Part shown: positions 1-64,000 of the stretch, one piece after another
How positions within the stretch are numbered: position 1 is the stretch's first letter
How the letters are laid out: the number at the start of each line of letters is the position of its first letter
Assembly (NCBI RefSeq): GCF_054482595.1
Contig: NZ_CM137008.1
Reading direction: 5' to 3' (one strand)
DNA: 64,000 nucleotides
The notes under the pieces: model-generated
Database searches by the model: none
What the model saw: the letters and a program-made list of their open reading frames with translations, nothing else
Told to the model about the DNA's origin: nothing
Made by a program: the position numbers and the translations under genes

Positions 1-67
1 TTTTTCAAGTGAAATTCAGCAAGAGATTTCATAAAAGTGTCCTGATAATTAATTCTTTAATAAGTAG

Positions 68-349
68 TTAATCGTTTTTCTTTTGAATAACGAAGGTGGC
101 CAGACTATTGATACTGCGCATATAGGACGGGTCGTCACTTTCGCTGATCTTGATATCAAATACTTTATCCAGCAGAACGACAATTTCCGTTGCATCGACG
201 GAGTCCAGTTTAAAACCATTACCAAACAGCGCAGTATCATCATCAATTTGCGCTTCATCGCGTTGAATATTCAGTCGCTGGATGATCTCCGTTTTAATGG
301 TCATCAGAACTTCTTTACGCTGTTCAATAGCGTCATTCATGGTAGACAT
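68..349 (-). CDS. stand-alone acyl carrier protein
   Basis: 93-aa ORF; phosphopantetheine-attachment-like motif KLDSVDATEIVVLL (Ser in DSV) resembling ACP consensus DSLDTVEL; SD-like AAGAGAG upstream of ATG. Confidence 0.75.
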   Translation of the reverse strand: MSTMNDAIEQRKEVLMTIKTEIIQRLNIQRDEAQIDDDTALFGNGFKLDSVDATEIVVLLDKVFDIKISESDDPSYMRSINSLATFVIQKKND

Positions 350-370
350 AATATTTACTCTCTTATTGGA

Positions 371-919
371 TTACTTGGTTTCACGGAAATTGATAATGGT
401 GCCCTGACTAATCAGCTTTTTACCGACGTACGCGGTCACGGAATAGTGTTTAAAGCCACTGGCATCCGAAAAAGCCAATTTGCTGACAACATCAATAGAA
501 TCACCCGGATAGGCGATATCTTTAAATTTCAGGTTCTGAGCAGCCAGCACGCCGCGTACCTGGCTGCGCCGGGTACGGATAATCTCCAGCATTTCAGGGC
601 GGTGAATGCGTGCGTGAATATCACGTAACGACTTCAGCTCTTCCTCAAAACGTTCGCGCCAGATATCGCAAATGTCGGTCAGGAAAGAGAGATACTCGCT
701 GGCCTGGCCGAAGATTTCCGAAATAATCACCCCGGGCATAATCGGATCTTCCGGGAAATGCCCCAGTAGATACGGTTCGTTATAGGTGACGTGTTTCACG
801 ACACTGACAAAGCCATTTTCACCGTATTTATAATCTGCAATTTTATCGACCATCAGCAGCGGCTGACGCCAGCCGCCCATTTCGAGGAAGATTTTCGAAG
901 GAATCGTGTATTTAGACAT
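371..919 (-). CDS. 3-hydroxyacyl-ACP dehydratase, FabZ/FabA-like hotdog fold
   Basis: 182-aa ORF with LLGHFPEDPIMPGV motif matching the FabZ/FabA active-site His region; 3 bp from the upstream reductase stop. Confidence 0.7.
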   Translation of the reverse strand: MSKYTIPSKIFLEMGGWRQPLLMVDKIADYKYGENGFVSVVKHVTYNEPYLLGHFPEDPIMPGVIISEIFGQASEYLSFLTDICDIWRERFEEELKSLRDIHARIHRPEMLEIIRTRRSQVRGVLAAQNLKFKDIAYPGDSIDVVSKLAFSDASGFKHYSVTAYVGKKLISQGTIINFRETK

Positions 920-922
920 AAA

Positions 923-1684
923 TCACCGCATGACCAGGCCGCCATCGATAACGATGGTCTGGCCGACAATGTAGCTGGAGGCAGAGGAACTTAAGAAGAC
1001 GATGGTGTTCGCCACTTCTTCACATTTCCCCAGACGGCGTAACGGGATGGTACTGGTTACCGCACGGACCACTGCGCGGGATACTTTTTTCACCATTTTC
1101 GATTCAATCATTCCCGGTGCGACCGCGTTGACGCGCACGCCCCAAGGTGCCATTTCTGCTGCCAGCGTGCGGGTGAAGCCGAGGATCGCCCCTTTTGACG
1201 CGCTGTAATTCGCCTGACCGACGCTGGGGATCAGCGCTGCAATAGAGGCAACGTTAATAATGGCGGGATTTTCTGCCGCACGAAGCAGCATCAGCGCGTC
1301 TTTCGTCAGACGGAAAATGCTGAACATGTTGGTTTCGATAACCTGGGTGAAATCCTCATAGCTCATCGAGGCAAACAGGCTGTCTTTAACGATGCCCGCG
1401 TTATTCACCAGCACATCAATCTTGCCAGCTTCGCGCTCTATCTGTTCGCACAATGCGCTCACGCTCTGGGGGCAGGCGAGATCGCACTGCACAATATGCA
1501 GTTTATCGCCTGCCGGATGGCTTGCTTTCAGCGTCGTTAATTGCACGTCGTTGGATTTATAAAGCGCATAAACATCGCAGCTCTGCTCCAGATATTTTTC
1601 GCAAATACCCAGCCCAATATCACCACTGGCTCCTGTCACCAGTACGGTTTTTTCATTTAAATCATTATATTTGTACATATTCAT
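923..1684 (-). CDS. short-chain dehydrogenase/reductase, FabG-like 3-oxoacyl-ACP reductase
   Basis: Rossmann motif TGASGDIG and catalytic YSASK (YxxxK) in translation; start set at internal Met (MNMYKY) to avoid overlap with upstream gene; ORF track gives 923..1720. Confidence 0.75.
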   Translation of the reverse strand: MNMYKYNDLNEKTVLVTGASGDIGLGICEKYLEQSCDVYALYKSNDVQLTTLKASHPAGDKLHIVQCDLACPQSVSALCEQIEREAGKIDVLVNNAGIVKDSLFASMSYEDFTQVIETNMFSIFRLTKDALMLLRAAENPAIINVASIAALIPSVGQANYSASKGAILGFTRTLAAEMAPWGVRVNAVAPGMIESKMVKKVSRAVVRAVTSTIPLRRLGKCEEVANTIVFLSSSASSYIVGQTIVIDGGLVMR

Positions 1685-1697
1685 CACATATGTTGAG

Positions 1698-2066
1698 TTA
1701 ATAAACGATGACAGTCGCAATGGCGTGGGTACGGCAATGCGAAATACTCAGGGAGTTATTTTGCAACCCCTGCCCGATAAAAATTTCTTGTAGTCTTCCG
1801 GAAATAACGAAATAAGGTGCTTTGGCCGCATCATGCTTTATTTCAATATCCTGGAAACGTACGCCATCACGAAAACCACAACCAATCGCTTTAACTAACG
1901 CTTCTTTCGCCGCCCAGAATCCAGAAGCCCGTTCATAATCAGGTTCTGCAGGATTAATGAGTAAGCGCTCATGAGCAGTATAAACACGCTCATAAAAAGC
2001 CATCTCTCCATTAATAATGGCTTTGGTTATTCTGGCAATTTCAACAATATCTGTCCCTATTCTCAT
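1698..2066 (-). CDS. holo-ACP synthase (AcpS-family 4'-phosphopantetheinyl transferase)
   Basis: 122-aa ORF; [13 protein letters not shown] and [11 protein letters not shown] motifs align with E. coli AcpS ([21 protein letters not shown]). Confidence 0.8.
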
Positions 2067-2081
2067 TAGTCTCGTTATCCT

Positions 2082-3701
2082 TTACATTTGGTACGAAAAA
2101 TTAAAATTTACATTCACCCGATCAATATCTAATGTCGCCGGGTACTTTAATGGGGTAGAAACGGAAAAGTTATACTCAAGACTTTTTATGTTTCCATCAA
2201 TACCAACTGCCGCGCCCACCAGTGATTCATCGCCATAAGAAGCGTCCTGATACACTTGCCCAAAATCAAGACCGGCATAATAATTAGCTTTCATTCCAGG
2301 CAAAGGAAATGCCAGCGTGTTTTTTATATAAAAACCATCATTCCCTGACAAACCTACGCTATTTTCAAACCCGCGAATACTCCAACGATCGCCAACTGTA
2401 ATTTGATCTTGCAAAGTCAGTTCACGCGGTGCGTACTGGGCAAAAAAAGCGGTATTGTAATATCCATTCTCTATTTGTCGGGTATAGTTACCCTCAAAAT
2501 TAAAGATATTGCTTACCGGGCTAACGTCGCCATATTGCATATCCGGCGTTTTTTCACCACCGAACCAGGTTAAAAAGCGTTGCCACGAGAGGGTTGAATC
2601 CCAGAACTCGCCGGGTAACTGTTGCTTATAATTTAGCCCCAACTTGATATTTCCCATATCCCGCGCCTGTAATGTCAGCTCCTCACCATTAAGCGTGTAA
2701 TTCGACTTTCGTCGAATGAGTTCTGCACTCCCGGCGAATTTTTTTGTTTTATCGCGATAAACGGTACGCGTCGCCTTTGCGCTCAAGTATTCGCTGGTGC
2801 CAACATAATCCAGCGAGATGTACGAAAGCGGAATCACCTGCTGCGATTTACTTTTGCTATAGAAAAAGCCGTACTCCCAGTACCCCACCGGAATGGAATA
2901 ATAACTACTGACGTTTTCATACTGTCCGGTAGTACTACGCGTACCGGCGAGATAAAACAGATCCCCCATTTTCGCTGGATTAAACAGATAACCCACCGCG
3001 GTTGTCTGGTAACGGCCCGTTTCTTCATCGCCCCAATTATTGTAACTTGCCCGAACGCTCCAGTTTTTCCCCCGGTGTGTATCAATATGAACGATGCTGT
3101 AACCATCCCGTGTTCCCGGTTCAATATTAATTTTCACATCAACGTCAGGTACTCGCTGAAGATTTTCCAGCCCCTGTTCAATATCGCGAATATTGAGAAT
3201 ATCGTTACGCTGAAAAGGTAACATCCATTCACTGATATCATTACCTTCCACAATCGTTTTTTCTATCTTCCCGGCATTAACCTGGAAACGTAGCTTGCCT
3301 TTAGAAATATCCTGTGAAGGAATACTAATTCGCGTTGTGATATATCCGGCATTAATATAATAATCCTGCAAGGCAGCAGCAATTTTTTGCACACCAGCAC
3401 TACCGACACAGCGTCCGGTAACTGCTTTATGTACTTCAGAAATCAACTGACCACCCAGAAAGTTATCTTCCAGTTCAATCCGATTAATGATAAAGCAATT
3501 CTTTTCCTGCGGCAGATCACCCAGAGTAAACGCATTACGTTGTGCATTTGAGTAAACATCTTTTTTTTCTAATTTATGCGCGCGCAACGTGCTTTCATCT
3601 GCATTTTTTTGCTGCTTGATCAAATTATCAAGACTGTCTTTCGCTGCAACTTGAAAACAACAAAGAATGAGCAGCAAACCAAAATTAAATCGTAATTGCA
3701 T
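2082..3701 (-). CDS. two-partner secretion outer-membrane transporter, TpsB (ShlB/FhaC/HecB family)
   Basis: 539-aa ORF with N-terminal signal peptide, POTRA-like region and C-terminal beta-barrel with RGF-type motif (WSIRGFENS); ends in aromatic-rich C-terminus. Confidence 0.85.
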   Translation of the reverse strand: MQLRFNFGLLLILCCFQVAAKDSLDNLIKQQKNADESTLRAHKLEKKDVYSNAQRNAFTLGDLPQEKNCFIINRIELEDNFLGGQLISEVHKAVTGRCVGSAGVQKIAAALQDYYINAGYITTRISIPSQDISKGKLRFQVNAGKIEKTIVEGNDISEWMLPFQRNDILNIRDIEQGLENLQRVPDVDVKINIEPGTRDGYSIVHIDTHRGKNWSVRASYNNWGDEETGRYQTTAVGYLFNPAKMGDLFYLAGTRSTTGQYENVSSYYSIPVGYWEYGFFYSKSKSQQVIPLSYISLDYVGTSEYLSAKATRTVYRDKTKKFAGSAELIRRKSNYTLNGEELTLQARDMGNIKLGLNYKQQLPGEFWDSTLSWQRFLTWFGGEKTPDMQYGDVSPVSNIFNFEGNYTRQIENGYYNTAFFAQYAPRELTLQDQITVGDRWSIRGFENSVGLSGNDGFYIKNTLAFPLPGMKANYYAGLDFGQVYQDASYGDESLVGAAVGIDGNIKSLEYNFSVSTPLKYPATLDIDRVNVNFNFSYQM

Positions 3702-3789
3702 TATCTTCTCAAACTAAATAAAGACAGCAGCAACCCCTGCGTGACATGACGCATTAATATTAAAAGCCACTGCTGTCTTTGGTTACATC

Positions 3790-6700
3790 TTACATGCCGA
3801 CAATAGTACCGGTGTTATCAGTTTCGTTTGCTTCTAACGCTAAACCGTAGAAGCCACCGAGAACAGCGTCTTTACCGCTATTCGTAACCTTATTTGCCGA
3901 TACGACAGCGACACCATAACTCAGCATATTGAGGTAGTTATAAATATTACCGGTGGTTTTAACACCCAGAGAATAATCACCCACAATATTTCCACGGTTA
4001 TTAATGTCATTCACGGCATTGATCGCGATGGTTTGTCCCAACATATTACTGTTGCTGTTGTTGGTAACATACTTCTGCGTATCAATAGTCAGCGCAGTAC
4101 CCGCCACAATGTCTTTAAAGTTCTCAACACCGTTCAGGGCATTAATGGTCAGCGCGTTGTCCGCCGCGATGGCATTACGGTTATACAGCGTGCCTTTCAG
4201 AACATTGAAATGCACATCTCCTTTACCGCTGATCCAACCATAGTTAGTGACACTGTTATCAACGCTCAGATCCAGGTTTTTGTCAGACGCAATCACGCCA
4301 GTGGCGGTATTGTCTTCCAGGCGACCATCGCTGGCGTTGTTCAACGACGCCGCATAAACGTCGAGATTACCGGCGCTGTACGTGGTGGCATAGTTGTTGT
4401 AGAACGTCCCTGCCGCACGGATGATGGCATCAGCCCCACTGCTGAGGAGCGCGCGGGTATTATCCAGCGTTCCTTTGGATAGCAGATTAAGCGGACCATT
4501 TTCAGCGATGATGCTGCTGTTATTGTTGTTGACGTTCTGAGCAGAAAGCGTGACACCTTCTTTACCTACGATGCCGCCAACGTTGTCGGTGATCCCAAAC
4601 AGCGCGCCGTTATTACGCAGGAAGTTATTCCCGTCGCGGTTTTCGAGGTTGCCGCCAGCGTTAATAACCAGCTTTTTATTCGCCGCGATCAGCGCAGTGT
4701 TGTTGTAAATCGTCGATTTAGCATCGACAGAAACATTCTCACCGGCAATCAAACCATAGGCGTTGTCTACGATGTTCGCCGTCAGAGTCACGTCGCCCGT
4801 TTCAGAGGTCAGCGAACCCTTATAGCTGTCGTAGTTGCCCGTCAGTGCCAGCGTGACATCGCCATAACCACGAATTTCACCGTTATCGTTGTTCAGATTG
4901 TTGCCTTTAACAGACAACACGCCGTTCAACGCATGCAGATTACCGCGGTTGTTACCCACGTTACCCTTCGAATCGATAATCAGATCGCCTGTCGCTTCGA
5001 TGGTCGCGTTATTGTTCGCCACGCTATTTGCCGACAATGCGATATCCCCATACCCTACCATATAGAGATAGTTATACAGGTTGCCTTTGGTCGTCACGTT
5101 CAAGTCAGCGTCACTGACAATGTTGCCACGGTTGTTGATATCGTTAACCGCGTTAATAACAATATTCTGCCCCACCATATTGCTGTTGGAGTTGTTGGTC
5201 ACATGGCGATTGGTGTTCATCGTCAGGTCGCCGCCAGCAGAAATATCCTTCCAGTTTTCAATACCGTTCAACGCGGCAATATCCAGCCCCTTTTCAGCCG
5301 CAATGGTATTGCGGTTATACAGGTTGCCGTTATTCACCGTGACATCAACATCGCCTTTACCGCTGATCCAGCCGTAGTTGGTAAGGCTATTCACCACTTC
5401 CAGTGACAGGTTTTTATCAGATGCTATGAACCCGGTCGCATTGTTATCGATCATCGTACCGCTGCTGCTGTTTTGCAGCGTGGTCGCGTCGATATCCAGG
5501 TTGCCCGCACTCCAGGTGGTAGCGTAGTTGTTGTAATACGTTCCGCCAACCTGAATAGATGCATCCGCCCCGCTGGTGACCAGAGCACGCGTGTTGTCGA
5601 ACGTGTTCTGTGCCTGGAGAGTCAGAGGACCATCCTCAGCGATAAGACGACTGTTGTTGTTATAGATGTTCTGCCCGGAAAGCTCGATGCCTTCCTTGCC
5701 GACCATTCCACCCGTTTGCTGAGGCATGCCGAAGTACAGACCATAAGCGTTACCGAAGTTATTGCCATCGCGGTTTTCGATACTGCCGCGCGCATTTATC
5801 TTCAGTTTTTTGCTGGCCACGATCAGCGCTGTGTTGTTATTGACGCCAGACATCGACTCCATCGTGATGTTCTGCCCCATCATGAAGCCGCCGTGGTTGT
5901 CCACTGAGTTGGCTAACAGGGAGATATCACCTTCTTCAGAGCTGATCACGCCAATGTTATTGGTCAGGCTGCCGCCAACGGCGACTTCAATACCCTGCTT
6001 ACCGCTGATCCCCCCGGTATCGTTACGCAGTGAGCTTCCCTTGATAATCACTTTGCTGTTGGACAGAATTTTGCCCGCATAATCGTCGACCGTGCTGTAA
6101 CTTGACAGGGAGACGTTGCCATTAGACGCAATCTGTCCGCCGTTGTTATTGATGTTGTTCGCACCAATTTCTACGCCGGTATCTGCAATAATGCCCAGAG
6201 AGTCAGAACTGCCGGTATCGGCGGTTTTGGTTGAACCATTATTTACGCTACCTGCCGCACCAATAACGATATGCCCGGTGGACGAACGGATCAGACCTTT
6301 GTTGTTATCCACATTACCGTTACTGATAATGGCGATATCGCCGGTGGTCTGAATATCACCGTTGTTGTTATTCAACGCAGCGGATTCAAGACCCACATAA
6401 CCGCCGCGAATCTGACCATTGCTGTTGTTGAGCGTTCCGGTTTTCAGCGCCACGAGCCCCGCTTCAATCCCGACAGAACTCCCTTTACCAGAGTTAATCA
6501 GCGTGGCGTTATTGGTATCAACCGCCAGCATACCTGCTGCGGCGAGCTTGCCGTTGGTGTTATCAATCGTGCCACTGTTAACGTAGATATCGCCCATCGT
6601 GGAGATGTTACCCGCACGGGTATTCACGATAGTATTCTTGTTGGTATTGAGCGAGATAGTGCCTACAGATGTCACCGTACCGGTGGTGTTATCCAGAGTA

Positions 6701-7602
6701 CCATTTGTCGTCAGGTTGATCGTGCTTGCAGACTGAATCTGGGCGTTACTGTTTAACAGATTACCTTTGGAATCGATGCTGACACCATTAACCCCACCTG
6801 CGATAACGCCCAGGTTGCGAACCCCTACACCTTTCTCGGTGCTGACCAGACTGATTTTGTTCGCATACATTCCGCCCAGTTTGGCAACATCTACGCTGTA
6901 ACCGTTACGGTAACCCGTGGCGGATACGCTACCGGTTACCTGGCCTGCGGCGTTAACATAGTTATTACCAGCAACAACGTTCAGCTCATCGGCAGACACT
7001 TTGCCGTTAACCACCACGTTACGGGACAGAATTTCTGTCGGGCTGGCGTTATCCAGTTTACCGAGCGTAATGGTACCGCCGTTCACGGAGTAACCGGCCA
7101 GCTTGTCATCCTGGATATCCGGCGTCCCGGTGGTTAAGGTCAGTTTACCTGTATTGATTGAACCGCCACCGTTTACAGTAATACCATTCGGGTTGGCAAT
7201 AATCAGATCCGCTTTATCCCCTGCAACTTCCATCATCCCATTAATGGTTGAAGGATTTTTGGAAGTAACCTCATTCAGGATCACCTTCGCCGACCCAGAG
7301 GTCAGATTACTGTTTCCCTGAATATTTCCGGCAAGTGAAGTATTGGATTCATTAGCGCTGTTATTGAAAACGACACCATTTTTATCAACGTTTAGGTTAT
7401 CCCAGATATTATGAGATAAACCGCTACCGTTAGGTTTGTTGATATCAACGACTGGCACACCATTGGCGTTATATACCGTTCCATTTTTTATGACTAATCC
7501 CGCCGCTTGAGAAGCTACAGGAAAAGACAACATCATAAGTATAGCAATAGGGGTTAATGCTTTACCCACCGTTGCTTCCTTACTTAAATTTATCATCGCC
7601 AC
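3790..7602 (-). CDS. filamentous haemagglutinin/haemolysin-like TpsA exoprotein
   Basis: 1270-aa ORF; extended signal peptide, TPS secretion domain with ANPNGITVNGG motif, Asn/Gly/Thr-rich beta-helix repeats; no distinct C-terminal toxin domain visible. Confidence 0.85.
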   Translation of the reverse strand: MAMINLSKEATVGKALTPIAILMMLSFPVASQAAGLVIKNGTVYNANGVPVVDINKPNGSGLSHNIWDNLNVDKNGVVFNNSANESNTSLAGNIQGNSNLTSGSAKVILNEVTSKNPSTINGMMEVAGDKADLIIANPNGITVNGGGSINTGKLTLTTGTPDIQDDKLAGYSVNGGTITLGKLDNASPTEILSRNVVVNGKVSADELNVVAGNNYVNAAGQVTGSVSATGYRNGYSVDVAKLGGMYANKISLVSTEKGVGVRNLGVIAGGVNGVSIDSKGNLLNSNAQIQSASTINLTTNGTLDNTTGTVTSVGTISLNTNKNTIVNTRAGNISTMGDIYVNSGTIDNTNGKLAAAGMLAVDTNNATLINSGKGSSVGIEAGLVALKTGTLNNSNGQIRGGYVGLESAALNNNNGDIQTTGDIAIISNGNVDNNKGLIRSSTGHIVIGAAGSVNNGSTKTADTGSSDSLGIIADTGVEIGANNINNNGGQIASNGNVSLSSYSTVDDYAGKILSNSKVIIKGSSLRNDTGGISGKQGIEVAVGGSLTNNIGVISSEEGDISLLANSVDNHGGFMMGQNITMESMSGVNNNTALIVASKKLKINARGSIENRDGNNFGNAYGLYFGMPQQTGGMVGKEGIELSGQNIYNNNSRLIAEDGPLTLQAQNTFDNTRALVTSGADASIQVGGTYYNNYATTWSAGNLDIDATTLQNSSSGTMIDNNATGFIASDKNLSLEVVNSLTNYGWISGKGDVDVTVNNGNLYNRNTIAAEKGLDIAALNGIENWKDISAGGDLTMNTNRHVTNNSNSNMVGQNIVINAVNDINNRGNIVSDADLNVTTKGNLYNYLYMVGYGDIALSANSVANNNATIEATGDLIIDSKGNVGNNRGNLHALNGVLSVKGNNLNNDNGEIRGYGDVTLALTGNYDSYKGSLTSETGDVTLTANIVDNAYGLIAGENVSVDAKSTIYNNTALIAANKKLVINAGGNLENRDGNNFLRNNGALFGITDNVGGIVGKEGVTLSAQNVNNNNSSIIAENGPLNLLSKGTLDNTRALLSSGADAIIRAAGTFYNNYATTYSAGNLDVYAASLNNASDGRLEDNTATGVIASDKNLDLSVDNSVTNYGWISGKGDVHFNVLKGTLYNRNAIAADNALTINALNGVENFKDIVAGTALTIDTQKYVTNNSNSNMLGQTIAINAVNDINNRGNIVGDYSLGVKTTGNIYNYLNMLSYGVAVVSANKVTNSGKDAVLGGFYGLALEANETDNTGTIVGM
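3853..5907 (-). repeat. internal tandem duplication inside tpsA (two diverged ~1.13 kb units)
   Basis: Protein residues ~566-872 and ~944-1250 align (e.g. NNTALIVASKKLKINARGSIENRDGNNF vs NNTALIAANKKLVINAGGNLENRDGNNF; TNYGWISGKGDV in both); DNA segments near 4180-4330 and 5285-5440 are visibly similar. Confidence 0.6.
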
Positions 7603-7863
7603 TAACGTTTTCCTTATTGATGCTATTCATTTTGGACATGCAGATCACTTTTGATGACTCACGGAATATCAGCAAAAATGATTGCGGCAAATCCTATCAC
7701 CAGGCGCAATAAAAAATCACGAAAAATAAGCTGAAATAAGGACTCAAAAAACAACTAAGAGTTATTGTTTTTTCATCGAACGGCGAAGTACCTAACTTAC
7801 TAAAACACAATAATTTAAAAGTTTCCCATCCTTCCTCCTTGGGTGAAAAAAATCCAATTTAGA

Positions 7864-7914
7864 GGATGTCTGAAATGATATGTAGTTTTCTGTACGACAT
7901 CATTTCAGACATCC
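7864..7914. repeat. perfect 16-bp inverted repeat (GGATGTCTGAAATGAT / ATCATTTCAGACATCC) with 19-bp spacer
   Basis: Read directly from sequence at 7864-7879 and 7899-7914; lies ~260 bp upstream of tpsA start in a 1.4 kb AT-rich intergenic region. Confidence 0.6.
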
Positions 7915-8993
7915 GAATAAAACAACAAAGTTGGTGAGCTACAATTAATTTAAATCTTGTCATTTGATTAACAAAGCATCAGCATTACTGCATCTTATTC
8001 TCTATATCTTTTACGTCGGGGTAGATTCGTTATGGTCATTACGGGCAGGCACCATTTCATTATATTACCATTTGCATTCACGCTTGTAACCCTTAAGAGT
8101 TATATAAAAGGAAATAGTTCTTGCTCATGGTAATACTGAGATCGGATTAACCATGAGGTTAGCTATATAGAGAGAGCTTTGGCTTTGCGACAATTGGCTT
8201 AAGCAGCCACATTATGTCTGGCTTATCGTTGAAAGATAGAAAGATGGGCAAAACGGTTTTACAAGGTTTCATTCCCATCTAATAGCAATCACCGCTATAC
8301 ATCATCCCTTAACGTACTCTGGCCTTCATAAAAATGTTATTCAAAATTAAAGATTGTAATGATTTTCATAATGTTGTTATTATTTTGCAACAAATAAATC
8401 TAACACAATGATTATTAGCTATTTTTTATTAGTTAAGAGGAGTTGTTTTTTACAGACTGCGCTATAATTCCGCTCATTTTTCACCACAGGAAAAGCTGAA
8501 GTAATCTTAAATGACTGTATTAACCCTTTTCTCCGCTGCCAGCACTCTTATATATCGTTGTTTTATTCTTATAAAAATGGTTTTTTTGACATAAAAAGTA
8601 ATAGGTTCAGCCATTATGCAGAATTTACAACCTGATAAAATCGCAAAAACCCTCCTTACCCAGAATAAAAATCTGATCATCATCTTTCGGTAAGAATTAA
8701 ATTACTATATTACCGTTCAACATCAGTATGAATGAAAATTCAATTGTTATACATGTGATGAATGTCATATATTGTGCTCATCGATTGCAGGACATCGCTA
8801 TTCTTTTAGAGATACAGATATCACGCTGTTACTCTCTATATAAAGAACACACAAAGATTAGTTGTGTTACTGCAGTTGTTATGTCGCATATGGAAAGCCC
8901 ATTGTTACATCTTTAGTAAAAAGATTTATTCACTTTCAAAATTTTTACTGCATGAAGATGGGCTGTTTTGCTGCAAGCAATTGAGTTAGTGCA

Positions 8994-9617
8994 ATGAACA
9001 AGAACTTACTAACAAGGGTAATTATCATTTCGGATGATCTATATTACCTTCAGGGATTAAGTGCAAAACTAGGTCACCATTATCGTTTTTTTATTGAGTG
9101 TTTTTTTTGTTCTCAAAATGCATGTAATAATGACCTAAGTACACTTAGATTTGATAACCGCTTTACCAAAAACGTACTTCTTGTCGCAGTGGATGACGTA
9201 AGTATACTTGCAAAACTGCCAGATTTGGCCAGGTTTTTAATGATTGTTTCACTAAGAAAGATGAAAAACAGAAATATCTTCTTTTCACTTTCAGAGCAAA
9301 CATTCATTAGCCGATATATAAAATTGAATAAACTCATTACTTTGATTAAAAGCACTGATAAAGACCAGCAAGTCAGGCAGGTGACTCTGACAAGGTATGA
9401 GTGGGATATCTATTACTTATATTTTAAGATAGATAACAAAAGAATATTGCACACCCTGCTAAAAAAGGATGTCAAGTATATTAGTCACTATAAAATATCA
9501 GTTTTTAACAAGTTTGAAATTGCTTGTGATAGTGATGGCTTTTACATTTTCAAGGCACTTATACAGTTAAGGAGATTTACCGGTTTTAAAAACGTCAGAT
9601 TGTATCAATTGCATTAA
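8994..9617 (+). CDS. putative fimbrial operon regulator (LuxR/MatA-like, tentative)
   Basis: 207-aa AT-rich ORF immediately upstream of the pilin gene; C-terminal LTRYEWDIYYL...ISVFNKFEI loosely resembles a LuxR-type HTH; architecture parallels ecpR/matA-type regulators; weak. Confidence 0.4.
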   Translation: MNKNLLTRVIIISDDLYYLQGLSAKLGHHYRFFIECFFCSQNACNNDLSTLRFDNRFTKNVLLVAVDDVSILAKLPDLARFLMIVSLRKMKNRNIFFSLSEQTFISRYIKLNKLITLIKSTDKDQQVRQVTLTRYEWDIYYLYFKIDNKRILHTLLKKDVKYISHYKISVFNKFEIACDSDGFYIFKALIQLRRFTGFKNVRLYQLH

Positions 9618-9659
9618 TTAACTCGTTCTATATTAACTCTAAATTTCAAGGATATTATT

Positions 9660-10220
9660 ATGTTTTCTACTTTCAAAAAAGCAGCTCTGCTGGCAGCTAT
9701 TGCATTACCTTTTTCAACTATGGCTGCGCCTACAGTCACTTTTCAGGGTGAAGTAACCGATCAGACCTGTTCCGTAAATATCAACGGTCAAACCAATTCA
9801 GTAGTATTGATGCCGACCGTAGCCATGGCTGACTTCGGTGCAACTTTAGCTGATGGTCAGAGCGCAGGCCAGACGCCGTTTACGGTTTCTGTGTCTAACT
9901 GCCAGGCTCCAACTGGTGCAGATCAGGCAATCAACACCACCTTCCTGGGCTACGACGTTGACGCTAACACGGGAGTTATGGGAAACCGTGATACCAGCAG
10001 CGACGCGGCGAAAGGCTTTGGCATTCAGTTAATGGATTCCAGCACTTCTGGTAACCCAGTAACTCTGGCTGGCGCGACTAACGTACCGGGTCTGACCCTG
10101 AAAGTTGGCGATACTGAAGCCAGCTATGACTTCGGTGCGCGTTACTTCGTTATCGATAGCGCAGCTGCCACTGCCGGTAAAATTACCGCTGTCGCAGAAT
10201 ACACCCTGAGCTACCTCTAA
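9660..10220 (+). CDS. fimbrial major subunit (pilin)
   Basis: 186-aa ORF with signal peptide MFSTFKKAALLAAIALPFSTMA, conserved Cys pair (DQTCSV / VSNCQA), Gly/Thr/Ala-rich, C-terminal beta-strand YTLSYL. Confidence 0.8.
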   Translation: MFSTFKKAALLAAIALPFSTMAAPTVTFQGEVTDQTCSVNINGQTNSVVLMPTVAMADFGATLADGQSAGQTPFTVSVSNCQAPTGADQAINTTFLGYDVDANTGVMGNRDTSSDAAKGFGIQLMDSSTSGNPVTLAGATNVPGLTLKVGDTEASYDFGARYFVIDSAAATAGKITAVAEYTLSYL

Positions 10221-10284
10221 TTAATCTACTGGCTGGCAGTAAATGTCAGCCAGTATTTCTTCGCACAATTAATAGTGATTTTTC

Positions 10285-11007
10285 ATGGACATGGAAAAGA
10301 TAAGAATGAACATTTTTGCATATTTACTGGTACTTGTATTTTCCATGAGCATGAGCAGCAGCGCGTTTGCCAGCGTGGTAATGACCGGAACCCGTATTAT
10401 TTTCCCTGGTGACGCAAAGGAAAAAACCATCCAGTTGCGAAATACCAGCGATCAGCCCTATATCATTAATATCCATGTTGAGGATGAACGTGGTTCTGAC
10501 AAGAATGTACCGTTTATGCCAACCCCGCAGACATTTCGCATGGAAGCTGCCGCAGGTCAGGCGTTACGCCTGCTCTACACAGGTGATAATTTACCGCAGG
10601 ATCGCGAGTCTGTTTTCTGGTTTAGTTTCAGTCAACTACCTTATCTGAATAAGAACGATAAAAGTCAGAACCAGCTCATCCTGGCCCTGACTAATCGAGT
10701 CAAAATTTTCTATCGTCCCAGCTCAATTGTCGGTAAATCCAGTGACGCGCCAAAAAACCTGACTTACCAGGTAAAACAGAACCGCATTGAAGTGACGAAT
10801 CCCACGGGCTATTACGTCGTGATTCGCGCCGCTGAACTGCTTAATAACGGTAAAAAAGTCCCCCTCGCGAATTCCGTCATGATTGCTCCTCAAAGCACAA
10901 CTGAATGGACACTACGCTCTGGCATCAGCGTCGCTCCCGGTGCGCAGATTCATTTAGTGACCGTCAATGACTATGGCGTAAATGTCACGTCTGAGCATGC
11001 CTTATAA
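10285..11007 (+). CDS. periplasmic fimbrial chaperone (PapD-like)
   Basis: 240-aa ORF with signal peptide and typical chaperone motifs (RIIFPGD, LPQDRESVFWF, KIFYRP); exact start uncertain (Met at 10285, 10297 or 10312). Confidence 0.8.
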   Translation: MDMEKIRMNIFAYLLVLVFSMSMSSSAFASVVMTGTRIIFPGDAKEKTIQLRNTSDQPYIINIHVEDERGSDKNVPFMPTPQTFRMEAAAGQALRLLYTGDNLPQDRESVFWFSFSQLPYLNKNDKSQNQLILALTNRVKIFYRPSSIVGKSSDAPKNLTYQVKQNRIEVTNPTGYYVVIRAAELLNNGKKVPLANSVMIAPQSTTEWTLRSGISVAPGAQIHLVTVNDYGVNVTSEHAL

Positions 11008-11059
11008 GCTCTTTCCCCTTTTTTGAGCGGTATCCTTTTTCACGCACGAGTATGTCGAG

Positions 11060-13582
11060 ATGAATAAATCCGTTGTGTCAATTTCTGCGGCAATATTGGT
11101 TTTACTCTGCCAGCCGGTTATGGGGAAAGAAATCTCACCCGCTACACCGTCAGATGAAGACAACTACACCTTTGACCCGCAACTCTTCCGCGGCAGCAGA
11201 TTTAGTCAGTCGTCATTGGCAAAACTGACAACTCGTGAGTCTGTTGCACCGGGCAATTATAAAATGGATATCTATACCAACAATAAGTTGTCAGGTAGTT
11301 GGAATGTCACGTTTAAAGAAGCCGCTGATGGTCGCGTTCTGCCCTGCCTGACGCCTGAAGTCGCGGACGCGATAGGCCTCAAAACAGGGGAAGATAAGGG
11401 TGAAAAAGATCCGGTCTGTACCTTTGCTCAGGAACTCGCTCCCGGCATCACCAGCCAGACACAGTTGTCACAACTGCGCCTTGACTTGTCGGTGCCTCAG
11501 AGTCAAATGATTAGTCGCCCTCGCGGCTATGTCCCCCCCAGCGAGCTGGATACCGGAGCATCGCTGGCGTTCATGAATTATATTGCCAACTATTACAACG
11601 TTGCCTATTCAGGGCAGAATGCTCATAGCCAGCGTTCGCTATGGGCATCATTTAATGGTGGCATCAACCTTGGTGCCTGGCAATATCGTCAGTTATCCAA
11701 CATGACCTGGGATAATGACAAAGGGAATCAGTGGAACAATATTCGTAGCTATTTGCAACGCCCGCTGCCCGCCATAAATAGTCAATTAATGATAGGGCAA
11801 CTTATCACCAGCGGAAGATTTTTCTCTGGACTCAGTTATCACGGCGTTAGTCTCGCGACCGATGAACGTATGCTGCCGGACTCCATGCGCGGCTATGCGC
11901 CGACTATTCGCGGCGTGGCTGCAACAAACGCCAGAGTCTCGGTAATGCAAAACGGTCATGAAATTTATCAGACTACCGTGGCTCCAGGCCCTTTCGAAAT
12001 AAACGACCTATACCCCACCAGCTACAGCGGCGATCTGGATGTCACCGTTACGGAAGCTAATGGCGCAGTCAGTCGTTTCAGTGTCCCCTTTTCAGCCGTA
12101 CCAGAATCGATGCGTCCAGGAACTTCCCGTTATAACGTGGAAGTAGGTAAAACGCAGGATAGCGGTGATGACTCGATGTTTGGTGACCTCACCTGGCAGC
12201 ACGGGATGACTAATACGCTGACATTTAACAGTGGCTCGCGTATCGCTGATGGCTACCAGGCGCTGATGCTTGGCGGAGTCTATGGCAGTACGCTGGGGGC
12301 ATTTGGGGCAAACCTCACTTGGTCCCATGCGCGTGTTCCTGAAAGCGAAGCGCAGAGTGGTTGGATGTCGCAATTAACCTGGAGTAAAACTTTCCAGCCA
12401 ACGTCAACCACCGTCTCCCTAGCAGGTTATCGATACTCTACCAGCGGCTATCGTGATCTGGCTGATGTGCCGGGAGAGCGTCAAGCTGCCAGCAATAAAC
12501 AGTCATGGGACTCCAGCCAGTGGCGTCAACAGTCGCGCTTCGATCTTACGTTAAGTCAGAGCCTTGCGAATTACGGCAACCTGTTTGTGTCAGGTTCAAC
12601 ACAGAACTACCGTGGCGGCAAGAGCCGTGATACCCAGCTTCAGTTAGGTTACAGCAATAGCTTTAGCCATGGCATCAGTATGAACCTTTCCGTCGGACGC
12701 CAAAGAATGGGCGGCTATAAAGACAATTCTGATGATATGCAGACGGTAACGTCCCTTTCATTCTCATTCCCACTTGGCGGCAATGGACCTCGTGTACCAA
12801 GTCTTAGCAACAGCTGGACCCATTCAACTGACGGTAGCTCGCAATTACAAAGCTCGCTAACCGGAATGCTTGATGAAGCGCAGAGCACCAACTACAGCCT
12901 GAACGTCATGCGCGATCAACAGTATAAGCAGACGACGCTAAGCGGAAACATGCAAAAACGTTTTTCACAAACAACCGTCGGATTGAACGCATCGAAGGGC
13001 CAGGATTACTGGCAGGCTTCCGGAAACGTACAAGGTGCGATGGCCGTACATGGTGGCGGCGTTACTTTCGGACCTTATCTGGGTGAAACGTTCGCCCTGG
13101 TCGAAGCTAAAGGCGCTGAAGGTGCAAAAGTCTATAACTCCAGTCAGCTGGAAATTAATGACAGTGGTTATGCGCTTGTTCCGGCAGTAACGCCCTATCG
13201 CTACAACCGTATATCTCTTGATCCACAAGGAATGGATGGCGATGCCGAGTTGGTCGACAGTGAAAAACAGGTAGCACCGGTTGCAGGTGCGGCGGTGAAA
13301 GTAGTCTTCCGTACCCGTCCTGGTAAAGCGCTGCTGATTAAATCCCGCATGGCAGATGGTTCGGAACTGCCAATGGGAGCCGATGTGCTGGATGAGAATA
13401 ATACAGTCGTCGGTATAGCCGGTCAGGGGGGGCAAATTTACCTCCGCACAGAACAGACAAAAGGCCATTTGTCAGTTCGCTGGGGTGAAGGTGCTAACGA
13501 TAGCTGCCAATTGCCCTTTGATATCAGCGGGAAAGACAGCAATAGCCCTATCATCCGCCTGAATGAAACCTGTCAGTCTTGA
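11060..13582 (+). CDS. fimbrial outer-membrane usher
   Basis: 840-aa ORF, signal peptide, size and position between chaperone and adhesin genes typical of ushers. Confidence 0.85.
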   Translation: MNKSVVSISAAILVLLCQPVMGKEISPATPSDEDNYTFDPQLFRGSRFSQSSLAKLTTRESVAPGNYKMDIYTNNKLSGSWNVTFKEAADGRVLPCLTPEVADAIGLKTGEDKGEKDPVCTFAQELAPGITSQTQLSQLRLDLSVPQSQMISRPRGYVPPSELDTGASLAFMNYIANYYNVAYSGQNAHSQRSLWASFNGGINLGAWQYRQLSNMTWDNDKGNQWNNIRSYLQRPLPAINSQLMIGQLITSGRFFSGLSYHGVSLATDERMLPDSMRGYAPTIRGVAATNARVSVMQNGHEIYQTTVAPGPFEINDLYPTSYSGDLDVTVTEANGAVSRFSVPFSAVPESMRPGTSRYNVEVGKTQDSGDDSMFGDLTWQHGMTNTLTFNSGSRIADGYQALMLGGVYGSTLGAFGANLTWSHARVPESEAQSGWMSQLTWSKTFQPTSTTVSLAGYRYSTSGYRDLADVPGERQAASNKQSWDSSQWRQQSRFDLTLSQSLANYGNLFVSGSTQNYRGGKSRDTQLQLGYSNSFSHGISMNLSVGRQRMGGYKDNSDDMQTVTSLSFSFPLGGNGPRVPSLSNSWTHSTDGSSQLQSSLTGMLDEAQSTNYSLNVMRDQQYKQTTLSGNMQKRFSQTTVGLNASKGQDYWQASGNVQGAMAVHGGGVTFGPYLGETFALVEAKGAEGAKVYNSSQLEINDSGYALVPAVTPYRYNRISLDPQGMDGDAELVDSEKQVAPVAGAAVKVVFRTRPGKALLIKSRMADGSELPMGADVLDENNTVVGIAGQGGQIYLRTEQTKGHLSVRWGEGANDSCQLPFDISGKDSNSPIIRLNETCQS

Positions 13583-13597
13583 TACAGAGAAAACCCG

Positions 13598-14932
13598 ATG
13601 TCTAAATCGACTTTTTTACACATTCTGATTAGCTCCATCATATTGGTGGCACTAATACAATCATCCGCCTGGGCTAACTGTACAAACACACAGATAGGTC
13701 AAACTGAAGATGGTCGGACAGCGCTTATTGAGTTCGGAAAAATTAATATGACCGACACCTATTTTGCGCCAGCAGGTTCACTCCTCGCGACAACGGTCGT
13801 ACCTCCCACTAACTACACATCAGGTGGCGCGACAGGAAGCTCCGTATTGTGGGAATGTGATGCAACAGATTTGCCAAACATCTATTTTCTGGTCGCTACC
13901 AATGGCGACGACCGCGTGGGGGGCTTTTATGATGCAGGCGGGCCTGATGGTTTGAGTGATGTCTATGCCACCTGGTTCGCTTTTGTCGGTCTCAAACAGA
14001 CCATGGCGGGCGTGACGCTTGGTCGTTACTGGAAGAAAGTGCCCATCACCAGTTATGCCACTCAGGGAACTAAAATCCAGATCCGCTTACAGGATATCCC
14101 TCCTCTTCATGCTGAGCTTTATCGCATCAGTACACTACCTGATACATCAGCAACAACAAGTTGGTGCGGTAATAATAATACAGATGGTAGTGGAGTCGGA
14201 TTCGCAAAACCTTCCGGTACAATCTATAACTGTGTTCAGCCCAATGCCTATATTCAGCTTTCCGGTACCAGCGGCATTTTATTTGGTCATGATGAGCCCG
14301 GCGAAGATAGTTCTGTTCATTGGGATTTCTGGGGGGCTGATAATGGTTTTGGTTACGGAATGCGATCGGCAAATCGACTCTACAACAATGCCACCTGCGT
14401 TGCCCGCAGCGCCACGCCGTTAGTATTGCTACCGACAATTGCAGAAGCACAACTGAATGCGGGCATGGAAAGTACCGGTAATTTTAATGTCCGCGTCGAG
14501 TGTAGTAACTCGGTTCAATCAGGGATTAGCGATACTCAGACAGCATTAGGAATCCAGGTGTCTGAAGGTGCATATACAGCGGCGCAAAAACTGGGGATTA
14601 TCAATAGCAACGGCGGCGTCAGCGCCCTGGTCTCTGATAATTATGACGCAGTAGAGATGGCAAAGGGCGTTGGGATCTACATTTCTAACAGTGCTCACCC
14701 CGATACGGCGATGACGCTGGTTGGTCAACCGGGCATCGCGAAGTTAACCCCCGGAGGAAATGCAGCGGGGTGGTATCCTGTATTTGAAGGGGCAACATTA
14801 GAAGGTGCGACTCACCCCGGATACTCCAGCTATAGTTACTCTTTTATCGCCCGGTTGAAGAAACTGCCAAATCAGACAGTCAGTGCGGGAAAAGTGCGGG
14901 CAACGGCTTATATATTGGTGAAAATGCAATGA
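13598..14932 (+). CDS. putative fimbrial tip adhesin / minor subunit
   Basis: 444-aa secreted protein (signal peptide) located after usher; two-domain size typical of tip adhesins; overlaps next gene by ATGA. Confidence 0.5.
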   Translation: MSKSTFLHILISSIILVALIQSSAWANCTNTQIGQTEDGRTALIEFGKINMTDTYFAPAGSLLATTVVPPTNYTSGGATGSSVLWECDATDLPNIYFLVATNGDDRVGGFYDAGGPDGLSDVYATWFAFVGLKQTMAGVTLGRYWKKVPITSYATQGTKIQIRLQDIPPLHAELYRISTLPDTSATTSWCGNNNTDGSGVGFAKPSGTIYNCVQPNAYIQLSGTSGILFGHDEPGEDSSVHWDFWGADNGFGYGMRSANRLYNNATCVARSATPLVLLPTIAEAQLNAGMESTGNFNVRVECSNSVQSGISDTQTALGIQVSEGAYTAAQKLGIINSNGGVSALVSDNYDAVEMAKGVGIYISNSAHPDTAMTLVGQPGIAKLTPGGNAAGWYPVFEGATLEGATHPGYSSYSYSFIARLKKLPNQTVSAGKVRATAYILVKMQ

Positions 14933-15618
14933 AATCCGTTTTGCTGCTCTTAACCGTCTTGTTCGTACAGTCAGTGGAAGCCGGCATCATGCCGGCTTCT
15001 TCACGGATGATTTATCGCGATGGCGATCGGGAAAAGACGCTGATGTTGGTCAATACCAATGACTACCCGGTACTGGTGCAAAGTTGGGTAGATAATGGTG
15101 AAAGTTCCCCAGAAGCTGCTTCTCCCCCCTTTGTGGTGCTGCCACCGGTTTTCCGCCTGGCTGCGAGACGAACACAGGGATTGCGGATAATCTATAATCA
15201 TGACCCACTTCCCCAGGATCGCGAATCTGCATTCTGGTTAAATCTTTATGAAATGCCGCCAGAAACTCCCCATCAAGATCCCACACATTTAACGCTGGCA
15301 ATGAATACGCAACTTAAAGTCTTTTACAGACCTAAATCTGTAACTATGACACCTGAAGAAGCTATGCGTAAAATAAGTTGGCATTTGGGTAACGACGGCA
15401 GCAGCAGCTATATTGAGCTTAATAACCCAACACCACTGAATATCTCTTTCACCTCCATCAGCATTGGGACTACAAAGGTGCAGCAAGAAAGCGATATGAT
15501 GATAAAACCCTTCAGTCAACGACGGTACTGGTTAGCAAGTAATAACGTTAGTGGGATCGTTACTGCGACATATCTCGATGATAATGGTGCACAGATAAAG
15601 CAACAATTAGCGCAATAA
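14929..15618 (+). CDS. second periplasmic fimbrial chaperone (PapD-like)
   Basis: 229-aa ORF; motifs RMIYRDGD, LPQDRESAFWL, KVFYRP parallel the first chaperone. Confidence 0.75.
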   Translation: MKSVLLLLTVLFVQSVEAGIMPASSRMIYRDGDREKTLMLVNTNDYPVLVQSWVDNGESSPEAASPPFVVLPPVFRLAARRTQGLRIIYNHDPLPQDRESAFWLNLYEMPPETPHQDPTHLTLAMNTQLKVFYRPKSVTMTPEEAMRKISWHLGNDGSSSYIELNNPTPLNISFTSISIGTTKVQQESDMMIKPFSQRRYWLASNNVSGIVTATYLDDNGAQIKQQLAQ

Positions 15619-15695
15619 TGCTCTGAGTGGTATGTAAACTCATCGCGATGGTTCAACGCTAACGAATAACCACTATACCCACCTGAAGTACCGGA

Positions 15696-15730
15696 AGTGG
15701 AGAAATGACAAAATCTCTCCACTCCATTTT
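15696..15730 (+). terminator. possible intrinsic terminator downstream of fimbrial operon
   Basis: 7-bp stem GTGGAGA...TCTCCAC followed by T-rich TCCATTTTCC; weak. Confidence 0.3.
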
Positions 15731-15763
15731 CCAGTCAAAACACCTCAACGCAGCCAAAAATCG

Positions 15764-16555
15764 TTAACGAATTGAATATCCACCATCAATGACTAATAGT
15801 TGTCCATTGACATAATCTGAAGCGGCACTGGCGAGGAACACCATTGCGCCCATAAGATCCTGTGCCCTTCCCCAGCGTTGAGCCGGTATACGCCCTTTTA
15901 TTAACTCTTTTATTTTAGGGTTATTATAAATAATAGCGGTCATTTCACTCACATAATATCCTGGGGCGATACCATTAATCTGAATATTATATTCCGCAAA
16001 ATCATCGGCATACGCTTTGGTCAGCCCCGCTAAAGCATGTTTAGTCGCCGCATACCCTGGCGACCAACGTCCACCATGAAATGACAATACGGAACACATA
16101 TTAATAATTTTCCCTTTTCTTTGCGGGACAAATATATTCAATGCGGCCTGGCTCATATCGAATGCAGCATTCAGGTTGAGATTAATCATCGGATCCCAGT
16201 CGTTTCGATTGAAATCGATAGGACGATTAATGTTACACACGCCCGCGTTATTGACCAGAATATCTAACTGACCGAAACGCTCCAGACACCTATTAATAAT
16301 GGTACATGCTGCATCAGGTTTTGTTATGTCAATTGTCATAAACTCAACTTCAACGCCTTCATGAGTTAAATGCTTTAAATATTTATTATCAGGCTCTTTG
16401 ATGTCTACCAACAACAGATTAGCCCCTGCTTTGGCCAGAGCCGAGCATAAGCCTCTCCCCAGTTCACCCGCGGCCCCAGTTACGATGGCCACCTTGTTAT
16501 GTAATGAAAAAAAATCCAATGAAAAATCTTCAATAGAAAAGCTCATATCACACAT
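15764..16555 (-). CDS. short-chain dehydrogenase/reductase (KduD/FabG-like)
   Basis: 263-aa ORF; Rossmann motif VTGAAGELGRG, NNAG, catalytic YAATK. Confidence 0.8.
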   Translation of the reverse strand: MCDMSFSIEDFSLDFFSLHNKVAIVTGAAGELGRGLCSALAKAGANLLLVDIKEPDNKYLKHLTHEGVEVEFMTIDITKPDAACTIINRCLERFGQLDILVNNAGVCNINRPIDFNRNDWDPMINLNLNAAFDMSQAALNIFVPQRKGKIINMCSVLSFHGGRWSPGYAATKHALAGLTKAYADDFAEYNIQINGIAPGYYVSEMTAIIYNNPKIKELIKGRIPAQRWGRAQDLMGAMVFLASAASDYVNGQLLVIDGGYSIR

Positions 16556-17232
16556 TGCTCCTTATGAGTAAGTAATATTTAAGGGATAATTTAAGTAATT
16601 TTTAGATATCAATAAAAAAATATAAACGTTAAAACTCAGCATGAATAATAAACATCAAATCTTATATACATTTAAGTAGTGATGTATCACGTAATAATAT
16701 AGTCATCATAGATGTTATGCAGTACGCACAAAAAAACAGGCTGGATTTGCTTGCTGATTTATAATCTTTATCTAAATTACTATTAGCGCTTTGGATAATA
16801 ACATAAGCATATATTACCTCCTAGCAATAATAGACATAACCTCATATCAAGGTGTCACTGGCAAATAATCGGATAAAAGACAGCATCGGTCGGCGCATAG
16901 AGCTTCTTCTATTTCACCAGAAGTGCACAGCAGGGAACTACCAATCACACGGTTAGTGTCTTGGGTGGAGGATGCGACCCGTTCTTTCCCTATAACGGGG
17001 ATACGCAGTTTCTATCAGTACATGCAGAAAACCCCTAATTCACATCACTGCAGAAAGCATTTAATAGAAATATACATCGTTTAAGAATTTCAATTAAATC
17101 AAGATTATTCTTAAAAATCAGATAATTCACATTTGCATTTTTAGGAAATTATACTATAGTGCACTTAATGTTCTTGCCTTTATTTTCTGAGTAATACTGG
17201 ATTTGTAATACACAACTAAGGTATAAAATGTA

Positions 17233-18045
17233 ATGATCTACATTATAAATGATGAAGTAAGATTCAACTCATCATCTAATAAGTTAACATCACTCCTTAC
17301 ATCAGAGGAAGTGATACTCAATTATCCTGCGGGAAAATGCTTAAAGTTACTTTTAGATAACGCTTATAGTGTCGTGTCACACAATCAATTCTTTGAAAAA
17401 GTCTGGAGCGATAGCAGTGCCGAAGTCGCAACCAACACTTTATATCAAAATATATCGATGATAAGGCGTTCCTTTCGTGAAATCAGCTCAGCGACGATAT
17501 TTAATGATGTTATCAGAACGGTGCCACGTAAAGGCTTCAAAATCAATGAAGAAATCAACATAACTGTTCTCGACAATAATCACAATGAGAATGAAAGTGT
17601 TGAGAGTGAAGAGAATGGCACCCATACTGAAAATATAAATAAAAATCACGTTGCAAAAGGTATATTTACCACAAAGAATACATTGCTTATAGTTTCTTTT
17701 TTTGCAGCATGGGGGATAGTGTATATATCTTCTTATTTTTTCGATATGGCTTTTCAAAGCAAATCCCACACTATAAAAAAAATAGATGCTTTCTCAAATT
17801 ATGCTCAACACCCTACTCAGGAAGGGTGTAGCTATTTCTATGACAATAGATATTTTAATTCTGTAGACATGTTATCACCGATTATTGAAAAATTGCAGAA
17901 AATGGAAATTAACTGCAAAATACATCCTTACATTTACATTGCAACAAATGATAGCATGAGCGGGTTTTATGCTTTCACCTGTAGTCAGATGTTAAACTCT
18001 GAATCACCAAATAATTGTAATTCTCTCTATTATAAAGCGGAGTAA
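17233..18045 (+). CDS. ToxR/CadC-like membrane-anchored transcriptional regulator (OmpR-type winged helix + TM + periplasmic domain)
   Basis: N-terminal wHTH resembling CadC/ToxR (VVSHNQFFEKVWSD...TVPRKGFKI), single predicted TM helix (LLIVSFFAAWGIVYISSYFF), C-terminal periplasmic region; SD AAGG upstream. Confidence 0.65.
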   Translation: MIYIINDEVRFNSSSNKLTSLLTSEEVILNYPAGKCLKLLLDNAYSVVSHNQFFEKVWSDSSAEVATNTLYQNISMIRRSFREISSATIFNDVIRTVPRKGFKINEEINITVLDNNHNENESVESEENGTHTENINKNHVAKGIFTTKNTLLIVSFFAAWGIVYISSYFFDMAFQSKSHTIKKIDAFSNYAQHPTQEGCSYFYDNRYFNSVDMLSPIIEKLQKMEINCKIHPYIYIATNDSMSGFYAFTCSQMLNSESPNNCNSLYYKAE

Positions 18046-18049
18046 TCAT

Positions 18050-18541
18050 ATGACTCAAAGATATTTTCTATTTGCGGGAATAATTTTATGTGCTTTTATT
18101 GCAGCAATTCTGAGCCATATTGCGTTTCATCATGCCAATGAACCAGCAGAGCAAAACATATCATGTAATGCCCATGTTATTAATTTCACCGATCATACGA
18201 AAATGGATCAATACTTTTCGTTAAATATGATTTCTGAAAATAACACAGGAAACATGTATCTCACGGGTGCATACACGGTAAATGGAAAAAAAATGGGTTT
18301 CATCCGCCGATATGTGAGTTTTACATACAAGAAATTCCGTGATACCGTTTATTTCACCACTGTTAAAATACAAAAAATACAAAAAGATGATAACATTAGT
18401 GATGAAATCCTTGAAAATATCACTTCTGATTTTTTCATAAAAGTAGACACCTCAATTAATTTTTATGTTACACGTCAAAATGATTACAACTACATATTCT
18501 CTACAGGCAGGACACCACGCTTCATATGTATTTCCCACTAA
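18050..18541 (+). CDS. small membrane-anchored periplasmic protein, possible ToxS-like partner
   Basis: 163-aa ORF 4 bp after the regulator; N-terminal TM helix (YFLFAGIILCAFIAAIL); function inferred only from position. Confidence 0.35.
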   Translation: MTQRYFLFAGIILCAFIAAILSHIAFHHANEPAEQNISCNAHVINFTDHTKMDQYFSLNMISENNTGNMYLTGAYTVNGKKMGFIRRYVSFTYKKFRDTVYFTTVKIQKIQKDDNISDEILENITSDFFIKVDTSINFYVTRQNDYNYIFSTGRTPRFICISH

Positions 18542-18641
18542 CAGTAGTGTTGATCATTGCGCTTGTCATTAGATAATAACCTTCTGATGGCTTTGTTTAT
18601 ATTTTAAGGCAATAAAAAACATTCCAATATTGGTTAATTAT

Positions 18642-20156
18642 TTATCTGTTTACATACCACTGATAAAACTCTGTCGCTTTCATTGGTTTTGCATATAAGT
18701 ATCCCTGAACTAATGTCACGTTATTATGAATAAGATATTCCGCCTGGTGAGGAGTACTGACACCTTCTGCAATCGTTATCAAATTGAGTCGATTACTCAG
18801 CTTAATAATAATATCTAAAACTGGCGTTTCGTCTTCCGCTGTAGTGAGTGTGTCTATAAAGCTTTTATCTATTTTAAGATAATCAACAGACAACTTTTGC
18901 AGAAGGCCAAGGGAACAATATCCCGTGCCAAAATCATCAACTGCAAATTCACAGCCATGGATCCTTAATTCATTTATTTTCTGTAATGCAAGATCAGTAT
19001 CTTCAACCAGATTGCGTTCGGTAATCTCAAGAACAATGTTAAATTTATCAGATATTTCATTTTTAATATGTAAAACATCAGCAACAAAATCAGGATGTGC
19101 AAGATGCTCCGCGGCAATATTTATCCCAAGGTGAAACGGCTTTTTCACTTTCCAGCTTTGTACATCCTGAATAATCAGTTCAAAGAGATGCTTAGTTAAC
19201 GGTATAATTAAATTTTCCTCTTCTGCAGCGCGGATAAAAACTACCGGAGATATATTTTTACCATCTTCGCGTTGCCAACGCATTAACGCCTCAACCCCCA
19301 GACACGCTTTGGTTGTCGTGTCACATACTGGTTGATAATGCACAGAAAATTCTCCGGATGACATTCCTTTCTTAATTTCTTCTGCCAGGGACATTTTCCG
19401 AGATATCCAGCGCTGCCATAAGAAGTACAGAATAAAAGAAAGAAGAATAGATAATGGAAGAATGTAAAATACATTACTAATGACATAGGGATATAATGAA
19501 ATCATCGGCGTAGTAACTGTAAGACTAGCCTGACTGATCGCAGAATTAAAATCTTTTTTTAACATATATAACTTGTCATTATTATTTACACCACTAATAA
19601 TTGCAGGCCCTTCAGTAAAGCTAAGAGAAAATGAATCATCATTCTCATCATCAAGAACATCCATCAGATCATAGATATATCGTGACTCTACAATACTAAA
19701 AGCTGTCATATCATTCCCTATTGGCATAAGGAACACTATGGCTGTTTTACCTGGTACAAAACTTGTACCGCTAATTGATACTATGCGTGATTCTTTATTT
19801 TTATTGTGAAAGCTCGTACCGTAAACATCGTTAACATTCATTTTTTTGAAACCGCTAACTGAAGAACATATTTGGAAATTATTTTCTATAAGACCCGTTG
19901 TTCGTACATAGGGGGTCAATGCTCCGTTAGCAATCAATTGTTCCAGGATATCTTTGCAGGGTTTCATCACCAGAATAGAAGTAAGCTTTGTCGTATGTTT
20001 GACAATTTGCGTAACATTATCAAGCTGTTTTAACAGAATACCGGCGGTAATTGTCGTATCTCGATTCATTTGAAATACTGACATAGCAAACGACAGTAAC
20101 ACCCCCAGAATGCCTGGTATTATAATGAGTACAAACATTTTTTTGTTGAATACCAT
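18642..20156 (-). CDS. CSS-motif domain c-di-GMP phosphodiesterase (EAL domain)
   Basis: Two TM segments flanking a periplasmic domain with Cys residues (KPCKD, QICSSVSG), C-terminal EAL domain with EALMRW and DDFGTG motifs; start placed at MVFNKK with GGGGA SD (ORF track 18642..20252). Confidence 0.8.
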   Translation of the reverse strand: MVFNKKMFVLIIIPGILGVLLSFAMSVFQMNRDTTITAGILLKQLDNVTQIVKHTTKLTSILVMKPCKDILEQLIANGALTPYVRTTGLIENNFQICSSVSGFKKMNVNDVYGTSFHNKNKESRIVSISGTSFVPGKTAIVFLMPIGNDMTAFSIVESRYIYDLMDVLDDENDDSFSLSFTEGPAIISGVNNNDKLYMLKKDFNSAISQASLTVTTPMISLYPYVISNVFYILPLSILLSFILYFLWQRWISRKMSLAEEIKKGMSSGEFSVHYQPVCDTTTKACLGVEALMRWQREDGKNISPVVFIRAAEEENLIIPLTKHLFELIIQDVQSWKVKKPFHLGINIAAEHLAHPDFVADVLHIKNEISDKFNIVLEITERNLVEDTDLALQKINELRIHGCEFAVDDFGTGYCSLGLLQKLSVDYLKIDKSFIDTLTTAEDETPVLDIIIKLSNRLNLITIAEGVSTPHQAEYLIHNNVTLVQGYLYAKPMKATEFYQWYVNR

Positions 20157-20349
20157 ACATGTTTCCCCACGCATCAGGGTGATGCAACCTAAGAAATTAT
20201 AGTACAATTGCCAGTAAAAGCGGGTGATAGCAGACTGATCAATGATAAGCATTTAAGATCATATAGTACTATGATATTTCTGAAAATTGTTACGCAAGTC
20301 TGCGAATAGCTATTTAGCGCTTACCAAAATCACCCGCTTAAATGCCGCT

Positions 20350-21708
20350 TTATGGTGACTCACAAAAATTCACCACATCCCTCACAACCACCTTATTACG
20401 CCCGGTCTCTTTCGCCTCGTATAGTGCGTTATCAGCCAGTCGATAGATCTCATTCGGGTTTAACGCATTTCCCTGAGTCACAACAGCGCCAATACTAATC
20501 GTCACTTTTTGTGGTATGGCGTATTCAGGATTATCACCAGTTAAACGCTCAACATTTTCCCGAATCCTTTCCGCTAAAGCTTTCGCACGTTCAGTATCGA
20601 TGTCCGTCAGCAAGACGCCAAACTCTTCGCCGCCGACGCGCGCAAAAAGGTCATCTGGCCGTATGCTTTTCCCAATGATATTCACCACTGTTTTTATCAC
20701 CTGATCGCCAATCGGATGCCCCCAGGTGTGGTTGACTTTTTTGAAGTGGTCGATATCCATAAGCATGACGCAATAAGGCGTTTTTTTGGCCGATGCTGAT
20801 TGAACCGTCAGTTCATTAAAAAAATAATTTCTGTTAAATATATTGGTTAAGGGATCGCGATGTGCAATGTCCTTTGTTACTCGTAGCGCACTGAATATAT
20901 GGCACATAAATATTACCATAACGGTTAACTTACTGACTACTTCAATAGTGCGACTAATATACCAAATGGACACGCTATACCTGCTCATAAATAAAAGAGA
21001 GACATTGTACAGTACGGCACAAAAAGCAATCACCGTCACTCCATTCCAGATATCATAGCGTAAACCATTAAAGTATAGATTAACCGAAAGCAAGGTTAAC
21101 CACATGAAAATCATTATGGTAACATATGAAGCTTTCCAAACCACTTGACCATTTTCATTGGTTAACTCGGCAATGTGTAAATCGTAGCTCTCATAATGGC
21201 TAGAAAGTATGTGAGCAACTATCGGCCCCCCAAGAACAAAAAACAAACTTATGCACAAAGTCATTTTTTTGGAAAATAAATTGCGCTGTTTTGTGTTTTC
21301 ACTAACTTTATTCACCAATGCCAGAAATATTAATATGCACAAACTCATCTGACGGAACAAATAATAAATTGCAATGTCATTTTGAACAACACTGCTTGTC
21401 AAACGCCCCTCAATCATTTGCTGAATGATAATGACGGTTTTAACAAAGTAAATCAAACAACTCAGAAAAGCCAAACTAAGTATACAGTTTGAAAATTGCC
21501 TACGGTCATAAATGAAATACAACTGCATAAAAATAAATGCAACAGTATCGATAAAAAATAAAGCAATCATTACCATCAGATAGGTTGATCGTGGAACAAC
21601 TTCCTCAACGCCTGGCTGATTAAACCAACTATTCACCAAAACCAAAGCAAGCCCAAACAATAAGCTCACTAAGACAGTACTACTAATTCTCAAATAGTCT
21701 TTTTCCAT
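20350..21708 (-). CDS. dgcT: membrane diguanylate cyclase DgcT (GGDEF)
   Basis: Translation from MEKDYLRISSTVLVSLLFG matches recalled K-12 YcdT; GGDEF motif present as RVGGEEFGV; divergent from pgaA as in K-12. Confidence 0.85.
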   Translation of the reverse strand: MEKDYLRISSTVLVSLLFGLALVLVNSWFNQPGVEEVVPRSTYLMVMIALFFIDTVAFIFMQLYFIYDRRQFSNCILSLAFLSCLIYFVKTVIIIQQMIEGRLTSSVVQNDIAIYYLFRQMSLCILIFLALVNKVSENTKQRNLFSKKMTLCISLFFVLGGPIVAHILSSHYESYDLHIAELTNENGQVVWKASYVTIMIFMWLTLLSVNLYFNGLRYDIWNGVTVIAFCAVLYNVSLLFMSRYSVSIWYISRTIEVVSKLTVMVIFMCHIFSALRVTKDIAHRDPLTNIFNRNYFFNELTVQSASAKKTPYCVMLMDIDHFKKVNHTWGHPIGDQVIKTVVNIIGKSIRPDDLFARVGGEEFGVLLTDIDTERAKALAERIRENVERLTGDNPEYAIPQKVTISIGAVVTQGNALNPNEIYRLADNALYEAKETGRNKVVVRDVVNFCESP

Positions 21709-21831
21709 AAAGCTACACCAACCTGTAGGTTGTAGATCCCTTTCTATTATTAATAGATATAAGAACTGTACAGTTGTCAATATGAAAACCCACTCACAAA
21801 CAATACCGATGATGATAGTTGCAGACCGCAA

Positions 21832-22296
21832 TTATTATTACCTTAGTGCTTTATACATTCTTTGCGACAAGACAGGCTTGCAAATATTTATAAATGGTTA
21901 TAAGGAAATCCTTATAAAACATTCATTCATAGATATATTAGGAATAACAATTGAATCCGTGAGTACAGTAACGCTGCATTTCATCAGGGCTTTCGAAAAA
22001 TCCGAAATCATGCATCGGAATTTACTGATTTAATTATTTTACTCCTAACTTATTTTGAAAAAGGCATTGGGATTTATGCCGTATTCCTGAAGATCCTCAT
22101 CATTGGAATGGATTTTCGGGCGAGAAAAGGATTTTATATGGACACTCTGCTCATCATTTCTTCTTCTCATCATCAACAATTCACGTCTCTCTTCCGCGTT
22201 TAATAACGGATTATGAGGTGCAAAAAATATCTTTCTTTTCAGTTACCTGTCATTAGATACAGAGAGAGATTTTGGCAATACATGGAGTAATACAGG
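21832..22296 (+). promoter_or_regulatory. pgaA promoter and long 5' leader (CsrA-repressed leader, GGA motifs)
   Basis: 465-bp divergent intergenic region; GGA motifs including one overlapping SD (ACAGGATG); pgaA leader is a known CsrA target. Confidence 0.5.
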
Positions 22297-24720
22297 ATGT
22301 ATTCAAGTAGCAGAAAAAGGTGCCCGCAAACCAAATGGGCTTTGAAAATTCTTACTGCCGCATTTTTAGCAGCGAGTCCCGCGGCGAAGAGTGCCGTTAA
22401 TAACGCCTATGATGCATTGATTATTGAAGCTCGCAAGGGAAATACTCAGCCAGCTTTGTTATGGTTTGCACAAAAATCAGCACTCAGTAATAACCAAATT
22501 GCTGACTGGTTACAGATTGCCTTATGGGCCGGGCAAGATAAACAAGTTATTACCGTTTACAACAGCTACCGTCATCAGCAATTACCAGCGCGTGGTTATG
22601 CAGCTGTCGCCGTCGCTTATCGTAACCTGCAACAATGGCAAAACTCGCTTACACTGTGGCAAAAGGCGCTCTCTCTGGAGCCGCAAAATAAGGATTATCA
22701 ACGGGGACAAATTTTAACCCTGGCAGATGCGGGTCACTATGATACTGCGCTGGTTAAACTTAAGCAGCTTAACTCTGGAGCACCGGACAAAGCCAATTTA
22801 CTCGCAGAAGCCTATATCTATAAACTGGCAGGGCGTCATCAGGATGAATTACGGGCGATGACAGAGTCATTACCTGAAAATGCATCTACGCAACAATATC
22901 CCACAGAATACGTGCAGGCATTACGTAATAATCAACTTGCTGCCGCGATTGACGATGCCAATTTAACGCCAGATATTCGCGCTGATATTCATGCCGAACT
23001 GGTCAGACTGTCGTTTATGCCTACGCGCAGTGAAAGTGAACGTTATGCCATTGCCGATCGCGCCCTCGCCCAATACGCTGCATTAGAAATTCTGTGGCAT
23101 GATAACCCTGACCGCACTGCCCAGTACCAGCGTATTCAGGTTGATCATCTTGGCGCGTTATTAACTCGCGATCGTTATAAAGACGTTATTTCTCACTATC
23201 AGCGTTTAAAAAAGACGGGGCAAATTATTCCGCCCTGGGCGCAATATTGGGTTGCGTCGGCTTATCTCAAAGAACATCAGCCAAAAAAAGCACAGTCAAT
23301 AATGACAGAGCTCTTTTATCACAAGGAGACCATTGCCCCGGATTTATCCGATGAAGAACTTGCGGATCTCTTTTACAGCCACCTGGAGAGTGAAAATTAT
23401 CCGGGCGCGCTAACTGTCACCCAACATACCATTAATACTTCGCCGCCTTTCCTTCGGTTAATGGGCACGCCTACGAGCATCCCGAATGATACCTGGTTAC
23501 AGGGGCATTCGTTTCTCTCAACCGTAGCAAAATATAGTAATGATCTTCCTCAGGCTGAAATGACAGCCAGAGAGCTTGCTTATAACGCACCAGGAAATCA
23601 GGGACTGCGCATTGATTATGCGAGTGTGTTACAAGCCCGCGGTTGGCCTCGTGCAGCAGAAAATGAATTAAAAAAAGCAGAAGTGATCGAGCCACGTAAT
23701 ATTAATCTGGAGGTTGAACAAGCCTGGACAGCATTAACGTTACAAGAATGGCAGCAGGCAGCGGTCTTAACGCACGATGTTGTCGAACGTGAACCGCAAG
23801 ATCCCGGCGTTGTACGATTAAAACGTGCGGTTGATGTACATAATCTTGCAGAGCTTCGTATCGCTGGCTCAACAGGAATTGATGCCGAAGGTCCGGATAG
23901 TGGCAAACATGATGTCGACTTAACCACCATCGTTTATTCACCACCGCTGAAGGATAACTGGCGCGGTTTTGCTGGATTCGGTTATGCCGATGGACAATTT
24001 AGCGAAGGAAAAGGGATTGTTCGCGACTGGCTTGCGGGTGTTGAGTGGCGGTCACGTAATATCTGGCTCGAGGCGGAGTACGCTGAACGCTTTTTCAATC
24101 ATGAGCATAAACCCGGCGCGCGCCTGTCTGGCTGGTATGATTTTAATGATAACTGGCGTATTGGTTCGCAACTGGAACGCCTCTCTCACCGCGTTCCATT
24201 ACGGGCAATGAAAAATGGTGTTACAGGCAACAGTGCACAGGCTTATGTTCGTTGGTATCAGAATGAGCGGCGTAAGTACGGTGTCTCCTGGGCTTTCACT
24301 GATTTTTCCGACAGTAACCAGCGTCATGAAGTCTCACTTGAGGGTCAGGAACGCATCTGGTCTTCACCATATTTGATTGTCGATTTCCTACCCAGTCTGT
24401 ATTACGAACAAAATACAGAACACGATACCCCATACTACAACCCTATAAAAACGTTCGATATTGTTCCGGCATTTGAGGCAAGCCATTTGTTATGGCGTAG
24501 CTATGAAAATAGCTGGGAGCAAATATTCAGCGCAGGTGTTGGTGCCTCCTGGCAAAAACATTATGGCACGGATGTCGTCACCCAACTCGGCTACGGGCAA
24601 CGCATTAGCTGGAATGACGTGATTGATGCTGGCGCAACGCTACGCTGGGAAAAACGACCTTATGACGGTGACAGAGAACACAACTTATACGTTGAATTCG
24701 ATATGACATTCAGATTTTAA
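22297..24720 (+). CDS. pgaA: poly-beta-1,6-N-acetylglucosamine export porin PgaA
   Basis: 807-aa ORF, near-identical by eye to recalled K-12 PgaA (TPR region + beta-barrel). Confidence 0.95.
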   Translation: MYSSSRKRCPQTKWALKILTAAFLAASPAAKSAVNNAYDALIIEARKGNTQPALLWFAQKSALSNNQIADWLQIALWAGQDKQVITVYNSYRHQQLPARGYAAVAVAYRNLQQWQNSLTLWQKALSLEPQNKDYQRGQILTLADAGHYDTALVKLKQLNSGAPDKANLLAEAYIYKLAGRHQDELRAMTESLPENASTQQYPTEYVQALRNNQLAAAIDDANLTPDIRADIHAELVRLSFMPTRSESERYAIADRALAQYAALEILWHDNPDRTAQYQRIQVDHLGALLTRDRYKDVISHYQRLKKTGQIIPPWAQYWVASAYLKEHQPKKAQSIMTELFYHKETIAPDLSDEELADLFYSHLESENYPGALTVTQHTINTSPPFLRLMGTPTSIPNDTWLQGHSFLSTVAKYSNDLPQAEMTARELAYNAPGNQGLRIDYASVLQARGWPRAAENELKKAEVIEPRNINLEVEQAWTALTLQEWQQAAVLTHDVVEREPQDPGVVRLKRAVDVHNLAELRIAGSTGIDAEGPDSGKHDVDLTTIVYSPPLKDNWRGFAGFGYADGQFSEGKGIVRDWLAGVEWRSRNIWLEAEYAERFFNHEHKPGARLSGWYDFNDNWRIGSQLERLSHRVPLRAMKNGVTGNSAQAYVRWYQNERRKYGVSWAFTDFSDSNQRHEVSLEGQERIWSSPYLIVDFLPSLYYEQNTEHDTPYYNPIKTFDIVPAFEASHLLWRSYENSWEQIFSAGVGASWQKHYGTDVVTQLGYGQRISWNDVIDAGATLRWEKRPYDGDREHNLYVEFDMTFRF

Positions 24721-24728
24721 GGATAAAT

Positions 24729-26747
24729 ATGTTACGTAATGGAAATAAATATCTCCTGATGCTGGTGAGTATAATTATGCTCACCGCGTGCATTAGCCAG
24801 TCAAGAACATCATTTATACCGCCACAGGATCGCGAATCTTTACTCGCCGAGCAACCGTGGCCGCATAATGGTTTTGTAGCGATTTCATGGCATAACGTTG
24901 AAGACGAAGCTGCCGACCAGCGTTTTATGTCAGTGCGGACATCAGCACTGCGTGAACAATTTGCCTGGCTGCGCGAGAACGGTTATCAACCGGTCAGTAT
25001 TGCTCAAATTCGTGAAGCACATCGAGGAGGAAAACCGCTACCGGAAAAAGCTGTAGTGCTGACTTTTGATGACGGCTACCAGAGTTTTTATACCCGCGTC
25101 TTCCCAATTCTTCTGGCCTTCCAGTGGCCTGCTGTATGGGCCCCCGTCGGCAGTTGGGTCGATACGCCAGCGGATAAACAAGTAAAATTTGGCGATGAGA
25201 TGGTCGATCGAGAATATTTTGCCACGTGGCAACAAGTGCGAGAAGTTGCGCGTTCCCCGCTCATTGAGGTCGCTTCTCATACATGGAATTCTCACTACGG
25301 TATTCAGGCTAATGCCACCGGCAGCTTATTGCCTGTATATGTAAATCGTGCATATTTTACTGACCACGCACGGTATGAAACCGCAGCAGAATACCGGGAA
25401 AGAATTCGTCTGGATGCTGTAAAAATGACGGAATACCTGCGTACAAAGGCTAAGGTAAATCCACACGTTTTTGTTTGGCCTTATGGCGAAGCGAATGGCA
25501 TAGCGATAGAGGAATTAAAAAAACTCGGTTATGACATGTTCTTCACCCTTGAATCAGGTTTGGCAAATGCGTCGCAATTGGATTCCATTCCGCGAGTATT
25601 AATCGCCAATAATCCCTCATTAAAAGAGTTTGCCCAGAAAATTATTACCGTACAGGAAAAATCACCACAACGGATAATGCATATCGATCTTGATTACGTT
25701 TATGACGAAAACCGCCAGCAAATGGATCGCAATATTGATGTGCTAATTCAGCGGGTGAAAGATATGCAAATATCAACCGTGTATTTGCAGGCATTTGCTG
25801 ATCCCGATGGTGATGGGCTGGTCAAAGAGGTCTGGTTTCCAAATCGTTTGCTACCAATGAAAGCAGATATTTTTAGTCGGGTTGCCTGGCAATTACGTAC
25901 CCGCTCAGGTGTAAACATCTATGCGTGGATGCCGGTATTAAGCTGGGATTTAGATCCCACATTAACGCGAGTAAAATACTTACCAACTGGGGAGAAAAAA
26001 GCACAAATTCATCCTGAACAATATCGCCGTCTCTCGCCTTTTGATGACAGGGTCAGAGCACAAGTTGGCATGTTATATGAAGATCTTGCCGGACATGCTG
26101 CTTTTGATGGCCTATTGTTCCACGATGATGCTTTGCTTTCAGATTATGAAGATGCCAGTGCACCGGCTATCGCGGCTTATCAGCAAGCAGGCTTTAGCGG
26201 GAGTCTGAGCGAAATTCGACAAAACCCGGAGCAATTTAAACAGTGGACCCGCTTTAAAAGTCGTGCGTTAACTGACTTCACTTTAGAACTTAGTGCGCGC
26301 GTAAAAGCCATTCGTGGTCCACATGTTAAAACTGCACGAAATATTTTTGCACTTCCGGTAACACAACCTGAAAGTGAAGCCTGGTTTGCACAGAATTATG
26401 CTGATTTCCTAAAAAGCTATGACTGGACCGCTATTATGGCTATGCCTTATATGGAAGGTGTCGCAGAAAAATCGGCTGATCAATGGTTAATACAACTGAC
26501 CAATCAGATTAAAAGCATCCCTCAGGCTAAAGACAAATCTATTTTAGAATTACAGGCACAAAACTGGCAGAAAAATGGTCAGCATCAGGCTATTTCTTCG
26601 CAACAACTCGCTCACTGGATGAGCCTATTACAACTGAATGGAGTGAAAAACTATGGTTATTATCCCGACAATTTTCTGCATAACCAACCTGAAATAGACG
26701 TTATTCGTCCTGAGTTTTCAACAGCCTGGTATCCGAAAAATGATTAA
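24729..26747 (+). CDS. pgaB: PGA N-deacetylase lipoprotein PgaB
   Basis: 672-aa ORF with lipoprotein signal (LTACIS); operon position. Confidence 0.95.
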
Positions 26748-28065
26748 TCGCATCGTATCGTTTTTTATATTATGTCTGGTGTTATGCATACCCCTATGCG
26801 TAGCGTACTTTCACTCTGGTGAACTGATGATGAGGTTCGTTTTCTTCTGGCCGTTTTTTATGTCCATTATGTGGATTGTTGGCGGCGTCTATTTCTGGGT
26901 CTATCGTGAACGCCACTGGCCGTGGGGAGAAAACGCACCAGCTCCCCAGTTGAAAGATAATCCGTCTATCTCCATTATCATTCCCTGTTTTAATGAGGAG
27001 AAAAACGTTGAGGAAACCATACACGCCGCTTTAGCACAGCGTTATGAGAACATTGAAGTTATTGCCGTAAATGACGGTTCAACAGATAAAACCCGTGCCA
27101 TCCTGGATCGCATGGCTGCACAAATTCCCCATTTGCGGGTCATTCATCTGGCGCAAAACCAGGGGAAAGCCATTGCGCTTAAAACCGGAGCTGCCGCGGC
27201 GAAAAGTGAATATCTGGTGTGCATTGATGGCGACGCGTTATTAGACCGCGATGCGGTGGCATATATTGTGGAACCGATGTTGTACAACCCGCGTGTGGGT
27301 GCCGTAACCGGTAATCCTCGTATTCGCACACGTTCTACCCTGGTGGGTAAAATTCAGGTTGGCGAGTATTCCTCAATTATTGGTTTGATCAAGCGAACCC
27401 AGCGTATCTATGGAAACGTATTTACCGTTTCCGGTGTTATTGCCGCATTTCGTCGCAGCGCCCTGGCAGAAGTGGGTTACTGGAGTGACGATATGATCAC
27501 CGAAGATATTGATATTAGCTGGAAGCTGCAGTTGAATCAGTGGACGATTTTTTACGAGCCTCGGGCGCTGTGCTGGATATTAATGCCTGAAACGTTAAAA
27601 GGGCTGTGGAAACAGCGCCTGCGCTGGGCTCAGGGCGGTGCAGAAGTATTCCTCAAAAATATGACAAGGTTGTGGCGCAAAGAAAACTTTCGAATGTGGC
27701 CACTGTTTTTTGAATACTGCTTGACGACAATATGGGCCTTCACCTGCCTGGTCGGTTTCATTATTTACGTAGTCCAACTTGCAGGTGTACCGTTAAATAT
27801 TGAATTGACACATATCGCTGCGACACATACTGCCGGAATATTATTGTGTACGTTATGTTTACTGCAATTTATTGTCAGCCTGATGATCGAGAATCGCTAT
27901 GAGCATAATCTGACTTCATCGCTTTTCTGGATTATTTGGTTCCCGGTTATTTTCTGGATGCTGAGCCTGGCAACGACATTGGTATCATTTACACGAGTCA
28001 TGTTGATGCCTAAAAAGCAACGCGCCCGTTGGGTAAGTCCCGATCGCGGGATTCTGAGAGGTTAA
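26740..28065 (+). CDS. pgaC: PGA synthase glycosyltransferase PgaC
   Basis: 441-aa membrane GT2 protein with QRLRW motif; overlaps pgaB stop. Confidence 0.95.
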
Positions 28066-28066
28066 T

Positions 28067-28480
28067 ATGAACAATTTAATTATTACGACCCGACAATCGC
28101 CAGTACGTTTACTGGTTGATTATGTTGCCACAACCATCTTGTGGACATTATTTGCTTTGTTCATATTCTTATTCGCCATGGATCTGCTGACGGGTTATTA
28201 CTGGCAAAGCGAGGCCAGAAGTCGACTTCAGTTCTATTTTTTGCTGGCAGTGGCGAATGCCGTCGTGTTAATTGTCTGGGCGCTGTACAATAAGCTGCGT
28301 TTTCAAAAACAGCAGCATCATGCAGCCTACCAATATACGCCGCAAGAATATGCAGAGAGCTTAGCAATACCTGATGAGCTCTATCAGCAACTACAAAAAA
28401 GCCACAGGATGAGCGTACACTTCACCAGCCAGGGGCAAATAAAAATGGTGGTTTCAGAAAAAGCGCTAGTCCGGGCATAA
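28067..28480 (+). CDS. pgaD: PGA synthase subunit PgaD
   Basis: 137-aa two-TM protein directly after pgaC. Confidence 0.9.
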
Positions 28481-28512
28481 ACACCCAAAACAAAGCCCGG
28501 TTCGCCCGGGCT
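28481..28512 (-). terminator. intrinsic terminator of phoH (hairpin + T-tract on minus strand)
   Basis: Stem AGCCCGG/CCGGGCT with 5-nt loop; on minus strand followed by TTTGTTTTGGG. Confidence 0.55.
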
Positions 28513-28529
28513 CTGCACCGATAATACAC

Positions 28530-29594
28530 TTAACTGTATGCATGCAGCGTACGTTGGCAAAGTGCCGAACGTACGCAATCCTCTTTACCGAACCGGACGA
28601 TCCCGACCATTTCATCTTCTTCGAAACGTTCCAGCGCGTCACTTAATCCGGAGCACACGCCGCGAGGCAAATCGCATTGCGTGATATCACCGTTGACGAT
28701 AACCGTCACGTTCTCCCCGAGGCGGGTTAAAAACATTTTCATTTGCGCGGCAGTCACATTCTGCGCCTCGTCAAGAATGACGACTGCATTTTCAAAGGTA
28801 CGTCCACGCATATAGGCGAACGGCGCAATTTCCACCTTCCCTATTTCCGGTCGCAGGCAGTACTGCATAAAGGAAGCCCCTAAGCGCCGGACCAGCACGT
28901 CGTAGACCGGGCGAAAATAGGGAGCAAACTTTTCTGCGATATCTCCAGGTAAGAAGCCAAGATCTTCATCGGCTTGCAGAACTGGACGGGTGACGATAAT
29001 CCTGTCGACATCCTTATGTATCAGGGCCTCTGCCGCTTTTGCTGCGCTGATCCAGGTTTTTCCGCACCCGGCTTCGCCCGTGGCGAATATCAGCTGCTTA
29101 CTCTCAATAGCCTTCAGATAGTGCAATTGCGCTTCATTTCGCGCGAGGATGGGCGAGGTATCGCGACTGTCGCGGGCCATACCAATGGCTTCTACGCCGC
29201 TCATCTGCACAAGCGAGGTGACCGATTCTTCTTCACGCTGCTTATGGCTGCGCGAATCCCGTCTCAGCACACGTTTTGCCTCGCGACGAGCTTTGATCAC
29301 TGCTTTTTGTCTTCCCATGGAGAGCACCTTGAGTTGTTTGTATTCATCACACGCGCCGTTGGCAGCGCGATTATGCGCACGAACATCAGAGGGTTGGCTT
29401 CCTTGTAAGCCATAGTTTGCTTTTGGATAAAATGCCGAAAAACGGCTACGCGCACCGTTTACGGCGTCGGTAACACATGAAAAGAAAGGATGAGGTTGAA
29501 AATGCAAAGTGACGAGATGACTACCGGAGGAGAAAACTCCGCGAGTGGTGGCGCGTTGATTATCTAAAACATGTCCAGTACAGGACGTTACCAT
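28530..29594 (-). CDS. phoH: PhoH ATP-binding protein
   Basis: 354-aa ORF with Walker A GEAGCGKT; matches recalled K-12 PhoH. Confidence 0.9.
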   Translation of the reverse strand: MVTSCTGHVLDNQRATTRGVFSSGSHLVTLHFQPHPFFSCVTDAVNGARSRFSAFYPKANYGLQGSQPSDVRAHNRAANGACDEYKQLKVLSMGRQKAVIKARREAKRVLRRDSRSHKQREEESVTSLVQMSGVEAIGMARDSRDTSPILARNEAQLHYLKAIESKQLIFATGEAGCGKTWISAAKAAEALIHKDVDRIIVTRPVLQADEDLGFLPGDIAEKFAPYFRPVYDVLVRRLGASFMQYCLRPEIGKVEIAPFAYMRGRTFENAVVILDEAQNVTAAQMKMFLTRLGENVTVIVNGDITQCDLPRGVCSGLSDALERFEEDEMVGIVRFGKEDCVRSALCQRTLHAYS

Positions 29595-29818
29595 CCGCGA
29601 TCTCCATAGTGACTGACTATCACTGCCGGGAACTTCCGCTGCTACTTAATAAGTACAACAGATCTCGCATTCATTGCAACAATATATTCACTTATATTTA
29701 ACTATAAAACACCATTTTAGTGACATTAGTTTCTACTGGAAAGATGACAGAGTGATGACAGTGATGAAAAAAGCTGTGTGCTTTCAGCAGGATTCACATC
29801 AGGCATCAGTGCACGATC

Positions 29819-29930
29819 GCCGGATGCGGCGTGAACGCCTGATCCAGCCTACCAAACCCGCACCGATTGTGGGCATGATAAGCATCGCAAGCGCCGCATC
29901 AGGCATCTGCGCACAAATGCCTTATCCGCC
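29819..29930. repeat. REP (repetitive extragenic palindromic) elements
   Basis: GCCGGATGCGGCGTGAACGCCTGATCC and GCGCCGCATCAGGCATCTGCGCACAAATGCCTTATCCGCC typical REP cores between phoH and efeB. Confidence 0.6.
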
Positions 29931-29938
29931 TAAAAACA

Positions 29939-31210
29939 TTAAACCCGCAATAATGCGCTTCCGAGATAATCGTTCGCGTCCTTCACTCCCGGCAGCGCAA
30001 AAAAATAACCGCCGCCGATAGGTTTAACGTATTCCTCCAGCGCTTCGCCATTGAGCCTTTTTTGTACTGTCAGGAAGCCTTTTACCAGATCGTGCTGGTA
30101 GCAGACAAACAGCAACCCCATATCCAGTTGTCCGGAGTTGGTGACGCCCAGTGAATAACTGTAGCCACGACGCAGCATCAGGCTGGACTCACTCTCCGCC
30201 GTGCGGGGATTCGCCAGCCGGATATGGCTGTCCAGCGCGATCACCTTCCCTTCCGGGTCGCTGGCGTAATCAGGCACATCATGCTCATGCTGCATTCCCA
30301 GCGGCGCACCGGTTTGCTTATCACGGCCAAAAATCGTCTGCTGTTCTTTCAGCGGCGTTCTGTCCCAAAATTCCACTCGAAACTGAATCAAGCGTACTGC
30401 CTGATAGCTGCCACCGATTGTCCACGCAGGCTCCTGCTGATCTGCCGTTACCCACACCACTTTTTGCATCAACTTATCATTCTGGCTATCGGGATTGGCA
30501 GTGCCGTCTTTGAAACCCAGCAAATTAATCGGCGTCTCTTTGCCTTTACTACGCGCCGCGTGATCGGAAATAAACCCTTCCCGCTTCCAGCGCACACTGA
30601 GCAAATCCGGCGTGTGTTTGATGATATCGCGCAGTGCATGGATCACCGTGTCCTGGGTGTTGGCGCAAATCTGTAGCAACACATCACCATGACATAACGC
30701 CGCATCCAGCGAGTCGTTGGGGAAACGCGTCATCTTCTGCAGCTTTTTTGGCATCTGTGGCGCAAGGCCAAAGCGCTCATCAAACAATGAGTGACCCACC
30801 GATAACGTGATGGTGAGATTATCGGGCGCAATGTAGCCGCCAAGAATGCCGGAATCGAGTGGTGGCAGGCGCGGATTTGGCGTTTCTGGTGCTGCTCCGC
30901 CCTGAGTCAGAAAAGCAAAACGCTGAGTCAACAAGCGAAACAACCGCTCAAGATCGGCTTTATCGCTGGCAAGCACATCAAACGCCACCAGCATCATTGC
31001 GGCCTGTTGTGGCGTCAGGATCCCTGCCTGATGCTCACCATAAAACGGCTGTTTCTCATTGCGTGCATCCGGTGAAAGCGTGCCCGGTGCACTTTGCGTT
31101 TTTTGTGCATGAGCGACCGGACAACTTCCCGCCAGCGCCAGCGCACCAATTCCTTTCAGTAAACGTCGGCGTGACAGTTCATTCACGCCGTTTTCATCTT
31201 CATACTGCAT
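29939..31210 (-). CDS. efeB: Tat-dependent haem peroxidase EfeB
   Basis: 423-aa ORF with twin-arginine signal [10 protein letters not shown]; matches recalled EfeB. Confidence 0.9.
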
Positions 31211-31215
31211 AACGC

Positions 31216-32343
31216 TTAATCCAGTCCCAGCACACCACGAAGTTGCGCCAGATCTTCCGCCAGCGCAGTAATCGGCCCTTTCAGCGCGTTCCGGTCGGCC
31301 TCGGTCAATTTGTCGTAGGTTTCAAAACCGTCTTTAGTACGGTATTTCGCCAGAATGGTATCGACCTTTTTAAAGTTGGCATCGACTTTTGCCAGCAGTT
31401 CCGGGTTGGCTTTTTGCAGTTGTGGACGCAGCAGATCGACAATTTTCTGCGAGCCTTCAACGTTAGCCTGGAAATCCCACAGATCGGTGTGGCTGTAGCG
31501 ATCTTCTTCACCGCTGATTTTGCTGGCCGCCACTTCCTCAATCAGTCCGGCTGCACCGCCAACCACTTTTGAAGGTGGGAAAGCCAGTTCACTGATGCGT
31601 TTTTGTAAATCGACCACATCGGTATAAAGCTGCTCAGCGTACTGATCCATTCCTTTGGTGGTGTTGTCGCCAAACAATGCTTTTTCCAGACGGTGGAAAC
31701 CGGTGAATTTTGGATCAGCGGCTTTTTGCTCGTAATCATCTTCACGGGCGTCAATGCTGCCATCCAGATCGGAGAACAGTTCAGCAATCGGTTCAATGCG
31801 CTCATAGTGCTGGCGCGTCGGCGCATACAGTGCTTTCGCTTTTTCGATATCGCCTGCTTTAATCGCGTCGGTAAAGGCTTTGGTGTCGGTCACCAGCTGT
31901 GTGGTTTCCGCCATGACATACGCTTTATATGCAGTAATTGCACCACCAAGACTTAACAGCGCATCACTTTGCGCCGCATCCGCCGTTGCCTCACCTTTGA
32001 CAATCAACTTCCCTTTCGGGTTAGTCAGCAGACCGCAGGTCATATCGTATTCGCCAGGCTGTAAATTCGCCGTCATTTTCTGGCTAAAACCAGGGGCGAT
32101 ATTTTCCCGCTCTTCCACCACCATCACGCCTTTGAGGATCTCCCACTCCAGCGCCTTCTGGCTATGGTTCTGAATAATGAACTGTGTTTTCCCGGCGTTA
32201 ACCGTAATGGTCATCGGTTCGCACTGTTTATCCGTCACGGTCACTTTGACTTGCGGAATATCAGCGGCGTTAGCCATAAAAGCAGAAGAGAACAGCGCAG
32301 CCACGCTCAACTGCAATGCGTTACGGCGGAAGTTAATGGTCAT
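31216..32343 (-). CDS. efeO: periplasmic iron-binding protein EfeO
   Basis: Start trimmed to [11 protein letters not shown] (ORF track extends to 32382); 375 aa. Confidence 0.9.
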
Positions 32344-32400
32344 GACGAGACTATCCCTTTTAAGTATGTTGTAACTAAGCAAGAGTTTGCGTCGTATTTG

Positions 32401-64000: not shown

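Follow-up and report, generated by a model that had tools for sequence, protein, structure and literature searches.

Gene organization at the otpAB locus

The DNA analysed here, referred to as the window, is a 64,000-nucleotide stretch of an Escherichia coli chromosome, and six complete genes lie on the minus strand at its start (Table 1). All six open reading frames match those annotated by RefSeq on an E. coli chromosome of identical sequence. This is O-island 47 of O157:H7, and O157:H7 genomes match the window with 98.3% identity over 8.5 kb. Sequence and neighbouring genes place the island between ycdU/tRNA-Ser and dgcT/pgaABCD, with csg, ghrA, tRNA-Ser, and ycdU on one flank and a fimbrial operon, a wHTH regulator, an EAL gene, dgcT, and pga on the other; its position in E. 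coli O157:H7 has been described (PMC8565820).

Table 1. Features at the start of the window and in the DNA that precedes it.
Feature	Position	Strand	Description
Genes past the window start			rest of GcvT-like gene, KS-CLF fusion, KS, CLF-fold protein, ABC ATPase, periplasmic protein, MacB/LolCE-type permease, LolA-like protein, 18-strand outer-membrane barrel, FabD, YcdU
GcvT-like aminomethyltransferase-family gene, first codons	1-32	-	remainder of gene past window start
Dedicated acyl carrier protein (ACP)	68-349	-	93 aa; serine motif LDSVD
FabZ/FabA-fold dehydratase	371-919	-	182 aa; HFPxxPxxPG motif; extra sequence beyond matched FabZ core; weak ApeI-like match
FabG-like 3-oxoacyl-ACP reductase (SDR)	923-1684	-	253 aa
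AcpS-type 4'-phosphopantetheinyl transferase (PPTase)	1698-2066	-	122 aa; begins 15 bp past tpsB stop
otpB (tpsB)	2082-3701	-	539-aa Omp85-type outer-membrane transporter: POTRA_2, POTRA_3, ShlB barrel
tpsA-tpsB spacer	3702-3789	-	88 bp; short hairpin (TGCGTCATGTCACGCA, 3738-3753) without T-run
otpA (tpsA)	3790-7602	-	1270-aa beta-helical secreted exoprotein: signal peptide and N-terminal TPS domain
AT-rich non-coding region upstream of otpA	7603-8993	.	1.39 kb; 32-35% GC; common to divergent fimbrial operon

The genes are tightly packed, with gaps of 88 bp (tpsA-tpsB), 15 bp (tpsB-acpS), 13 bp (acpS-reductase), 3 bp (reductase-dehydratase), 21 bp (dehydratase-ACP), and 35 bp (ACP-GcvT-like gene). 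The initial annotation had described six same-strand genes with the 15-, 13-, and 3-bp gaps, and these are confirmed. Its cluster start at position 49 belongs to a shadow open reading frame in another frame (49-258); the ACP gene ends at 68. No terminator-like sites were found on the coding strand at the gene junctions and the tpsB-acpS gap is conserved, in agreement with a compact unit in which a private ACP, PPTase, reductase, and dehydratase follow a two-partner secretion (TPS) pair. The spacer hairpin may be an mRNA-processing or stability element. The region at 7603-8993, which matched no Rfam family, is presumed to hold the promoter and regulatory region.

A two-partner secretion pair ahead of lipid-type genes

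The first two genes encode a type Vb system, comprising an exoprotein with a signal peptide and TPS domain and an adjacent ShlB-barrel transporter with two POTRA domains. The TPS domain of OtpA is matched by TIGR01901 (E 1.3e-21) and PF05860, and by the Fha30 and HpmA TPS domains among PDB sequences (E 2e-35 and 3e-33), and it holds the motifs VILNEVTS and ANPNGITVNG. Residues 898-1241 of OtpA are 59% identical to residues 520-863, an internal duplication; the basic form of the protein is ∼850 aa, entirely beta-helix, with no toxin domain. Its signal peptide is of the ordinary type, without a lipobox cysteine. OtpB matches POTRA_2, POTRA_3, and ShlB profiles (E 4e-69). OtpA secretion was reportedly reconstituted with OtpB alone by Choi et al. 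2007/2009; if this holds, secretion is independent of the lipid genes. The pair has been described as a genuine TPS system (PMC5422565; bioRxiv 10.1101/2020.04.13.038984), with its function given as 'unknown' (PMC5422565). OtpB-dependent secretion of OtpA is attributed to Choi et al. 2007/2009 in PMC5422565.

Profile searches of the kind proposed in the initial annotation matched the TPS, ShlB/POTRA, AcpS, reductase, and dehydratase families, with a weak match for the ACP. AcpS scored 79.6 bits with TIGR00516 (cut-off 59.8) and the FabG-like reductase 226 bits with NF009466 (cut-off 222). For the reductase, a longer TTG start at 1720 differs from the annotated start. The dehydratase belongs to PF07977, with FabZ models covering residues 17-80 only. 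The ACP has a weak PP-binding match, and several ACP models match it with E values of 1e-11 to 1e-7, all under their curated cut-offs. The module thus has the free-standing ACP with a phosphopantetheine serine, and the PPTase, of a discrete (type II) fatty acid synthase (FAS) or polyketide synthase (PKS) system.

Synthesis and export genes past the window start

The suggestion that the cluster may run past the window start proved correct, and predicted ketosynthases and a malonyl transferase were found there. The block extends a further 12.8 kb, with 11 more genes on the same strand (locus L001, 7273-20032), giving a module of 17 genes and roughly 20.5 kb from tpsA to ycdU. The KS-CLF fusion matches the FabF model with E 1e-135 (452.7 bits, under the curated cut-off of 493.75) and NF005589 with 434.7 bits (cut-off 387). 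Its KS half retains the Cys-His-His residues (C162/H294/H330), and in its CLF half, as in the separate CLF-fold protein hyp317, Glu replaces the ketosynthase cysteine. FabD matches its model with E 2e-52, under the curated cut-off. Together these supply the Cys-His-His ketosynthase, chain-length-factor partner, and malonyl transferase of a type II FAS/PKS.

A ketoreductase (KR) and dehydratase (DH) are present; none of the 17 genes matched an enoyl reductase (ER) family, and the module encodes no thioesterase. A FabL-like ER is carried by a distant variant (L033). An ER is what distinguishes a saturated-fatty-acid line from one of polyene type, and for lack of it the reducing cycle here is incomplete. 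With neither an ER nor a thioesterase, the module probably yields an acyl chain that is unsaturated (polyene-like) or hydroxylated.

The ABC ATPase matches the LolD model with E 8e-68 (228 bits, cut-off 308), and the permease has MacB_PCD and FtsX domains with 93 bits for the LolCE model (cut-off 362). The LolA-like protein is assigned to PF17131 (TP_0789-like), and no LolB was found in the module. Four proteins have no assigned family, namely the CLF-fold protein, the 18-strand outer-membrane barrel, an exported 218-aa protein, and a membrane protein. Homology links YcdU with the open reading frame that follows FabD in distant clusters (HMM E 2.8e-24). The four lipid genes in the window had first been considered as a possible tailoring pathway for the exoprotein; they do not form such a small cassette and belong instead to a complete, discrete PKS/FAS-like line, equipped with an exporter that spans three compartments.

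The genes ymdE and ycdU of E. coli K-12 are remnants of this block. As suspected in the initial annotation, ymdE is a leftover: it corresponds to the 3' 388 bp of the FabD-like gene, which lies at the distal end of the cluster and was interrupted by IS3 (PMC4951805).

Conservation and mobility of the module

The module occurs in Enterobacter, Klebsiella, Kosakonia, Serratia, Rahnella, Proteus, Acinetobacter, Aeromonas, and a Neisseria sp. We took 24 species loci outside the Morganellaceae that share at least 56% identity in the GcvT-like protein. The order from AcpS through the lipid and export genes is kept in 24/24, with tpsB directly upstream, and the complete order from tpsA to FabD in 22/24, the exceptions being two Kosakonia species in which tpsB and the lipid genes are kept and tpsA is absent. 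TpsB identity falls to 44% among these loci, and the tpsB-acpS gap is 10-23 bp in 25/26 loci. With the same order found in more than 24 species, these genes are not neighbours by chance. Pairwise identities of TpsB correlate with those of the lipid genes (r 0.69-0.83; 0.77-0.88 among the lipid genes themselves), and in 5426 E. coli genomes the TPS end was found in 378 and the lipid end in 381.

The 17-gene module is inherited and moved as a unit. It is present with different flanks in a Neisseria sp., Aeromonas veronii, and an Acinetobacter sp. On the Enterobacter plasmid pEC105227L, two identical IS6 transposase genes flank exactly tpsA to the ycdU homologue, enclosing solely these 17 genes along with ∼0.9 kb equivalent to the region upstream of otpA. 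Order and spacing suggest that the module is most likely expressed as one long transcript.

A second, much diverged cluster type occurs in Proteus, Morganella, and Providencia, where the GcvT-like protein is ∼41% identical. Here acpS is immediately preceded by the gene for a TpsA of 834-846 aa, which can be aligned over its full length with the TpsA of the Neisseria sp. (32%, E 2e-110) and whose best matches outside its own family are OtpA orthologues. This variant is without tpsB, the LolA-like gene, and the barrel, which we count against a protein-lipid partnership.

Are the secretion pair and the lipid line functionally linked?

The two parts are also found separately. Deeper relatives carry the lipid core but no TPS genes, namely Desulfatitalea, Serratia rubidaea (where it is decayed), Enterobacteriaceae bacterium B14, and three additional distant contigs, and in Enterobacter mori tpsB is truncated beside intact lipid genes. 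These cases and the Kosakonia loci show that the lipid line can do without the TPS pair, which further contradicts its role as a tailoring cassette. Orphan OtpA-like genes with no tpsB or lipid genes nearby occur in Serratia fonticola and one metagenome contig. Such observations would be expected if an adhesin-like TPS pair and the lipid genes had been joined once, in an ancestor of the enterobacterial clusters, and had from then on been inherited and transferred together in one compact island, with neither product needing the other. The module has no identifiable enzyme joining lipid to protein, which fits the same explanation, and the original authors weighed a link of OtpA/OtpB to the upstream fimbrial locus instead (bioRxiv 10.1101/2020.04.13.038984). 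However, other genera do not share the fimbrial neighbour. The order and 10-23-bp spacing of the module survive to the lowest TpsB identity and through transfer into beta- and other gammaproteobacteria. An orthologous TpsA directly before acpS in the Morganellaceae clusters, and an IS6-bounded unit holding nothing else, also argue against independent functions, which we regard as rather unlikely though a serious contender.

A closer connection would be covalent lipidation, in which a special acyl chain from the private ACP line is attached to OtpA before or during export in the manner of HlyC or CdiC, and the Lol-like transporter then handles the lipidated protein. LolCDE/LolA machinery normally handles lipid-anchored proteins, and a dedicated ACP and PPTase lie directly behind tpsB. 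With no thioesterase in the module, release of the chain from the ACP requires its transfer to an acceptor of some kind. There is also a precedent, in that CdiC places 3-hydroxydecanoate on a lysine of class IV CdiA (PMC8510554). Against this, no gene of the module matched a HlyC/TAAT acyltransferase in Pfam or NCBIfam, and the proteins that remain are the four without an assigned family. The alignment of 20 TpsA family members (A5) has no invariant Cys and no invariant or nearly invariant Lys, the OtpA signal peptide offers no lipobox cysteine, and the lipid line persists where tpsA is absent. RTX-type acylation, raised in the initial annotation, is thus unsupported, there being neither a HlyC-type acyltransferase nor a conserved lysine, and covalent lipidation in general appears improbable. 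The lipid cofactor suggested as the other option fits better, and co-inheritance makes some link of the lipid genes to the exoprotein likely.

Proposed mechanism and significance

On balance we lean, by a small margin, towards a reading in which the six genes form the front part of a mobile 17-gene module for a discrete lipid line and its exporter, with OtpA and the exported lipid acting together. The presence of OtpA/OtpB, the lipid line, and its export route in one conserved mobile block suggests that protein and lipid probably cooperate. The mechanism below, including the nature of the lipid and the direction of export, is read from gene content and context. In the cytoplasm, AcpS would prime the private ACP of a type II PKS/FAS-like line and FabD would load malonate. 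The chain would be extended by the fused KS-CLF and by the second KS with its CLF-fold partner, each round being processed by the FabG-like reductase and FabZ-like dehydratase, and the GcvT-like, folate-type enzyme may contribute an additional step. YcdU, a polytopic inner-membrane protein, would pass the product to the exporter, where the MacB/LolCDE-type ABC transporter with its small periplasmic partner, the LolA-like carrier, and the 18-strand barrel could bring it to the cell surface. In parallel, OtpB secretes OtpA, which outside the cell may bind, present, or be activated by the lipid, as opposed to cytoplasmic acylation in the RTX manner. The more specific proposal that OtpA is a dedicated extracellular partner (a carrier, presenter, or lipid-activated or lipid-modified effector) of a polyketide-like lipid whose synthesis and export are encoded in the OtpA operon itself is made tentatively, with a chance a little short of even.

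For almost two decades OtpAB has been used as a model of TPS secretion, and O-island 47 has been studied mainly for the regulator GrvA. Published accessible work treats OtpA/OtpB alone or speculates on the fimbrial link (bioRxiv 10.1101/2020.04.13.038984); in the accessible literature that we searched, there was no discussion of the conserved attachment to 15 downstream lipid and export genes or of the occurrence in more than 24 other species. The conserved module gives a concrete, testable lead for the function of OtpAB, explains K-12 ycdU and ymdE as leftovers, and suggests that a surface lipid, as yet uncharacterised, exists in many Enterobacterales of clinical and plant-associated origin. 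If the proposal is true, this would be the first TPS system built into a lipid biosynthesis-export pathway, and it would provide a function for OtpAB and for the orphan genes ycdU and ymdE.

Comparison with known systems

The OtpA/OtpB system of O157:H7 is the same locus as that in the window. Several other systems share parts of the module. Aryl polyene (APE) clusters, which like that for ishigamide are highly reducing type II PKSs, have in common with it only generic KS/CLF, KR, DH, ACP, and LolA-like parts. Profile searches of the module found no adenylating starter enzyme, ammonia lyase, MMPL transporter, glycosyltransferase, or lysophospholipid acyltransferase, and identity with an APE cluster was rejected for want of starter activation, the MMPL exporter, and the acyl- and glycosyltransferases. 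Unlike APE clusters, the module has a GcvT-like protein, a MacB/Lol-type ABC transporter, an outer-membrane barrel, YcdU, and a TPS pair. As in LolCDE/LolA and MacAB-type exporters, there is a separate ATPase, a permease with MacB_PCD and FtsX domains, and a periplasmic LolA-like protein; in contrast to the Lol pathway, all scores are under the curated Lol cut-offs, LolB is missing, the partner is an 18-strand barrel, and the genes are encoded within a biosynthetic cluster. The module was accordingly not assigned to the Lol lipoprotein pathway, the LolCDE, LolA, and LolB equivalogs not being matched.

Class IV CdiB/CdiA with CdiC (PMC8510554) and RTX toxins with HlyC are likewise TpsA or toxin loci with an extra gene tied to acyl-ACP chemistry. 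They use one TAAT/HlyC acyltransferase and the housekeeping ACP, whereas the module has neither such an enzyme nor a conserved lysine and instead carries a complete private ACP, PPTase, KS, KR, DH, and MAT line with an exporter. The activity of the Serratia haemolysin ShlA/ShlB depends on a phospholipid cofactor that is bound non-covalently, and this dependence of a TpsA on bound lipid is the model for the partnership proposed here. ShlA has a pore-forming C-terminal part and uses bulk membrane lipid, whereas OtpA is a bare beta-helix and its lipid would come from its own operon. HMW1ABC of Haemophilus and EtpBAC of ETEC are TPS loci with a third, modifying gene, a glycosyltransferase. Here too a TPS pair and accessory genes that act on or with the exoprotein share one operon, with one glycosyltransferase in each compared with 15 lipid synthesis and export genes in the module. 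If protein and lipid do cooperate, the accessory functions of type V secretion would go beyond single glycosyl- or acyltransferases and include an entire biosynthetic line.

Organization of the module

The two-partner secretion (TPS) pair of E. coli, otpA and otpB, stands at the head of a module of 17 same-strand genes that runs from tpsA to ycdU. Six consecutive minus-strand genes lie within the window, as the initial annotation had described, and they are separated by gaps of only 88, 15, 13, 3, and 21 bp. Position 49, from which that annotation had the cluster begin, belongs to an out-of-frame shadow ORF; the ACP gene ends at 68, and window bases 1-32 are the start of the next gene. The expectation that the cluster continues past the window start was borne out in the extended E. 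coli locus (L001), where 11 more same-strand genes follow, overlapping or no more than 73 bp apart, ketosynthase (KS) proteins and a FabD among them.

Genes of the E. coli module, with positions in the window or in the extended locus L001
Feature	Length	Position	Strand	Evidence or remark
TPS-domain protein OtpA	1270 aa	window 3790-7602	minus	ORF listing and translation; NCBIfam, Pfam, and PDB sequence matches (TPS domain)
ShlB/FhaC-type transporter OtpB	539 aa	window 2082-3701	minus	ORF listing and translation; Pfam
AcpS	122 aa	window 1698-2066	minus	ORF listing and translation; NCBIfam, Pfam
FabG-like reductase (KR)	253 aa	window 923-1684	minus	ORF listing and translation; NCBIfam, Pfam
FabZ-like dehydratase (DH)	182 aa	window 371-919	minus	ORF listing and translation; NCBIfam, Pfam
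ACP	93 aa	window 68-349	minus	ORF listing and translation; NCBIfam, Pfam
KS-CLF fusion	852 aa	L001 16240-18798		
hyp317, predicted CLF fold	317 aa	L001 14062-15015		
Exporter, first gene: LolD-like ATPase				
Exporter, second gene: exported protein hyp218	218 aa			no family
Exporter, third gene: permease				MacB_PCD and FtsX
LolA-like protein				PF17131
FabD				followed by YcdU
YcdU				start overlaps FabD stop by 4 bp

Among the genes beyond the window start, the GcvT-like protein has GCV_T and GCV_T_C domains and scores far under the curated GcvT cut-offs. The N-terminal half of the KS-CLF fusion carries Cys162, His294, and His330. In its CLF half, and in hyp317, Gly-Glu replaces the active cysteine of ketosynthases, a position where glutamine is the classical chain-length-factor residue. 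A 407-aa KS-like protein, as we read its sequence, keeps the cysteine and the first histidine and has tyrosine in place of the second. Pfam and PDB sequence searches gave nothing significant for hyp317, hyp462, hyp218, or YcdU; fold prediction alone gave the identities of hyp317, predicted to adopt a CLF fold, and of hyp462, predicted to be an outer-membrane barrel. An off-loading acyltransferase role for hyp317 was considered and ruled out by the Gly-Glu at the cysteine position, as in the CLF half of the fusion.

The module genes include none for an enoyl reductase, a thioesterase, or an HlyC-type acyltransferase. An SDR gene past the fimbrial operon (window 15764-16546) was considered as the missing enoyl reductase and set aside, having just a generic SDR likeness to a FabL-like gene of Enterobacteriaceae bacterium B14. 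The latter, a FabL-like enoyl reductase (L033 19268-20026), lies inside the lipid cluster of that distant variant, which has fimbrial, not TPS, genes upstream.

Genomic context and transcription

The annotated neighborhood consists of ycdU/tRNA-Ser/ghrA/csg on one flank, and a fimbrial operon, winged-helix regulator, EAL protein, dgcT, and pgaABCD on the other. The region corresponds to O-island 47 (OI-47) of O157:H7, z1528-z1556 (PMC8565820). A 1.39-kb AT-rich (32-35% GC) non-coding stretch (7603-8993) separates otpA from the divergent fimbrial operon; it has no ORF longer than 62 aa and is likely to be a site of silencing or complex regulation. No Rfam family was found in window 1-9200.

Short spacing and conserved arrangement suggest that the genes are co-transcribed. 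No terminator-like sites were found on the coding strand at gene junctions; of the two minus-strand matches, one falls within tpsA and the other within the ACP gene, and the tpsA-tpsB spacer holds a small hairpin without a T-run. In these scans, shuffled sequence gave promoter-like and terminator-like matches at least as often, so that the counts speak neither for nor against internal promoters.

Conservation and mobility

A scan that used the GcvT-like protein as marker, with one genome per species, identified 33 loci. Wherever the marker is at least 56% identical (24 loci), all 24 keep tpsB and the genes for AcpS, KR, DH, ACP, GcvT, KS-CLF, KS, the CLF-like protein, ATPase, hyp218, and permease in order, and the LolA-like protein, barrel, and FabD come next if the contig reaches far enough. 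Identity of TpsB to OtpB across these loci is 44-66%, and tpsA is present in 22 of them. The taxa include Kosakonia, Enterobacter, Mixta, Izhakiella, Buttiauxella, Tenebrionibacter, Leclercia, Silvania, Serratia, Klebsiella, Rahnella, Pantoea, and an Acinetobacter. The unit of tpsA, tpsB, and lipid genes also occurs, with unrelated flanks, in a Neisseria sp. and in Aeromonas veronii. Between tpsB and acpS, 25 of 26 loci have a gap of 10-23 bp, and the one that departs has a truncated tpsB; TpsB has diverged in step with the lipid genes (r 0.69-0.83), and OtpB homologs are found in the same taxa as the marker, several of them on contigs of equal length. Other genera do not share the fimbrial operon that adjoins otpA in E. 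coli, which argues against an earlier idea that OtpA serves the fimbrial locus.

The clearest delimitation of the unit is provided by pEC105227L, a 322-kb IncFII plasmid of Enterobacter bugandensis, on which exactly the stretch from tpsA to the ycdU homolog, about 20.5 kb, and nothing else lies between two identical IS6 transposase genes. These IS6-family genes lie in opposite orientation (L044 4758-5450 and 26976-27668), and the arrangement resembles a mobile copy of the module built like a composite transposon. A further copy, in Rahnella sikkimica, is on a 549-kb replicon. Most 'plasmid' matches in this search were chromosome-sized records, and the Enterobacter and Rahnella replicons were the only informative ones.

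Distribution in E. coli and remnants in K-12

According to reviews, OI-47 occurs only in O157:H7, O55:H7, and O145:H28 (PMC10877973). A far wider spread is seen for the module itself. At least 80% of the lipid part is found in 381 of 5426 complete E. coli genomes, and at least 80% of the TPS-to-ACP part in 378 of 5426. The first 8.5 kb of the window (1-8500), a part of the island present in about 7% of these genomes, are 100% identical in several chromosomes of urinary, avian, and O157:H16 isolates; identity to O157:H7 over the same stretch is 98.3%.

Some part of the lipid region is matched in 2625 of 5426 genomes, and the short matches sampled among them were FabD fragments of 344 or 529 bp adjoining ycdU. 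The last two module genes (L001 7273-9197) are known in K-12 as the pseudogene ymdE and as ycdU, which encodes an orphan membrane protein. The proposal that ymdE is a remnant of such a cluster proved correct, since it is a 388-bp 3' piece of the module FabD gene, truncated by IS3 (PMC4951805). In distant clusters, the ORF after FabD is a homolog of YcdU (HMM E 2.8e-24), and the orphan ycdU of K-12 therefore belongs to the module pathway.

A second cluster type and the evolution of TpsA

Clusters in Proteus, Morganella, and Providencia (L027, L031, L032, and L034), with a marker about 41% identical, encode a TPS-domain protein of 834-846 aa, 838 aa in Proteus mirabilis, located 64-81 bp upstream of acpS. 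They keep the biosynthetic genes and ABC transporter, and lack tpsB, the LolA-like gene, and the barrel. These three absent parts are the ones on which passage through the periplasm and outer membrane depends. Two upstream ORFs considered as TpsB candidates in the Proteus locus have no similarity to OtpB. TpsA of this type aligns end to end with an 849-aa TpsA from Neisseria sp. (32%, E 2e-110), and its best matches outside its own clade are OtpA orthologs. TpsA was therefore already associated with the lipid genes before the two cluster types diverged.

Most OtpA orthologs are about 850 aa without internal duplication, and this is the basic TpsA length. OtpA residues 898-1241 match 520-863 with 59% protein and about 67% DNA identity, a 344-aa internal tandem duplication, and it is by internal duplication that the 1270-1295-aa forms of E. 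coli, Enterobacter, and Aeromonas arose. An internal motif, GxYLGMPNQxGG, is conserved within the family.

Limits of the association

The marker family is narrow, with about eight 50%-identity clusters above 325 bits, after which scores fall off to those of generic GcvT relatives. Deeper relatives of the lipid core, in Desulfatitalea, a 3.5-Mb genome (CP051183.1), and two metagenome contigs, have FabD and a YcdU-like membrane protein upstream of acpS and no TPS genes. TPS genes are also absent from Serratia rubidaea, where the genes are decayed, and Enterobacteriaceae bacterium B14. A 969-aa protein upstream of one distant cluster (L041) was examined as a candidate and is not TpsA-like. Kosakonia pseudosacchari and K. 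quasisacchari (L007 and L008) have tpsB and lipid genes and no tpsA, two species carry two tpsA genes in tandem (L010 197-6196 and L011 199-6240), and tpsB of Enterobacter mori is truncated to 426 aa (L003 6334-7614); the lipid genes look intact in all these situations. Orphan OtpA-like genes (L042 10001-12532, Serratia fonticola, and L043 10001-14140) lie in housekeeping surroundings, and neither tpsB nor lipid genes are found within 10 kb of them. The lipid line can therefore do without the TPS pair, and the link between the two is strong, not exclusive; that the pair and the lipid genes merely travel together is possible, if doubtful.

Comparison with known systems

Annotations of the module genes exist in hundreds of genomes, and the OtpAB pair has already been published. 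The O157:H7 genome paper of Perna et al. (2001) reportedly labelled the island an 'adhesin and polyketide or fatty-acid biosynthesis system'. Searchable literature yielded nothing on the lipid genes or the TPS-lipid link, on a 17-gene unit that is both conserved and mobile or on its exporter, on the assignment of a CLF fold and a barrel to its proteins, or on the second cluster type, nor on ycdU and ymdE as module remnants.

Cooperation between protein and lipid is the central claim, and it is one that we infer. Acylation of the exoprotein, with RTX toxins as the model, had been raised in the initial annotation, and covalent acylation of the RTX/CdiC type has a precedent among TpsA proteins (PMC8510554). 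It found no support here: the module encodes no TAAT/HlyC enzyme, no lysine or cysteine is invariant in an alignment of 20 TpsA family members, and the signal peptide of OtpA is ordinary, without a lipobox. Covalent lipidation is improbable on these grounds. The module has its own route across both membranes, which makes a meeting of lipid and exoprotein outside the cell more likely. We find it reasonably probable that OtpA and the exported lipid meet outside the cell, where OtpA would bind the lipid or be activated by it.

Follow-up and report, generated by a model that had tools for sequence, protein, structure and literature searches.

A diverged in-frame tandem duplication in the two-partner secretion exoprotein OtpA

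The DNA analyzed here, which we call the window (64,000 nucleotides of contig NZ_CM137008.1, RefSeq assembly GCF_054482595.1), carries a gene for a TpsA exoprotein with a long internal repeat. This raises the question of what the repeat is, how old it is, whether it still changes the length of the protein, and what the repeated part may do. We consider it very likely that the repeat is an ancient in-frame duplication of 378 codons in otpA that has been kept by selection, that forms part of one continuous beta-helix, and that collapses to a single copy only very rarely.

The otpAB locus

The exoprotein gene, the gene of its transporter and the secretion domain occupy the following positions:

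3790..7602, minus strand: otpA coding sequence, TpsA exoprotein of the OtpAB system (1270 aa plus stop; from the ORF list and translation)
2082..3701, minus strand: otpB, TpsB outer-membrane transporter of 539 aa (Pfam ShlB, E = 3e-69), corresponding to Sakai ECs_1283
6757..7479, minus strand: TPS secretion domain of OtpA, aa 42-282 (Pfam PF05860, E = 3.6e-41, 142 bits against a cut-off of 33.5)

The otpA gene of the window is 100% identical in nucleotide sequence to that of E. coli XH990, and the window is 98.5% identical over 4001 nt to ECs_1282/ECs_1283 of E. coli O157:H7 Sakai. ECs_1282 and the window gene have coding sequences of equal length (3813 nt, 1270 aa) and matching neighbours, which indicates that they are orthologues. 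By the account of a preprint citing Choi et al. 2007, otpAB is ECs1282-1283 of E. coli O157:H7, and the pair is credited as an O157:H7 TPS system to Choi, Dawson and Bernstein (2007, J Bacteriol 189:3452, PMC1855909) and to Choi and Bernstein (2009, PMC3107007). As relayed by a citing review and a preprint, these two reports also found the secretion of OtpA to depend on OtpB. Judged by sequence, the gene is thus already known as otpA of a published system, and at the system level the window carries the OtpAB of O157:H7.

OtpA has the features expected of a TpsA exoprotein, namely a TPS domain, also matched by TIGR01901 and containing an NPNG motif at aa 137, behind a Sec signal peptide that ends in ...SQA at aa 31-33. 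Comparison of this domain with PDB sequences returned the secretion domains of FHA (E = 2e-35) and HpmA (E = 3e-33). The adjacent otpB gene, 88 nt downstream of otpA on the same strand, encodes POTRA_2 (E = 3.6e-16) and POTRA_3 (E = 1e-13) Pfam domains in addition to ShlB, as expected of a TpsB partner. A promoter and terminator scan of positions 3600-9100 gave counts no higher than in shuffled sequence.

The gene after otpB is acpS-like. In every genus examined, otpAB was joined in an operon-like block with genes for an AcpS-like PPTase, FabG, a FabZ/ApeI-like dehydratase, ACP, a GcvT-like protein and ketosynthases; in Sakai, ABC-transporter genes lie beyond this lipid/polyketide-like block.

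A 378-residue unit present twice in one beta-helix

The earlier note, made from the window sequence, had described a diverged tandem duplication of about 1.13 kb inside a tpsA coding sequence that it did not recognize as the published otpA. This was confirmed: otpA contains one diverged, in-frame duplication whose copies lie in tandem and align without gaps, repeating after exactly 1134 nt, or 378 aa. Five separate repeat families (D2, D6, D7, D8 and D18) were all spaced exactly 1134 nt start-to-start. In the protein self-comparison, which the note had proposed as its check, strong similarity between the units appeared at an offset of 378 aa alone, where the best 100-aa window held 71 identities, no other offset giving more than 27. 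The region downstream of the TPS domain divides as follows:

6049..6756, minus strand: beta-helix stalk outside the duplication, aa 283-518, each coil having about 21 aa (autocorrelation peaks at 21, 43 and 64)
5014..6048, minus strand: well-aligned core of repeat unit 1, aa 519-863 (aligned without gaps to unit 2 at an offset of 378 aa; HMM match 1-345)
4915..5013, minus strand: inter-unit segment, aa 864-896, part of the 378-aa period (from the alignment and the model)
3880..4914, minus strand: repeat unit 2, well-aligned core, aa 897-1241 (ungapped alignment to unit 1; unit HMM)
3793..3879, minus strand: C-terminal tail, aa 1242-1270, end of the beta-helix, matching the tail of single-unit relatives

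The two cores share 203 of 345 residues (58.8% aa identity; 61.7% nt identity), and the identity is 55.0% over the whole 378-aa period. The roughly 65% put forward earlier therefore applies to the best-conserved 261 aa (65.1%) and overstates the 59% of the cores. Similarly, the span previously given (3853-5907, aa 566-1250) lies in the right region but misses about 140 nt of the 5' end of unit 1, the two full periods extending to about 3793-6060, and the units cover 54-60% of the protein rather than two thirds. Tandem Repeats Finder, run on positions 3000-8500, returned only a 9-nt repeat in otpB; its longest period of 500 and the 62% identity of the units hide the duplication from it.

TpsA proteins are built of short coils, and OtpA has a 21-aa periodicity, 15% Asn, 13% Gly and many short repeat families at other spacings, all of which would fit a repeat that merely reflects generic beta-helix periodicity and N/G-rich composition without any segmental duplication. 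We give this explanation practically no chance. The BLOSUM62 score of unit against unit was 1037, compared with -233 +/- 41 for shuffles (z = 30.9), and every other register of OtpA scored at most 2; the similarity runs for 345 aa without a gap, at 59% identity, and orthologues share the two-unit architecture. Generic coil periodicity as the cause was ruled out by the self-comparison together with the register scores. The repeat thus has what distinguishes a segmental tandem duplication, that is, adjacent copies with one long period and collinear similarity above the protein's own background.

The boundary between the copies is less sharp. Residues 864-896 are weakly similar both to the coil that precedes unit 1 (aa 486-518) and to the C-terminal tail, and the duplication junction probably lies inside this segment. 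In Enterobacter forms the inter-unit segment is 21 aa, or one coil, longer, giving a period of 399-401 aa. The tail is common to OtpA and its single-unit relatives, whereas the segment after unit 1 differs: the single-unit proteins P0041 and P0042 match OtpA aa 1219-1270 (0.55-0.68 identity) over aa 841-892 (0.28-0.30).

The AlphaFold2 model from aa 471 on (pLDDT 96.9) is a single continuous beta-helix to the last residue, in which the strands of the inter-unit segment are continuous with both units and strands run to the final residues. It agrees with a right-handed beta-helical passenger and, as structure prediction had been expected to do, supports beta-helix modules. The 378 duplicated codons correspond to about 18 coils of roughly 21 residues each, so the duplication should lengthen the rod by some 18 coils, or roughly 8-9 nm at the usual rise of 4.8 A per coil. 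Each unit is predicted to display two extra-helical features, a short alpha-helical insertion and a loop, which would accordingly be shown twice on the rod.

Age, maintenance and rare collapse of the duplication

Between unit 1 and unit 2, dN was 0.32 and dS was saturated (NG86 and YN00 returned no value), and identity at third codon positions was 37% compared with 29% expected from composition. In a simple neighbour-joining tree, built without support values, all unit 1 sequences formed one clade and all unit 2 sequences another across E. coli, Enterobacter, Aeromonas and Izhakiella, with orthologous units closer to each other than paralogous units. Single-unit proteins of 847-935 aa fell outside both clades, save P0041/42 and P0044/45 at the base of the unit clades. 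Because synonymous sites are saturated and the unit clades are position-specific across genera, the duplication is old. It would have been one event, predating the split of the two-unit lineages in Escherichia, Enterobacter, Aeromonas and Izhakiella.

A comparison of copy number across relatives, which the earlier note had recommended, separated one-unit from two-unit forms: the unit HMM gave one C-terminal match in every homologue of 847-935 aa and two in the forms of 1268-1301 aa. Two-unit proteins numbered 32. Three-unit forms were sought among the family members and none was found, the longest protein having 1301 aa. As far as these sequence comparisons go, the unit is a conserved C-terminal module of a narrow OtpA family, most members of which (847-935 aa) have a single copy; such single-unit relatives are widespread in Enterobacterales.

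Both units are held by strong purifying selection. Between the window allele and the divergent P0002 allele, dN/dS was 0.071 for unit 1, 0.082 for unit 2, 0.046 for the TPS domain and 0.057 for the stalk. Among 52 single-unit relatives, 39 columns are conserved to 90% or more; unit 1 retains 38 of them and unit 2 retains 35. The suggestion that the units are a mere stalk does not agree with these results, since each is a conserved family module under purifying selection as strong as that on the TPS domain. Purifying selection would have retained both copies since the duplication.

Three independent alleles of 892 or 893 aa proved to be in-register chimeras of unit 1 and unit 2. Two of them, P0007 and P0008, come from E. 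coli, where each was found in two assemblies in a normal otpA-otpB context. Both have 892 aa (1270 - 378) and follow OtpA at 97-100% identity, first in the register of unit 1 and, past a switch point that differs between the two alleles, in that of unit 2. In the third, P0035 (893 aa, metagenomic), the change from unit-1 to unit-2 sequence falls at aa 740-753, within the TNYGWISGKGDV block. Chimeric alleles are known from short-read or metagenome assemblies, with SRR24033007, GCA_031590855.1, ERR10491137, SRR29490122 and ERZ27336793 as their sources. The relevant stretches of identity between the units are:

5768..5780, minus strand: P0007 crossover, 13-nt identity TCGAAAACCGCGA (gene strand) in unit 1, with its partner in unit 2 at 4634-4646
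5567..5571, minus strand: best-fit P0008 crossover interval, 5-nt identity GGGGC in unit 1, with its partner at 4433-4437 (mapped on L002 and L003)
5354..5370, minus strand: longest stretch of in-register identity shared by the units, 17 nt, with its partner at 4220-4236 (run list; repeat family D6)

Breakpoint mapping of P0007 (L004 and L005) gave a single clean switch from unit-1 to unit-2 diagnostic bases. The P0008 interval is less certain because the lineage of this allele is about 4% divergent. The 17-nt run sits within the codons for TNYGWISGKGDV (aa 741-752 and 1119-1130). The otpB gene beside P0007 has a nonsense codon (W379 to TAG) and that beside P0008 is intact; P0007 may reflect the degeneration of a locus that no longer functions, and not variation of adaptive value.

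Could otpA then be an active contingency locus, in which frequent RecA-dependent unequal crossing-over alters copy number and produces size or antigenic variants? The three independent chimeras agree with this, as do further length variants in the family, of 1231, 1205, 1129 and 1023 aa, which derive from two-unit forms. However, the units share only 62% nt identity and no identical run longer than 17 nt, and Shen and Huang in 1986 are reported to have found that efficient RecA recombination in E. coli requires about 23-27 bp; the 17-nt run is therefore too short. In the set of 5426 complete genomes, a collapsed allele was present in 0 of 381 otpA-positive E. coli, 379 of which carry the full-length gene. 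This search used the whole allele as query, and all matches listed consisted of two pieces spanning 3813 nt; short junction-spanning megablast queries were non-discriminating, their alignments continuing through the paralogous unit at 82-86% identity. Cluster sizes in large sequence collections point the same way, with 1460 member sequences for full-length otpA and 1 for each of the two collapsed E. coli alleles, and so does the lack of three-unit forms in the family. High nucleotide identity between units together with frequent copy-number differences among close strains, which characterize contingency-type repeats, does not describe otpA, and we regard an active contingency locus as very unlikely. 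The earlier expectation that the repeat can drive length variation by recombination thus stands in principle, given the chimeras and the partial-unit variants in other genera, but not for frequent or ongoing variation. Under the old, selectively kept duplication that we favour, the copies would now be too diverged for ordinary homologous recombination, and very rare in-register recombination at short stretches of greatest local likeness would remove exactly 1134 bp, leaving one chimeric unit (892/893 aa).

Possible role of the doubled module and comparison with known systems

In the table of a TPS review, OtpA stands among the E. coli TpsA proteins whose function is unknown. A preprint, referring to Choi et al. 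2007, groups it with neither the haemolysin nor the adhesin subtype, so that the label 'adhesin or haemolysin-like' proposed from the window sequence finds no backing in these sources. A related possibility is that the C-terminal region is itself an effector of the CdiA or haemolysin type in disguise, the duplication doubling a toxic or pore-forming domain. In its favour, sequence comparison puts the TPS domain nearest to the secretion domains of FHA and HpmA/ShlA, OtpB is a member of the ShlB family, and GenBank labels Sakai otpA 'hemagglutinin/hemolysin-related'. Against it, Pfam yielded TPS and Fil_haemagg alone, with no match to FHA-2/DUF637, a pretoxin region or a toxin domain; OtpA contains no VENN motif, its sole VDNN lying in the stalk at aa 431; and the genes downstream of otpA are otpB and then the acpS-like gene, with no immunity-like ORF and in the order A then B. 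The model shows a plain beta-helix to the end without a separate C-terminal effector domain, and the subtype placement in the preprint is equally at odds with an effector. We consider this reading highly improbable, and the earlier statements that OtpA has no separate C-terminal effector and is not a CdiA-type protein hold.

A different question is whether the units have diverged functionally, for example toward different ligands, so that the two-unit protein is bifunctional rather than just longer. Both units are constrained, and at 14 positions unit 1 and unit 2 each conserve their own residue across genera; in the helical insertion, unit 1 retains the family motif YFGMPQQ.GGM.G.EG where unit 2 has LFGITDNVGGIVGKEG. 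On the other hand, both units keep nearly all family-invariant residues (38 and 35 of 39), a ligand is known for no family member, and the natural chimeras, whose function is putative, keep an open reading frame, P0008 with an intact otpB. Bifunctionality seems to us unlikely. With an old duplication kept by selection, the doubling may matter through extra rod length, a second binding surface, or both.

A more speculative reading starts from the block that otpAB forms with the lipid/polyketide-like genes. On this view the duplicated unit would be the working part of OtpA and no spacer, its C-terminal module carrying, binding or being modified by the lipid or polyketide product of that pathway. 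Proteins with two units would then offer a pair of these sites, and OtpA with OtpB would serve as the export arm of an undescribed secreted lipid-protein system. We hold this to be a long shot. Nevertheless, the strictly conserved linkage of otpAB to these genes is the more useful lead, and could eventually explain the function of OtpA.

OtpA is already known, and its duplication is an ordinary one. Beta-helical exoproteins often contain internal duplications. The importance at the system level is small, since the work of 2007 had already characterized OtpAB as a true two-partner secretion system. In the literature mentioning otpAB that was covered, which lies apart from the original reports of 2007 and 2009, no description of the 378-aa duplication was found. 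What is added is that the C-terminal 60% of OtpA consists of a family-specific 18-coil module present twice, and that this doubling is very probably ancient and selectively maintained. The natural single-unit chimeras might be used as ready-made constructs for probing the role of the module, and the collapse alleles show cleanly how, in nature, repeats only 62% identical can undergo an exact deletion at very short shared stretches.

Among known systems, EtpA, the TpsA adhesin of ETEC (PDB 8VBA/8VBB), has 15% sequence identity to OtpA in the aligned part, and the Foldseek comparison of the two was not significant. EtpA requires the glycosyltransferase EtpC; unlike the EtpA locus with its EtpC, otpAB has lipid-synthesis genes downstream. 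CdiA resembles OtpA in its N-terminal TPS domain, beta-helical shaft and TpsB partner, but OtpA is without the FHA-2 and pretoxin (VENN) regions, the C-terminal toxin and cdiI, and the gene order is A-B rather than B-A-I. The likeness to FHA/FhaB-type proteins (Pfam Fil_haemagg, TIGR01731) lies in the TPS domain and in coil repeats of roughly 20 aa, and many stretches of giant FhaB/CdiA-like proteins match the unit with about 27% identity. However, OtpA is shorter (1270 aa versus 2000-5500 aa), and whereas the repeats of FHA/FhaB are single coils of about 20 aa, in OtpA a block of 18 coils has been doubled once as one segment.

Internal duplication of OtpA

The otpA product carries a TPS secretion domain at amino acids 42–282 (Pfam, E = 3.6e-41) followed by matches to Fil_haemagg repeats, and the protein encoded downstream, OtpB, matches POTRA_2, POTRA_3 and the ShlB barrel (Pfam, E = 3e-69 for ShlB), which identifies the two as a two-partner secretion pair in the order A then B.

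Features of the otpAB locus (window positions)
3790-7602, minus: otpA ORF, 1270 aa, GTG start
2082-3701, minus: otpB ORF, 539 aa, 88 nt downstream of otpA
5014-6048, minus: well-aligned core of unit 1 (OtpA aa 519-863), from the ungapped alignment to unit 2
3880-4914, minus: well-aligned core of unit 2 (OtpA aa 897-1241), from the ungapped alignment to unit 1
4033-4482, 4933-5406, 5473-5907, 5762-6082 and 6271-6756, plus: antisense ORFs inside otpA, 98-161 aa

A repeat search of the DNA returned five separate repeat families with copies exactly 1134 nt apart, and in a self-comparison of the protein the best 100-residue window held 71 identities at an offset of 378 aa, against at most 27 at every other offset. 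The two units align without gaps with a BLOSUM62 score of 1037 (shuffles, -233 ± 41; z = 30.9), and all other registers of the N/G-rich OtpA score 2 or less, which controls for composition and short coil periodicity. The diverged tandem duplication that an earlier note had read in tpsA is thus borne out, with some corrections. Its figure of about 65% identity holds for the best 261 residues (65.1%) but not for the cores (203/345, 58.8% at the amino acid and 61.7% at the nucleotide level), and identity across the full 378-aa period is 55.0%. The span proposed there, 3853-5907 (aa 566-1250), leaves out approximately the first 47 residues of unit 1, and the two units account for 54–60% of the protein, not the two thirds stated. 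Position 5907 is the end of the antisense ORF 5473-5907, not a repeat boundary; the antisense ORFs most likely arise from the codon composition of this repeat-rich gene.

Identity between the units at codon positions 1, 2 and 3 is 70%, 77% and 37%, the last being near the 29% that base composition alone would give. dN between the units is 0.32 and dS is saturated (undefined by NG86, 2.4 by LWL85). Saturated dS and near-background third positions indicate that the duplication is old. When the window allele was compared with the divergent 1270-aa allele P0002 (locus L010), dN/dS was 0.046 (TPS domain), 0.057 (stalk), 0.071 (unit 1) and 0.082 (unit 2). These values show purifying selection on both copies, with constraint to the same degree as on the secretion domain.

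An AlphaFold2 model of OtpA residues 471–1270, built from 68 aligned sequences (mean pLDDT 96.9, pTM 0.84), predicts a continuous β-helix, with coils of three short strands each throughout, including the inter-unit segment, up to the last residue. The sequence shows a 21-aa periodicity consistent with the modelled coils, so that 378 aa correspond to approximately 18 coils. Two predicted elements depart from the plain helix once per unit and recur at exactly +378: a short α-helical insertion (model residues 143–154 and 521–529; OtpA aa 613–624 and 991–999) and a loop (model residues 242–254 and 620–632). No separate C-terminal domain was found by Pfam or in the model of residues 471–1270, the VENN motif is absent from OtpA, and there is no immunity-like gene at the locus; the earlier note's view that OtpA is not a CdiA-type protein holds.

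Conservation and history of the module

Among the best 120 of 974 relatives from a database search, an HMM trained on both units matched homologues of 847–935 aa once each, always at the C-terminus (hosts include Kosakonia, Mixta, Pantoea, Klebsiella, Leclercia, Rahnella and Buttiauxella, among others), and matched twice in proteins of 1268–1301 aa from Escherichia, Enterobacter and Aeromonas. E. coli-like forms have an internal period of 378 aa and those of Enterobacter and Aeromonas one of 399–401 aa; one 21-aa coil in the inter-unit segment makes up the difference. In a neighbour-joining tree of the units, all unit-1 copies formed one clade and all unit-2 copies another, with the 847–935-aa single-unit proteins outside both except for four (P0041/42 and P0044/45) at their base. 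Because the clades are position-specific and orthologous units are closer to each other than paralogous ones, this indicates a single duplication that would have preceded the split of the two-unit lineages. Of 39 columns at least 90% conserved in 52 single-unit relatives, unit 1 keeps 38 and unit 2 keeps 35. When unit 1 was searched exhaustively against a set of 1.84 billion representative proteins (E ≤ 0.001), only 82 clusters matched, a handful of them full-length family members and the rest either fragments or giant FhaB/CdiA-like proteins matched at approximately 27% identity via generic coils. On these comparisons, the duplicated unit is the conserved C-terminal module of the OtpA family, and that family is a narrow one. 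No three-unit form was seen among the best 120 of 974 relatives or in the unit-1 search.

Collapsed and partial-unit forms

Two alleles from E. coli, P0007 and P0008, have exactly 892 aa each (1270 - 378) and are 97–100% identical to OtpA, in the register of unit 1 up to a switch point and in that of unit 2 beyond it. Their switch points are not the same. P0007 (loci L004 and L005, two sequencing runs) changes register by a clean single switch within a 13-nt string common to both units, TCGAAAACCGCGA. The third case, the 893-aa metagenomic protein P0035 from a more distant lineage, switches at aa 740–753 in the TNYGWISGKGDV block.

Switch points and longest shared run (window positions, unit 1 and unit 2)
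5768-5780 and 4634-4646: P0007 switch string, TCGAAAACCGCGA
5567-5571 and 4433-4437: best-fit P0008 switch, GGGGC, in the DNA of L002 and L003 (which differ at 3/4387 nt)
5354-5370 and 4220-4236: longest stretch identical in register in both units, 17 nt, inside the TNYGWISGKGDV block

P0007, P0008 and P0035 appear to have arisen independently, each by an exact deletion of 1134 bp at a short stretch where local similarity between the units is highest. Efficient RecA-dependent exchange in E. coli requires about 23–27 identical bp. With 62% nucleotide identity and a longest run of 17 nt between the units, ordinary exchange of this kind is unlikely, and we infer that collapse more likely proceeded by short-homology illegitimate recombination or by replication slippage.

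Other homologues derive from two-unit forms via partial loss of one unit.

Partial-unit length variants
1231 aa: unit 2 without HMM positions 260-294
1205 aa: unit 1 without HMM positions 231-314
1129 aa: unit 2 without the first 112-123 HMM positions
1023 aa (Izhakiella): unit 2 reduced to the last 142 HMM positions

The partial-unit proteins (P0034, P0037–P0040, P0043 and P0006, from Enterobacter, Izhakiella and others) have lost roughly 2 to 12 coils. That there are several such variants indicates that deletion of coil blocks occurred several times in the family, besides in-register collapse of a whole unit.

Collapse is nevertheless rare. The full-length cluster holds 1460 member sequences and the collapsed E. 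coli alleles one each. otpA was found in 381/5426 complete genomes, with the full gene covered in 379 of the 381, and a query with the collapsed allele found none in complete E. coli genomes among the matches listed, all of which were two pieces spanning 3813 nt. Moreover, otpB of the P0007 strains (L004 5466-7085, L005 4554-6173) carries a nonsense mutation at codon 379 (W379, TGG to TAG) that splits it into ORFs of 378 and 152 aa, so that this TPS locus is probably already dead; otpB is intact in L002 and L003, which carry P0008. Hence, the length variation by recombination anticipated in the earlier note does exist as one-unit chimeras, but its reading, largely right, overstated recombinational instability and understated the role of the units as a conserved functional module.

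Possible function, genomic setting and relation to known systems

The doubling would add roughly 18 x 4.8 Å, or about 8–9 nm, to the length of the secreted rod and would display the surface of the module twice, with its helical insertion, loop and TNYGWISGKGD coil. The family motif of the helical insertion, YFGMPQQ.GG..G.EG, is kept by unit 1 and altered in unit 2, and at 14 positions the residues are unit-specific and conserved across genera. The two copies may therefore have diverged to some extent in function.

Tightly packed 3' of otpB on the same strand are genes for an AcpS-like phosphopantetheinyl transferase, a FabG-like reductase, a FabZ/ApeI-like dehydratase and an ACP, followed by those for a GcvT-like aminomethyltransferase and two ketosynthases, the first of them a fused double one; in Sakai the block continues with an ABC-transporter ATPase and permease and then several hypothetical genes.

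Surroundings of otpA (window positions)
68-3701, minus, extending past the window start: otpB and downstream block, same set in L001, L006, L007, L008 and L011
7603-8993: ORF-poor gap of ~1.39 kb, no ORF of at least 80 aa

The order from otpA to the ketosynthases is the same in E. coli, Enterobacter (L006), Aeromonas veronii (L007) and Kosakonia (L008, whose otpA homologue is single-unit), while the upstream neighbours of otpA vary between them. This gene order suggests that the TPS pair belongs to a single conserved lipid/polyketide-like operon, a linkage that lies outside the duplication itself and is the best available clue to OtpA function. The gap at 7603-8993 separates otpA from a divergent chaperone-usher fimbrial operon (loc6, from 8994, plus strand). 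It is long for E. coli intergenic DNA and presumably regulatory; a consensus promoter scan of 3600-9100 scored no better than shuffled sequence. In A. veronii, a second TPS pair lies directly upstream of the otpA homologue on the opposite strand (L007 1-6049). Its A protein, of at least 2939 aa, has TPS, Fil_haemagg_2 and DUF637 domains, which makes it CdiA-like and places two different TPS systems side by side.

Megablast shows the otpAB DNA of the window to be that of E. coli, with 100% identity to strain XH990; identity to O157:H7 Sakai, whose corresponding genes are tagged ECs_1282 and ECs_1283, is 98.5%. For Sakai, the operon-like arrangement of this region had been pointed out before, in an early comparative-genomics paper. 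The earlier note had leaned towards an adhesin or haemolysin-like protein; no result here shows OtpA as either, and its entry in a TPS review (OtpA, Choi et al. 2007) is that of a TpsA of unknown function. ECs1282-1283 is described as the published otpAB system, so the object is already known and the internal duplication alone is left to judge. OtpAB is a known system, and the duplication is evolutionarily ordinary for a β-helical exoprotein.

What the first reader, a model, noticed from the sequence alone, without database searches (positions are those of the whole stretch)
7603..8993. 1.4 kb AT-rich non-coding region with a perfect 16-bp inverted repeat between divergent tpsA and the fimbrial regulator
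An unusually long intergenic region for an enterobacterial chromosome, very AT-rich (typical H-NS-silenced horizontally acquired DNA). It contains a perfect palindrome (GGATGTCTGAAATGAT, 19-bp spacer, ATCATTTCAGACATCC) at 7864-7914 that could be an operator, an sRNA terminator or a recombination site. No convincing ORF is present, so an sRNA or a phase-variation switch controlling the two divergent adhesin operons is possible.
Basis: partly seen in the sequence, partly recalled or inferred. Interest (0 to 1): 0.4.

Follow-up and report, generated by a model that had tools for sequence, protein, structure and literature searches.

The report
Conserved stem-loop upstream of otpA adhesin gene
The long AT-rich gap between a secreted-adhesin gene (otpA) and a fimbrial operon in E. 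coli island OI-47 is a non-coding control region, and its 16-bp palindrome is a real hairpin kept intact through evolution, most likely folding in the otpA messenger RNA leader and not acting as an sRNA or a DNA-inversion switch.

Summary
Window 7603-8993 is a 1391-bp, 33.6 % GC gap with no conserved ORF. It lies between otpA (TpsA, minus strand) and a 207-aa gene that heads the loc6 chaperone-usher operon of E. coli island OI-47. The 16-bp/19-nt/16-bp palindrome at 7864-7914 is the longest perfect inverted repeat in the 64-kb window; 0 of 1000 shuffles reach it.

It is not chance and not junk:
- Seven haplotypes in 29 E. coli-type sequences show two compensatory double substitutions. All three uncompensated transitions are G·U only in the otpA-sense strand.
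- In a divergent orthologous island (genes about 80 % identical, the rest of the gap mostly unalignable) the hairpin sits at the same distance from tpsA. Its arm cores are 20/20 identical and its spacer is exactly 19 nt, different in sequence but again self-complementary.
- The 260 nt between the hairpin and otpA fold into a conserved structure on the otpA-sense strand only.

Best reading (confidence about 0.45): a cis-acting stem-loop of a long structured otpAB 5' leader. A DNA-level operator, an insulating terminator and a neutral quasi-palindrome remain possible. An invertible switch, a repeated mobile element and a known RNA family found no support. No published transcript data cover the site. 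The 207-aa protein has a NarL/FixJ-type regulator fold.

The parts
7603..8993 (.). 1391-bp AT-rich (33.6 % GC) non-coding divergent control region of island OI-47, between otpA and the 207-aa gene / loc6 fimbrial operon
   Evidence: No conserved ORF. Single copy in 380 of 5426 complete E. coli genomes.
7864..7914 (-). HP1: the 16-bp perfect palindrome with 19-nt spacer. As RNA it forms a stem of about 21 bp with an 8-nt loop (CAGAAAAC in otpA sense).
   Evidence: Compensatory changes G7865A+C7913T and G7868A+C7910T. Single changes T7867C, G7868A and G7864A are G·U on the minus strand only. Retained in the divergent orthologue L030 at 6972-7014.
7871..7879 (.). Left-arm core TGAAATGAT, invariant in all E. 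coli haplotypes and in L030-L033
   Evidence: 9/9 identical, against about 38 % identity in the flanks.
7899..7909 (.). Right-arm core ATCATTTCAGA, invariant in all lineages
   Evidence: 11/11 identical. The 13-nt exact match 7897-7909 is the third-best local similarity between the two gaps.
7880..7898 (-). 19-nt spacer. Its length is invariant and its sequence is 37 % identical between lineages, but it is self-complementary in both (GUA/UAC here, GUGUG/CACAC in L030).
   Evidence: (pair at A5 columns 105:114 is A-U in 13 sequences and G-C in 3).
7603..7775 (-). Conserved otpA-proximal leader. It holds hairpin HP2 (7771-7748), a small hairpin (7746-7727), hairpin HP3 (7697-7629), and the invariant UUUUUUAUUG (7716-7707), predicted to pair with CAAUAAGGAA (7619-7610, the otpA Shine-Dalgarno).
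   Evidence: Only 0-4.6 % divergent among E. coli haplotypes, against 3.5-6.6 % at otpA third codon positions. 82-88 % identical to L030. RNAalifold finds 4 covarying pairs and 99.6 % of cells paired. Consensus fold energy is -31.9 kcal/mol (minus) against -10.4 (plus), with shuffles at -13.5 ± 3.0.
7930..7937 (-). UCACCAAC, predicted to pair with GUUAGUGG (7606-7599), which covers the GUG start codon. Suggestive only.
   Evidence: 5 of 7 pairs vary and 98 % of cells stay paired. The helix was selected post hoc by RNAalifold.
7947..7974 (-). Conserved AT-rich block with weak sigma-70-like hexamers TTGTTA (7974-7969), 16 nt, TAAATT (7952-7947). It would start transcription near 7940, 26 nt before HP1.
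   Evidence: Read from the sequence. TTTGTTAA is invariant in 16 sequences. It matches 8 of 12 positions, below the scan threshold, and the -10 is not conserved in L030.
8744..8773 (+). Sigma-70-like promoter TTGTTA, 18 nt, TATATT for the 207-aa gene / loc6 operon. Predicted start near 8780, giving a leader of about 213 nt.
   Evidence: Flagged independently in the window and at the homologous place in L030 (TTGTGA-18-TATATT). Both hexamers and the spacing are conserved in L030 and L034.
8692..8715 (+). Conserved block AAGAATTAAATTACTATATTACCG upstream of that promoter. Possible activator site.
   Evidence: AAG.ATTAAATT..T.TATTA is conserved in three lineages. Function not tested.
7800..8699 (.). 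Fast-evolving central part of the gap. Apart from HP1 and short blocks it is not alignable with the orthologous island.
   Evidence: 2.7-10.8 % divergent among E. coli haplotypes, at or above third-codon-position divergence in most comparisons. No blastn match to L030 between window 7771 and 9384.
3790..7602 (-). otpA (TpsA exoprotein; ECs_1282 in Sakai; 1270 aa)
   Evidence: Pfam TPS 3.6e-41 and Fil_haemagg. Annotation. otpAB = ECs1282-1283.
8994..9617 (+). 207-aa NarL/FixJ-type response-regulator-like protein (ECs_1281), first gene before the loc6 pilin
   Evidence: No Pfam, NCBIfam or PDB sequence hit. AF2 pLDDT 83.6; Foldseek hits EvgA, RcsB, FixJ and NarL. Sub-threshold GerE hits in distant homologues.

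Best explanation
The palindrome is a cis-acting stem-loop (HP1) that forms in RNA transcribed in the otpA direction (minus strand). It would be the 5'-proximal hairpin of a long leader, about 340 nt, of the otpAB two-partner-secretion mRNA. Downstream of it the leader forms further conserved hairpins and pairings that cover the Shine-Dalgarno sequence and probably the GUG start codon, so the default state of the message would be translationally closed.

HP1 has a long, nearly perfect stem of about 21 bp and sequence-invariant arm cores. It would act as a stabilising 5' hairpin or as a recognition or processing site, for a double-strand-specific RNase or an RNA-binding factor, that sets how much otpAB message survives or opens.

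Shown:
- The hairpin is non-random.
- Its pairing is maintained by compensatory change.
- It is retained at fixed position and spacing in a divergent orthologue.
- The adjacent leader has strand-specific conserved structure.

Inferred:
- That HP1 lies inside the otpA transcript (start near 7940).
- What binds or cuts it.
- The regulatory outcome.
For: 1. Non-random: 0/1000 shuffles reach 16 bp, and it is the longest inverted repeat in 64 kb.

2. Seven hairpin haplotypes occur in 29 E. coli-type sequences. Relative to the window, haplotype C carries four stem substitutions that form exactly two compensated pairs, plus A7863C, which adds a 17th pair. I estimate about 1e-3 for four random stem substitutions to do this; that figure is my own calculation, not a tool output. 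Stem positions vary about as much as the flanks, yet on the minus strand 97.6 % of cells of the 19-pair HP1 structure (16-pair stem plus 3 apical pairs) stay paired across 16 sequences.

3. All three uncompensated transitions (T7867C in O157:H7/O55:H7, G7868A, G7864A) give G·U in the minus-strand RNA and A·C or C·A on the plus strand.

4. In the orthologous island L030-L033 (genes 78-82 % identical in nucleotides) the gap is not alignable by blastn beyond window 7771. HP1 nevertheless sits 265 nt from the tpsA start, against 262 nt here. The arm cores are 9/9 and 11/11 identical, the spacer is exactly 19 nt and 37 % identical, and the apical stem is remade as GUGUG/CACAC with an 8-nt loop.

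5. The leader from 7863 to 7596 has a consensus fold of -31.9 kcal/mol on the minus strand against -10.4 on the plus strand, with column shuffles at -13.5 ± 3.0. Four pairs covary and seven one-sided changes all stay paired.

6. A helix between 7937-7930 (just 5' of HP1) and the start-codon region varies at 5 of 7 pairs and stays 98 % paired. If real, it puts HP1 inside the same RNA.
Against: - No transcript start or end is known. Cappable-seq of EDL933 in eight conditions lists no start within 250 nt upstream of otpA, only one inside the gene at 1436432, about window 7531. The orphan-start table that would cover the site is truncated in the held copy.
- The promoter-like site upstream of HP1 is weak (8/12), and its -10 is not conserved in L030.
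- L030 has a promoter-like match between HP1 and HP2 and a terminator-like hairpin just upstream of HP1. Either could put HP1 outside the otpA message.
- The arm cores are conserved in sequence, not only in pairing, which also fits a DNA site.
- HP1 alone folds equally well on both strands.
- Strand assignment from three transitions is weak (chance 1/8).
- Haplotype D carries a true mismatch.
- Only two deep lineages are available, so covariation counts are few and the leader structure was derived from the same sequences.
Confidence: 0.45

Rival explanations
1. DNA-level element: the two invariant 9-11-bp arm cores are half-sites for a DNA-binding protein, or the palindrome extrudes as a cruciform in supercoiled AT-rich DNA. 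Candidate binders are the island's own NarL/FixJ-type 207-aa protein, GrvA, or a nucleoid protein. The element would act as an operator or architectural site for otpA and possibly the divergent fimbrial promoter.
For: The arm cores are 20/20 identical between lineages while the flanks and spacer are 37-38 % identical, and the spacing is fixed at exactly 19 bp. A LuxR-HTH regulator-like gene lies next door, and such proteins bind inverted repeats (established knowledge). HP1 alone shows no strand preference in folding.
Against: The centre-to-centre distance of the half-sites is about 30 bp, far from the 2-4-bp gaps of NarL/LuxR-type dimer sites. A duplex operator does not explain the conserved self-complementarity of a spacer that differs in sequence, or the compensatory changes in the outer stem. 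The half-site is not repeated elsewhere in the window above chance: 6 found, 6.0 expected. The G·U pattern of single changes favours RNA.
Confidence: 0.2
2. End of a separate transcript: HP1 is the 3' hairpin of a small RNA, or an insulating terminator that stops minus-strand read-through from the AT-rich central gap before the otpA promoter. In L030 it would work together with the hairpin just upstream of it.
For: The stem is strong (-28.9 kcal/mol). A U-rich run follows at 7852-7846 here and UUUU follows in L030. L030 has a canonical terminator-like hairpin immediately 5' of HP1 and a promoter-like site 3' of it. A conserved AT-rich block lies 25-60 nt upstream.
Against: The U-run starts 11 nt after the stem here, so the terminator scan does not call it. 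The stem is AU-rich and about 21 bp long, unlike intrinsic terminators. There is no Rfam hit. Nothing is listed at these coordinates in the Sakai Hfq-CLIP or RIBO-seq/RNA-seq supplements. The DNA upstream that would encode the RNA body is not conserved between lineages.
Confidence: 0.15
3. Neutral quasi-palindrome: it has no function. Template switching during replication of an imperfect inverted repeat is a known mutational mechanism in E. coli. It repeatedly 'corrects' one arm against the other and so mimics compensatory evolution.
For: Apparent compensation can arise this way without selection (established knowledge of quasi-palindrome mutagenesis). HP1 lies in the fast-evolving part of the gap. 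Haplotypes with one mismatch are common: O157:H7, about 300 genomes.
Against: Position, 19-nt spacing and 20 nt of arm sequence are retained in an orthologue whose surrounding DNA has diverged beyond alignment. The apical stem is rebuilt from different bases. Template switching would not conserve the sequence of both arms against drift or keep the distance to otpA.
Confidence: 0.1
4. Phase-variation switch or recombination site: the palindrome, or the 12-bp inverted repeat at 7915-7926 / 8557-8568 that flanks 630 bp, is the target of a site-specific recombinase that inverts a promoter segment.
For: Fimbrial operons often use invertible promoters. A perfect 12-bp inverted repeat flanks 630 bp next to HP1 (I11).
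Against: All 380 genomes match the whole 1391 bp in one co-linear piece. The 19-nt spacer has one orientation in all 29 sequences. No recombinase gene lies within 12 kb on either side. I estimate about 0.2 such 12-bp repeats by chance in this AT-rich gap; that is my calculation, not a tool output. The repeat is not conserved in L030.
Confidence: 0.03

Closest known systems
Stabilising or regulatory 5'-UTR stem-loops of enterobacterial envelope-protein mRNAs (for example the ompA 5' hairpin) and RNase III-processed leader hairpins
   Same: A long stable hairpin near the predicted 5' end of a long leader. Pairing is maintained by compensatory change. The stem is about two helical turns long, as in RNase III substrates.
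   Different: Neither the 5' end, a half-life effect nor cleavage has been shown. The arm sequence, not only the pairing, is conserved. The comparison rests on recalled knowledge and was not tested here.
FourU-type RNA thermometers / anti-Shine-Dalgarno leaders
   Same: An invariant U-rich stretch (UUUUUUAUUG, 7716-7707) is predicted to pair with AAGGAA of the otpA ribosome-binding site.
   Different: The pairing spans about 90 nt rather than a local hairpin. No base varies, so there is no covariation evidence. Temperature response is untested. This concerns the leader, not the palindrome itself.
fimS-type invertible promoter switches of fimbrial operons
   Same: Location in a fimbrial control region, and presence of inverted repeats.
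   Different: No recombinase gene, no alternative orientation in 380 genomes, and a 19-bp spacer that cannot hold a promoter.
Operators of NarL/FixJ (LuxR-HTH) regulators, such as RcsB and EvgA boxes
   Same: An inverted repeat next to a gene for a protein of that fold.
   Different: Half-site spacing of 19 bp instead of 2-4 bp. Binding is untested.
Rho-independent terminators / sRNA 3' hairpins
   Same: A strong hairpin with U-rich sequence downstream.
   Different: No U-tract adjacent to the stem, an AU-rich stem of about 21 bp, no scan call and no Rfam family.

Membership tests
fimS-type invertible DNA switch | Both orientations of the segment between the inverted repeats occur in populations or genomes | tested here: not met
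   380 of 380 genomes are co-linear over 1391 bp. The spacer orientation is identical in 29 sequences.
fimS-type invertible DNA switch | A dedicated tyrosine or serine recombinase gene nearby | tested here: not met
   None is annotated within ±12 kb.
fimS-type invertible DNA switch | The invertible segment carries a promoter | tested here: not met
   The spacer is only 19 bp. The conserved loc6 promoter (8744-8773) lies outside both inverted-repeat pairs.
Rho-independent terminator / sRNA | A GC-rich stem directly followed by a U-tract | tested here: not met
   The scan does not call it. The tail is UCUAAAUUGGAUUUUUUU and the stem is AU-rich.
Rho-independent terminator / sRNA | A detected short transcript or a match to a curated RNA family | tested here: inconclusive
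   Rfam gives only chance miRNA hits, E 0.04-0.7. Nothing is listed at these coordinates in the Sakai Hfq-CLIP or small-gene supplements. The island may be silent in those conditions, and the orphan-start table is truncated.
Cis-regulatory RNA structure in a 5' leader | Pairing preserved by compensatory and wobble-compatible changes | tested here: met
   HP1: 3 pairs with changes on both sides and 97.6 % of cells paired. Leader: 4 such pairs and 99.6 % paired.
Cis-regulatory RNA structure in a 5' leader | The structure is specific to the sense strand of the downstream gene | tested here: met
   Met for the leader downstream of HP1 (-31.9 against -10.4 kcal/mol). For HP1 itself the only evidence is 3 of 3 G·U-compatible transitions.
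Cis-regulatory RNA structure in a 5' leader | The element lies between the transcription start and the start codon | not testable with these tools
   No mapped start. The promoter-like site at 7974-7947 is weak. Cappable-seq data are incomplete for this site.
Repeated palindromic or mobile element (REP, MITE, IS end) | Multiple copies per genome | tested here: not met
   One place per genome in 380 genomes with a 111-bp query. Absent from 100,044 species representatives, except for 5 hits with the pattern in non-enterobacterial genomes (a Niallia, a Desulfosporosinus and three metagenome-assembled genomes), whose context was not examined.
NarL/LuxR-type operator | Two half-sites separated by a few bp and bound by the regulator | tested here: not met
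   The spacing is 19 bp. Binding is not testable here.
H-NS-silenced xenogeneic DNA | AT-rich relative to the genome, within a horizontally acquired island | tested here: met
   33.6 % GC against 47.8 %. The island is present in 7 % of E. coli genomes and is OI-47.
H-NS-silenced xenogeneic DNA | H-NS occupancy or derepression in hns mutants | not testable with these tools
   No ChIP or hns-mutant data for this locus were found.

The most novel reading that the evidence does not exclude
HP1 and the structured leader behind it form a previously undescribed cis-regulatory RNA module dedicated to a two-partner-secretion adhesin. In this module a sequence-specific factor recognises the invariant hairpin arms and opens an otherwise closed ribosome-binding site and start codon. 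The factor could be the island's own atypical NarL/FixJ-like protein acting on RNA or on extruded DNA. This would couple OtpA production to the divergent loc6 fimbriae.
Probability: 0.12. Interest if true: 0.55.

Novelty: new member of a known kind. Interest (0 to 1): 0.4.

Why it matters
OI-47 is carried by nearly all EHEC O157:H7. It encodes the OtpAB secretion system (function still unknown), the loc6 fimbriae, GrvA and VmpA, yet nothing is known about how otpAB or loc6 are switched on; they appear silent in the laboratory.

This work defines concrete targets for experiments that could reveal the inducing signal and hence the role of these adhesins:
- a conserved hairpin;
- a structured leader with a masked ribosome-binding site;
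- a conserved loc6 promoter;
- a NarL/FixJ-type regulator candidate.

It is also a clean small example of compensatory evolution of a hairpin visible within one species.

Tried and rejected
- **Small ORFs in the gap.** A four-codon ORF behind a perfect AAGGAGG (7836-7815) looked like a leader peptide. Its start, frame and Shine-Dalgarno sequence change among haplotypes. The 62-aa ORF 8728-8916 is frameshifted in O157:H7.
- **Other species.** A peptide-pattern scan of 100,044 species genomes with the 207-aa protein found nothing. A palindrome-pattern scan found only 5 hits, all in non-enterobacterial genomes and not examined further. Eight metagenome contigs all carried known E. coli haplotypes.
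- **Enterobacter-like tpsA relatives.** These (70-77 % aa identity) are truncated remnants beside wza-wzb-wzc, with an unrelated upstream region and no hairpin.
- **Fur box.** The arms contain AATGAT/ATCATT, but they are separated by 19 bp rather than 1 bp. Rejected on the recalled consensus only.
- **Transcription-factor motif elsewhere.** The half-site count in the window equals chance.
- **Literature.** The papers on otpAB (Choi 2007) and on the fimbrial loci (Low 2006) are not held. The PNAS dRNA-seq/Term-seq paper has no held supplements. The EDL933 translatome supplements hold nothing at the estimated coordinates.
- **First structure model.** The AF2 model from 5 sequences was unusable (pLDDT 38.6). 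It succeeded only after an exhaustive profile search added distant homologues.
Full report
**Where the window comes from**

The 1391-bp region matches 380 of 5426 complete E. coli genomes. In each it occurs once, full-length and in one piece, at 91-100 % identity. The carriers include O157:H7, O55:H7 and O145:H28.

Annotation and literature identify the locus as genomic island OI-47 (Sakai S-loop 71). The minus-strand gene ending at 7602 is otpA (ECs_1282), the exoprotein of the OtpAB two-partner secretion system, whose function is unknown. The plus-strand genes from 8994 are ECs_1281 (207 aa, 'hypothetical') followed by the loc6 chaperone-usher fimbrial operon ECs1280-1276. GrvA and VmpA lie further on. 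In Sakai the gap is 1,348,686-1,350,075. In EDL933 (CP008957) it is 1,434,971-1,436,360.

**Checking the observation**

- The gap has 33.6 % GC, against 47.8 % for the window.
- The palindrome (arms 7864-7879 and 7899-7914, 19-nt spacer) is the only perfect inverted repeat with arms of 12 nt or more and a loop of 3-60 nt in all 64 kb. None of 1000 dinucleotide shuffles of the gap exceeds 13 nt.
- No ORF of 30 aa or more is intact across ten aligned haplotypes, and none has a family hit.
- Rfam gives only chance-level miRNA matches.

**Variation within E. coli**

I aligned the window with nine diverse genomes, each with ±2 kb of flank. The gap has three zones:
- The 200 bp next to otpA differ by 0-4.6 %.
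- The 290 bp next to ECs_1281 differ by 1.4-3.8 %. Both values are at or below the 1.9-7.0 % seen at third codon positions of the flanking genes.
- The central 900 bp (7800-8699) differ by 2.7-10.8 %, at or above that rate in most comparisons, and are mosaic among haplotypes.

The palindrome lies in the fast zone and varies as much as its flanks, but the variation is structured. Across 29 sequences (genomes plus eight metagenome contigs) there are seven hairpin haplotypes:
- A: perfect (the window).
- B: G7868A.
- C: G7865A+C7913T and G7868A+C7910T, perfect again. A7863C adds a 17th pair.
- D: B plus C7910A, a true mismatch.
- E: T7867C. This is O157:H7/O55:H7, roughly 300 genomes.
- F: C plus G7864A.
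- A seventh type has the perfect stem of A with a different flank.

Four substitutions forming exactly two compensated pairs is unlikely by chance; I estimate about 1e-3 (my calculation, not a tool output). All three uncompensated changes are transitions that give G·U in the otpA-sense RNA and A·C or C·A in the other strand. That is weak evidence on its own (1/8 by chance).

**A divergent orthologue**

The 207-aa protein has almost no relatives. A 56 %-identical homologue (P0004) led to contigs L030-L033, which carry the same island with the same gene order at 78-82 % nucleotide identity. By blastn the two gaps align only next to otpA (to window 7771). The region from 7771 to 9384 gives no match.

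Yet an inverted repeat with a 19-nt spacer sits 265 nt upstream of the tpsA start, against 262 nt here. The arm cores TGAAATGAT and ATCATTTCAGA are identical (20/20). The spacer is exactly 19 nt but only 37 % identical, and the flanks are 38 % identical. The new spacer is again self-complementary: GUGUG/CACAC around an 8-nt loop, against GUA/UAC around an 8-nt loop in E. coli. This includes an A-U to G-C exchange.

The hairpin arm is the third-best local similarity between the two gaps. This argues for selection on an extruded hairpin with sequence-specific arms. It argues against a purely neutral quasi-palindrome kept perfect by template switching, which I regard as the main null model.

**The leader behind the hairpin**

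RNAalifold on 16 distinct sequences (otpA sense, window 7990-7596) predicts:
- HP1.
- HP2 at 7771-7748, with a C-G to U-A exchange.
- A small hairpin at 7746-7727.
- HP3 at 7697-7629.
- A 10-bp pairing of the invariant UUUUUUAUUG (7716-7707) with CAAUAAGGAA (7619-7610), the otpA Shine-Dalgarno.
- A helix between 7937-7930 and 7606-7599, which covers the GUG start.

Counting pairs on these structures gives 99.6 % of cells paired, four pairs with changes on both sides, and seven one-sided changes that all stay paired. The start-codon helix varies at 5 of 7 pairs and is 98 % paired.

The strand test is clear for the leader. The consensus energy is -31.9 kcal/mol in otpA sense and -10.4 for the complement, with column shuffles at -13.5 ± 3.0. 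HP1 alone is symmetric (-9.5 against -11.8).

So a structured RNA in otpA sense covering at least 7770-7596 is well supported. That HP1 belongs to the same RNA is an inference. It rests on the G·U pattern, the start-codon helix and a weak promoter-like site: TTGTTA 7974-7969, 16 nt, TAAATT 7952-7947, with a start near 7940.

**What speaks against this**

- The promoter-like site matches only 8 of 12 positions, and its -10 is not conserved in L030.
- L030 has a promoter-like match between HP1 and HP2, and a terminator-like hairpin immediately upstream of HP1.
- The structures were derived from the same two deep lineages on which they were counted.
- Published data do not settle the matter. Cappable-seq of EDL933 in eight conditions lists no start within 250 nt upstream of otpA, ECs_1281 or the pilin gene. 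It lists only a start inside otpA (1436432, window about 7531, behind a TATACT). The table of orphan starts is cut off before this region in the held copy.
- The Sakai RIBO-seq small-gene lists and the Hfq-CLIP sRNA lists hold nothing at these coordinates. This fits a silent island as well as it fits absence of an RNA.

**Alternatives examined**

- **Inversion switch.** There is no alternative orientation in 380 genomes or 29 spacers and no recombinase gene. The only other notable inverted repeat (12 bp, 7915-7926 / 8557-8568) is near chance expectation and is not conserved.
- **Terminator or sRNA.** No adjacent U-tract, no scan call, and no family match.
- **Repeated element.** Single copy per genome, and absent from other species' representative genomes.
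- **Operator.** Sequence conservation of the arms fits. The 19-bp gap, the conserved spacer self-pairing and the lack of further half-sites do not.

**The other side of the gap**

A sigma-70-like promoter (TTGTTA, 18 nt, TATATT, 8744-8773) is called by the scan here. It is called independently at the homologous place in L030. Both hexamers and the spacing are conserved in L030 and in a third lineage, L034. A conserved block lies upstream at 8692-8715. This is the likely promoter of ECs_1281 and loc6.

**The 'regulator'**

ECs_1281 has no Pfam, NCBIfam or PDB sequence match. An exhaustive profile search found eight more distant homologues of 195-223 aa. Three of them have sub-threshold GerE hits.

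With these the AlphaFold model reached pLDDT 83.6. Foldseek places it with EvgA, RcsB, FixJ and NarL, that is, a receiver-like domain plus a LuxR-type helix-turn-helix. One distant homologue again precedes a chaperone-usher operon. Another sits beside EAL, ToxR-like and 160-aa genes that echo the VmpA-GrvA-FidL set of OI-47.

**Verdict**

The palindrome is a real, selected hairpin in the otpA-proximal part of a bipartite control region. The best-supported mechanism is a cis-acting stem-loop of a long, structured and probably translationally closed otpAB leader (confidence about 0.45). It is of modest novelty and testable.

Noticed in passing
window 8744-8773 (+), L030 7742-7771, L034 about 250-280: A sigma-70-like promoter, TTGTTA-18-TATATT, is conserved in hexamers and spacing across three diverged lineages. 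It is the likely promoter of the 207-aa gene / loc6 operon, with a leader of about 213 nt. A conserved block, AAGAATTAAATTACTATATTA, lies upstream at 8692-8715.
   Followed up: partly
window 7716-7707 and 7619-7610 (minus strand): The invariant UUUUUUAUUG is predicted to pair with CAAUAAGGAA, the otpA Shine-Dalgarno. This is a fourU-like mask spanning about 90 nt. No base varies, so conservation is the only evidence.
   Followed up: partly
window 8994-9617: The 207-aa 'hypothetical protein' (ECs_1281) has no family hit. It models confidently as a NarL/FixJ-type response-regulator-like protein (nearest structures EvgA and RcsB). The family has about a dozen cluster representatives among 1.84 billion proteins.
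   Followed up: yes
L038 761-1384; L039 2377-5648: Distant homologues of the 207-aa protein sit directly before another chaperone-usher operon, or beside an EAL gene plus a ToxR-like (Trans_reg_C) gene and a 160-aa gene. The latter arrangement echoes VmpA-GrvA-FidL of OI-47.
   Followed up: no
window 7800-8699: The central gap differs by up to 10.8 % among E. coli haplotypes, at or above third-codon positions of the flanking genes in most comparisons. It is mosaic: L006 is window-like at 7800-7990 but L003-like at 8016-8700. This suggests recombination between deep allelic classes.
   Followed up: partly
window 7915-7926 and 8557-8568: A perfect 12-bp inverted repeat (GAATAAAACAAC / GTTGTTTTATTC) flanks 630 bp and starts right next to the palindrome. 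It is never seen inverted in 380 genomes and is not conserved in L030.
   Followed up: yes
window 7973-7958 (minus strand): TGTTAATCAAATGACA matches 13 of 16 positions of the ArcA box as I recall it (TGTTAATTAAATGTTA). It lies within the conserved AT-rich block upstream of the hairpin. This is a recalled consensus and was not tested.
   Followed up: no
window about 7531 (minus strand; EDL933 1436432): Published Cappable-seq lists a transcription start 71 nt inside the annotated otpA ORF, 7 nt after a TATACT. It is probably a spurious intragenic promoter in AT-rich DNA.
   Followed up: partly
L030 7043-7023 (minus strand): The divergent orthologue has a canonical terminator-like hairpin (GAGAAAC...GTTTCTC plus a U-rich tail) immediately upstream of its copy of the palindrome. 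It is created partly by a 6-nt insertion. E. coli has only a weak 4-bp counterpart.
   Followed up: partly
window 7846-7852 and 7746-7751: Homopolymer length differs among haplotypes (T7/T8 and T6/T7 in otpA sense). The second tract is the 3' arm of leader hairpin HP2.
   Followed up: no
L002 12233-13446; L004 3391-4013: The operon is decaying in some strains. An IS3-family insertion splits the loc6 chaperone and usher genes in O145:H28 RM12761, and the 207-aa gene is frameshifted in strain YZMc3-1.
   Followed up: no
L035 6001-8000; L036; L037: Enterobacter-like genomes carry truncated tpsA remnants (70-77 % aa identity) beside wza-wzb-wzc. These are followed by an IS and by parts of the same acyl-carrier/ketosynthase cluster, but there is no fimbrial operon. 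The secretion-plus-lipid-synthesis module therefore travels separately from loc6.
   Followed up: no
window 83-7602 (minus strand): otpA is followed on the same strand by otpB, then acpS, an SDR reductase, a FabZ-like dehydratase, an ACP, an aminomethyltransferase and ketosynthases. The order tpsA before tpsB is unusual, and the link to a fatty-acid/polyketide-like cluster hints at a lipid-modified or lipid-associated product.
   Followed up: no

What the first reader, a model, noticed from the sequence alone, without database searches (positions are those of the whole stretch)
8994..15618. Accessory chaperone-usher fimbrial operon with two chaperones, a large putative tip adhesin and a private regulator
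Gene order regulator, pilin, chaperone, usher, 444-aa adhesin, second chaperone resembles the ecp/mat-type layout but the sequences are not EcpA-like. The locus lies in a position that K-12 does not occupy with fimbrial genes (as recalled), so it is a strain-variable adhesin module next to the TPS adhesin cluster.
Basis: partly seen in the sequence, partly recalled or inferred. Interest (0 to 1): 0.4.

Follow-up and report, generated by a model that had tools for sequence, protein, structure and literature searches.

The report
Known E. coli Loc6 (OI-47) fimbrial operon
This is an intact copy of a published but poorly studied accessory fimbrial operon of E. coli (the Loc6 or "type 3-like" cluster of O-island 47, best known from O157:H7), so the locus is not new, although the small gene in front of it does look like an unrecognised regulator.

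Summary

- **What is there.** Six intact + strand genes lie exactly at 8994-15618:
  - a 207-aa cytoplasmic protein
  - a pilin
  - a PapD-like chaperone
  - an 840-aa usher
  - a 444-aa two-domain adhesin
  - a second chaperone
- **Distribution.** 401 of 5,426 complete E. coli genomes carry it. K-12 has an IS3 at that site instead.
- **Not Ecp.** Only the gene order matches; there is no sequence similarity to EcpA, EcpC or EcpD.
- **What I added.**
  - The five structural genes form a fixed module in 35 loci from Enterobacterales, Acinetobacter and Xanthomonadales.
  - The adhesin's receptor-binding domain has an MrkD/Abp1D-like fold.
  - The adhesin stop and second-chaperone start overlap, and this is conserved. 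That suggests, but does not prove, a dedicated adhesin chaperone.
  - The 207-aa ORF is under purifying selection and is remotely homologous to LuxR-type regulators that flank sister operons. "Private regulator" is therefore plausible but unproven.

Interest is low.

The parts
7603..8993 (.). 1.39-kb AT-rich (33.6% GC) non-coding gap between the divergent otpA start and the 207-aa ORF. Presumed promoter and silencing region. Contains a perfect 16-nt inverted repeat at 7864-7914.
   Evidence: GC content. Repeats. Promoter-like hits are no more frequent than in shuffled sequence. Only the first ~170 nt next to otpA align with the syntenic locus L003.
8994..9617 (+). 207-aa cytoplasmic protein, 31.9% GC. 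Probably a cryptic LuxR/GerE-type helix-turn-helix regulator, with the HTH at about residues 128-186. From published locus-tag numbering it is probably ECs1281 (inference).
   Evidence: No Pfam or NCBIfam hit. Syntenic homologues are 55% and 53% identical, with no gaps between the two 207-aa proteins. pN 0.26 against pS 0.79. hhalign against five K-12 LuxR-type regulators: probability 79%, E 1.7e-5 at the HTH. hhalign against GerE-positive regulators beside sister operons: probability 85%, E 5.8e-6 over 149 columns. The protein is identical in EDL933.
9660..10220 (+). Major pilin, 186 aa, with a signal peptide and an N-terminal donor strand.
   Evidence: PF00419, 1.4e-14. First structural gene and followed by a stem-loop. 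99.5% identical to EDL933.
10227..10255 (+). 12-bp stem-loop just after the pilin stop codon. Likely an intra-operon attenuator or mRNA stabiliser that raises the pilin-to-assembly-protein ratio (inferred).
   Evidence: Terminator-like scan. The role is inferred by analogy with fimA and papA from general knowledge.
10285..11007 (+). Periplasmic PapD-like chaperone 1 (240 aa from the first start codon; 233 aa from 10306 as in RefSeq annotation).
   Evidence: PapD_N and PapD_C. Nearest solved structures are YadV 4.7e-34, CupB2 and FimC. The subunit-anchoring Arg (GTRIIF) and Lys (KIFYRP) are present in the alignment.
11060..13582 (+). [not shown]
13598..14932 (+). 444-aa two-domain tip adhesin. 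N-terminal receptor-binding domain is about residues 27-262; C-terminal pilin domain is 263-444.
14929..15618 (+). Periplasmic PapD-like chaperone 2, 229 aa. Its start overlaps the adhesin stop by 4 nt (ATGA).
   Evidence: PapD_N and PapD_C. Nearest solved structures are CupB2 2.9e-33 and YadV. 31% identical to chaperone 1. The overlap is seen in the sequence and a start codon at that position is found in 23 of 35 sister loci, with a 1-nt overlap in 5 more.

Best explanation
**What it is.** Window 8994-15618 is an intact copy of the E. coli Loc6 / O-island 47 'type 3-like' fimbrial operon. This is a classical gamma4-clade chaperone-usher system.

**How it most likely works**
- *Shown from domain content:* all five structural proteins are exported, and both chaperones are standard PapD-like proteins.
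- *Inferred:* the chaperones hold the subunits by donor-strand complementation. Chaperone 1 serves the 186-aa pilin.
- *Inferred:* chaperone 2 is translated together with the 444-aa adhesin and is probably its dedicated partner.
- *Inferred:* the adhesin-chaperone complex primes the 840-aa usher. Pilin subunits then polymerise beneath it, giving a simple two-subunit fibre with an MrkD/Abp1D-like receptor-binding domain at the tip.
- *Inferred:* a stem-loop after the pilin gene keeps pilin in excess over the assembly proteins.

**Control (all inferred)**
- The operon is probably kept silent through the AT-rich 2 kb at its 5' end.
- It is probably switched on by the 207-aa protein encoded there, a very divergent LuxR-type helix-turn-helix protein.
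- Input may come from the neighbouring c-di-GMP genes (the EAL protein I take to be VmpA, and DgcT) and from the ToxR-like regulator GrvA.

**Likely role (inferred).** The adhesin is the best-conserved component across plant, insect, soil and gut bacteria. Its target is therefore more likely a widespread ligand or a biofilm or surface function than a host-specific receptor.
For: **Identity**
- 98.0% nucleotide identity over 7.1 kb to O157:H7 (including EDL933) and O55:H7 CB9615, and 100% to O157:H16 Santai.
- Same gene set and lengths in EDL933.
- loc6 = ECs1276-1280 within S-loop 71 / OI-47, beside otpAB. It is also listed as 'F18 (OI-47)'.
- OI-47 spans z1528-z1556 and includes grvA.

**Machinery**
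- Complete domains in every gene.
- Nearest solved chaperones are YadV, CupB2 and FimC.

**Adhesin**
- Confident two-domain model.
- Matches to receptor-binding domains of MrkD, Abp1D, GafD, UclD, AtfE, YhlD and YehD, and to the full two-domain adhesins LpfD, CupB6 and PapG.
- Allelic variation is concentrated in the receptor domain.

**Selection and conservation**
- dN/dS is 0.04 for the usher and 0.06 for the adhesin against the divergent syntenic locus L003.
- The five-gene order is complete in 31 of 35 loci from other genera. The other four have a truncated or fragmented gene, partly at contig ends.
- The adhesin is the most conserved component, mean 57.9% identity.

**Coupling.** The ATGA overlap of adhesin stop and chaperone-2 start is found in 23 of 35 loci, and a 1-nt overlap in 5 more.

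**Regulator**
- Purifying selection and conserved position.
- hhalign matches to LuxR-type HTH regions.
- hhalign match to GerE-positive regulators beside sister operons.
- Distant family members sit between an EAL gene and a chaperone-usher operon.
Against: **No experimental support for function**
- No expression or assembly data were found.
- The only functional test found, a Sakai loc6 deletion on spinach roots, showed no phenotype.

**Signs the locus is dispensable**
- Some strains carry IS insertions in the usher.
- O145:H28 keeps only part of the operon.

**The regulator call is weak**
- The 207-aa protein fails every direct family test: Pfam, NCBIfam and PDB profile searches.
- Its single-sequence structure model is poor, pLDDT 46.
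- The call therefore rests on profile-profile matches at 79-85% probability.
- The gene is missing from most sister operons.

**Unproven assignments**
- The division of labour between the two chaperones is inferred only from gene overlap. No complex model or experiment supports it.
- Promoter-like and terminator-like hits in the region are no more frequent than in shuffled sequence.
- H-NS silencing is inferred from base composition alone.
Confidence: 0.8

Rival explanations
1. The operon is a cryptic, effectively silent relic in E. coli. It is carried along with the O-island 47 segment, is not used, and is slowly decaying.
For: - No phenotype for the Sakai loc6 deletion on spinach roots.
- IS3/IS1203, ISEc8 and ISEc20 insertions occur in several strains, and O145:H28 has a truncated version.
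- The AT-rich 5' region is typical of silenced, horizontally acquired DNA.
- K-12 lost the whole segment at an IS3.
Against: - 376 of 401 carriers keep at least 80% of the segment.
- All six reading frames are intact, with identical lengths, in lineages 2-4% apart.
- Purifying selection is strong against a distant relative, dN/dS 0.04-0.12.
- The adhesin receptor domain shows allelic diversification. That pattern is the kind expected for an exposed, functional protein.
Confidence: 0.25
2. The 207-aa ORF is not a regulator of this operon. It could be an unrelated, fast-evolving cytoplasmic protein or an island passenger. Real control would then come from GrvA, c-di-GMP, H-NS or other global factors.
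For: - No direct domain hit and a poor structure model.
- Most of the 35 sister operons lack it.
- Its GC content (31.9%) differs sharply from the structural genes (46-51%), so it was joined to the module separately.
- It diverges far faster than its neighbours, 55% against 87-90% identity.
- A ToxR-like/YqeJ-like pair also accompanies the Serratia and K. oxytoca operons.
Against: - It keeps the same position and orientation, directly upstream of the pilin gene, in three diverged versions of the locus.
- The C-terminal 82 residues are the best-conserved part, dN/dS about 0.06. They align in the same register with the HTH of RcsB, FimZ, YqeH and the five-regulator profile.
- It shows near-full-length profile homology to GerE-positive regulators beside sister operons.
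- Distant relatives also sit directly upstream of chaperone-usher operons.
Confidence: 0.3
3. The 444-aa protein is not a receptor-binding tip adhesin for host tissue. Instead it would mediate bacterium-bacterium or abiotic-surface attachment (biofilm), as has been reported for EcpD and for CupA fimbriae (from general knowledge).
For: - It is the most conserved of the five proteins across bacteria from plants, insects, soil and gut. That is unusual for a host-specific adhesin.
- The genomic neighbourhood is dominated by biofilm and c-di-GMP genes: pgaABCD, dgcT and an EAL gene.
Against: - The fold of the N-terminal domain matches ligand-binding domains of MrkD, Abp1D, GafD and UclD. As I recall, these bind host matrix proteins or glycans.
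- Within E. coli the receptor domain is the variable part.
- The two readings are not mutually exclusive.
Confidence: 0.35

Closest known systems
[not shown]
   Same: It is the same locus. 98.0% nucleotide identity over the whole 7.1 kb, with the same six genes, lengths and flanks: otpAB on one side; SDR, grvA, a YqeJ-like gene, an EAL gene and dgcT on the other. The 207-aa protein is 100% identical.
   Different: The window comes from a non-O157:H7 lineage (100% identity to O157:H16 Santai, XH990 and others). A few amino-acid changes: 12 in the usher, 8 in chaperone 2 and 2 in the adhesin. The published 'loc6' covers five genes and does not include the 207-aa ORF.
Salmonella enterica Stb fimbriae (stbABCDE)
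   Same: The closest curated families are those NCBIfam attaches to Stb. The 444-aa protein's only hit is PRK15247, labelled StbD (441 positions), at E 1.8e-32. The usher's best hit is PRK15248, which I take to be the Stb usher model. The StbB model PRK15249 is hit by both chaperones. Gene order is the same from my knowledge of the operon: pilin, chaperone, usher, ~440-aa subunit, second chaperone.
   Different: All scores are far below the equivalog cut-offs (698 against 996; 112.6 against 363; 117.8 against 550). It is a paralogous lineage, not Stb. Much closer relatives (50-70% identity) exist in Serratia, Klebsiella, Proteus, Erwinia, Acinetobacter and Pseudomonas.
Klebsiella type 3 fimbriae (mrkABCDF with mrkHIJ)
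   Different: Here there are two chaperones and no MrkF-like minor subunit. The receptor domain is about 235 aa against about 160 aa. No PilZ-type MrkH equivalent was seen. Sequence identity to MrkD1P is only 13% in the structural alignment.
Pseudomonas aeruginosa CupA fimbriae (cupA1-A5 plus PA2133)
   Same: As recalled, the same five-gene order, with a large fourth-gene subunit and a second chaperone. As recalled, the following gene PA2133 encodes an EAL protein; one search confirms only that cupA1-A5 and PA2133 form one gene set. CupB2 is among the nearest solved chaperones.
   Different: Sequence kinship to CupA was not shown. No P. aeruginosa protein appeared among the 120 best relatives of a Pseudomonas family member. 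Any relationship is therefore more distant than the 50-70% identity family described here.
E. coli common pilus Ecp/Mat (ecpRABCDE)
   Same: Gene order only: regulator, pilin, chaperone, usher, large adhesin, second chaperone.
   Different: BLASTP finds no similarity between the ushers (E 1.4), the adhesins (E 2.6) or the pilins (E 0.43). The 207-aa protein shows no significant match to MatA/EcpR.

Membership tests
Classical chaperone-usher fimbrial operon | Usher with N-terminal, pore and C-terminal domains | tested here: met
   PapC_N 5.7e-31, Usher 1.1e-151 (full profile) and PapC_C 1.8e-21.
Classical chaperone-usher fimbrial operon | PapD-like periplasmic chaperone with both Ig-like domains and the subunit-anchoring Arg/Lys pair | tested here: met
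   Both chaperones have PapD_N and PapD_C. Alignments to YadV and CupB2 show the conserved GTR / SSR and K(I/V)FYRP motifs.
Classical chaperone-usher fimbrial operon | Exported pilin-fold subunits, including a two-domain adhesin | tested here: met
   PF00419 in both subunits. The two-domain model has pLDDT 90. Fold matches to LpfD, CupB6 and the MrkD receptor domain.
[not shown]
   98.0% nucleotide identity across the segment. Same flanks between otpAB and SDR-grvA-EAL-dgcT. Protein identities 96.5-100%.
Gamma4 usher clade (Nuccio and Baumler scheme) | Usher groups with gamma4 ushers in a phylogeny | not tested
   [not shown]
Salmonella Stb fimbriae | Scores above the NCBIfam equivalog cut-offs for the Stb usher, StbD and StbB models | tested here: not met
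   698 against 996; 112.6 against 363; 117.8 against 550.
Ecp/Mat pilus | Sequence similarity to EcpA, EcpC and EcpD | tested here: not met
   BLASTP E-values of 0.43, 1.4 and 2.6. Only the gene order matches.
Type 3 (Mrk) fimbriae | mrkABCDF gene content: one chaperone and an MrkF minor subunit | tested here: not met
   Two chaperones and no third pilin-like gene are present. The Mrk gene content is from general knowledge.
P. aeruginosa CupA fimbriae | Detectable close homology of the large subunit to CupA4 | tested here: inconclusive
   No P. aeruginosa entry among the top 120 relatives of a Pseudomonas family member. No CupA4 sequence was available for a direct comparison.
LuxR/FixJ-type (GerE helix-turn-helix) regulators, for the 207-aa ORF | GerE domain at Pfam gathering score | tested here: not met
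   No hit even at E <= 10, for the whole protein or for its C-terminal 81 residues.
LuxR/FixJ-type (GerE helix-turn-helix) regulators, for the 207-aa ORF | Remote homology of the C-terminal ~55 residues to LuxR-type HTH domains | tested here: inconclusive
   - hhalign against RcsB: E 5.7e-4.
- hhalign against FimZ: E 0.019.
- hhalign against YqeH: E 0.015.
- hhalign against the five-regulator profile: probability 79%, E 1.7e-5.
- PDB profile search, RcsB C-terminal domain: E 0.43.
- Three distant homologues give sub-threshold GerE hits in the same place.
- hhalign against GerE-positive neighbours of sister operons: probability 85%, E 5.8e-6.

Sources. The evidence is consistent but below the level usually taken as proof.
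LuxR/FixJ-type (GerE helix-turn-helix) regulators, for the 207-aa ORF | DNA binding and control of the adjacent operon | not testable with these tools
   Needs reporter fusions, gel-shift or ChIP experiments.

The most novel reading that the evidence does not exclude
The 207-aa ORF may be the E. coli representative of a tiny, previously unrecognised branch of LuxR-type regulators. An exhaustive search of 1.8 billion proteins found 12 matches, about 11 of them plausible relatives.

This branch travels as a module: an EAL phosphodiesterase and a ToxR-like/YqeJ-like pair, placed next to chaperone-usher operons. If so, GrvA, the neighbouring EAL protein (which I take to be VmpA) and this protein would together form a dedicated c-di-GMP-linked switch for Loc6 fimbriae. 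The published effects of GrvA on LEE and acid resistance would then be secondary to an ancestral role in controlling the neighbouring adhesin.
Probability: 0.25. Interest if true: 0.45.

Novelty: already known. Interest (0 to 1): 0.2.

Why it matters
**For the scan.** This finding can be closed. It is a correct reading of a locus that is already catalogued and partly studied in O157:H7, not a new adhesin system.

**Limited residual value**
- Loc6 has no known ligand, expression condition or regulator.
- The analysis supplies concrete handles:
  - a confident adhesin model with an MrkD/Abp1D-like receptor domain;
  - two natural adhesin alleles;
  - a candidate regulator gene left out of the published 'loc6';
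  - a conserved five-gene family that spans plant, insect, soil and gut bacteria.
- It also shows that O-island 47 is not restricted to the O157:H7, O55:H7 and O145:H28 lineages, as the reviews state. It occurs in other E. coli from humans, poultry, pigs, fish and wildlife.

Tried and rejected
**Regulator: direct tests that found nothing**
- Pfam and NCBIfam scans of the 207-aa protein and of its C-terminal 81 residues.
- PDB profile search with three homologues.
- Single-sequence AlphaFold model: pLDDT 46, not usable.
- hhalign against CsgD or MatA alone: not significant, and aligned to a different region.
- BLASTP against MatA and YqeH: not significant.

**Intergenic region**
- I looked for an invertible promoter switch or phase-variation element in 7603-8993. 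There are no long flanking inverted repeats and no recombinase gene nearby.
- Promoter and terminator scans matched shuffled expectation.
- Rfam found nothing in or near the operon.

**Adhesin and family links**
- PDB sequence search with the adhesin family profile found nothing.
- An attempt to tie the family to P. aeruginosa CupA4 by homology search failed to show any P. aeruginosa hit.

**Literature**
- The Nuccio and Baumler review could not be read.
- A search for locus tags returned mostly noise, apart from the Sakai spinach study.
- The fimbria-glycan array paper does not mention this locus.

**Ecp membership** was rejected after direct comparison.


Full report
**1. The observation**

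| Coordinates | Length | Assignment |
|---|---|---|
| 8994-9617 | 207 aa | no family hit |
| 9660-10220 | 186 aa | pilin |
| 10285-11007 | 240 aa | chaperone 1 |
| 11060-13582 | 840 aa | usher |
| 13598-14932 | 444 aa | adhesin |
| 14929-15618 | 229 aa | chaperone 2 |

- Pfam gives a Fimbrial domain for the 186-aa protein.
- Both chaperones have PapD_N and PapD_C.
- The usher has a complete PapC_N / Usher / PapC_C set.
- The 444-aa protein has a Fimbrial domain only in residues 263-444.
- Nothing is frameshifted or truncated.
- The 207-aa protein has no Pfam or NCBIfam hit.

**2. What the locus is**

Sequence identity:
- Megablast against 5,426 complete E. coli genomes finds the segment in 401 of them, once each. 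In 376 the match covers at least 80%.
- It is 100% identical to O157:H16 Santai, XH990 and several human, poultry and environmental isolates.
- It is 98.0% identical to O157:H7 (including EDL933) and to O55:H7 CB9615.
- O145:H28 strains keep only part of it, and some strains carry IS elements in the usher.

Genomic context, in order:
- a fatty-acid/polyketide-type cluster
- a ShlB/FHA two-partner secretion pair
- the fimbrial operon
- an SDR gene
- a ToxR-like winged-helix gene
- a 163-aa gene
- an EAL gene
- dgcT and pgaABCD

K-12 MG1655 has dgcT | IS3D | ymdE' | ycdU | serX at this place, so the whole segment is missing there.

Published names:
- This is O-island 47 (z1528-z1556). It contains grvA (z1531). 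I take the adjacent EAL gene to be vmpA (z1528), from memory.
- The Sakai spinach study calls the cluster loc6 (ECs1276-1280), within S-loop 71 / OI-47, and calls the neighbouring secretion pair otpAB (ECs1282-1283). It reports that:
  - a loc6 deletion did not change spinach-root binding;
  - ECs1277 was induced at 14 C.
- The O145 genome paper lists it as fimbrial cluster F18 (OI-47).

**3. Family placement**

- NCBIfam's best usher model is PRK15248 (698 bits against a cut-off of 996).
- The only hit for the 444-aa protein is PRK15247, labelled StbD (E 1.8e-32; 112.6 bits against 363).
- The StbB model is among the chaperone hits. All scores are well below the equivalog cut-offs.
- The nearest solved chaperones are YadV, CupB2 and FimC. 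The two chaperones are 31% identical to each other.
- Direct BLASTP against K-12 EcpA, EcpC and EcpD finds nothing. The ecp genes do share the gene order.
- The ecp resemblance is therefore layout only. The operon is a classical gamma-type system most like Stb in curated families.

**4. The adhesin**

- Homologues at 50-70% identity over the full length occur in Serratia, Klebsiella, Pluralibacter, Proteus, Leclercia, Erwinia, Pantoea, E. albertii, Providencia, Arsenophonus, Pseudomonas, Acinetobacter, Aeromonas and Dyella.
- An AlphaFold model built on 40 of them is confident: pLDDT 90.2, pTM 0.81.
- Foldseek ranks the two-domain adhesins LpfD and CupB6 first, followed by pilin-domain matches.
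- No solved relative is found by sequence.
- Within E. coli there are at least two alleles. Strain ZF8-1 differs at 36 of 444 residues, 30 of them in residues 27-258. Its other five proteins are 95-99.5% identical to the window's.

**5. The conserved module**

- A scan of one genome per species returned 35 loci.
- An automated annotation shows the same order in every locus: pilin, chaperone, usher, ~440-aa adhesin, second chaperone. In 31 of 35 all five genes are complete. In the other four a pilin or usher is truncated or fragmented, partly at contig ends.
- The adhesin is the most conserved of the five, mean 57.9% identity. The usher is at 53.7%, the pilin 55.2%, and the chaperones 42.2% and 46.8%.
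- The adhesin stop and chaperone-2 start overlap by 4 nt (ATGA at 14929-14932). A start codon at that overlap is present in 23 of 35 loci, and a 1-nt overlap in 5 more.
- I read this as translational coupling and, by inference, a dedicated adhesin chaperone. This was not tested.
- A 12-bp stem-loop follows the pilin gene at 10227-10255.
- Against the divergent syntenic locus L003, dN/dS is 0.04 for the usher, 0.06 for the adhesin and 0.12 for chaperone 2.

**6. The 207-aa ORF**

Rarity and conservation:
- It is nearly an orphan. A word-indexed search found only E. coli copies and two relatives at 56% and 54% identity.
- Those relatives lie in the same position in syntenic loci.
- The alignment of the two 207-aa proteins has no gaps. 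Identity is 55%, while the neighbouring pilin, usher and adhesin are 87-90% identical.
- pN is 0.26 against a saturated pS of 0.79. The C-terminal 82 residues are the most constrained. It is therefore a real, fast-evolving gene.

Remote homology:
- An exhaustive HMMER search of 1.84 billion representatives added eight full-length distant relatives. Three give sub-threshold GerE hits at residues about 133-184.
- The family profile aligns its residues 128-186 with LuxR-type helix-turn-helix regions:
  - RcsB: hhalign E 5.7e-4.
  - RcsB C-terminal domain in the PDB: E 0.43.
  - FimZ: E 0.019.
  - YqeH: E 0.015.
  - Profile of RcsB, FimZ, CsgD, MatA and YqeH: probability 79%, E 1.7e-5.

Genomic association:
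- Distant relatives sit between an EAL gene and a chaperone-usher operon, with a divergent ToxR-like/160-aa pair.
- GerE-positive proteins of 183-206 aa lie next to the sister operons of K. oxytoca, a Citrobacter genome, Erwinia piriflorinigrans and Serratia.
- The 207-aa family matches these proteins over 149 columns, probability 85%, E 5.8e-6.

Conclusion for this gene:
- A cryptic LuxR-type regulator is the best reading. It fails every direct family test and has no experimental support.
- It is not part of the conserved five-gene module.
- Its 32% GC, against 46-51% for the structural genes, shows it was joined to the module separately.

**7. Neighbours**

- GrvA and the 163-aa protein are paralogues of K-12 YqeI and YqeJ (32% and 22% identity).
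- ToxR-like/YqeJ-like pairs also lie upstream of the Serratia and K. oxytoca operons.
- An OtpA homologue lies upstream of the Kosakonia operon.
- These recurring associations suggest a shared regulatory neighbourhood. They are weak hits and remain a lead only.

**8. Verdict**

- The locus is already known as Loc6 / OI-47 'type 3-like' fimbriae, so novelty is nil at the level of the finding.
- The regulator assignment, the adhesin fold and the conserved five-gene family are modest additions.
- Function, ligand and expression conditions remain unknown in the literature I could search.

Noticed in passing
window 7864-7914: Perfect 16-nt inverted repeat (GGATGTCTGAAATGAT ... ATCATTTCAGACATCC) with a 19-nt loop. 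It lies in the AT-rich gap between otpA and the 207-aa ORF. It could be a terminator, a small-RNA hairpin or a protein-binding site.
   Followed up: no
window 13598-14932 compared with L051 5900-7234 (E. coli ZF8-1): Two adhesin alleles exist within E. coli. They are 91.9% aa and 90.9% nt identical, while the flanking genes are about 97.5% nt identical. 30 of 36 substitutions fall in the receptor-binding domain. This pattern suggests recombination or diversifying selection.
   Followed up: partly
window 17233-18541; K-12 locus L014 5503-6787: GrvA and the downstream 163-aa protein are paralogues of K-12 YqeI/YqeJ (32% and 22% identity). A module of ToxR-like + YqeJ-like, EAL, a 207-aa-family protein and a chaperone-usher operon recurs in unrelated metagenomic loci (L010, L011, L012).
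   Followed up: partly
L002 9246-10847 (K-12 MG1655 1094245-1095846): K-12 has IS3D directly after dgcT, followed by the ymdE pseudogene and ycdU. This looks like the deletion scar where the O-island 47 segment lies in other strains.
   Followed up: partly
L050 (NZ_CP124742.1, EDL933 'plasmid unnamed1', 212 kb): A record labelled as a plasmid carries chromosomal O-island 47 together with dgcT. It is probably a chromosomal fragment mis-assigned in that assembly. It accounts for the single 'plasmid' hit in the genome survey.
   Followed up: no
window 28535-28728 and 55381-55459: Rfam gathering-score hits: Ysr251 (189 bits), near the 3' end of phoH by my coordinate conversion, and naRNA4 (82.5 bits).
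   Followed up: no
window 1-3701: The window starts inside an acyl-carrier / FabZ / SDR / AcpS cluster, followed by the ShlB-type gene that corresponds to otpB. In Santai the cluster continues upstream with ketosynthases, an ABC transporter and a LolA-like gene. I recall this layout from aryl-polyene clusters; that link was not tested.
   Followed up: no
L018 1525-4203 (Kosakonia sacchari): An OtpA homologue (phmmer score 1137 bits) lies upstream of, and divergent from, the sister fimbrial operon. The TPS-fimbria adjacency is therefore not unique to E. coli.
   Followed up: no
L051 8064-8847 (E. coli ZF8-1): The convergent SDR gene downstream of the operon is annotated as frameshifted in this strain.
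   Followed up: no
L041 and L045 (Acinetobacter calcoaceticus, A. stercoris): Variants of the module. L041 has a tandem duplication of pilin-chaperone-usher-adhesin before a single second chaperone. L045 has two adjacent adhesin genes.
   Followed up: no

What the first reader, a model, noticed from the sequence alone, without database searches (positions are those of the whole stretch)
17233..21708. ToxR/CadC-like membrane regulator and partner plus an extra CSS-EAL phosphodiesterase inserted beside dgcT-pgaABCD
PgaCD activity is known to be allosterically controlled by c-di-GMP, and DgcT sits divergently from pgaA. Here an additional CSS-motif EAL phosphodiesterase lies immediately next to dgcT, and a ToxR-like one-component membrane regulator with a small co-transcribed membrane partner (ToxS-like arrangement, 4-bp gap) lies convergent to it. 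This looks like a local signalling module that could tune PGA biofilm output or the neighbouring adhesin operons. K-12 is recalled to carry IS3, ymdE and ycdU here instead.
Basis: partly seen in the sequence, partly recalled or inferred. Interest (0 to 1): 0.55.

Follow-up and report, generated by a model that had tools for sequence, protein, structure and literature searches.

The report
Known O-island 47 genes grvA-fidL-pdeT
The flagged genes are real, but they are the already named and partly characterised E. coli genes grvA, fidL and pdeT (vmpA) at the end of "O-island 47", so the finding is correct in its anatomy and not new.

Summary
All four ORFs exist at the stated coordinates and have the predicted domains. 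The 270-aa protein has a ToxR-like winged helix, one membrane helix and a small periplasmic domain. Its 163-aa partner models as a VtrC/ToxS-type lipocalin barrel. The 504/536-aa protein is a CSS-EAL phosphodiesterase with an intact catalytic set. dgcT and pgaABCD lie beside them.

"Inserted" is the wrong direction. K-12 and 2,293 other genomes carry an IS3 scar that removed 31.7 kb. The K-12 genes ymdE' and ycdU are the far-end remnant of the same island.

Synteny does not support a dedicated PGA-tuning module. In Pseudocitrobacter, grvA-fidL travels with the fimbrial, two-partner-secretion (TPS) and SDR genes but without pdeT, dgcT or pga. Seven PdeT relatives sit in varied contexts.

A residual untested idea is that GrvA/FidL natively controls the adjacent fimbrial operon.

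The parts
17233..18045 (+). grvA: ToxR-family membrane-anchored transcription regulator. Winged helix at residues 1-113, disordered Asn/Glu-rich linker at 114-146, membrane helix at about 147-177, periplasmic alpha/beta domain at 185-270 with Cys199, 228, 250 and 262.
   Evidence: Pfam Trans_reg_C E 1.8e-10. 264/270 identical to the Sakai homologue. AF2 model has pLDDT about 90 for residues 1-110 and 70-79 for the periplasmic domain. Foldseek top hits are ToxR 8b4b (TM 0.88) and CadC 5ju7. One hydrophobic segment at 150-170. Four Cys are invariant in 8 homologues.
18050..18541 (+). fidL (YqeJ family): single-pass periplasmic lipocalin-like beta-barrel, the co-component partner of GrvA. N-terminal anchor helix at 2-29, barrel at 37-162, with Cys39 and Cys160 on the first and last strands.
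18642..20252 (-). pdeT (vmpA): CSS-motif EAL c-di-GMP phosphodiesterase. The likely true start is at 20156 (504 aa). TM1, a periplasmic CSS domain (Cys99 and the Cys129-Ser-Ser motif, in 536-aa numbering), TM2 and a cytoplasmic EAL domain.
   Evidence: Pfam CSS-motif and EAL. 498/504 identical to Sakai PdeT. Catalytic motifs align with the PA3825 EAL domain and were located by script. Hydrophobic segments at 31-62 and 253-280. Literature: PMC4287979, PMC5897775.
20253..20349 (.). dgcT-pdeT spacer. It contains the point (window 20340, 10 nt after the dgcT stop) where K-12 homology ends at the edge of IS3D, which is the right boundary of O-island 47.
   Evidence: blastn of the window against K-12 and Sakai. 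K-12 annotation. No terminator-like hairpin found between the two genes. Sequence read directly.
20350..21708 (-). dgcT (ycdT): membrane diguanylate cyclase with GGEEF at residue 359 and an RxxD I-site at 350. It is divergent from pgaA.
   Evidence: TIGR00254 GGDEF E 3.1e-44. Annotated dgcT in all matching genomes. Motifs located.
16556..17232 (+). AT-rich (about 33% GC) regulatory region upstream of grvA. An RcsB-dependent grvA promoter is reported in the literature.
   Evidence: Composition. Reviews report RcsB binding to the grvA promoter (PMC8565820, PMC6393859). Not mapped here.
8994..15618 (+). O-island 47 chaperone-usher fimbrial operon: a 207-aa unknown protein, major subunit, chaperone, 840-aa usher, 444-aa tip subunit and a second chaperone. 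It is the neighbour that stays linked to grvA-fidL in another genus.
   Evidence: ORFs. Annotations. NCBIfam fimbrial hits. Orthologous block at 77% DNA identity in Pseudocitrobacter.
15764..16555 (-). KduD-like SDR oxidoreductase between the fimbrial operon and grvA. It is also conserved in the Pseudocitrobacter island.
   Evidence: NCBIfam hit to KduD at 296 bits, below the cutoff of 369. 74% DNA identity to L005.

Best explanation
The interval is the right-hand end of the E. coli genomic segment called O-island 47, carried here by a strain outside the classical O157:H7 lineage. It holds two separate, already named units that lie next to the core genes dgcT and pgaABCD.

(1) grvA-fidL is a ToxR/ToxS- or VtrA/VtrC-type 'co-component' signalling cassette. 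GrvA is anchored in the inner membrane by one helix and binds DNA with a cytoplasmic winged helix. Its small periplasmic domain is predicted to dock onto the periplasmic lipocalin-like barrel of FidL, which would sense a periplasmic, probably lipid-like, cue. In O157:H7, grvA is activated by RcsB, and GrvA indirectly represses gadW/gadE and thereby raises LEE expression.

(2) pdeT (vmpA) is a CSS-domain EAL phosphodiesterase that degrades c-di-GMP. In O157:H7 its loss affects motility and biofilm. By analogy with PdeC, its activity is probably gated by a DsbA-formed disulfide between the two periplasmic cysteines and by DegP/DegQ processing.

Shown here: gene identity, domain architecture, folds, catalytic residues, island boundaries and distribution. 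Taken from the literature: the regulatory targets and the enzymatic activity. Inferred: the GrvA-FidL heterodimer, the nature of the ligand and redox control of PdeT. The adjacency to dgcT-pga is best read as the edge of a block that many lineages, K-12 included, lost through an IS3-associated deletion. It is not a purpose-built PGA controller.
Against: The functional statements for GrvA and VmpA come from O157:H7 work that I could read only through reviews and citing papers; the primary papers (PMID 23078901, PMC4719443) were not held. This window comes from a different lineage, 100% identical to strains XH990, O157:H16 Santai and TUM18780, where LEE may be absent. The GrvA read-out there is therefore unknown. 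No terminator-like element separates dgcT from pdeT, so co-transcription and a functional DgcT/PdeT pairing cannot be excluded. The GrvA-FidL complex, the ligand and the PdeT disulfide switch are inferred by analogy only.
Confidence: 0.88

Rival explanations
1. The four genes form a dedicated local signalling module. PdeT locally counteracts DgcT to gate c-di-GMP-dependent PgaCD activity, and GrvA/FidL sets transcription of pdeT, dgcT or pga in response to a periplasmic cue.
For: pdeT lies 97-193 bp downstream of dgcT on the same strand, with no terminator-like hairpin between them. DgcT has an intact GGEEF motif and I-site and is divergent from pgaA. VmpA is reported to influence biofilm formation (PMC4076661). 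On one E. huaxiensis plasmid, a PdeT relative has a GGDEF gene 3.6 kb upstream.
Against: Linkage is not conserved. The orthologous island in Pseudocitrobacter ends after fidL and is followed by sugar-PTS genes, with no pdeT, dgcT or pga. None of the seven PdeT-relative contexts examined contains pga genes, and only one has a nearby GGDEF gene, separated from it by IS fragments. Inside E. coli, co-occurrence is uninformative because all these genes lie in one deletion block. Published GrvA targets are gadW/gadE and LEE, not pga. No paper testing PdeT against DgcT or PGA was found.
Confidence: 0.15
2. GrvA/FidL is primarily the cognate regulator of the neighbouring O-island 47 adhesin genes: the chaperone-usher fimbrial operon at 8994-15618 and perhaps the two-partner-secretion adhesin at 2082-7602. 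This would parallel PsaE/PsaF controlling psa fimbriae and MarT/FidL controlling misL. The LEE and GAD effects in O157:H7 would then be secondary.
For: The block TPS - fimbrial operon - SDR - grvA - fidL is conserved as a unit in Pseudocitrobacter sp. RIT415, at 73-80% DNA identity and 50% GrvA identity. A 49%-identical GrvA homologue sits directly downstream of an ECP/Mat-type fimbrial operon (L010). A 32%-identical homologue sits 2.6 kb from another chaperone-usher operon (L011). A distant ToxR-like/FidL-like pair in E. hormaechei lies in an island with a chaperone-usher operon. Characterised relatives control adjacent adhesins, such as PsaE, MyfE and MarT (PMC10269533 Table 1; PMC9214523).
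Against: There is no experimental evidence, and the accessible literature on GrvA does not mention the OI-47 fimbriae. Fimbrial operons are numerous in enterobacterial genomes and cluster in islands, so adjacency is suggestive only. Only three independent contexts were seen. The YqeI/YqeJ paralogue is not next to fimbriae.
Confidence: 0.3
3. The genes are decaying island remnants with no function in this strain.
For: The region has low GC (31-40%), typical of H-NS-silenced acquired DNA. Most E. coli lineages have lost the block.
Against: All four ORFs are intact and full length. They are 98-99% identical in protein to the O157:H7 genes reported as functional. All catalytic and structural residues are conserved.
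Confidence: 0.03

Closest known systems
[not shown]
   Same: Orthologous: 264/270 and 160/163 identical residues. Same gene order, same 4-nt spacing and same flanking genes.
   Different: The host lineage is not O157:H7, O55:H7 or O145:H28. There are six and three amino-acid substitutions respectively. Whether the LEE/GAD read-out applies here is unknown.
[not shown]
   Same: Orthologous: 498/504 identical. Same position directly downstream of dgcT, and the same AEGVS variant of the EGVE motif.
   Different: Six substitutions (for example S210R, K227R, E399A, L420H, I430S, P501S relative to Sakai). Many RefSeq records annotate a 536-aa form, while the named pdeT record uses the 504-aa start.
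VtrA/VtrC (V. parahaemolyticus) and ToxR/ToxS (Vibrio) co-component systems
   Different: Sequence identity is only 3-7% for the barrels. FidL has the N/C-strand disulfide pair (C39, C160) typical of the FidL/YqeJ branch. Bile-salt binding is shown for VtrC but not tested for FidL.
MarT/FidL (Salmonella SPI-3) and YqeI/YqeJ (E. coli ETT2 region)
   Same: Same family. Reviews give about 30% identity between GrvA and MarT. An E. marmotae homologue with 31% identity to GrvA sits in a yqeI/yqeJ-like locus next to xanthine dehydrogenase-type genes. The partner carries Pfam YqeJ_C/FidL_like.
   Different: These are paralogues, not orthologues. MarT activates the adjacent misL adhesin, and YqeI/J sits in the ETT2 remnant.
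PdeC (YjcC) and the other K-12 CSS-domain phosphodiesterases (PdeB, D, G, N)
   Same: Same TM1 - CSS domain - TM2 - EAL architecture with two periplasmic cysteines. The best NCBIfam hit is the PRK10551 c-di-GMP phosphodiesterase model at 312 bits.
   Different: The score is below the equivalog cutoff of 461, so PdeT is a separate paralogue. Redox and DegP control has been demonstrated for PdeC and PdeB only (PMC5897775).

Membership tests
ToxR-family transmembrane transcription regulator (GrvA orthologue) | N-terminal OmpR/PhoB-type winged-helix DNA-binding domain without a receiver domain | tested here: met
   Pfam Trans_reg_C at 26-103, E 1.8e-10. AF2 pLDDT is about 90 over residues 1-110. 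Foldseek top hits are the ToxR DNA-binding domain 8b4b (E 1e-7, TM 0.88) and CadC 5ju7.
ToxR-family transmembrane transcription regulator (GrvA orthologue) | Single membrane helix following the DNA-binding domain, then a small periplasmic domain with conserved cysteines | tested here: met
   One hydrophobic segment at 150-170. AF2 helix at 147-177 and a beta-beta-alpha-beta-beta-beta domain at 190-268 with pLDDT 70-79. C199, C228, C250 and C262 are invariant in 8 homologues.
ToxR-family transmembrane transcription regulator (GrvA orthologue) | Orthology to GrvA of O157:H7 (sequence and synteny) | tested here: met
   264/270 identical. The 40-kb context is collinear at 98.2%. Identification of that Sakai gene as GrvA/ECs1274 rests on PMC9214523 Table 1 and on gene order.
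VtrC/ToxS/FidL co-component sensor superfamily | Gene immediately downstream of, or overlapping, the regulator gene on the same strand | tested here: met
   The 4-nt gap between 18045 and 18050. The same arrangement is seen in homologues L005, L007, L010 and L011.
VtrC/ToxS/FidL co-component sensor superfamily | N-terminal membrane anchor plus an eight-stranded lipocalin-like periplasmic barrel | tested here: met
   [not shown]
VtrC/ToxS/FidL co-component sensor superfamily | FidL/YqeJ-branch disulfide pair on the first and last barrel strands | tested here: met
   C39 is invariant and C160 is at least 90% conserved across 68 representatives. Actual disulfide formation was not tested.
VtrC/ToxS/FidL co-component sensor superfamily | Obligate periplasmic heterodimer with the regulator, and ligand (bile or lipid) binding | not testable with these tools
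   Only single-chain prediction was available. A GrvA/FidL complex model is reported in PMC9214523. No ligand data exist.
CSS-domain EAL c-di-GMP phosphodiesterase (PdeT/VmpA) | TM1 - periplasmic CSS domain - TM2 - cytoplasmic EAL architecture | tested here: met
   Pfam CSS-motif at 63-222 and EAL at 291-523. Hydrophobic segments at 31-62 and 253-280.
CSS-domain EAL c-di-GMP phosphodiesterase (PdeT/VmpA) | Two conserved periplasmic cysteines, including the CSS motif | tested here: met
   C99 and C129-S-S are the only cysteines between TM1 and TM2.
CSS-domain EAL c-di-GMP phosphodiesterase (PdeT/VmpA) | Complete EAL catalytic set: EAL Glu, Arg, Asn, ExxE, DD, Lys, catalytic Glu and Gln | tested here: met
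   E321-A-L with MRW, N378, E409-ITE-R, D439-D-FGTGY, K460-ID, AE496-GV and Q516-G all align with the PA3825 EAL domain. Only the second Glu of EGVE is Ser, as in Sakai PdeT. To my knowledge that position is not among the essential residues defined for RocR and TBD1265.
CSS-domain EAL c-di-GMP phosphodiesterase (PdeT/VmpA) | Demonstrated c-di-GMP hydrolysis, and redox/DegP control | not testable with these tools
   Activity of VmpA is reported by Branchu et al. (PMID 23078901), which I know only through citing papers. Redox control has been shown only for PdeC and PdeB.
O-island 47 of E. coli O157:H7 | 31.7-kb segment between dgcT and ymdE/ycdU that is absent from K-12 | tested here: met
   The window aligns to Sakai across the island. 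K-12 homology ends at window 20340 and resumes in mid-ymdE at Sakai L004 position 16000. The computed gap is about 31.7 kb, matching the published 31,727 bp. The window itself covers only the right ~20 kb of the island.

The most novel reading that the evidence does not exclude
GrvA/FidL may ancestrally be the dedicated sensor-regulator of the adjacent O-island 47 adhesin genes (the chaperone-usher fimbriae and possibly the two-partner-secretion adhesin). PdeT would then be an adhesin-island-associated phosphodiesterase that couples adhesin expression to motility. The LEE and GAD effects described in O157:H7 would be a later co-option. In lineages like this one, outside the classical O157:H7/O55:H7/O145:H28 group, the cassette would have only this local role. 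The island is also much more widely distributed, and older, than the 'O157-specific' label in reviews implies, because K-12-type strains lost it through an IS3-associated deletion.
Probability: 0.3. Interest if true: 0.35.

Novelty: already known. Interest (0 to 1): 0.12.

Why it matters
It matters little as a discovery. All three flagged genes are named and annotated in RefSeq. GrvA and VmpA have been studied experimentally in O157:H7, and the GrvA/FidL pair was classified and modelled in the co-component survey (PMC9214523). Three modest points are useful. (a) O-island 47 is better described as a block that K-12-type strains lost through an IS3-associated deletion than as an O157-specific acquisition. 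(b) It occurs in about 8% of complete E. coli genomes, including isolates from ducks, chickens, pigs, an otter and human clinical samples that carry no EHEC serotype label, which is wider than reviews state. (c) Synteny across genera ties grvA-fidL to fimbrial operons rather than to c-di-GMP or PGA genes. That points experiments on the native GrvA regulon towards the uncharacterised OI-47 fimbriae.

Tried and rejected
1. I looked for a Pfam or NCBIfam family for the 163-aa partner and found none in the libraries searched. A profile of 68 homologues also found no related solved structure by sequence. Only 2-4 of the 68 members hit FidL_like individually. Fold comparison was needed to place the protein.

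2. The promoter and terminator scan of 16400-22400 gave promoter-like sites at chance level (26 found, 26.4 expected). It found no terminator-like site in either the fidL/pdeT or the dgcT/pdeT spacer. Operon structure therefore remains undecided.

3. I searched GTDB species-representative genomes for close PdeT relatives. Only distant EAL domains at 23-33% identity were returned, and these gave no useful context. The large protein search then found the nearest non-E. coli relatives at 51-56% identity.

4. I tested whether PdeT relatives are linked to GGDEF/pga genes or to ToxR-like cassettes. Of seven contexts, one had a ToxR-like/FidL-like pair plus fimbriae, one an inverse-autotransporter adhesin, one a GGDEF gene on a plasmid, and four nothing relevant. 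I rejected this as evidence for a conserved module.

5. I tested whether the 207-aa ORF at the head of the fimbrial operon is an EcpR/YqeH-like regulator. BLASTP gave E 0.26 and there was no NCBIfam hit, so this is not supported.

6. The primary papers on VmpA (PMID 23078901) and GrvA (PMC4719443), and the Povolotsky & Hengge comparison, were not available. Functional statements therefore rest on reviews and citing papers.

7. I did not test whether the strains carrying the 100%-identical allele have LEE, because no tool filters hits by accession.

Full report
**Observation.**
- 17233-18045 (+, 270 aa).
- 18050-18541 (+, 163 aa), 4 nt after the previous stop.
- 18642-20252 (-, 536 aa).
- pgaABCD follows divergently at 22297-28480.

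The interval is AT-rich, at 31-40% GC against about 48-53% in the flanks. Pfam finds Trans_reg_C in the 270-aa protein (E 1.8e-10). It finds CSS-motif plus EAL in the 536-aa protein (E 3.8e-13 and 5.6e-64). It finds nothing for the 163-aa protein. NCBIfam confirms a GGDEF domain in the fourth protein and gives weak CadC, VanR and HilA winged-helix hits for the first.

**Identity.** Megablast of 15500-22400 against 5,426 complete E. coli genomes found the whole stretch in 372 genomes. It is 100% identical in strains such as XH990, O157:H16 Santai and TUM18780. The annotations there are 'winged helix-turn-helix domain-containing protein', 'hypothetical protein' or 'FidL', 'EAL domain-containing protein' and dgcT.

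The 3.2-kb core (17100-20300) is present in 415 genomes. Most are O157:H7, at 98.0-98.1% identity. In two of those records RefSeq names the genes 'pdeT: cyclic di-3',5'-guanosine monophosphate phosphodiesterase PdeT' and 'YqeJ family protein'.

Window 1-40300 aligns as one collinear block with O157:H7 Sakai at 98.2%. Protein identities to Sakai are 264/270, 160/163 and 498/504.

The literature identifies these genes.
- It is the sixth CSS-domain PDE, found in 'certain EHEC and EPEC strains' (PMC5897775).
- GrvA (ECs_1274, z1531) with FidL (ECs_1273) is a ToxR-family co-component cassette (PMC9214523).
- It lies in O-island 47, a 31,727-bp segment spanning z1528-z1556 (PMC8565820; PMC10877973).

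The finding therefore rediscovers grvA, fidL and pdeT.

*EAL residues:* aligned with the PA3825 EAL domain, the protein keeps every essential motif. These are the EAL glutamate with the following Arg, the Asn, ExxE (LEITER), DDFGTGY, KID, the catalytic Glu of AEGV and QG. Only the second Glu of 'EGVE' is Ser, and the Sakai protein has the same residue. The two periplasmic cysteines (C99 and C129 in the literal C-S-S motif) lie between two hydrophobic segments at 31-62 and 253-280.

*Winged helix:* an AlphaFold2 model from an 8-sequence alignment has pLDDT of about 90 over residues 1-110. It shows a disordered linker, a helix at 147-177 and a small alpha/beta periplasmic domain. Its best structural matches are the V. 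cholerae ToxR DNA-binding domain bound to DNA (E 1e-7, TM 0.88) and the E. coli CadC DNA-binding domain.

**'Inserted' versus 'deleted'.** K-12 indeed has IS3D, the ymdE pseudogene and ycdU after dgcT. K-12 homology to the window ends at 20340, which is 10 nt past the dgcT stop and exactly at one end of IS3D. The sequence at the other end of IS3D maps to the middle of an intact ACP S-malonyltransferase gene, followed by ycdU, at the far end of the island in Sakai. The missing stretch computes to about 31.7 kb, the published size of OI-47.

K-12 thus carries an IS3-associated deletion that truncated ymdE. The island was not inserted next to dgcT in this strain. The same dgcT-IS3 junction is present in 2,293 of 5,426 genomes, and the intact block in 409-415. 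Carriers include isolates from duck, chicken, pig, otter, deer, fish and baboon and human clinical isolates with no EHEC serotype label. That is a wider distribution than the 'exclusively O157:H7, O55:H7 and O145:H28' stated in reviews.

**Is it one module?** Within E. coli the genes always co-occur, but that is uninformative because they share one deletion block. Contexts outside E. coli are more telling.
- In Pseudocitrobacter sp. RIT415, the orthologous segment (TPS adhesin, 207-aa ORF, fimbrial operon, SDR, grvA, fidL) is conserved at 73-80% DNA identity. It ends after fidL and is followed by sugar-PTS genes, with no pdeT, dgcT or pga.
- A 49%-identical GrvA homologue follows an ECP/Mat-type fimbrial operon.
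- A 32%-identical homologue lies 2.6 kb from another chaperone-usher operon.
- A 31%-identical E. marmotae homologue sits in a yqeI/yqeJ-like locus.

PdeT has no close relative outside E. coli. Identity drops from 97% to 56%, and the GTDB scan returned only distant EAL domains. The seven relatives I examined lie in varied contexts, often IS- or plasmid-associated.
- One (E. hormaechei) is 2.3 kb from a distant ToxR-like/FidL-like pair, with 23% identity to GrvA, and near a fimbrial operon.
- One is next to a 2,372-aa inverse autotransporter.
- One is 3.6 kb from a GGDEF gene.
- Four have nothing relevant nearby.

None has pga genes. I conclude that grvA-fidL and pdeT are two separate units. 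grvA-fidL shows a recurrent association with fimbrial operons. The proximity to dgcT-pga is positional rather than a conserved functional coupling.

**Mechanism.** *GrvA/FidL (inferred from fold and family).* GrvA is a membrane-anchored one-component regulator. Its periplasmic domain is predicted to pair with the FidL barrel, as VtrA pairs with VtrC, and FidL would provide a ligand pocket. Reviews report that RcsB activates grvA, and that GrvA indirectly represses gadW/gadE and so raises LEE expression and lowers acid resistance.

*PdeT (architecture and residues shown here; activity and phenotypes from citing papers).* PdeT hydrolyses c-di-GMP and affects motility and biofilm in O157:H7. Control by a periplasmic disulfide and DegP/DegQ processing is an analogy with PdeC and PdeB.

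A DgcT/PdeT antagonism at PgaCD remains possible. The two genes are in tandem with no predicted terminator between them. It is untested, and I found no paper addressing it.

**Verdict.** The anatomy is correct but already known, so interest is low. The one lead worth a bench test is whether GrvA/FidL controls the uncharacterised OI-47 fimbrial operon beside it.

Noticed in passing
window 20340 and K-12 locus L003 9246-10847: K-12's IS3D sits exactly at the O-island 47 boundary, and its other side is a truncated ymdE. OI-47 is therefore an IS3-associated 31.7-kb deletion in K-12. The same scar is shared by 2,293 of 5,426 complete genomes. It is not an O157-specific insertion.
   Followed up: yes
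window 20156-20252 (minus strand): The pdeT start is ambiguous. Many RefSeq records annotate the 536-aa ORF from 20252, while the record that names the gene pdeT uses Met33 (20156, 504 aa). Met33 has a GGGGA Shine-Dalgarno-like sequence 7 nt upstream and places TM1 at the N-terminus.
   Followed up: partly
window 8994-9617 (+): A 207-aa ORF heads the fimbrial operon and has no Pfam or NCBIfam family. It is conserved in Pseudocitrobacter, and its 3' end shares a 92-nt match (75%) with the sequence just upstream of a MatB-like fimbrial gene in metagenomic locus L010. A test for EcpR/YqeH-like similarity was not significant (E 0.26).
   Followed up: partly
window 1-7602 (minus strand): The left part of the window carries the rest of the OI-47 cargo: FabZ-like dehydratase, SDR, holo-ACP synthase, a ShlB/FhaC-type TpsB transporter (2082-3701) and a 1,270-aa two-partner-secretion exoprotein (3790-7602). 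An uncharacterised fatty-acid/polyketide-like cluster next to a lipocalin-type sensor (FidL) raises the untested idea that FidL senses a lipid made by the island itself.
   Followed up: no
L020 (Enterobacter hormaechei CP169086.1) 1-13097: An IS-rich island combines a chaperone-usher fimbrial operon, a PdeT-like CSS-EAL gene (55% identity) and, 2.3 kb away, a distant ToxR-like (23% identity to GrvA) plus FidL_like pair. This is a second, apparently independent juxtaposition of the same three kinds of gene.
   Followed up: partly
L001 (E. coli THO-010) 15230-18901: In this strain, which carries the same grvA-fidL-pdeT allele, pgaB is broken by an IS1 and an ISKpn26 insertion. The island is therefore retained even where PGA synthesis is presumably lost.
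   Followed up: no
alignment A1, protein P0010 (E. coli DEC4E), columns about 140-175: The DEC4E GrvA sequence is identical to the others except for a roughly 35-residue stretch across the membrane helix that reads as unrelated sequence. This looks like a double frameshift or an assembly error in that draft genome.
   Followed up: no
(hit lists): Reviews describe OI-47/grvA as confined to O157:H7, O55:H7 and O145:H28. The block is also present at 96-100% identity in isolates from duck, chicken, pig, otter, deer, fish and baboon and in human clinical isolates with no EHEC serotype label.
   Followed up: partly

What the first reader, a model, noticed from the sequence alone, without database searches (positions are those of the whole stretch)
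21832..22296. c-di-GMP and CsrA regulatory inputs converge on the pga locus in this strain
The long pgaA leader with GGA motifs (known CsrA target), divergent dgcT and the extra strain-specific EAL phosphodiesterase form a compact regulatory neighbourhood. This is mostly established biology for K-12; the added PDE is the non-canonical element.
Basis: established knowledge. Interest (0 to 1): 0.2.

Follow-up and report, generated by a model that had tools for sequence, protein, structure and literature searches.

The report
Ordinary pgaA leader beside known PdeT
This is the well-studied E. coli pgaA control region, essentially unchanged from K-12, next to a c-di-GMP phosphodiesterase (PdeT/VmpA) already described in O157:H7, so it is ordinary, known biology.

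Summary

**What is there**
- The window is E. coli, nearly identical to strain XH990.
- pgaA starts at 22297.
- The pgaA leader is about 22062-22296.

**Leader conservation**
- It differs from K-12 by one extra A and one A>C, neither in a GGA.
- All eight GGA motifs are invariant in seven lineages.
- Leader diversity (0.018) is 3-4 times lower than at four-fold sites of the flanking genes.

**The "strain-specific" EAL gene (18642-20252)**
- It is PdeT/VmpA, with 6 of 536 residues different from O157:H7, in the same gene order as O-island 47.
- It occurs in 414 of 5,426 complete genomes.
- K-12 lacks it because an IS3-associated deletion of about 31 kb removed most of a tRNA-Ser (serX)-to-dgcT island. 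That junction is in about 2,300 genomes.

**Where the signals act**
- c-di-GMP acts on the PgaC-PgaD proteins, not within the flagged interval.
- The signals meet at the locus, not at the leader.

Verdict: already known, low interest.

The parts
22062..22296 (+). pgaA 5' untranslated leader (235 nt; 234 nt in K-12), with 8 GGA motifs at 22070, 22105, 22110, 22129, 22140, 22208, 22284 and 22295
   Evidence: The alignment to K-12 shows only +1 A in the A-run (about 22222) and A>C at 22251. All GGA motifs are invariant in 7 lineages. The leader is found in 4,169 of 5,426 genomes, all but 5 at >=95% identity. The transcript start is placed by the K-12 value ATG-234 (PMC4052769).
22122..22168 (+). 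Leader +61..+107. The left arm holds the two 5'-proximal CsrA sites (AAGGAUU, AUGGACA). [quoted passage not shown] Together they form the CsrA-controlled anti-terminator hairpin.
   Evidence: Identical to K-12. Folds into the imperfect hairpin, -6.4 kcal/mol, no better than shuffles (z -0.49), consistent with the marginal stability described in PMC4052769. Function is taken from PMC4052769 (K-12 experiments).
22279..22299 (+). Shine-Dalgarno and start codon region with two GGA motifs (CAUGGAGUA, ACAGGAUG): the CsrA sites for translational repression
   Evidence: Identical in all 7 lineages. Role from Wang 2005 as summarised in PMC4052769 and PMC7652899.
22063..22080 (+). 5'-terminal stem-loop of the pgaA transcript (GGCAU/AUGCC) with GGA in an 8-nt loop
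   Evidence: -6.7 kcal/mol, z -1.96. Conserved; the one change seen (+4 C>U in JJ1887) keeps a G-U pair. Function not established.
22009..22061 (+). pgaA core promoter region (likely -10 TATTTT at 22051-22056)
   Evidence: Diversity 0.016 across 7 lineages, against 0.072 further upstream. Two changes versus K-12, at -20 and -13, both in the spacer. Hexamer assignment is my inference from the K-12 transcript start.
21993..22005 (+). Candidate NhaR box TCGAAAAATCCGA at -69..-57
   Evidence: 10 of 13 matches to the NhaR consensus TCgaAAAAatCtA proposed in PMC6307784. Invariant in 7 lineages. Inference only; the footprint paper was not available.
21709..21992 (.). Polymorphic part of the intergenic region (dgcT promoter and 5' region on the minus strand), including one conserved ANGGA (AGGGA, complement of about 21737-21741) upstream of dgcT
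   Evidence: For 21709-22008, diversity is 0.072, equal to the neutral level (four-fold sites 0.049-0.077). There are 28 differences in 300 bp versus K-12. PMC6028588 states that the ycdT (dgcT) mRNA has a single CsrA consensus copy.
20350..21708 (-). dgcT (ycdT), MASE4-GGDEF diguanylate cyclase, 452 aa, intact
   Evidence: Pfam MASE4 2.4e-68 and GGDEF 6.5e-49. GGEEF at 359, RxxD at 350. Annotated dgcT in XH990.
18642..20252 (-). pdeT (vmpA), CSS-EAL c-di-GMP phosphodiesterase; annotated as 536 aa, true start possibly Met27 or Met33
   Evidence: Pfam EAL 3.8e-64 and CSS-motif 2e-13. 99.0% DNA identity and 6 aa differences versus O157:H7. One genome annotates it as pdeT. Motifs and transmembrane segments. 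The NCBIfam alignment starts at residue 41.
22297..28480 (+). pgaABCD operon, all four genes intact
   Evidence: ORFs of 807, 672, 441 and 137 aa. XH990 annotation. PgaD has the same protein accession as in K-12.

Best explanation
The interval is the standard E. coli dgcT-pgaA divergent control region.

**How it works** (each step was shown experimentally in K-12 by others; here I show only that the sequence is conserved)
1. NhaR activates a single pgaA promoter, producing a roughly 235-nt leader.
2. CsrA binds GGA sites at +61..+81. This opens a marginally stable hairpin, exposes a rut site, and Rho terminates transcription.
3. [quoted passage not shown]
4. CsrA also represses dgcT mRNA, which is transcribed from the other strand of the same intergenic region.
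5. c-di-GMP acts later and elsewhere, by stabilising and activating the PgaC-PgaD complex.

**The neighbouring EAL gene.** It is PdeT/VmpA, an active phosphodiesterase known from O157:H7. It is the last gene of a roughly 33-kb island between tRNA-Ser (serX) and dgcT. K-12 and about 2,300 other genomes lost about 31 kb of that island, including pdeT, in an IS3-associated deletion. That PdeT lowers the c-di-GMP seen by PgaCD in this strain is an inference, not a demonstrated fact.
For: **Leader**
- Versus K-12: 2 differences in 235 nt, none in a GGA.
- All 8 GGA motifs, the +61..+107 hairpin, the pyrimidine-rich tract that follows it and the SD/AUG region are identical to K-12. Across the 7 lineages the GGA motifs and the SD/AUG region are invariant, and the hairpin segment has three variable positions, none in a GGA.
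- Diversity: leader 0.018 and promoter 0.016, against 0.049 (pgaA) and 0.077 (dgcT) at four-fold sites, and 0.072 in the upstream spacer.
- The leader is at >=95% identity in 4,164 of the 4,169 genomes that have it.

**Mechanism from the literature:** PMC4052769, PMC7652899, PMC8461298.

**PdeT**
- Identity to the O157:H7 gene and the same gene order.
- Literature: PMC4287979, PMC5897775, PMC4076661.
- Intact hallmarks: two transmembrane segments, Cys99 and Cys129 (CSS), EAL321, ExTE409, DDFG439, KxD460, EGV496, QG516.

**Island and deletion**
- Full island in XH990.
- K-12, O104:H4 and two other sampled genomes have IS3 41 nt after an island-type dgcT stop, followed by a truncated ACP S-malonyltransferase gene and ycdU.
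- The junction is found in about 2,300 genomes.
Against: - Nothing was measured in this strain, and all mechanism is transferred from K-12.
- I could place only four of the six CsrA sites from papers I could read (two at +61..81, two at SD/AUG). The two middle sites could not be placed, so I cannot exclude that the extra A (about +161) or the A>C (+190) touches the edge of a footprint.
- GGA enrichment is only marginal against dinucleotide-preserving shuffles (P about 0.09).
- The upstream 124 bp that carry NhaR-dependent activation have 9 differences from K-12, with unknown effect.
- In K-12 the cyclase mainly linked to PGA is YdeH/DgcZ (PMC8461298), and ycdT expression is very weak (PMC4287979). 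Adjacency to pga therefore does not prove a dedicated role for DgcT or PdeT.
Confidence: 0.9

Rival explanations
1. DgcT and PdeT form a dedicated local c-di-GMP source-and-sink pair. They would be co-transcribed or co-localised and would specifically gate PgaCD, giving island-bearing strains an extra, signal-dependent brake on PGA that K-12 lacks.
For: - The genes sit in tandem on the same strand, 97 bp apart by the annotated start, with no terminator-like site between them.
- They lie directly beside pgaABCD, and this arrangement is kept in O157:H7.
- Both proteins are intact.
- Deleting vmpA in O157:H7 is reported to affect biofilm and motility (Branchu 2013, as cited in PMC5635171 and PMC4076661).
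Against: - A promoter-like site lies just upstream of pdeT (20286-20258), so pdeT may be transcribed independently.
- The vmpA phenotype includes motility, which points to a global rather than a local effect.
- O55:H7 CB9615 keeps pdeT while dgcT and pgaB are frameshifted, so pdeT is maintained without its supposed partners.
- pdeT belongs to an island and dgcT to the backbone.
- About 2,300 genomes keep dgcT and pga without pdeT.
Confidence: 0.12
2. The allele-specific changes in this lineage rewire pga expression relative to K-12. These are A>C at +190, the 6-A tract, -13 T>C, -20 A>C, and the roughly 9% divergent upstream region. On this reading the leader is not functionally equivalent.
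For: - Only 63 of 4,184 genomes carry this intergenic allele at >=99% identity, and K-12 is 94.6% identical.
- C at +190 is unique among the 7 lineages, and the A-tract length varies from 5 to 9.
Against: - The divergent part evolves at the neutral rate (0.072, against 0.049-0.077 at four-fold sites), and the alleles are mosaic among lineages.
- None of the changes touches a GGA, the hairpin, the pyrimidine-rich tract after it, the likely -10 hexamer or the SD.
Confidence: 0.08
3. The 83-codon ORF at 21782-22033 (+) inside the flagged interval is a real small gene.
For: The ORF exists, and one RefSeq genome annotates a hypothetical protein under this region (H9).
Against: - It lies in the segment that evolves at the neutral rate and has indels among lineages.
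- Only 1 of the 30 listed genomes annotates it.
- It overlaps the pgaA promoter and upstream region.
- I did not test it further.
Confidence: 0.03

Closest known systems
E. coli K-12 pgaABCD 5' leader (CsrA- and Rho-controlled; Wang et al. 2005; Figueroa-Bossi et al. 2014, PMC4052769)
   Same: Orthologous position. 233 of 234 K-12 bases match, plus one inserted A. All GGA motifs, the +61..+107 hairpin, the pyrimidine-rich tract after it and the SD/AUG region are identical.
   Different: One extra A in the +157 A-tract; A>C at +190; two spacer changes in the promoter; about 9% divergence further upstream.
PdeT / VmpA (Z1528) of E. coli O157:H7 EDL933, O-island 47 (Branchu et al. 2013; PMC4287979; PMC4076661)
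   Same: Same position immediately downstream of dgcT; same flanking genes; 99.0% DNA identity; 530 of 536 residues identical; CSS-EAL architecture.
   Different: The host is a close relative of a urinary isolate (XH990), not an EHEC strain. Six substitutions: R211S, R227K, A399E, H421L, S431I, S501P (O157 residue first).
K-12 CSS-domain phosphodiesterases (PdeB, PdeC, PdeD, PdeG, PdeN; PMC5897775)
   Same: TM1, periplasmic CSS domain with two cysteines, TM2, then a cytoplasmic EAL domain. Best NCBIfam match is NF007839 (E 7e-93).
   Different: Scores 312 bits against the 461-bit equivalog cut-off, so it is a distinct paralogue. Redox and proteolytic control is shown only for PdeC and PdeB.
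DgcC/PdeK local c-di-GMP module next to the bcs cellulose operon (from my own knowledge; not checked in a paper here)
   Same: A cyclase and a phosphodiesterase encoded beside the exopolysaccharide operon whose synthase needs c-di-GMP.
   Different: No interaction or local-signalling data exist for DgcT, PdeT and PgaCD. The resemblance is positional only.

Membership tests
pgaA CsrA/Rho-regulated leader (K-12 type) | Long (about 234 nt) 5' UTR directly upstream of pgaA, orthologous to the K-12 leader | tested here: met
   99% identical to K-12 over 235 nt. The transcript start is inferred from K-12, not mapped here.
pgaA CsrA/Rho-regulated leader (K-12 type) | Two 5'-proximal CsrA sites at +61..+81 on the left arm of a hairpin whose right arm holds the rut site | tested here: met
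   Sequence 22122-22168 is identical to K-12 and folds into the imperfect hairpin. Positions from PMC4052769.
pgaA CsrA/Rho-regulated leader (K-12 type) | [quoted passage not shown] | tested here: met
   CAUGGAGUAAUACAGGAUG is invariant in 7 lineages.
pgaA CsrA/Rho-regulated leader (K-12 type) | The two middle CsrA sites of the six footprinted by Wang et al. 2005 | tested here: inconclusive
   Their exact positions are not in any paper I could read. The only GGA between the outer pairs (ACGGAUU, 22208) is conserved. The two changes versus K-12 lie at about +161 and +190.
pgaA CsrA/Rho-regulated leader (K-12 type) | Actual CsrA binding and Rho-dependent termination | not testable with these tools
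   Needs gel shifts, in vitro transcription or reporter fusions.
PdeT/VmpA (CSS-EAL phosphodiesterase) | Near-identity to EDL933 Z1528 and location immediately downstream of dgcT in the O-island 47 context | tested here: met
   99.0% DNA identity and 6 of 536 aa differences versus O157:H7 strain 9234, with identical gene order. Location in EDL933 as described in PMC4287979.
PdeT/VmpA (CSS-EAL phosphodiesterase) | [quoted passage not shown] | tested here: met
   Hydropathy peaks at about 39-60 and 256-280; Cys99 and Cys129 (CSS). Pfam CSS-motif 2e-13.
PdeT/VmpA (CSS-EAL phosphodiesterase) | EAL domain with catalytic motifs (EAL, ExTE, DDFG, KxD, EGV, QG) | tested here: met
   All are present, and the Pfam EAL match is full length (2-236 of 236). 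The motif reads EGVS rather than EGVE. I did not compare O157:H7 at that residue; residue 500 is not among the six differences.
PdeT/VmpA (CSS-EAL phosphodiesterase) | c-di-GMP hydrolysis | not testable with these tools
   Reported for the O157:H7 protein (Branchu 2013, cited in PMC5635171); not measured for this variant.
DgcT (YcdT) diguanylate cyclase | MASE4 membrane domain plus a GGDEF domain with an intact GGEEF active site and RxxD inhibitory site, divergent from pgaA | tested here: met
   15 aa differences versus K-12.

The most novel reading that the evidence does not exclude
In island-bearing E. coli, DgcT and PdeT may work as a dedicated local c-di-GMP source-and-sink pair on the PgaCD synthase. 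PdeT's periplasmic CSS domain would give PGA synthesis a redox-sensitive brake. The widespread IS3 deletion (K-12 and about 2,300 sequenced genomes) would then have removed that brake, making K-12 an atypical model for c-di-GMP control of PGA.
Probability: 0.1. Interest if true: 0.45.

Novelty: already known. Interest (0 to 1): 0.1.

Why it matters
It matters little as a discovery.

- **Leader:** the pgaA leader, its CsrA/Rho mechanism and its conservation are textbook for this field.
- **PdeT:** PdeT/VmpA next to dgcT has been described since 2012-2014.

Two modest, useful points come out of the check.
1. pdeT is not confined to EHEC or EPEC strains. It occurs here in a lineage represented by a urinary isolate.
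2. K-12's lack of pdeT is a derived state caused by an IS3-associated deletion of about 31 kb, shared by roughly 40% of complete E. coli genomes. K-12 results on c-di-GMP control of PGA and biofilm therefore need not transfer to island-bearing strains.

Tried and rejected
**Literature that was unavailable**
- I tried to obtain the exact positions of all six CsrA sites. Wang 2005, Goller 2006, Jonas 2008 and Povolotsky & Hengge 2016 are not held.
- The supplement of PMC4052769 is not held.
- PMC6028588 gives no coordinates.
- As a result, only four of the six sites are placed.

**A lead that turned out to be nothing**
- The cluster of differences from K-12 at 21700-22000 (28 in 300 bp) looked like a hot spot. 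Its diversity (0.072) equals that of four-fold degenerate sites in dgcT and pgaA.
- The correct reading is that this stretch evolves neutrally and the promoter and leader are the constrained part.

**Searches with no result**
- Rfam has no family for this leader. There is nothing at E<=1 in 21600-22400.
- The promoter scan does not pick up the pgaA promoter, as expected for a weak, activator-dependent promoter.

**A weak statistic**
- GGA enrichment as a stand-alone statistic is weak under dinucleotide shuffling, so I do not use it as the main argument.

**Reading considered and rejected**
- That pdeT is a recent strain-specific acquisition. It has the same context as in O157:H7, and the island-type dgcT 3' end is shared with K-12.

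Full report
**What is in the sequence**

The window is E. coli. Its first 21.7 kb differ at 4 positions from strain XH990, a urine isolate from China.

| Feature | Coordinates | Evidence |
|---|---|---|
| CSS-EAL gene | 18642-20252 (-) | |
| dgcT | 20350-21708 (-) | |
| Intergenic region (588 bp) | 21709-22296 | |
| pgaABCD | 22297-28480 (+) | |
| phoH | after pgaD (-) | |

The finding's left edge, 21832, is the end of a 493-codon ORF that starts at TTG. The annotated 452-aa DgcT starts at ATG 21708. The flagged interval therefore misses 123 bp of the intergenic region. It also mixes three things:
- the dgcT 5' region on the minus strand;
- the pgaA promoter and upstream region;
- the pgaA leader.

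**The leader**

In K-12 the pgaA transcript starts 234 nt before the AUG and carries six CsrA sites (Wang 2005, as cited in PMC4052769). Aligned to K-12 MG1655, the corresponding window segment is 22062-22296 (235 nt). It has only two differences:
- one extra A in an A-tract (about 22222, +161);
- A>C at 22251 (+190).

Eight GGA motifs lie in the leader, at 22070, 22105, 22110, 22129, 22140, 22208, 22284 and 22295. All are identical to K-12.

From the literature I could read, four of the six mapped sites can be placed:
- two at +61..+81, on the left arm of the +61..+107 hairpin whose right arm carries the rut site;

All four are unchanged, as are the hairpin and the pyrimidine-rich tract that follows it. 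The hairpin folds at -6.4 kcal/mol, no better than shuffled sequence. That fits the published point that it must be only marginally stable. I could not place the two middle sites. The only GGA between the outer pairs (ACGGAUU) is conserved.

**Is it more than chance?**

- Count: 8 GGA, against 2.6 expected from mononucleotide shuffles or the window-wide density (P about 0.001). Against dinucleotide-preserving shuffles the expectation is 5.5 (P about 0.09).
- Conservation is the stronger test. In seven lineages (window, K-12, O55:H7, Ec15103, 15.TR.026, clone D i14, JJ1887) every GGA is invariant.
- Diversity across those seven lineages:

| Region | Nucleotide diversity |
|---|---|
| Leader | 0.018 |
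| Core promoter | 0.016 |
| Four-fold sites, pgaA | 0.049 |
| Four-fold sites, dgcT | 0.077 |
| dgcT-proximal part of the intergenic region | 0.072 |

- Across the collection, 4,169 of 5,426 complete genomes have the leader, and all but five are >=95% identical.
- The cluster of differences from K-12 at 21700-22000 is therefore neutral drift, with mosaic haplotypes. The promoter and leader are the constrained part.
- The whole 588-bp allele of this window is a minority one. It is >=99% identical in 63 genomes, and K-12 is 94.6% identical.

**The phosphodiesterase**

The 536-codon gene has full-length EAL and CSS-motif domains. One search shows:
- two hydrophobic segments, about 39-60 and 256-280;
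- the two periplasmic cysteines, C99 and C129, the latter in CSS;
- the EAL hallmarks EAL321, ExTE409, DDFG439, KxD460, EGV496 and QG516.

It is 99.0% identical in DNA to the O157:H7 gene, with 6 amino-acid differences. One RefSeq genome names it pdeT.

O157:H7 has exactly the same order: fimbrial operon, SDR, winged-helix regulator, hypothetical gene, pdeT, dgcT, pgaABCD, phoH. The literature already describes vmpA/pdeT (Z1528):
- inserted immediately downstream of ycdT in EDL933 (PMC4287979);
- part of O-island 47 (PMC4076661);
- a sixth CSS-domain phosphodiesterase of some EHEC and EPEC strains (PMC5897775).

So it is not strain-specific. It is present in 414 of 5,426 complete genomes.

The annotated start is probably too far upstream. 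The best NCBIfam model aligns from residue 41 to profile position 14, and Met27 or Met33 are candidate starts.

**Why K-12 lacks it**

In XH990 a roughly 33-kb island runs from tRNA-Ser (serX) to the 3' end of dgcT. In order, it carries:
- ycdU;
- an intact ACP S-malonyltransferase gene;
- a fatty-acid/polyketide-like cluster;
- a two-partner-secretion hemagglutinin;
- a fimbrial operon;
- an SDR gene;
- a ToxR/CadC-like regulator plus a small ORF;
- pdeT.

Genomes without the island have serX directly beside dgcT and a different DgcT C-terminus...VVVKEAEILINRKDDE, 455 aa, in 1,398 genomes.

K-12 has the island-type C-terminus (...VVVRDVVNFCESP, 452 aa, in 2,594 genomes). It shares the first 12 bases after the stop codon with the window. 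Then comes the IS3 end, followed by a truncated malonyltransferase gene and ycdU. O104:H4 and two unrelated isolates have the same structure, and the dgcT-IS3 junction is present in about 2,300 genomes.

My inference is that K-12 and its relatives descend from an island-bearing ancestor and lost about 31 kb, including pdeT, in one IS3-associated deletion.

**How the locus works**

Steps 1-5 were shown in K-12 by others. Here only sequence conservation is shown.
1. NhaR activates the pgaA promoter. A 10-of-13 match to the proposed NhaR consensus (PMC6307784) sits at 21993-22005 (-69..-57) and is invariant in the seven lineages. This placement is inference.
2. CsrA bound at +61..+81 opens the hairpin and lets Rho terminate (PMC4052769).
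3. CsrA bound over the SD and AUG blocks translation (PMC7652899).
4. CsrA also targets the divergent ycdT/dgcT mRNA (PMC6028588, PMC7652899). The single ANGGA upstream of dgcT is conserved here.
5. c-di-GMP binds PgaC and PgaD and stabilises and activates the synthase post-translationally (PMC8461298).

The two inputs therefore meet at the level of the locus and pathway, not within 21832-22296. Whether DgcT or PdeT feeds PgaCD specifically is unknown:
- in K-12 the cyclase shown to matter is YdeH/DgcZ (PMC8461298), and ycdT is very weakly expressed (PMC4287979);
- O55:H7 CB9615 keeps pdeT while dgcT and pgaB are frameshifted, which argues against an obligate three-part module.

**Verdict**

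- The refutation test it proposed fails.
- The 'non-canonical, strain-specific' phosphodiesterase is the known PdeT/VmpA.
- Novelty: already known. Interest: low.

Noticed in passing
window 1-20349 (plus XH990 locus L014 7529-20601): A roughly 33-kb island runs between tRNA-Ser (serX) and dgcT. It carries a fatty-acid/polyketide-like cluster, a two-partner-secretion hemagglutinin with its ShlB-type transporter, a fimbrial operon and pdeT. K-12 keeps only ycdU and a truncated malonyltransferase gene beside an IS3, which implies an IS3-associated deletion of about 31 kb. The junction is present in about 2,300 complete genomes.
   Followed up: yes
window 20350-20390: The last 12-13 codons of dgcT differ between island-type genomes (452 aa, 2,594 genomes) and genomes where serX abuts dgcT (455 aa, 1,398 genomes). 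The island junction therefore lies inside the dgcT coding sequence. Which end is ancestral is unresolved.
   Followed up: partly
window 22063-22080: A conserved 5'-terminal stem-loop of the pgaA transcript (GGCAU/AUGCC) presents a GGA in an 8-nt loop (-6.7 kcal/mol, z -1.96). This looks like a classic CsrA hairpin site, but it lies upstream of the '5'-proximal' mapped pair at +61..81. The promoter/terminator scan also flags it as terminator-like on the minus strand.
   Followed up: partly
window 22217-22222: The A-tract in the leader (about +157..+162) varies from 5 to 9 A among lineages (6 here, 5 in K-12). The adjacent GAGGUG is GAGAUG or GAUGUG in other lineages.
   Followed up: no
window 20156-20252: The annotated pdeT start (Met1) is probably too far upstream. 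The first transmembrane segment begins at about residue 39, the family model aligns from residue 41, and Met27 and Met33 (preceded by GGGGAA) are alternatives. A promoter-like site (20286-20258, minus strand) lies in the dgcT-pdeT gap, and there is no terminator-like site there.
   Followed up: partly
window 17233-18541: Next to pdeT lies a 270-aa protein with only an N-terminal winged-helix (Trans_reg_C) domain and weak CadC and HilA/EilA similarity. It is followed 4 bp later by a 163-aa ORF with no family match. The pair is laid out like ToxR/ToxS and is conserved in O157:H7.
   Followed up: no
window 28535-28728 (+): An Rfam Ysr251 hit (189 bits, full length) lies antisense to the 3' end of phoH. 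The longest phoH ORF is 354 codons, but RefSeq annotates 262.
   Followed up: no
window 55381-55459 (+): An Rfam naRNA4 (REP-derived nucleoid-associated RNA) hit, 82.5 bits.
   Followed up: no
window 34413-35756 (+): A 447-aa ORF between efeU and putP has no Pfam or NCBIfam match and is annotated as hypothetical in XH990. In the same region, efeU is annotated as an intact gene in XH990.
   Followed up: no
locus L005 (O55:H7 CB9615) 2643-3820 and 7019-8586: In O55:H7 CB9615, dgcT and pgaB are frameshifted pseudogenes while pdeT is intact.
   Followed up: no
window 7603-8993 and 16547-17232: Two stretches (1.4 kb and 0.7 kb) inside the island have no annotated gene in XH990.
   Followed up: no
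E. coli genome searches: Seven matches to the dgcT-pgaA intergenic region lie on plasmids, and about 1,250 of 5,426 complete genomes lack the region altogether.
   Followed up: no
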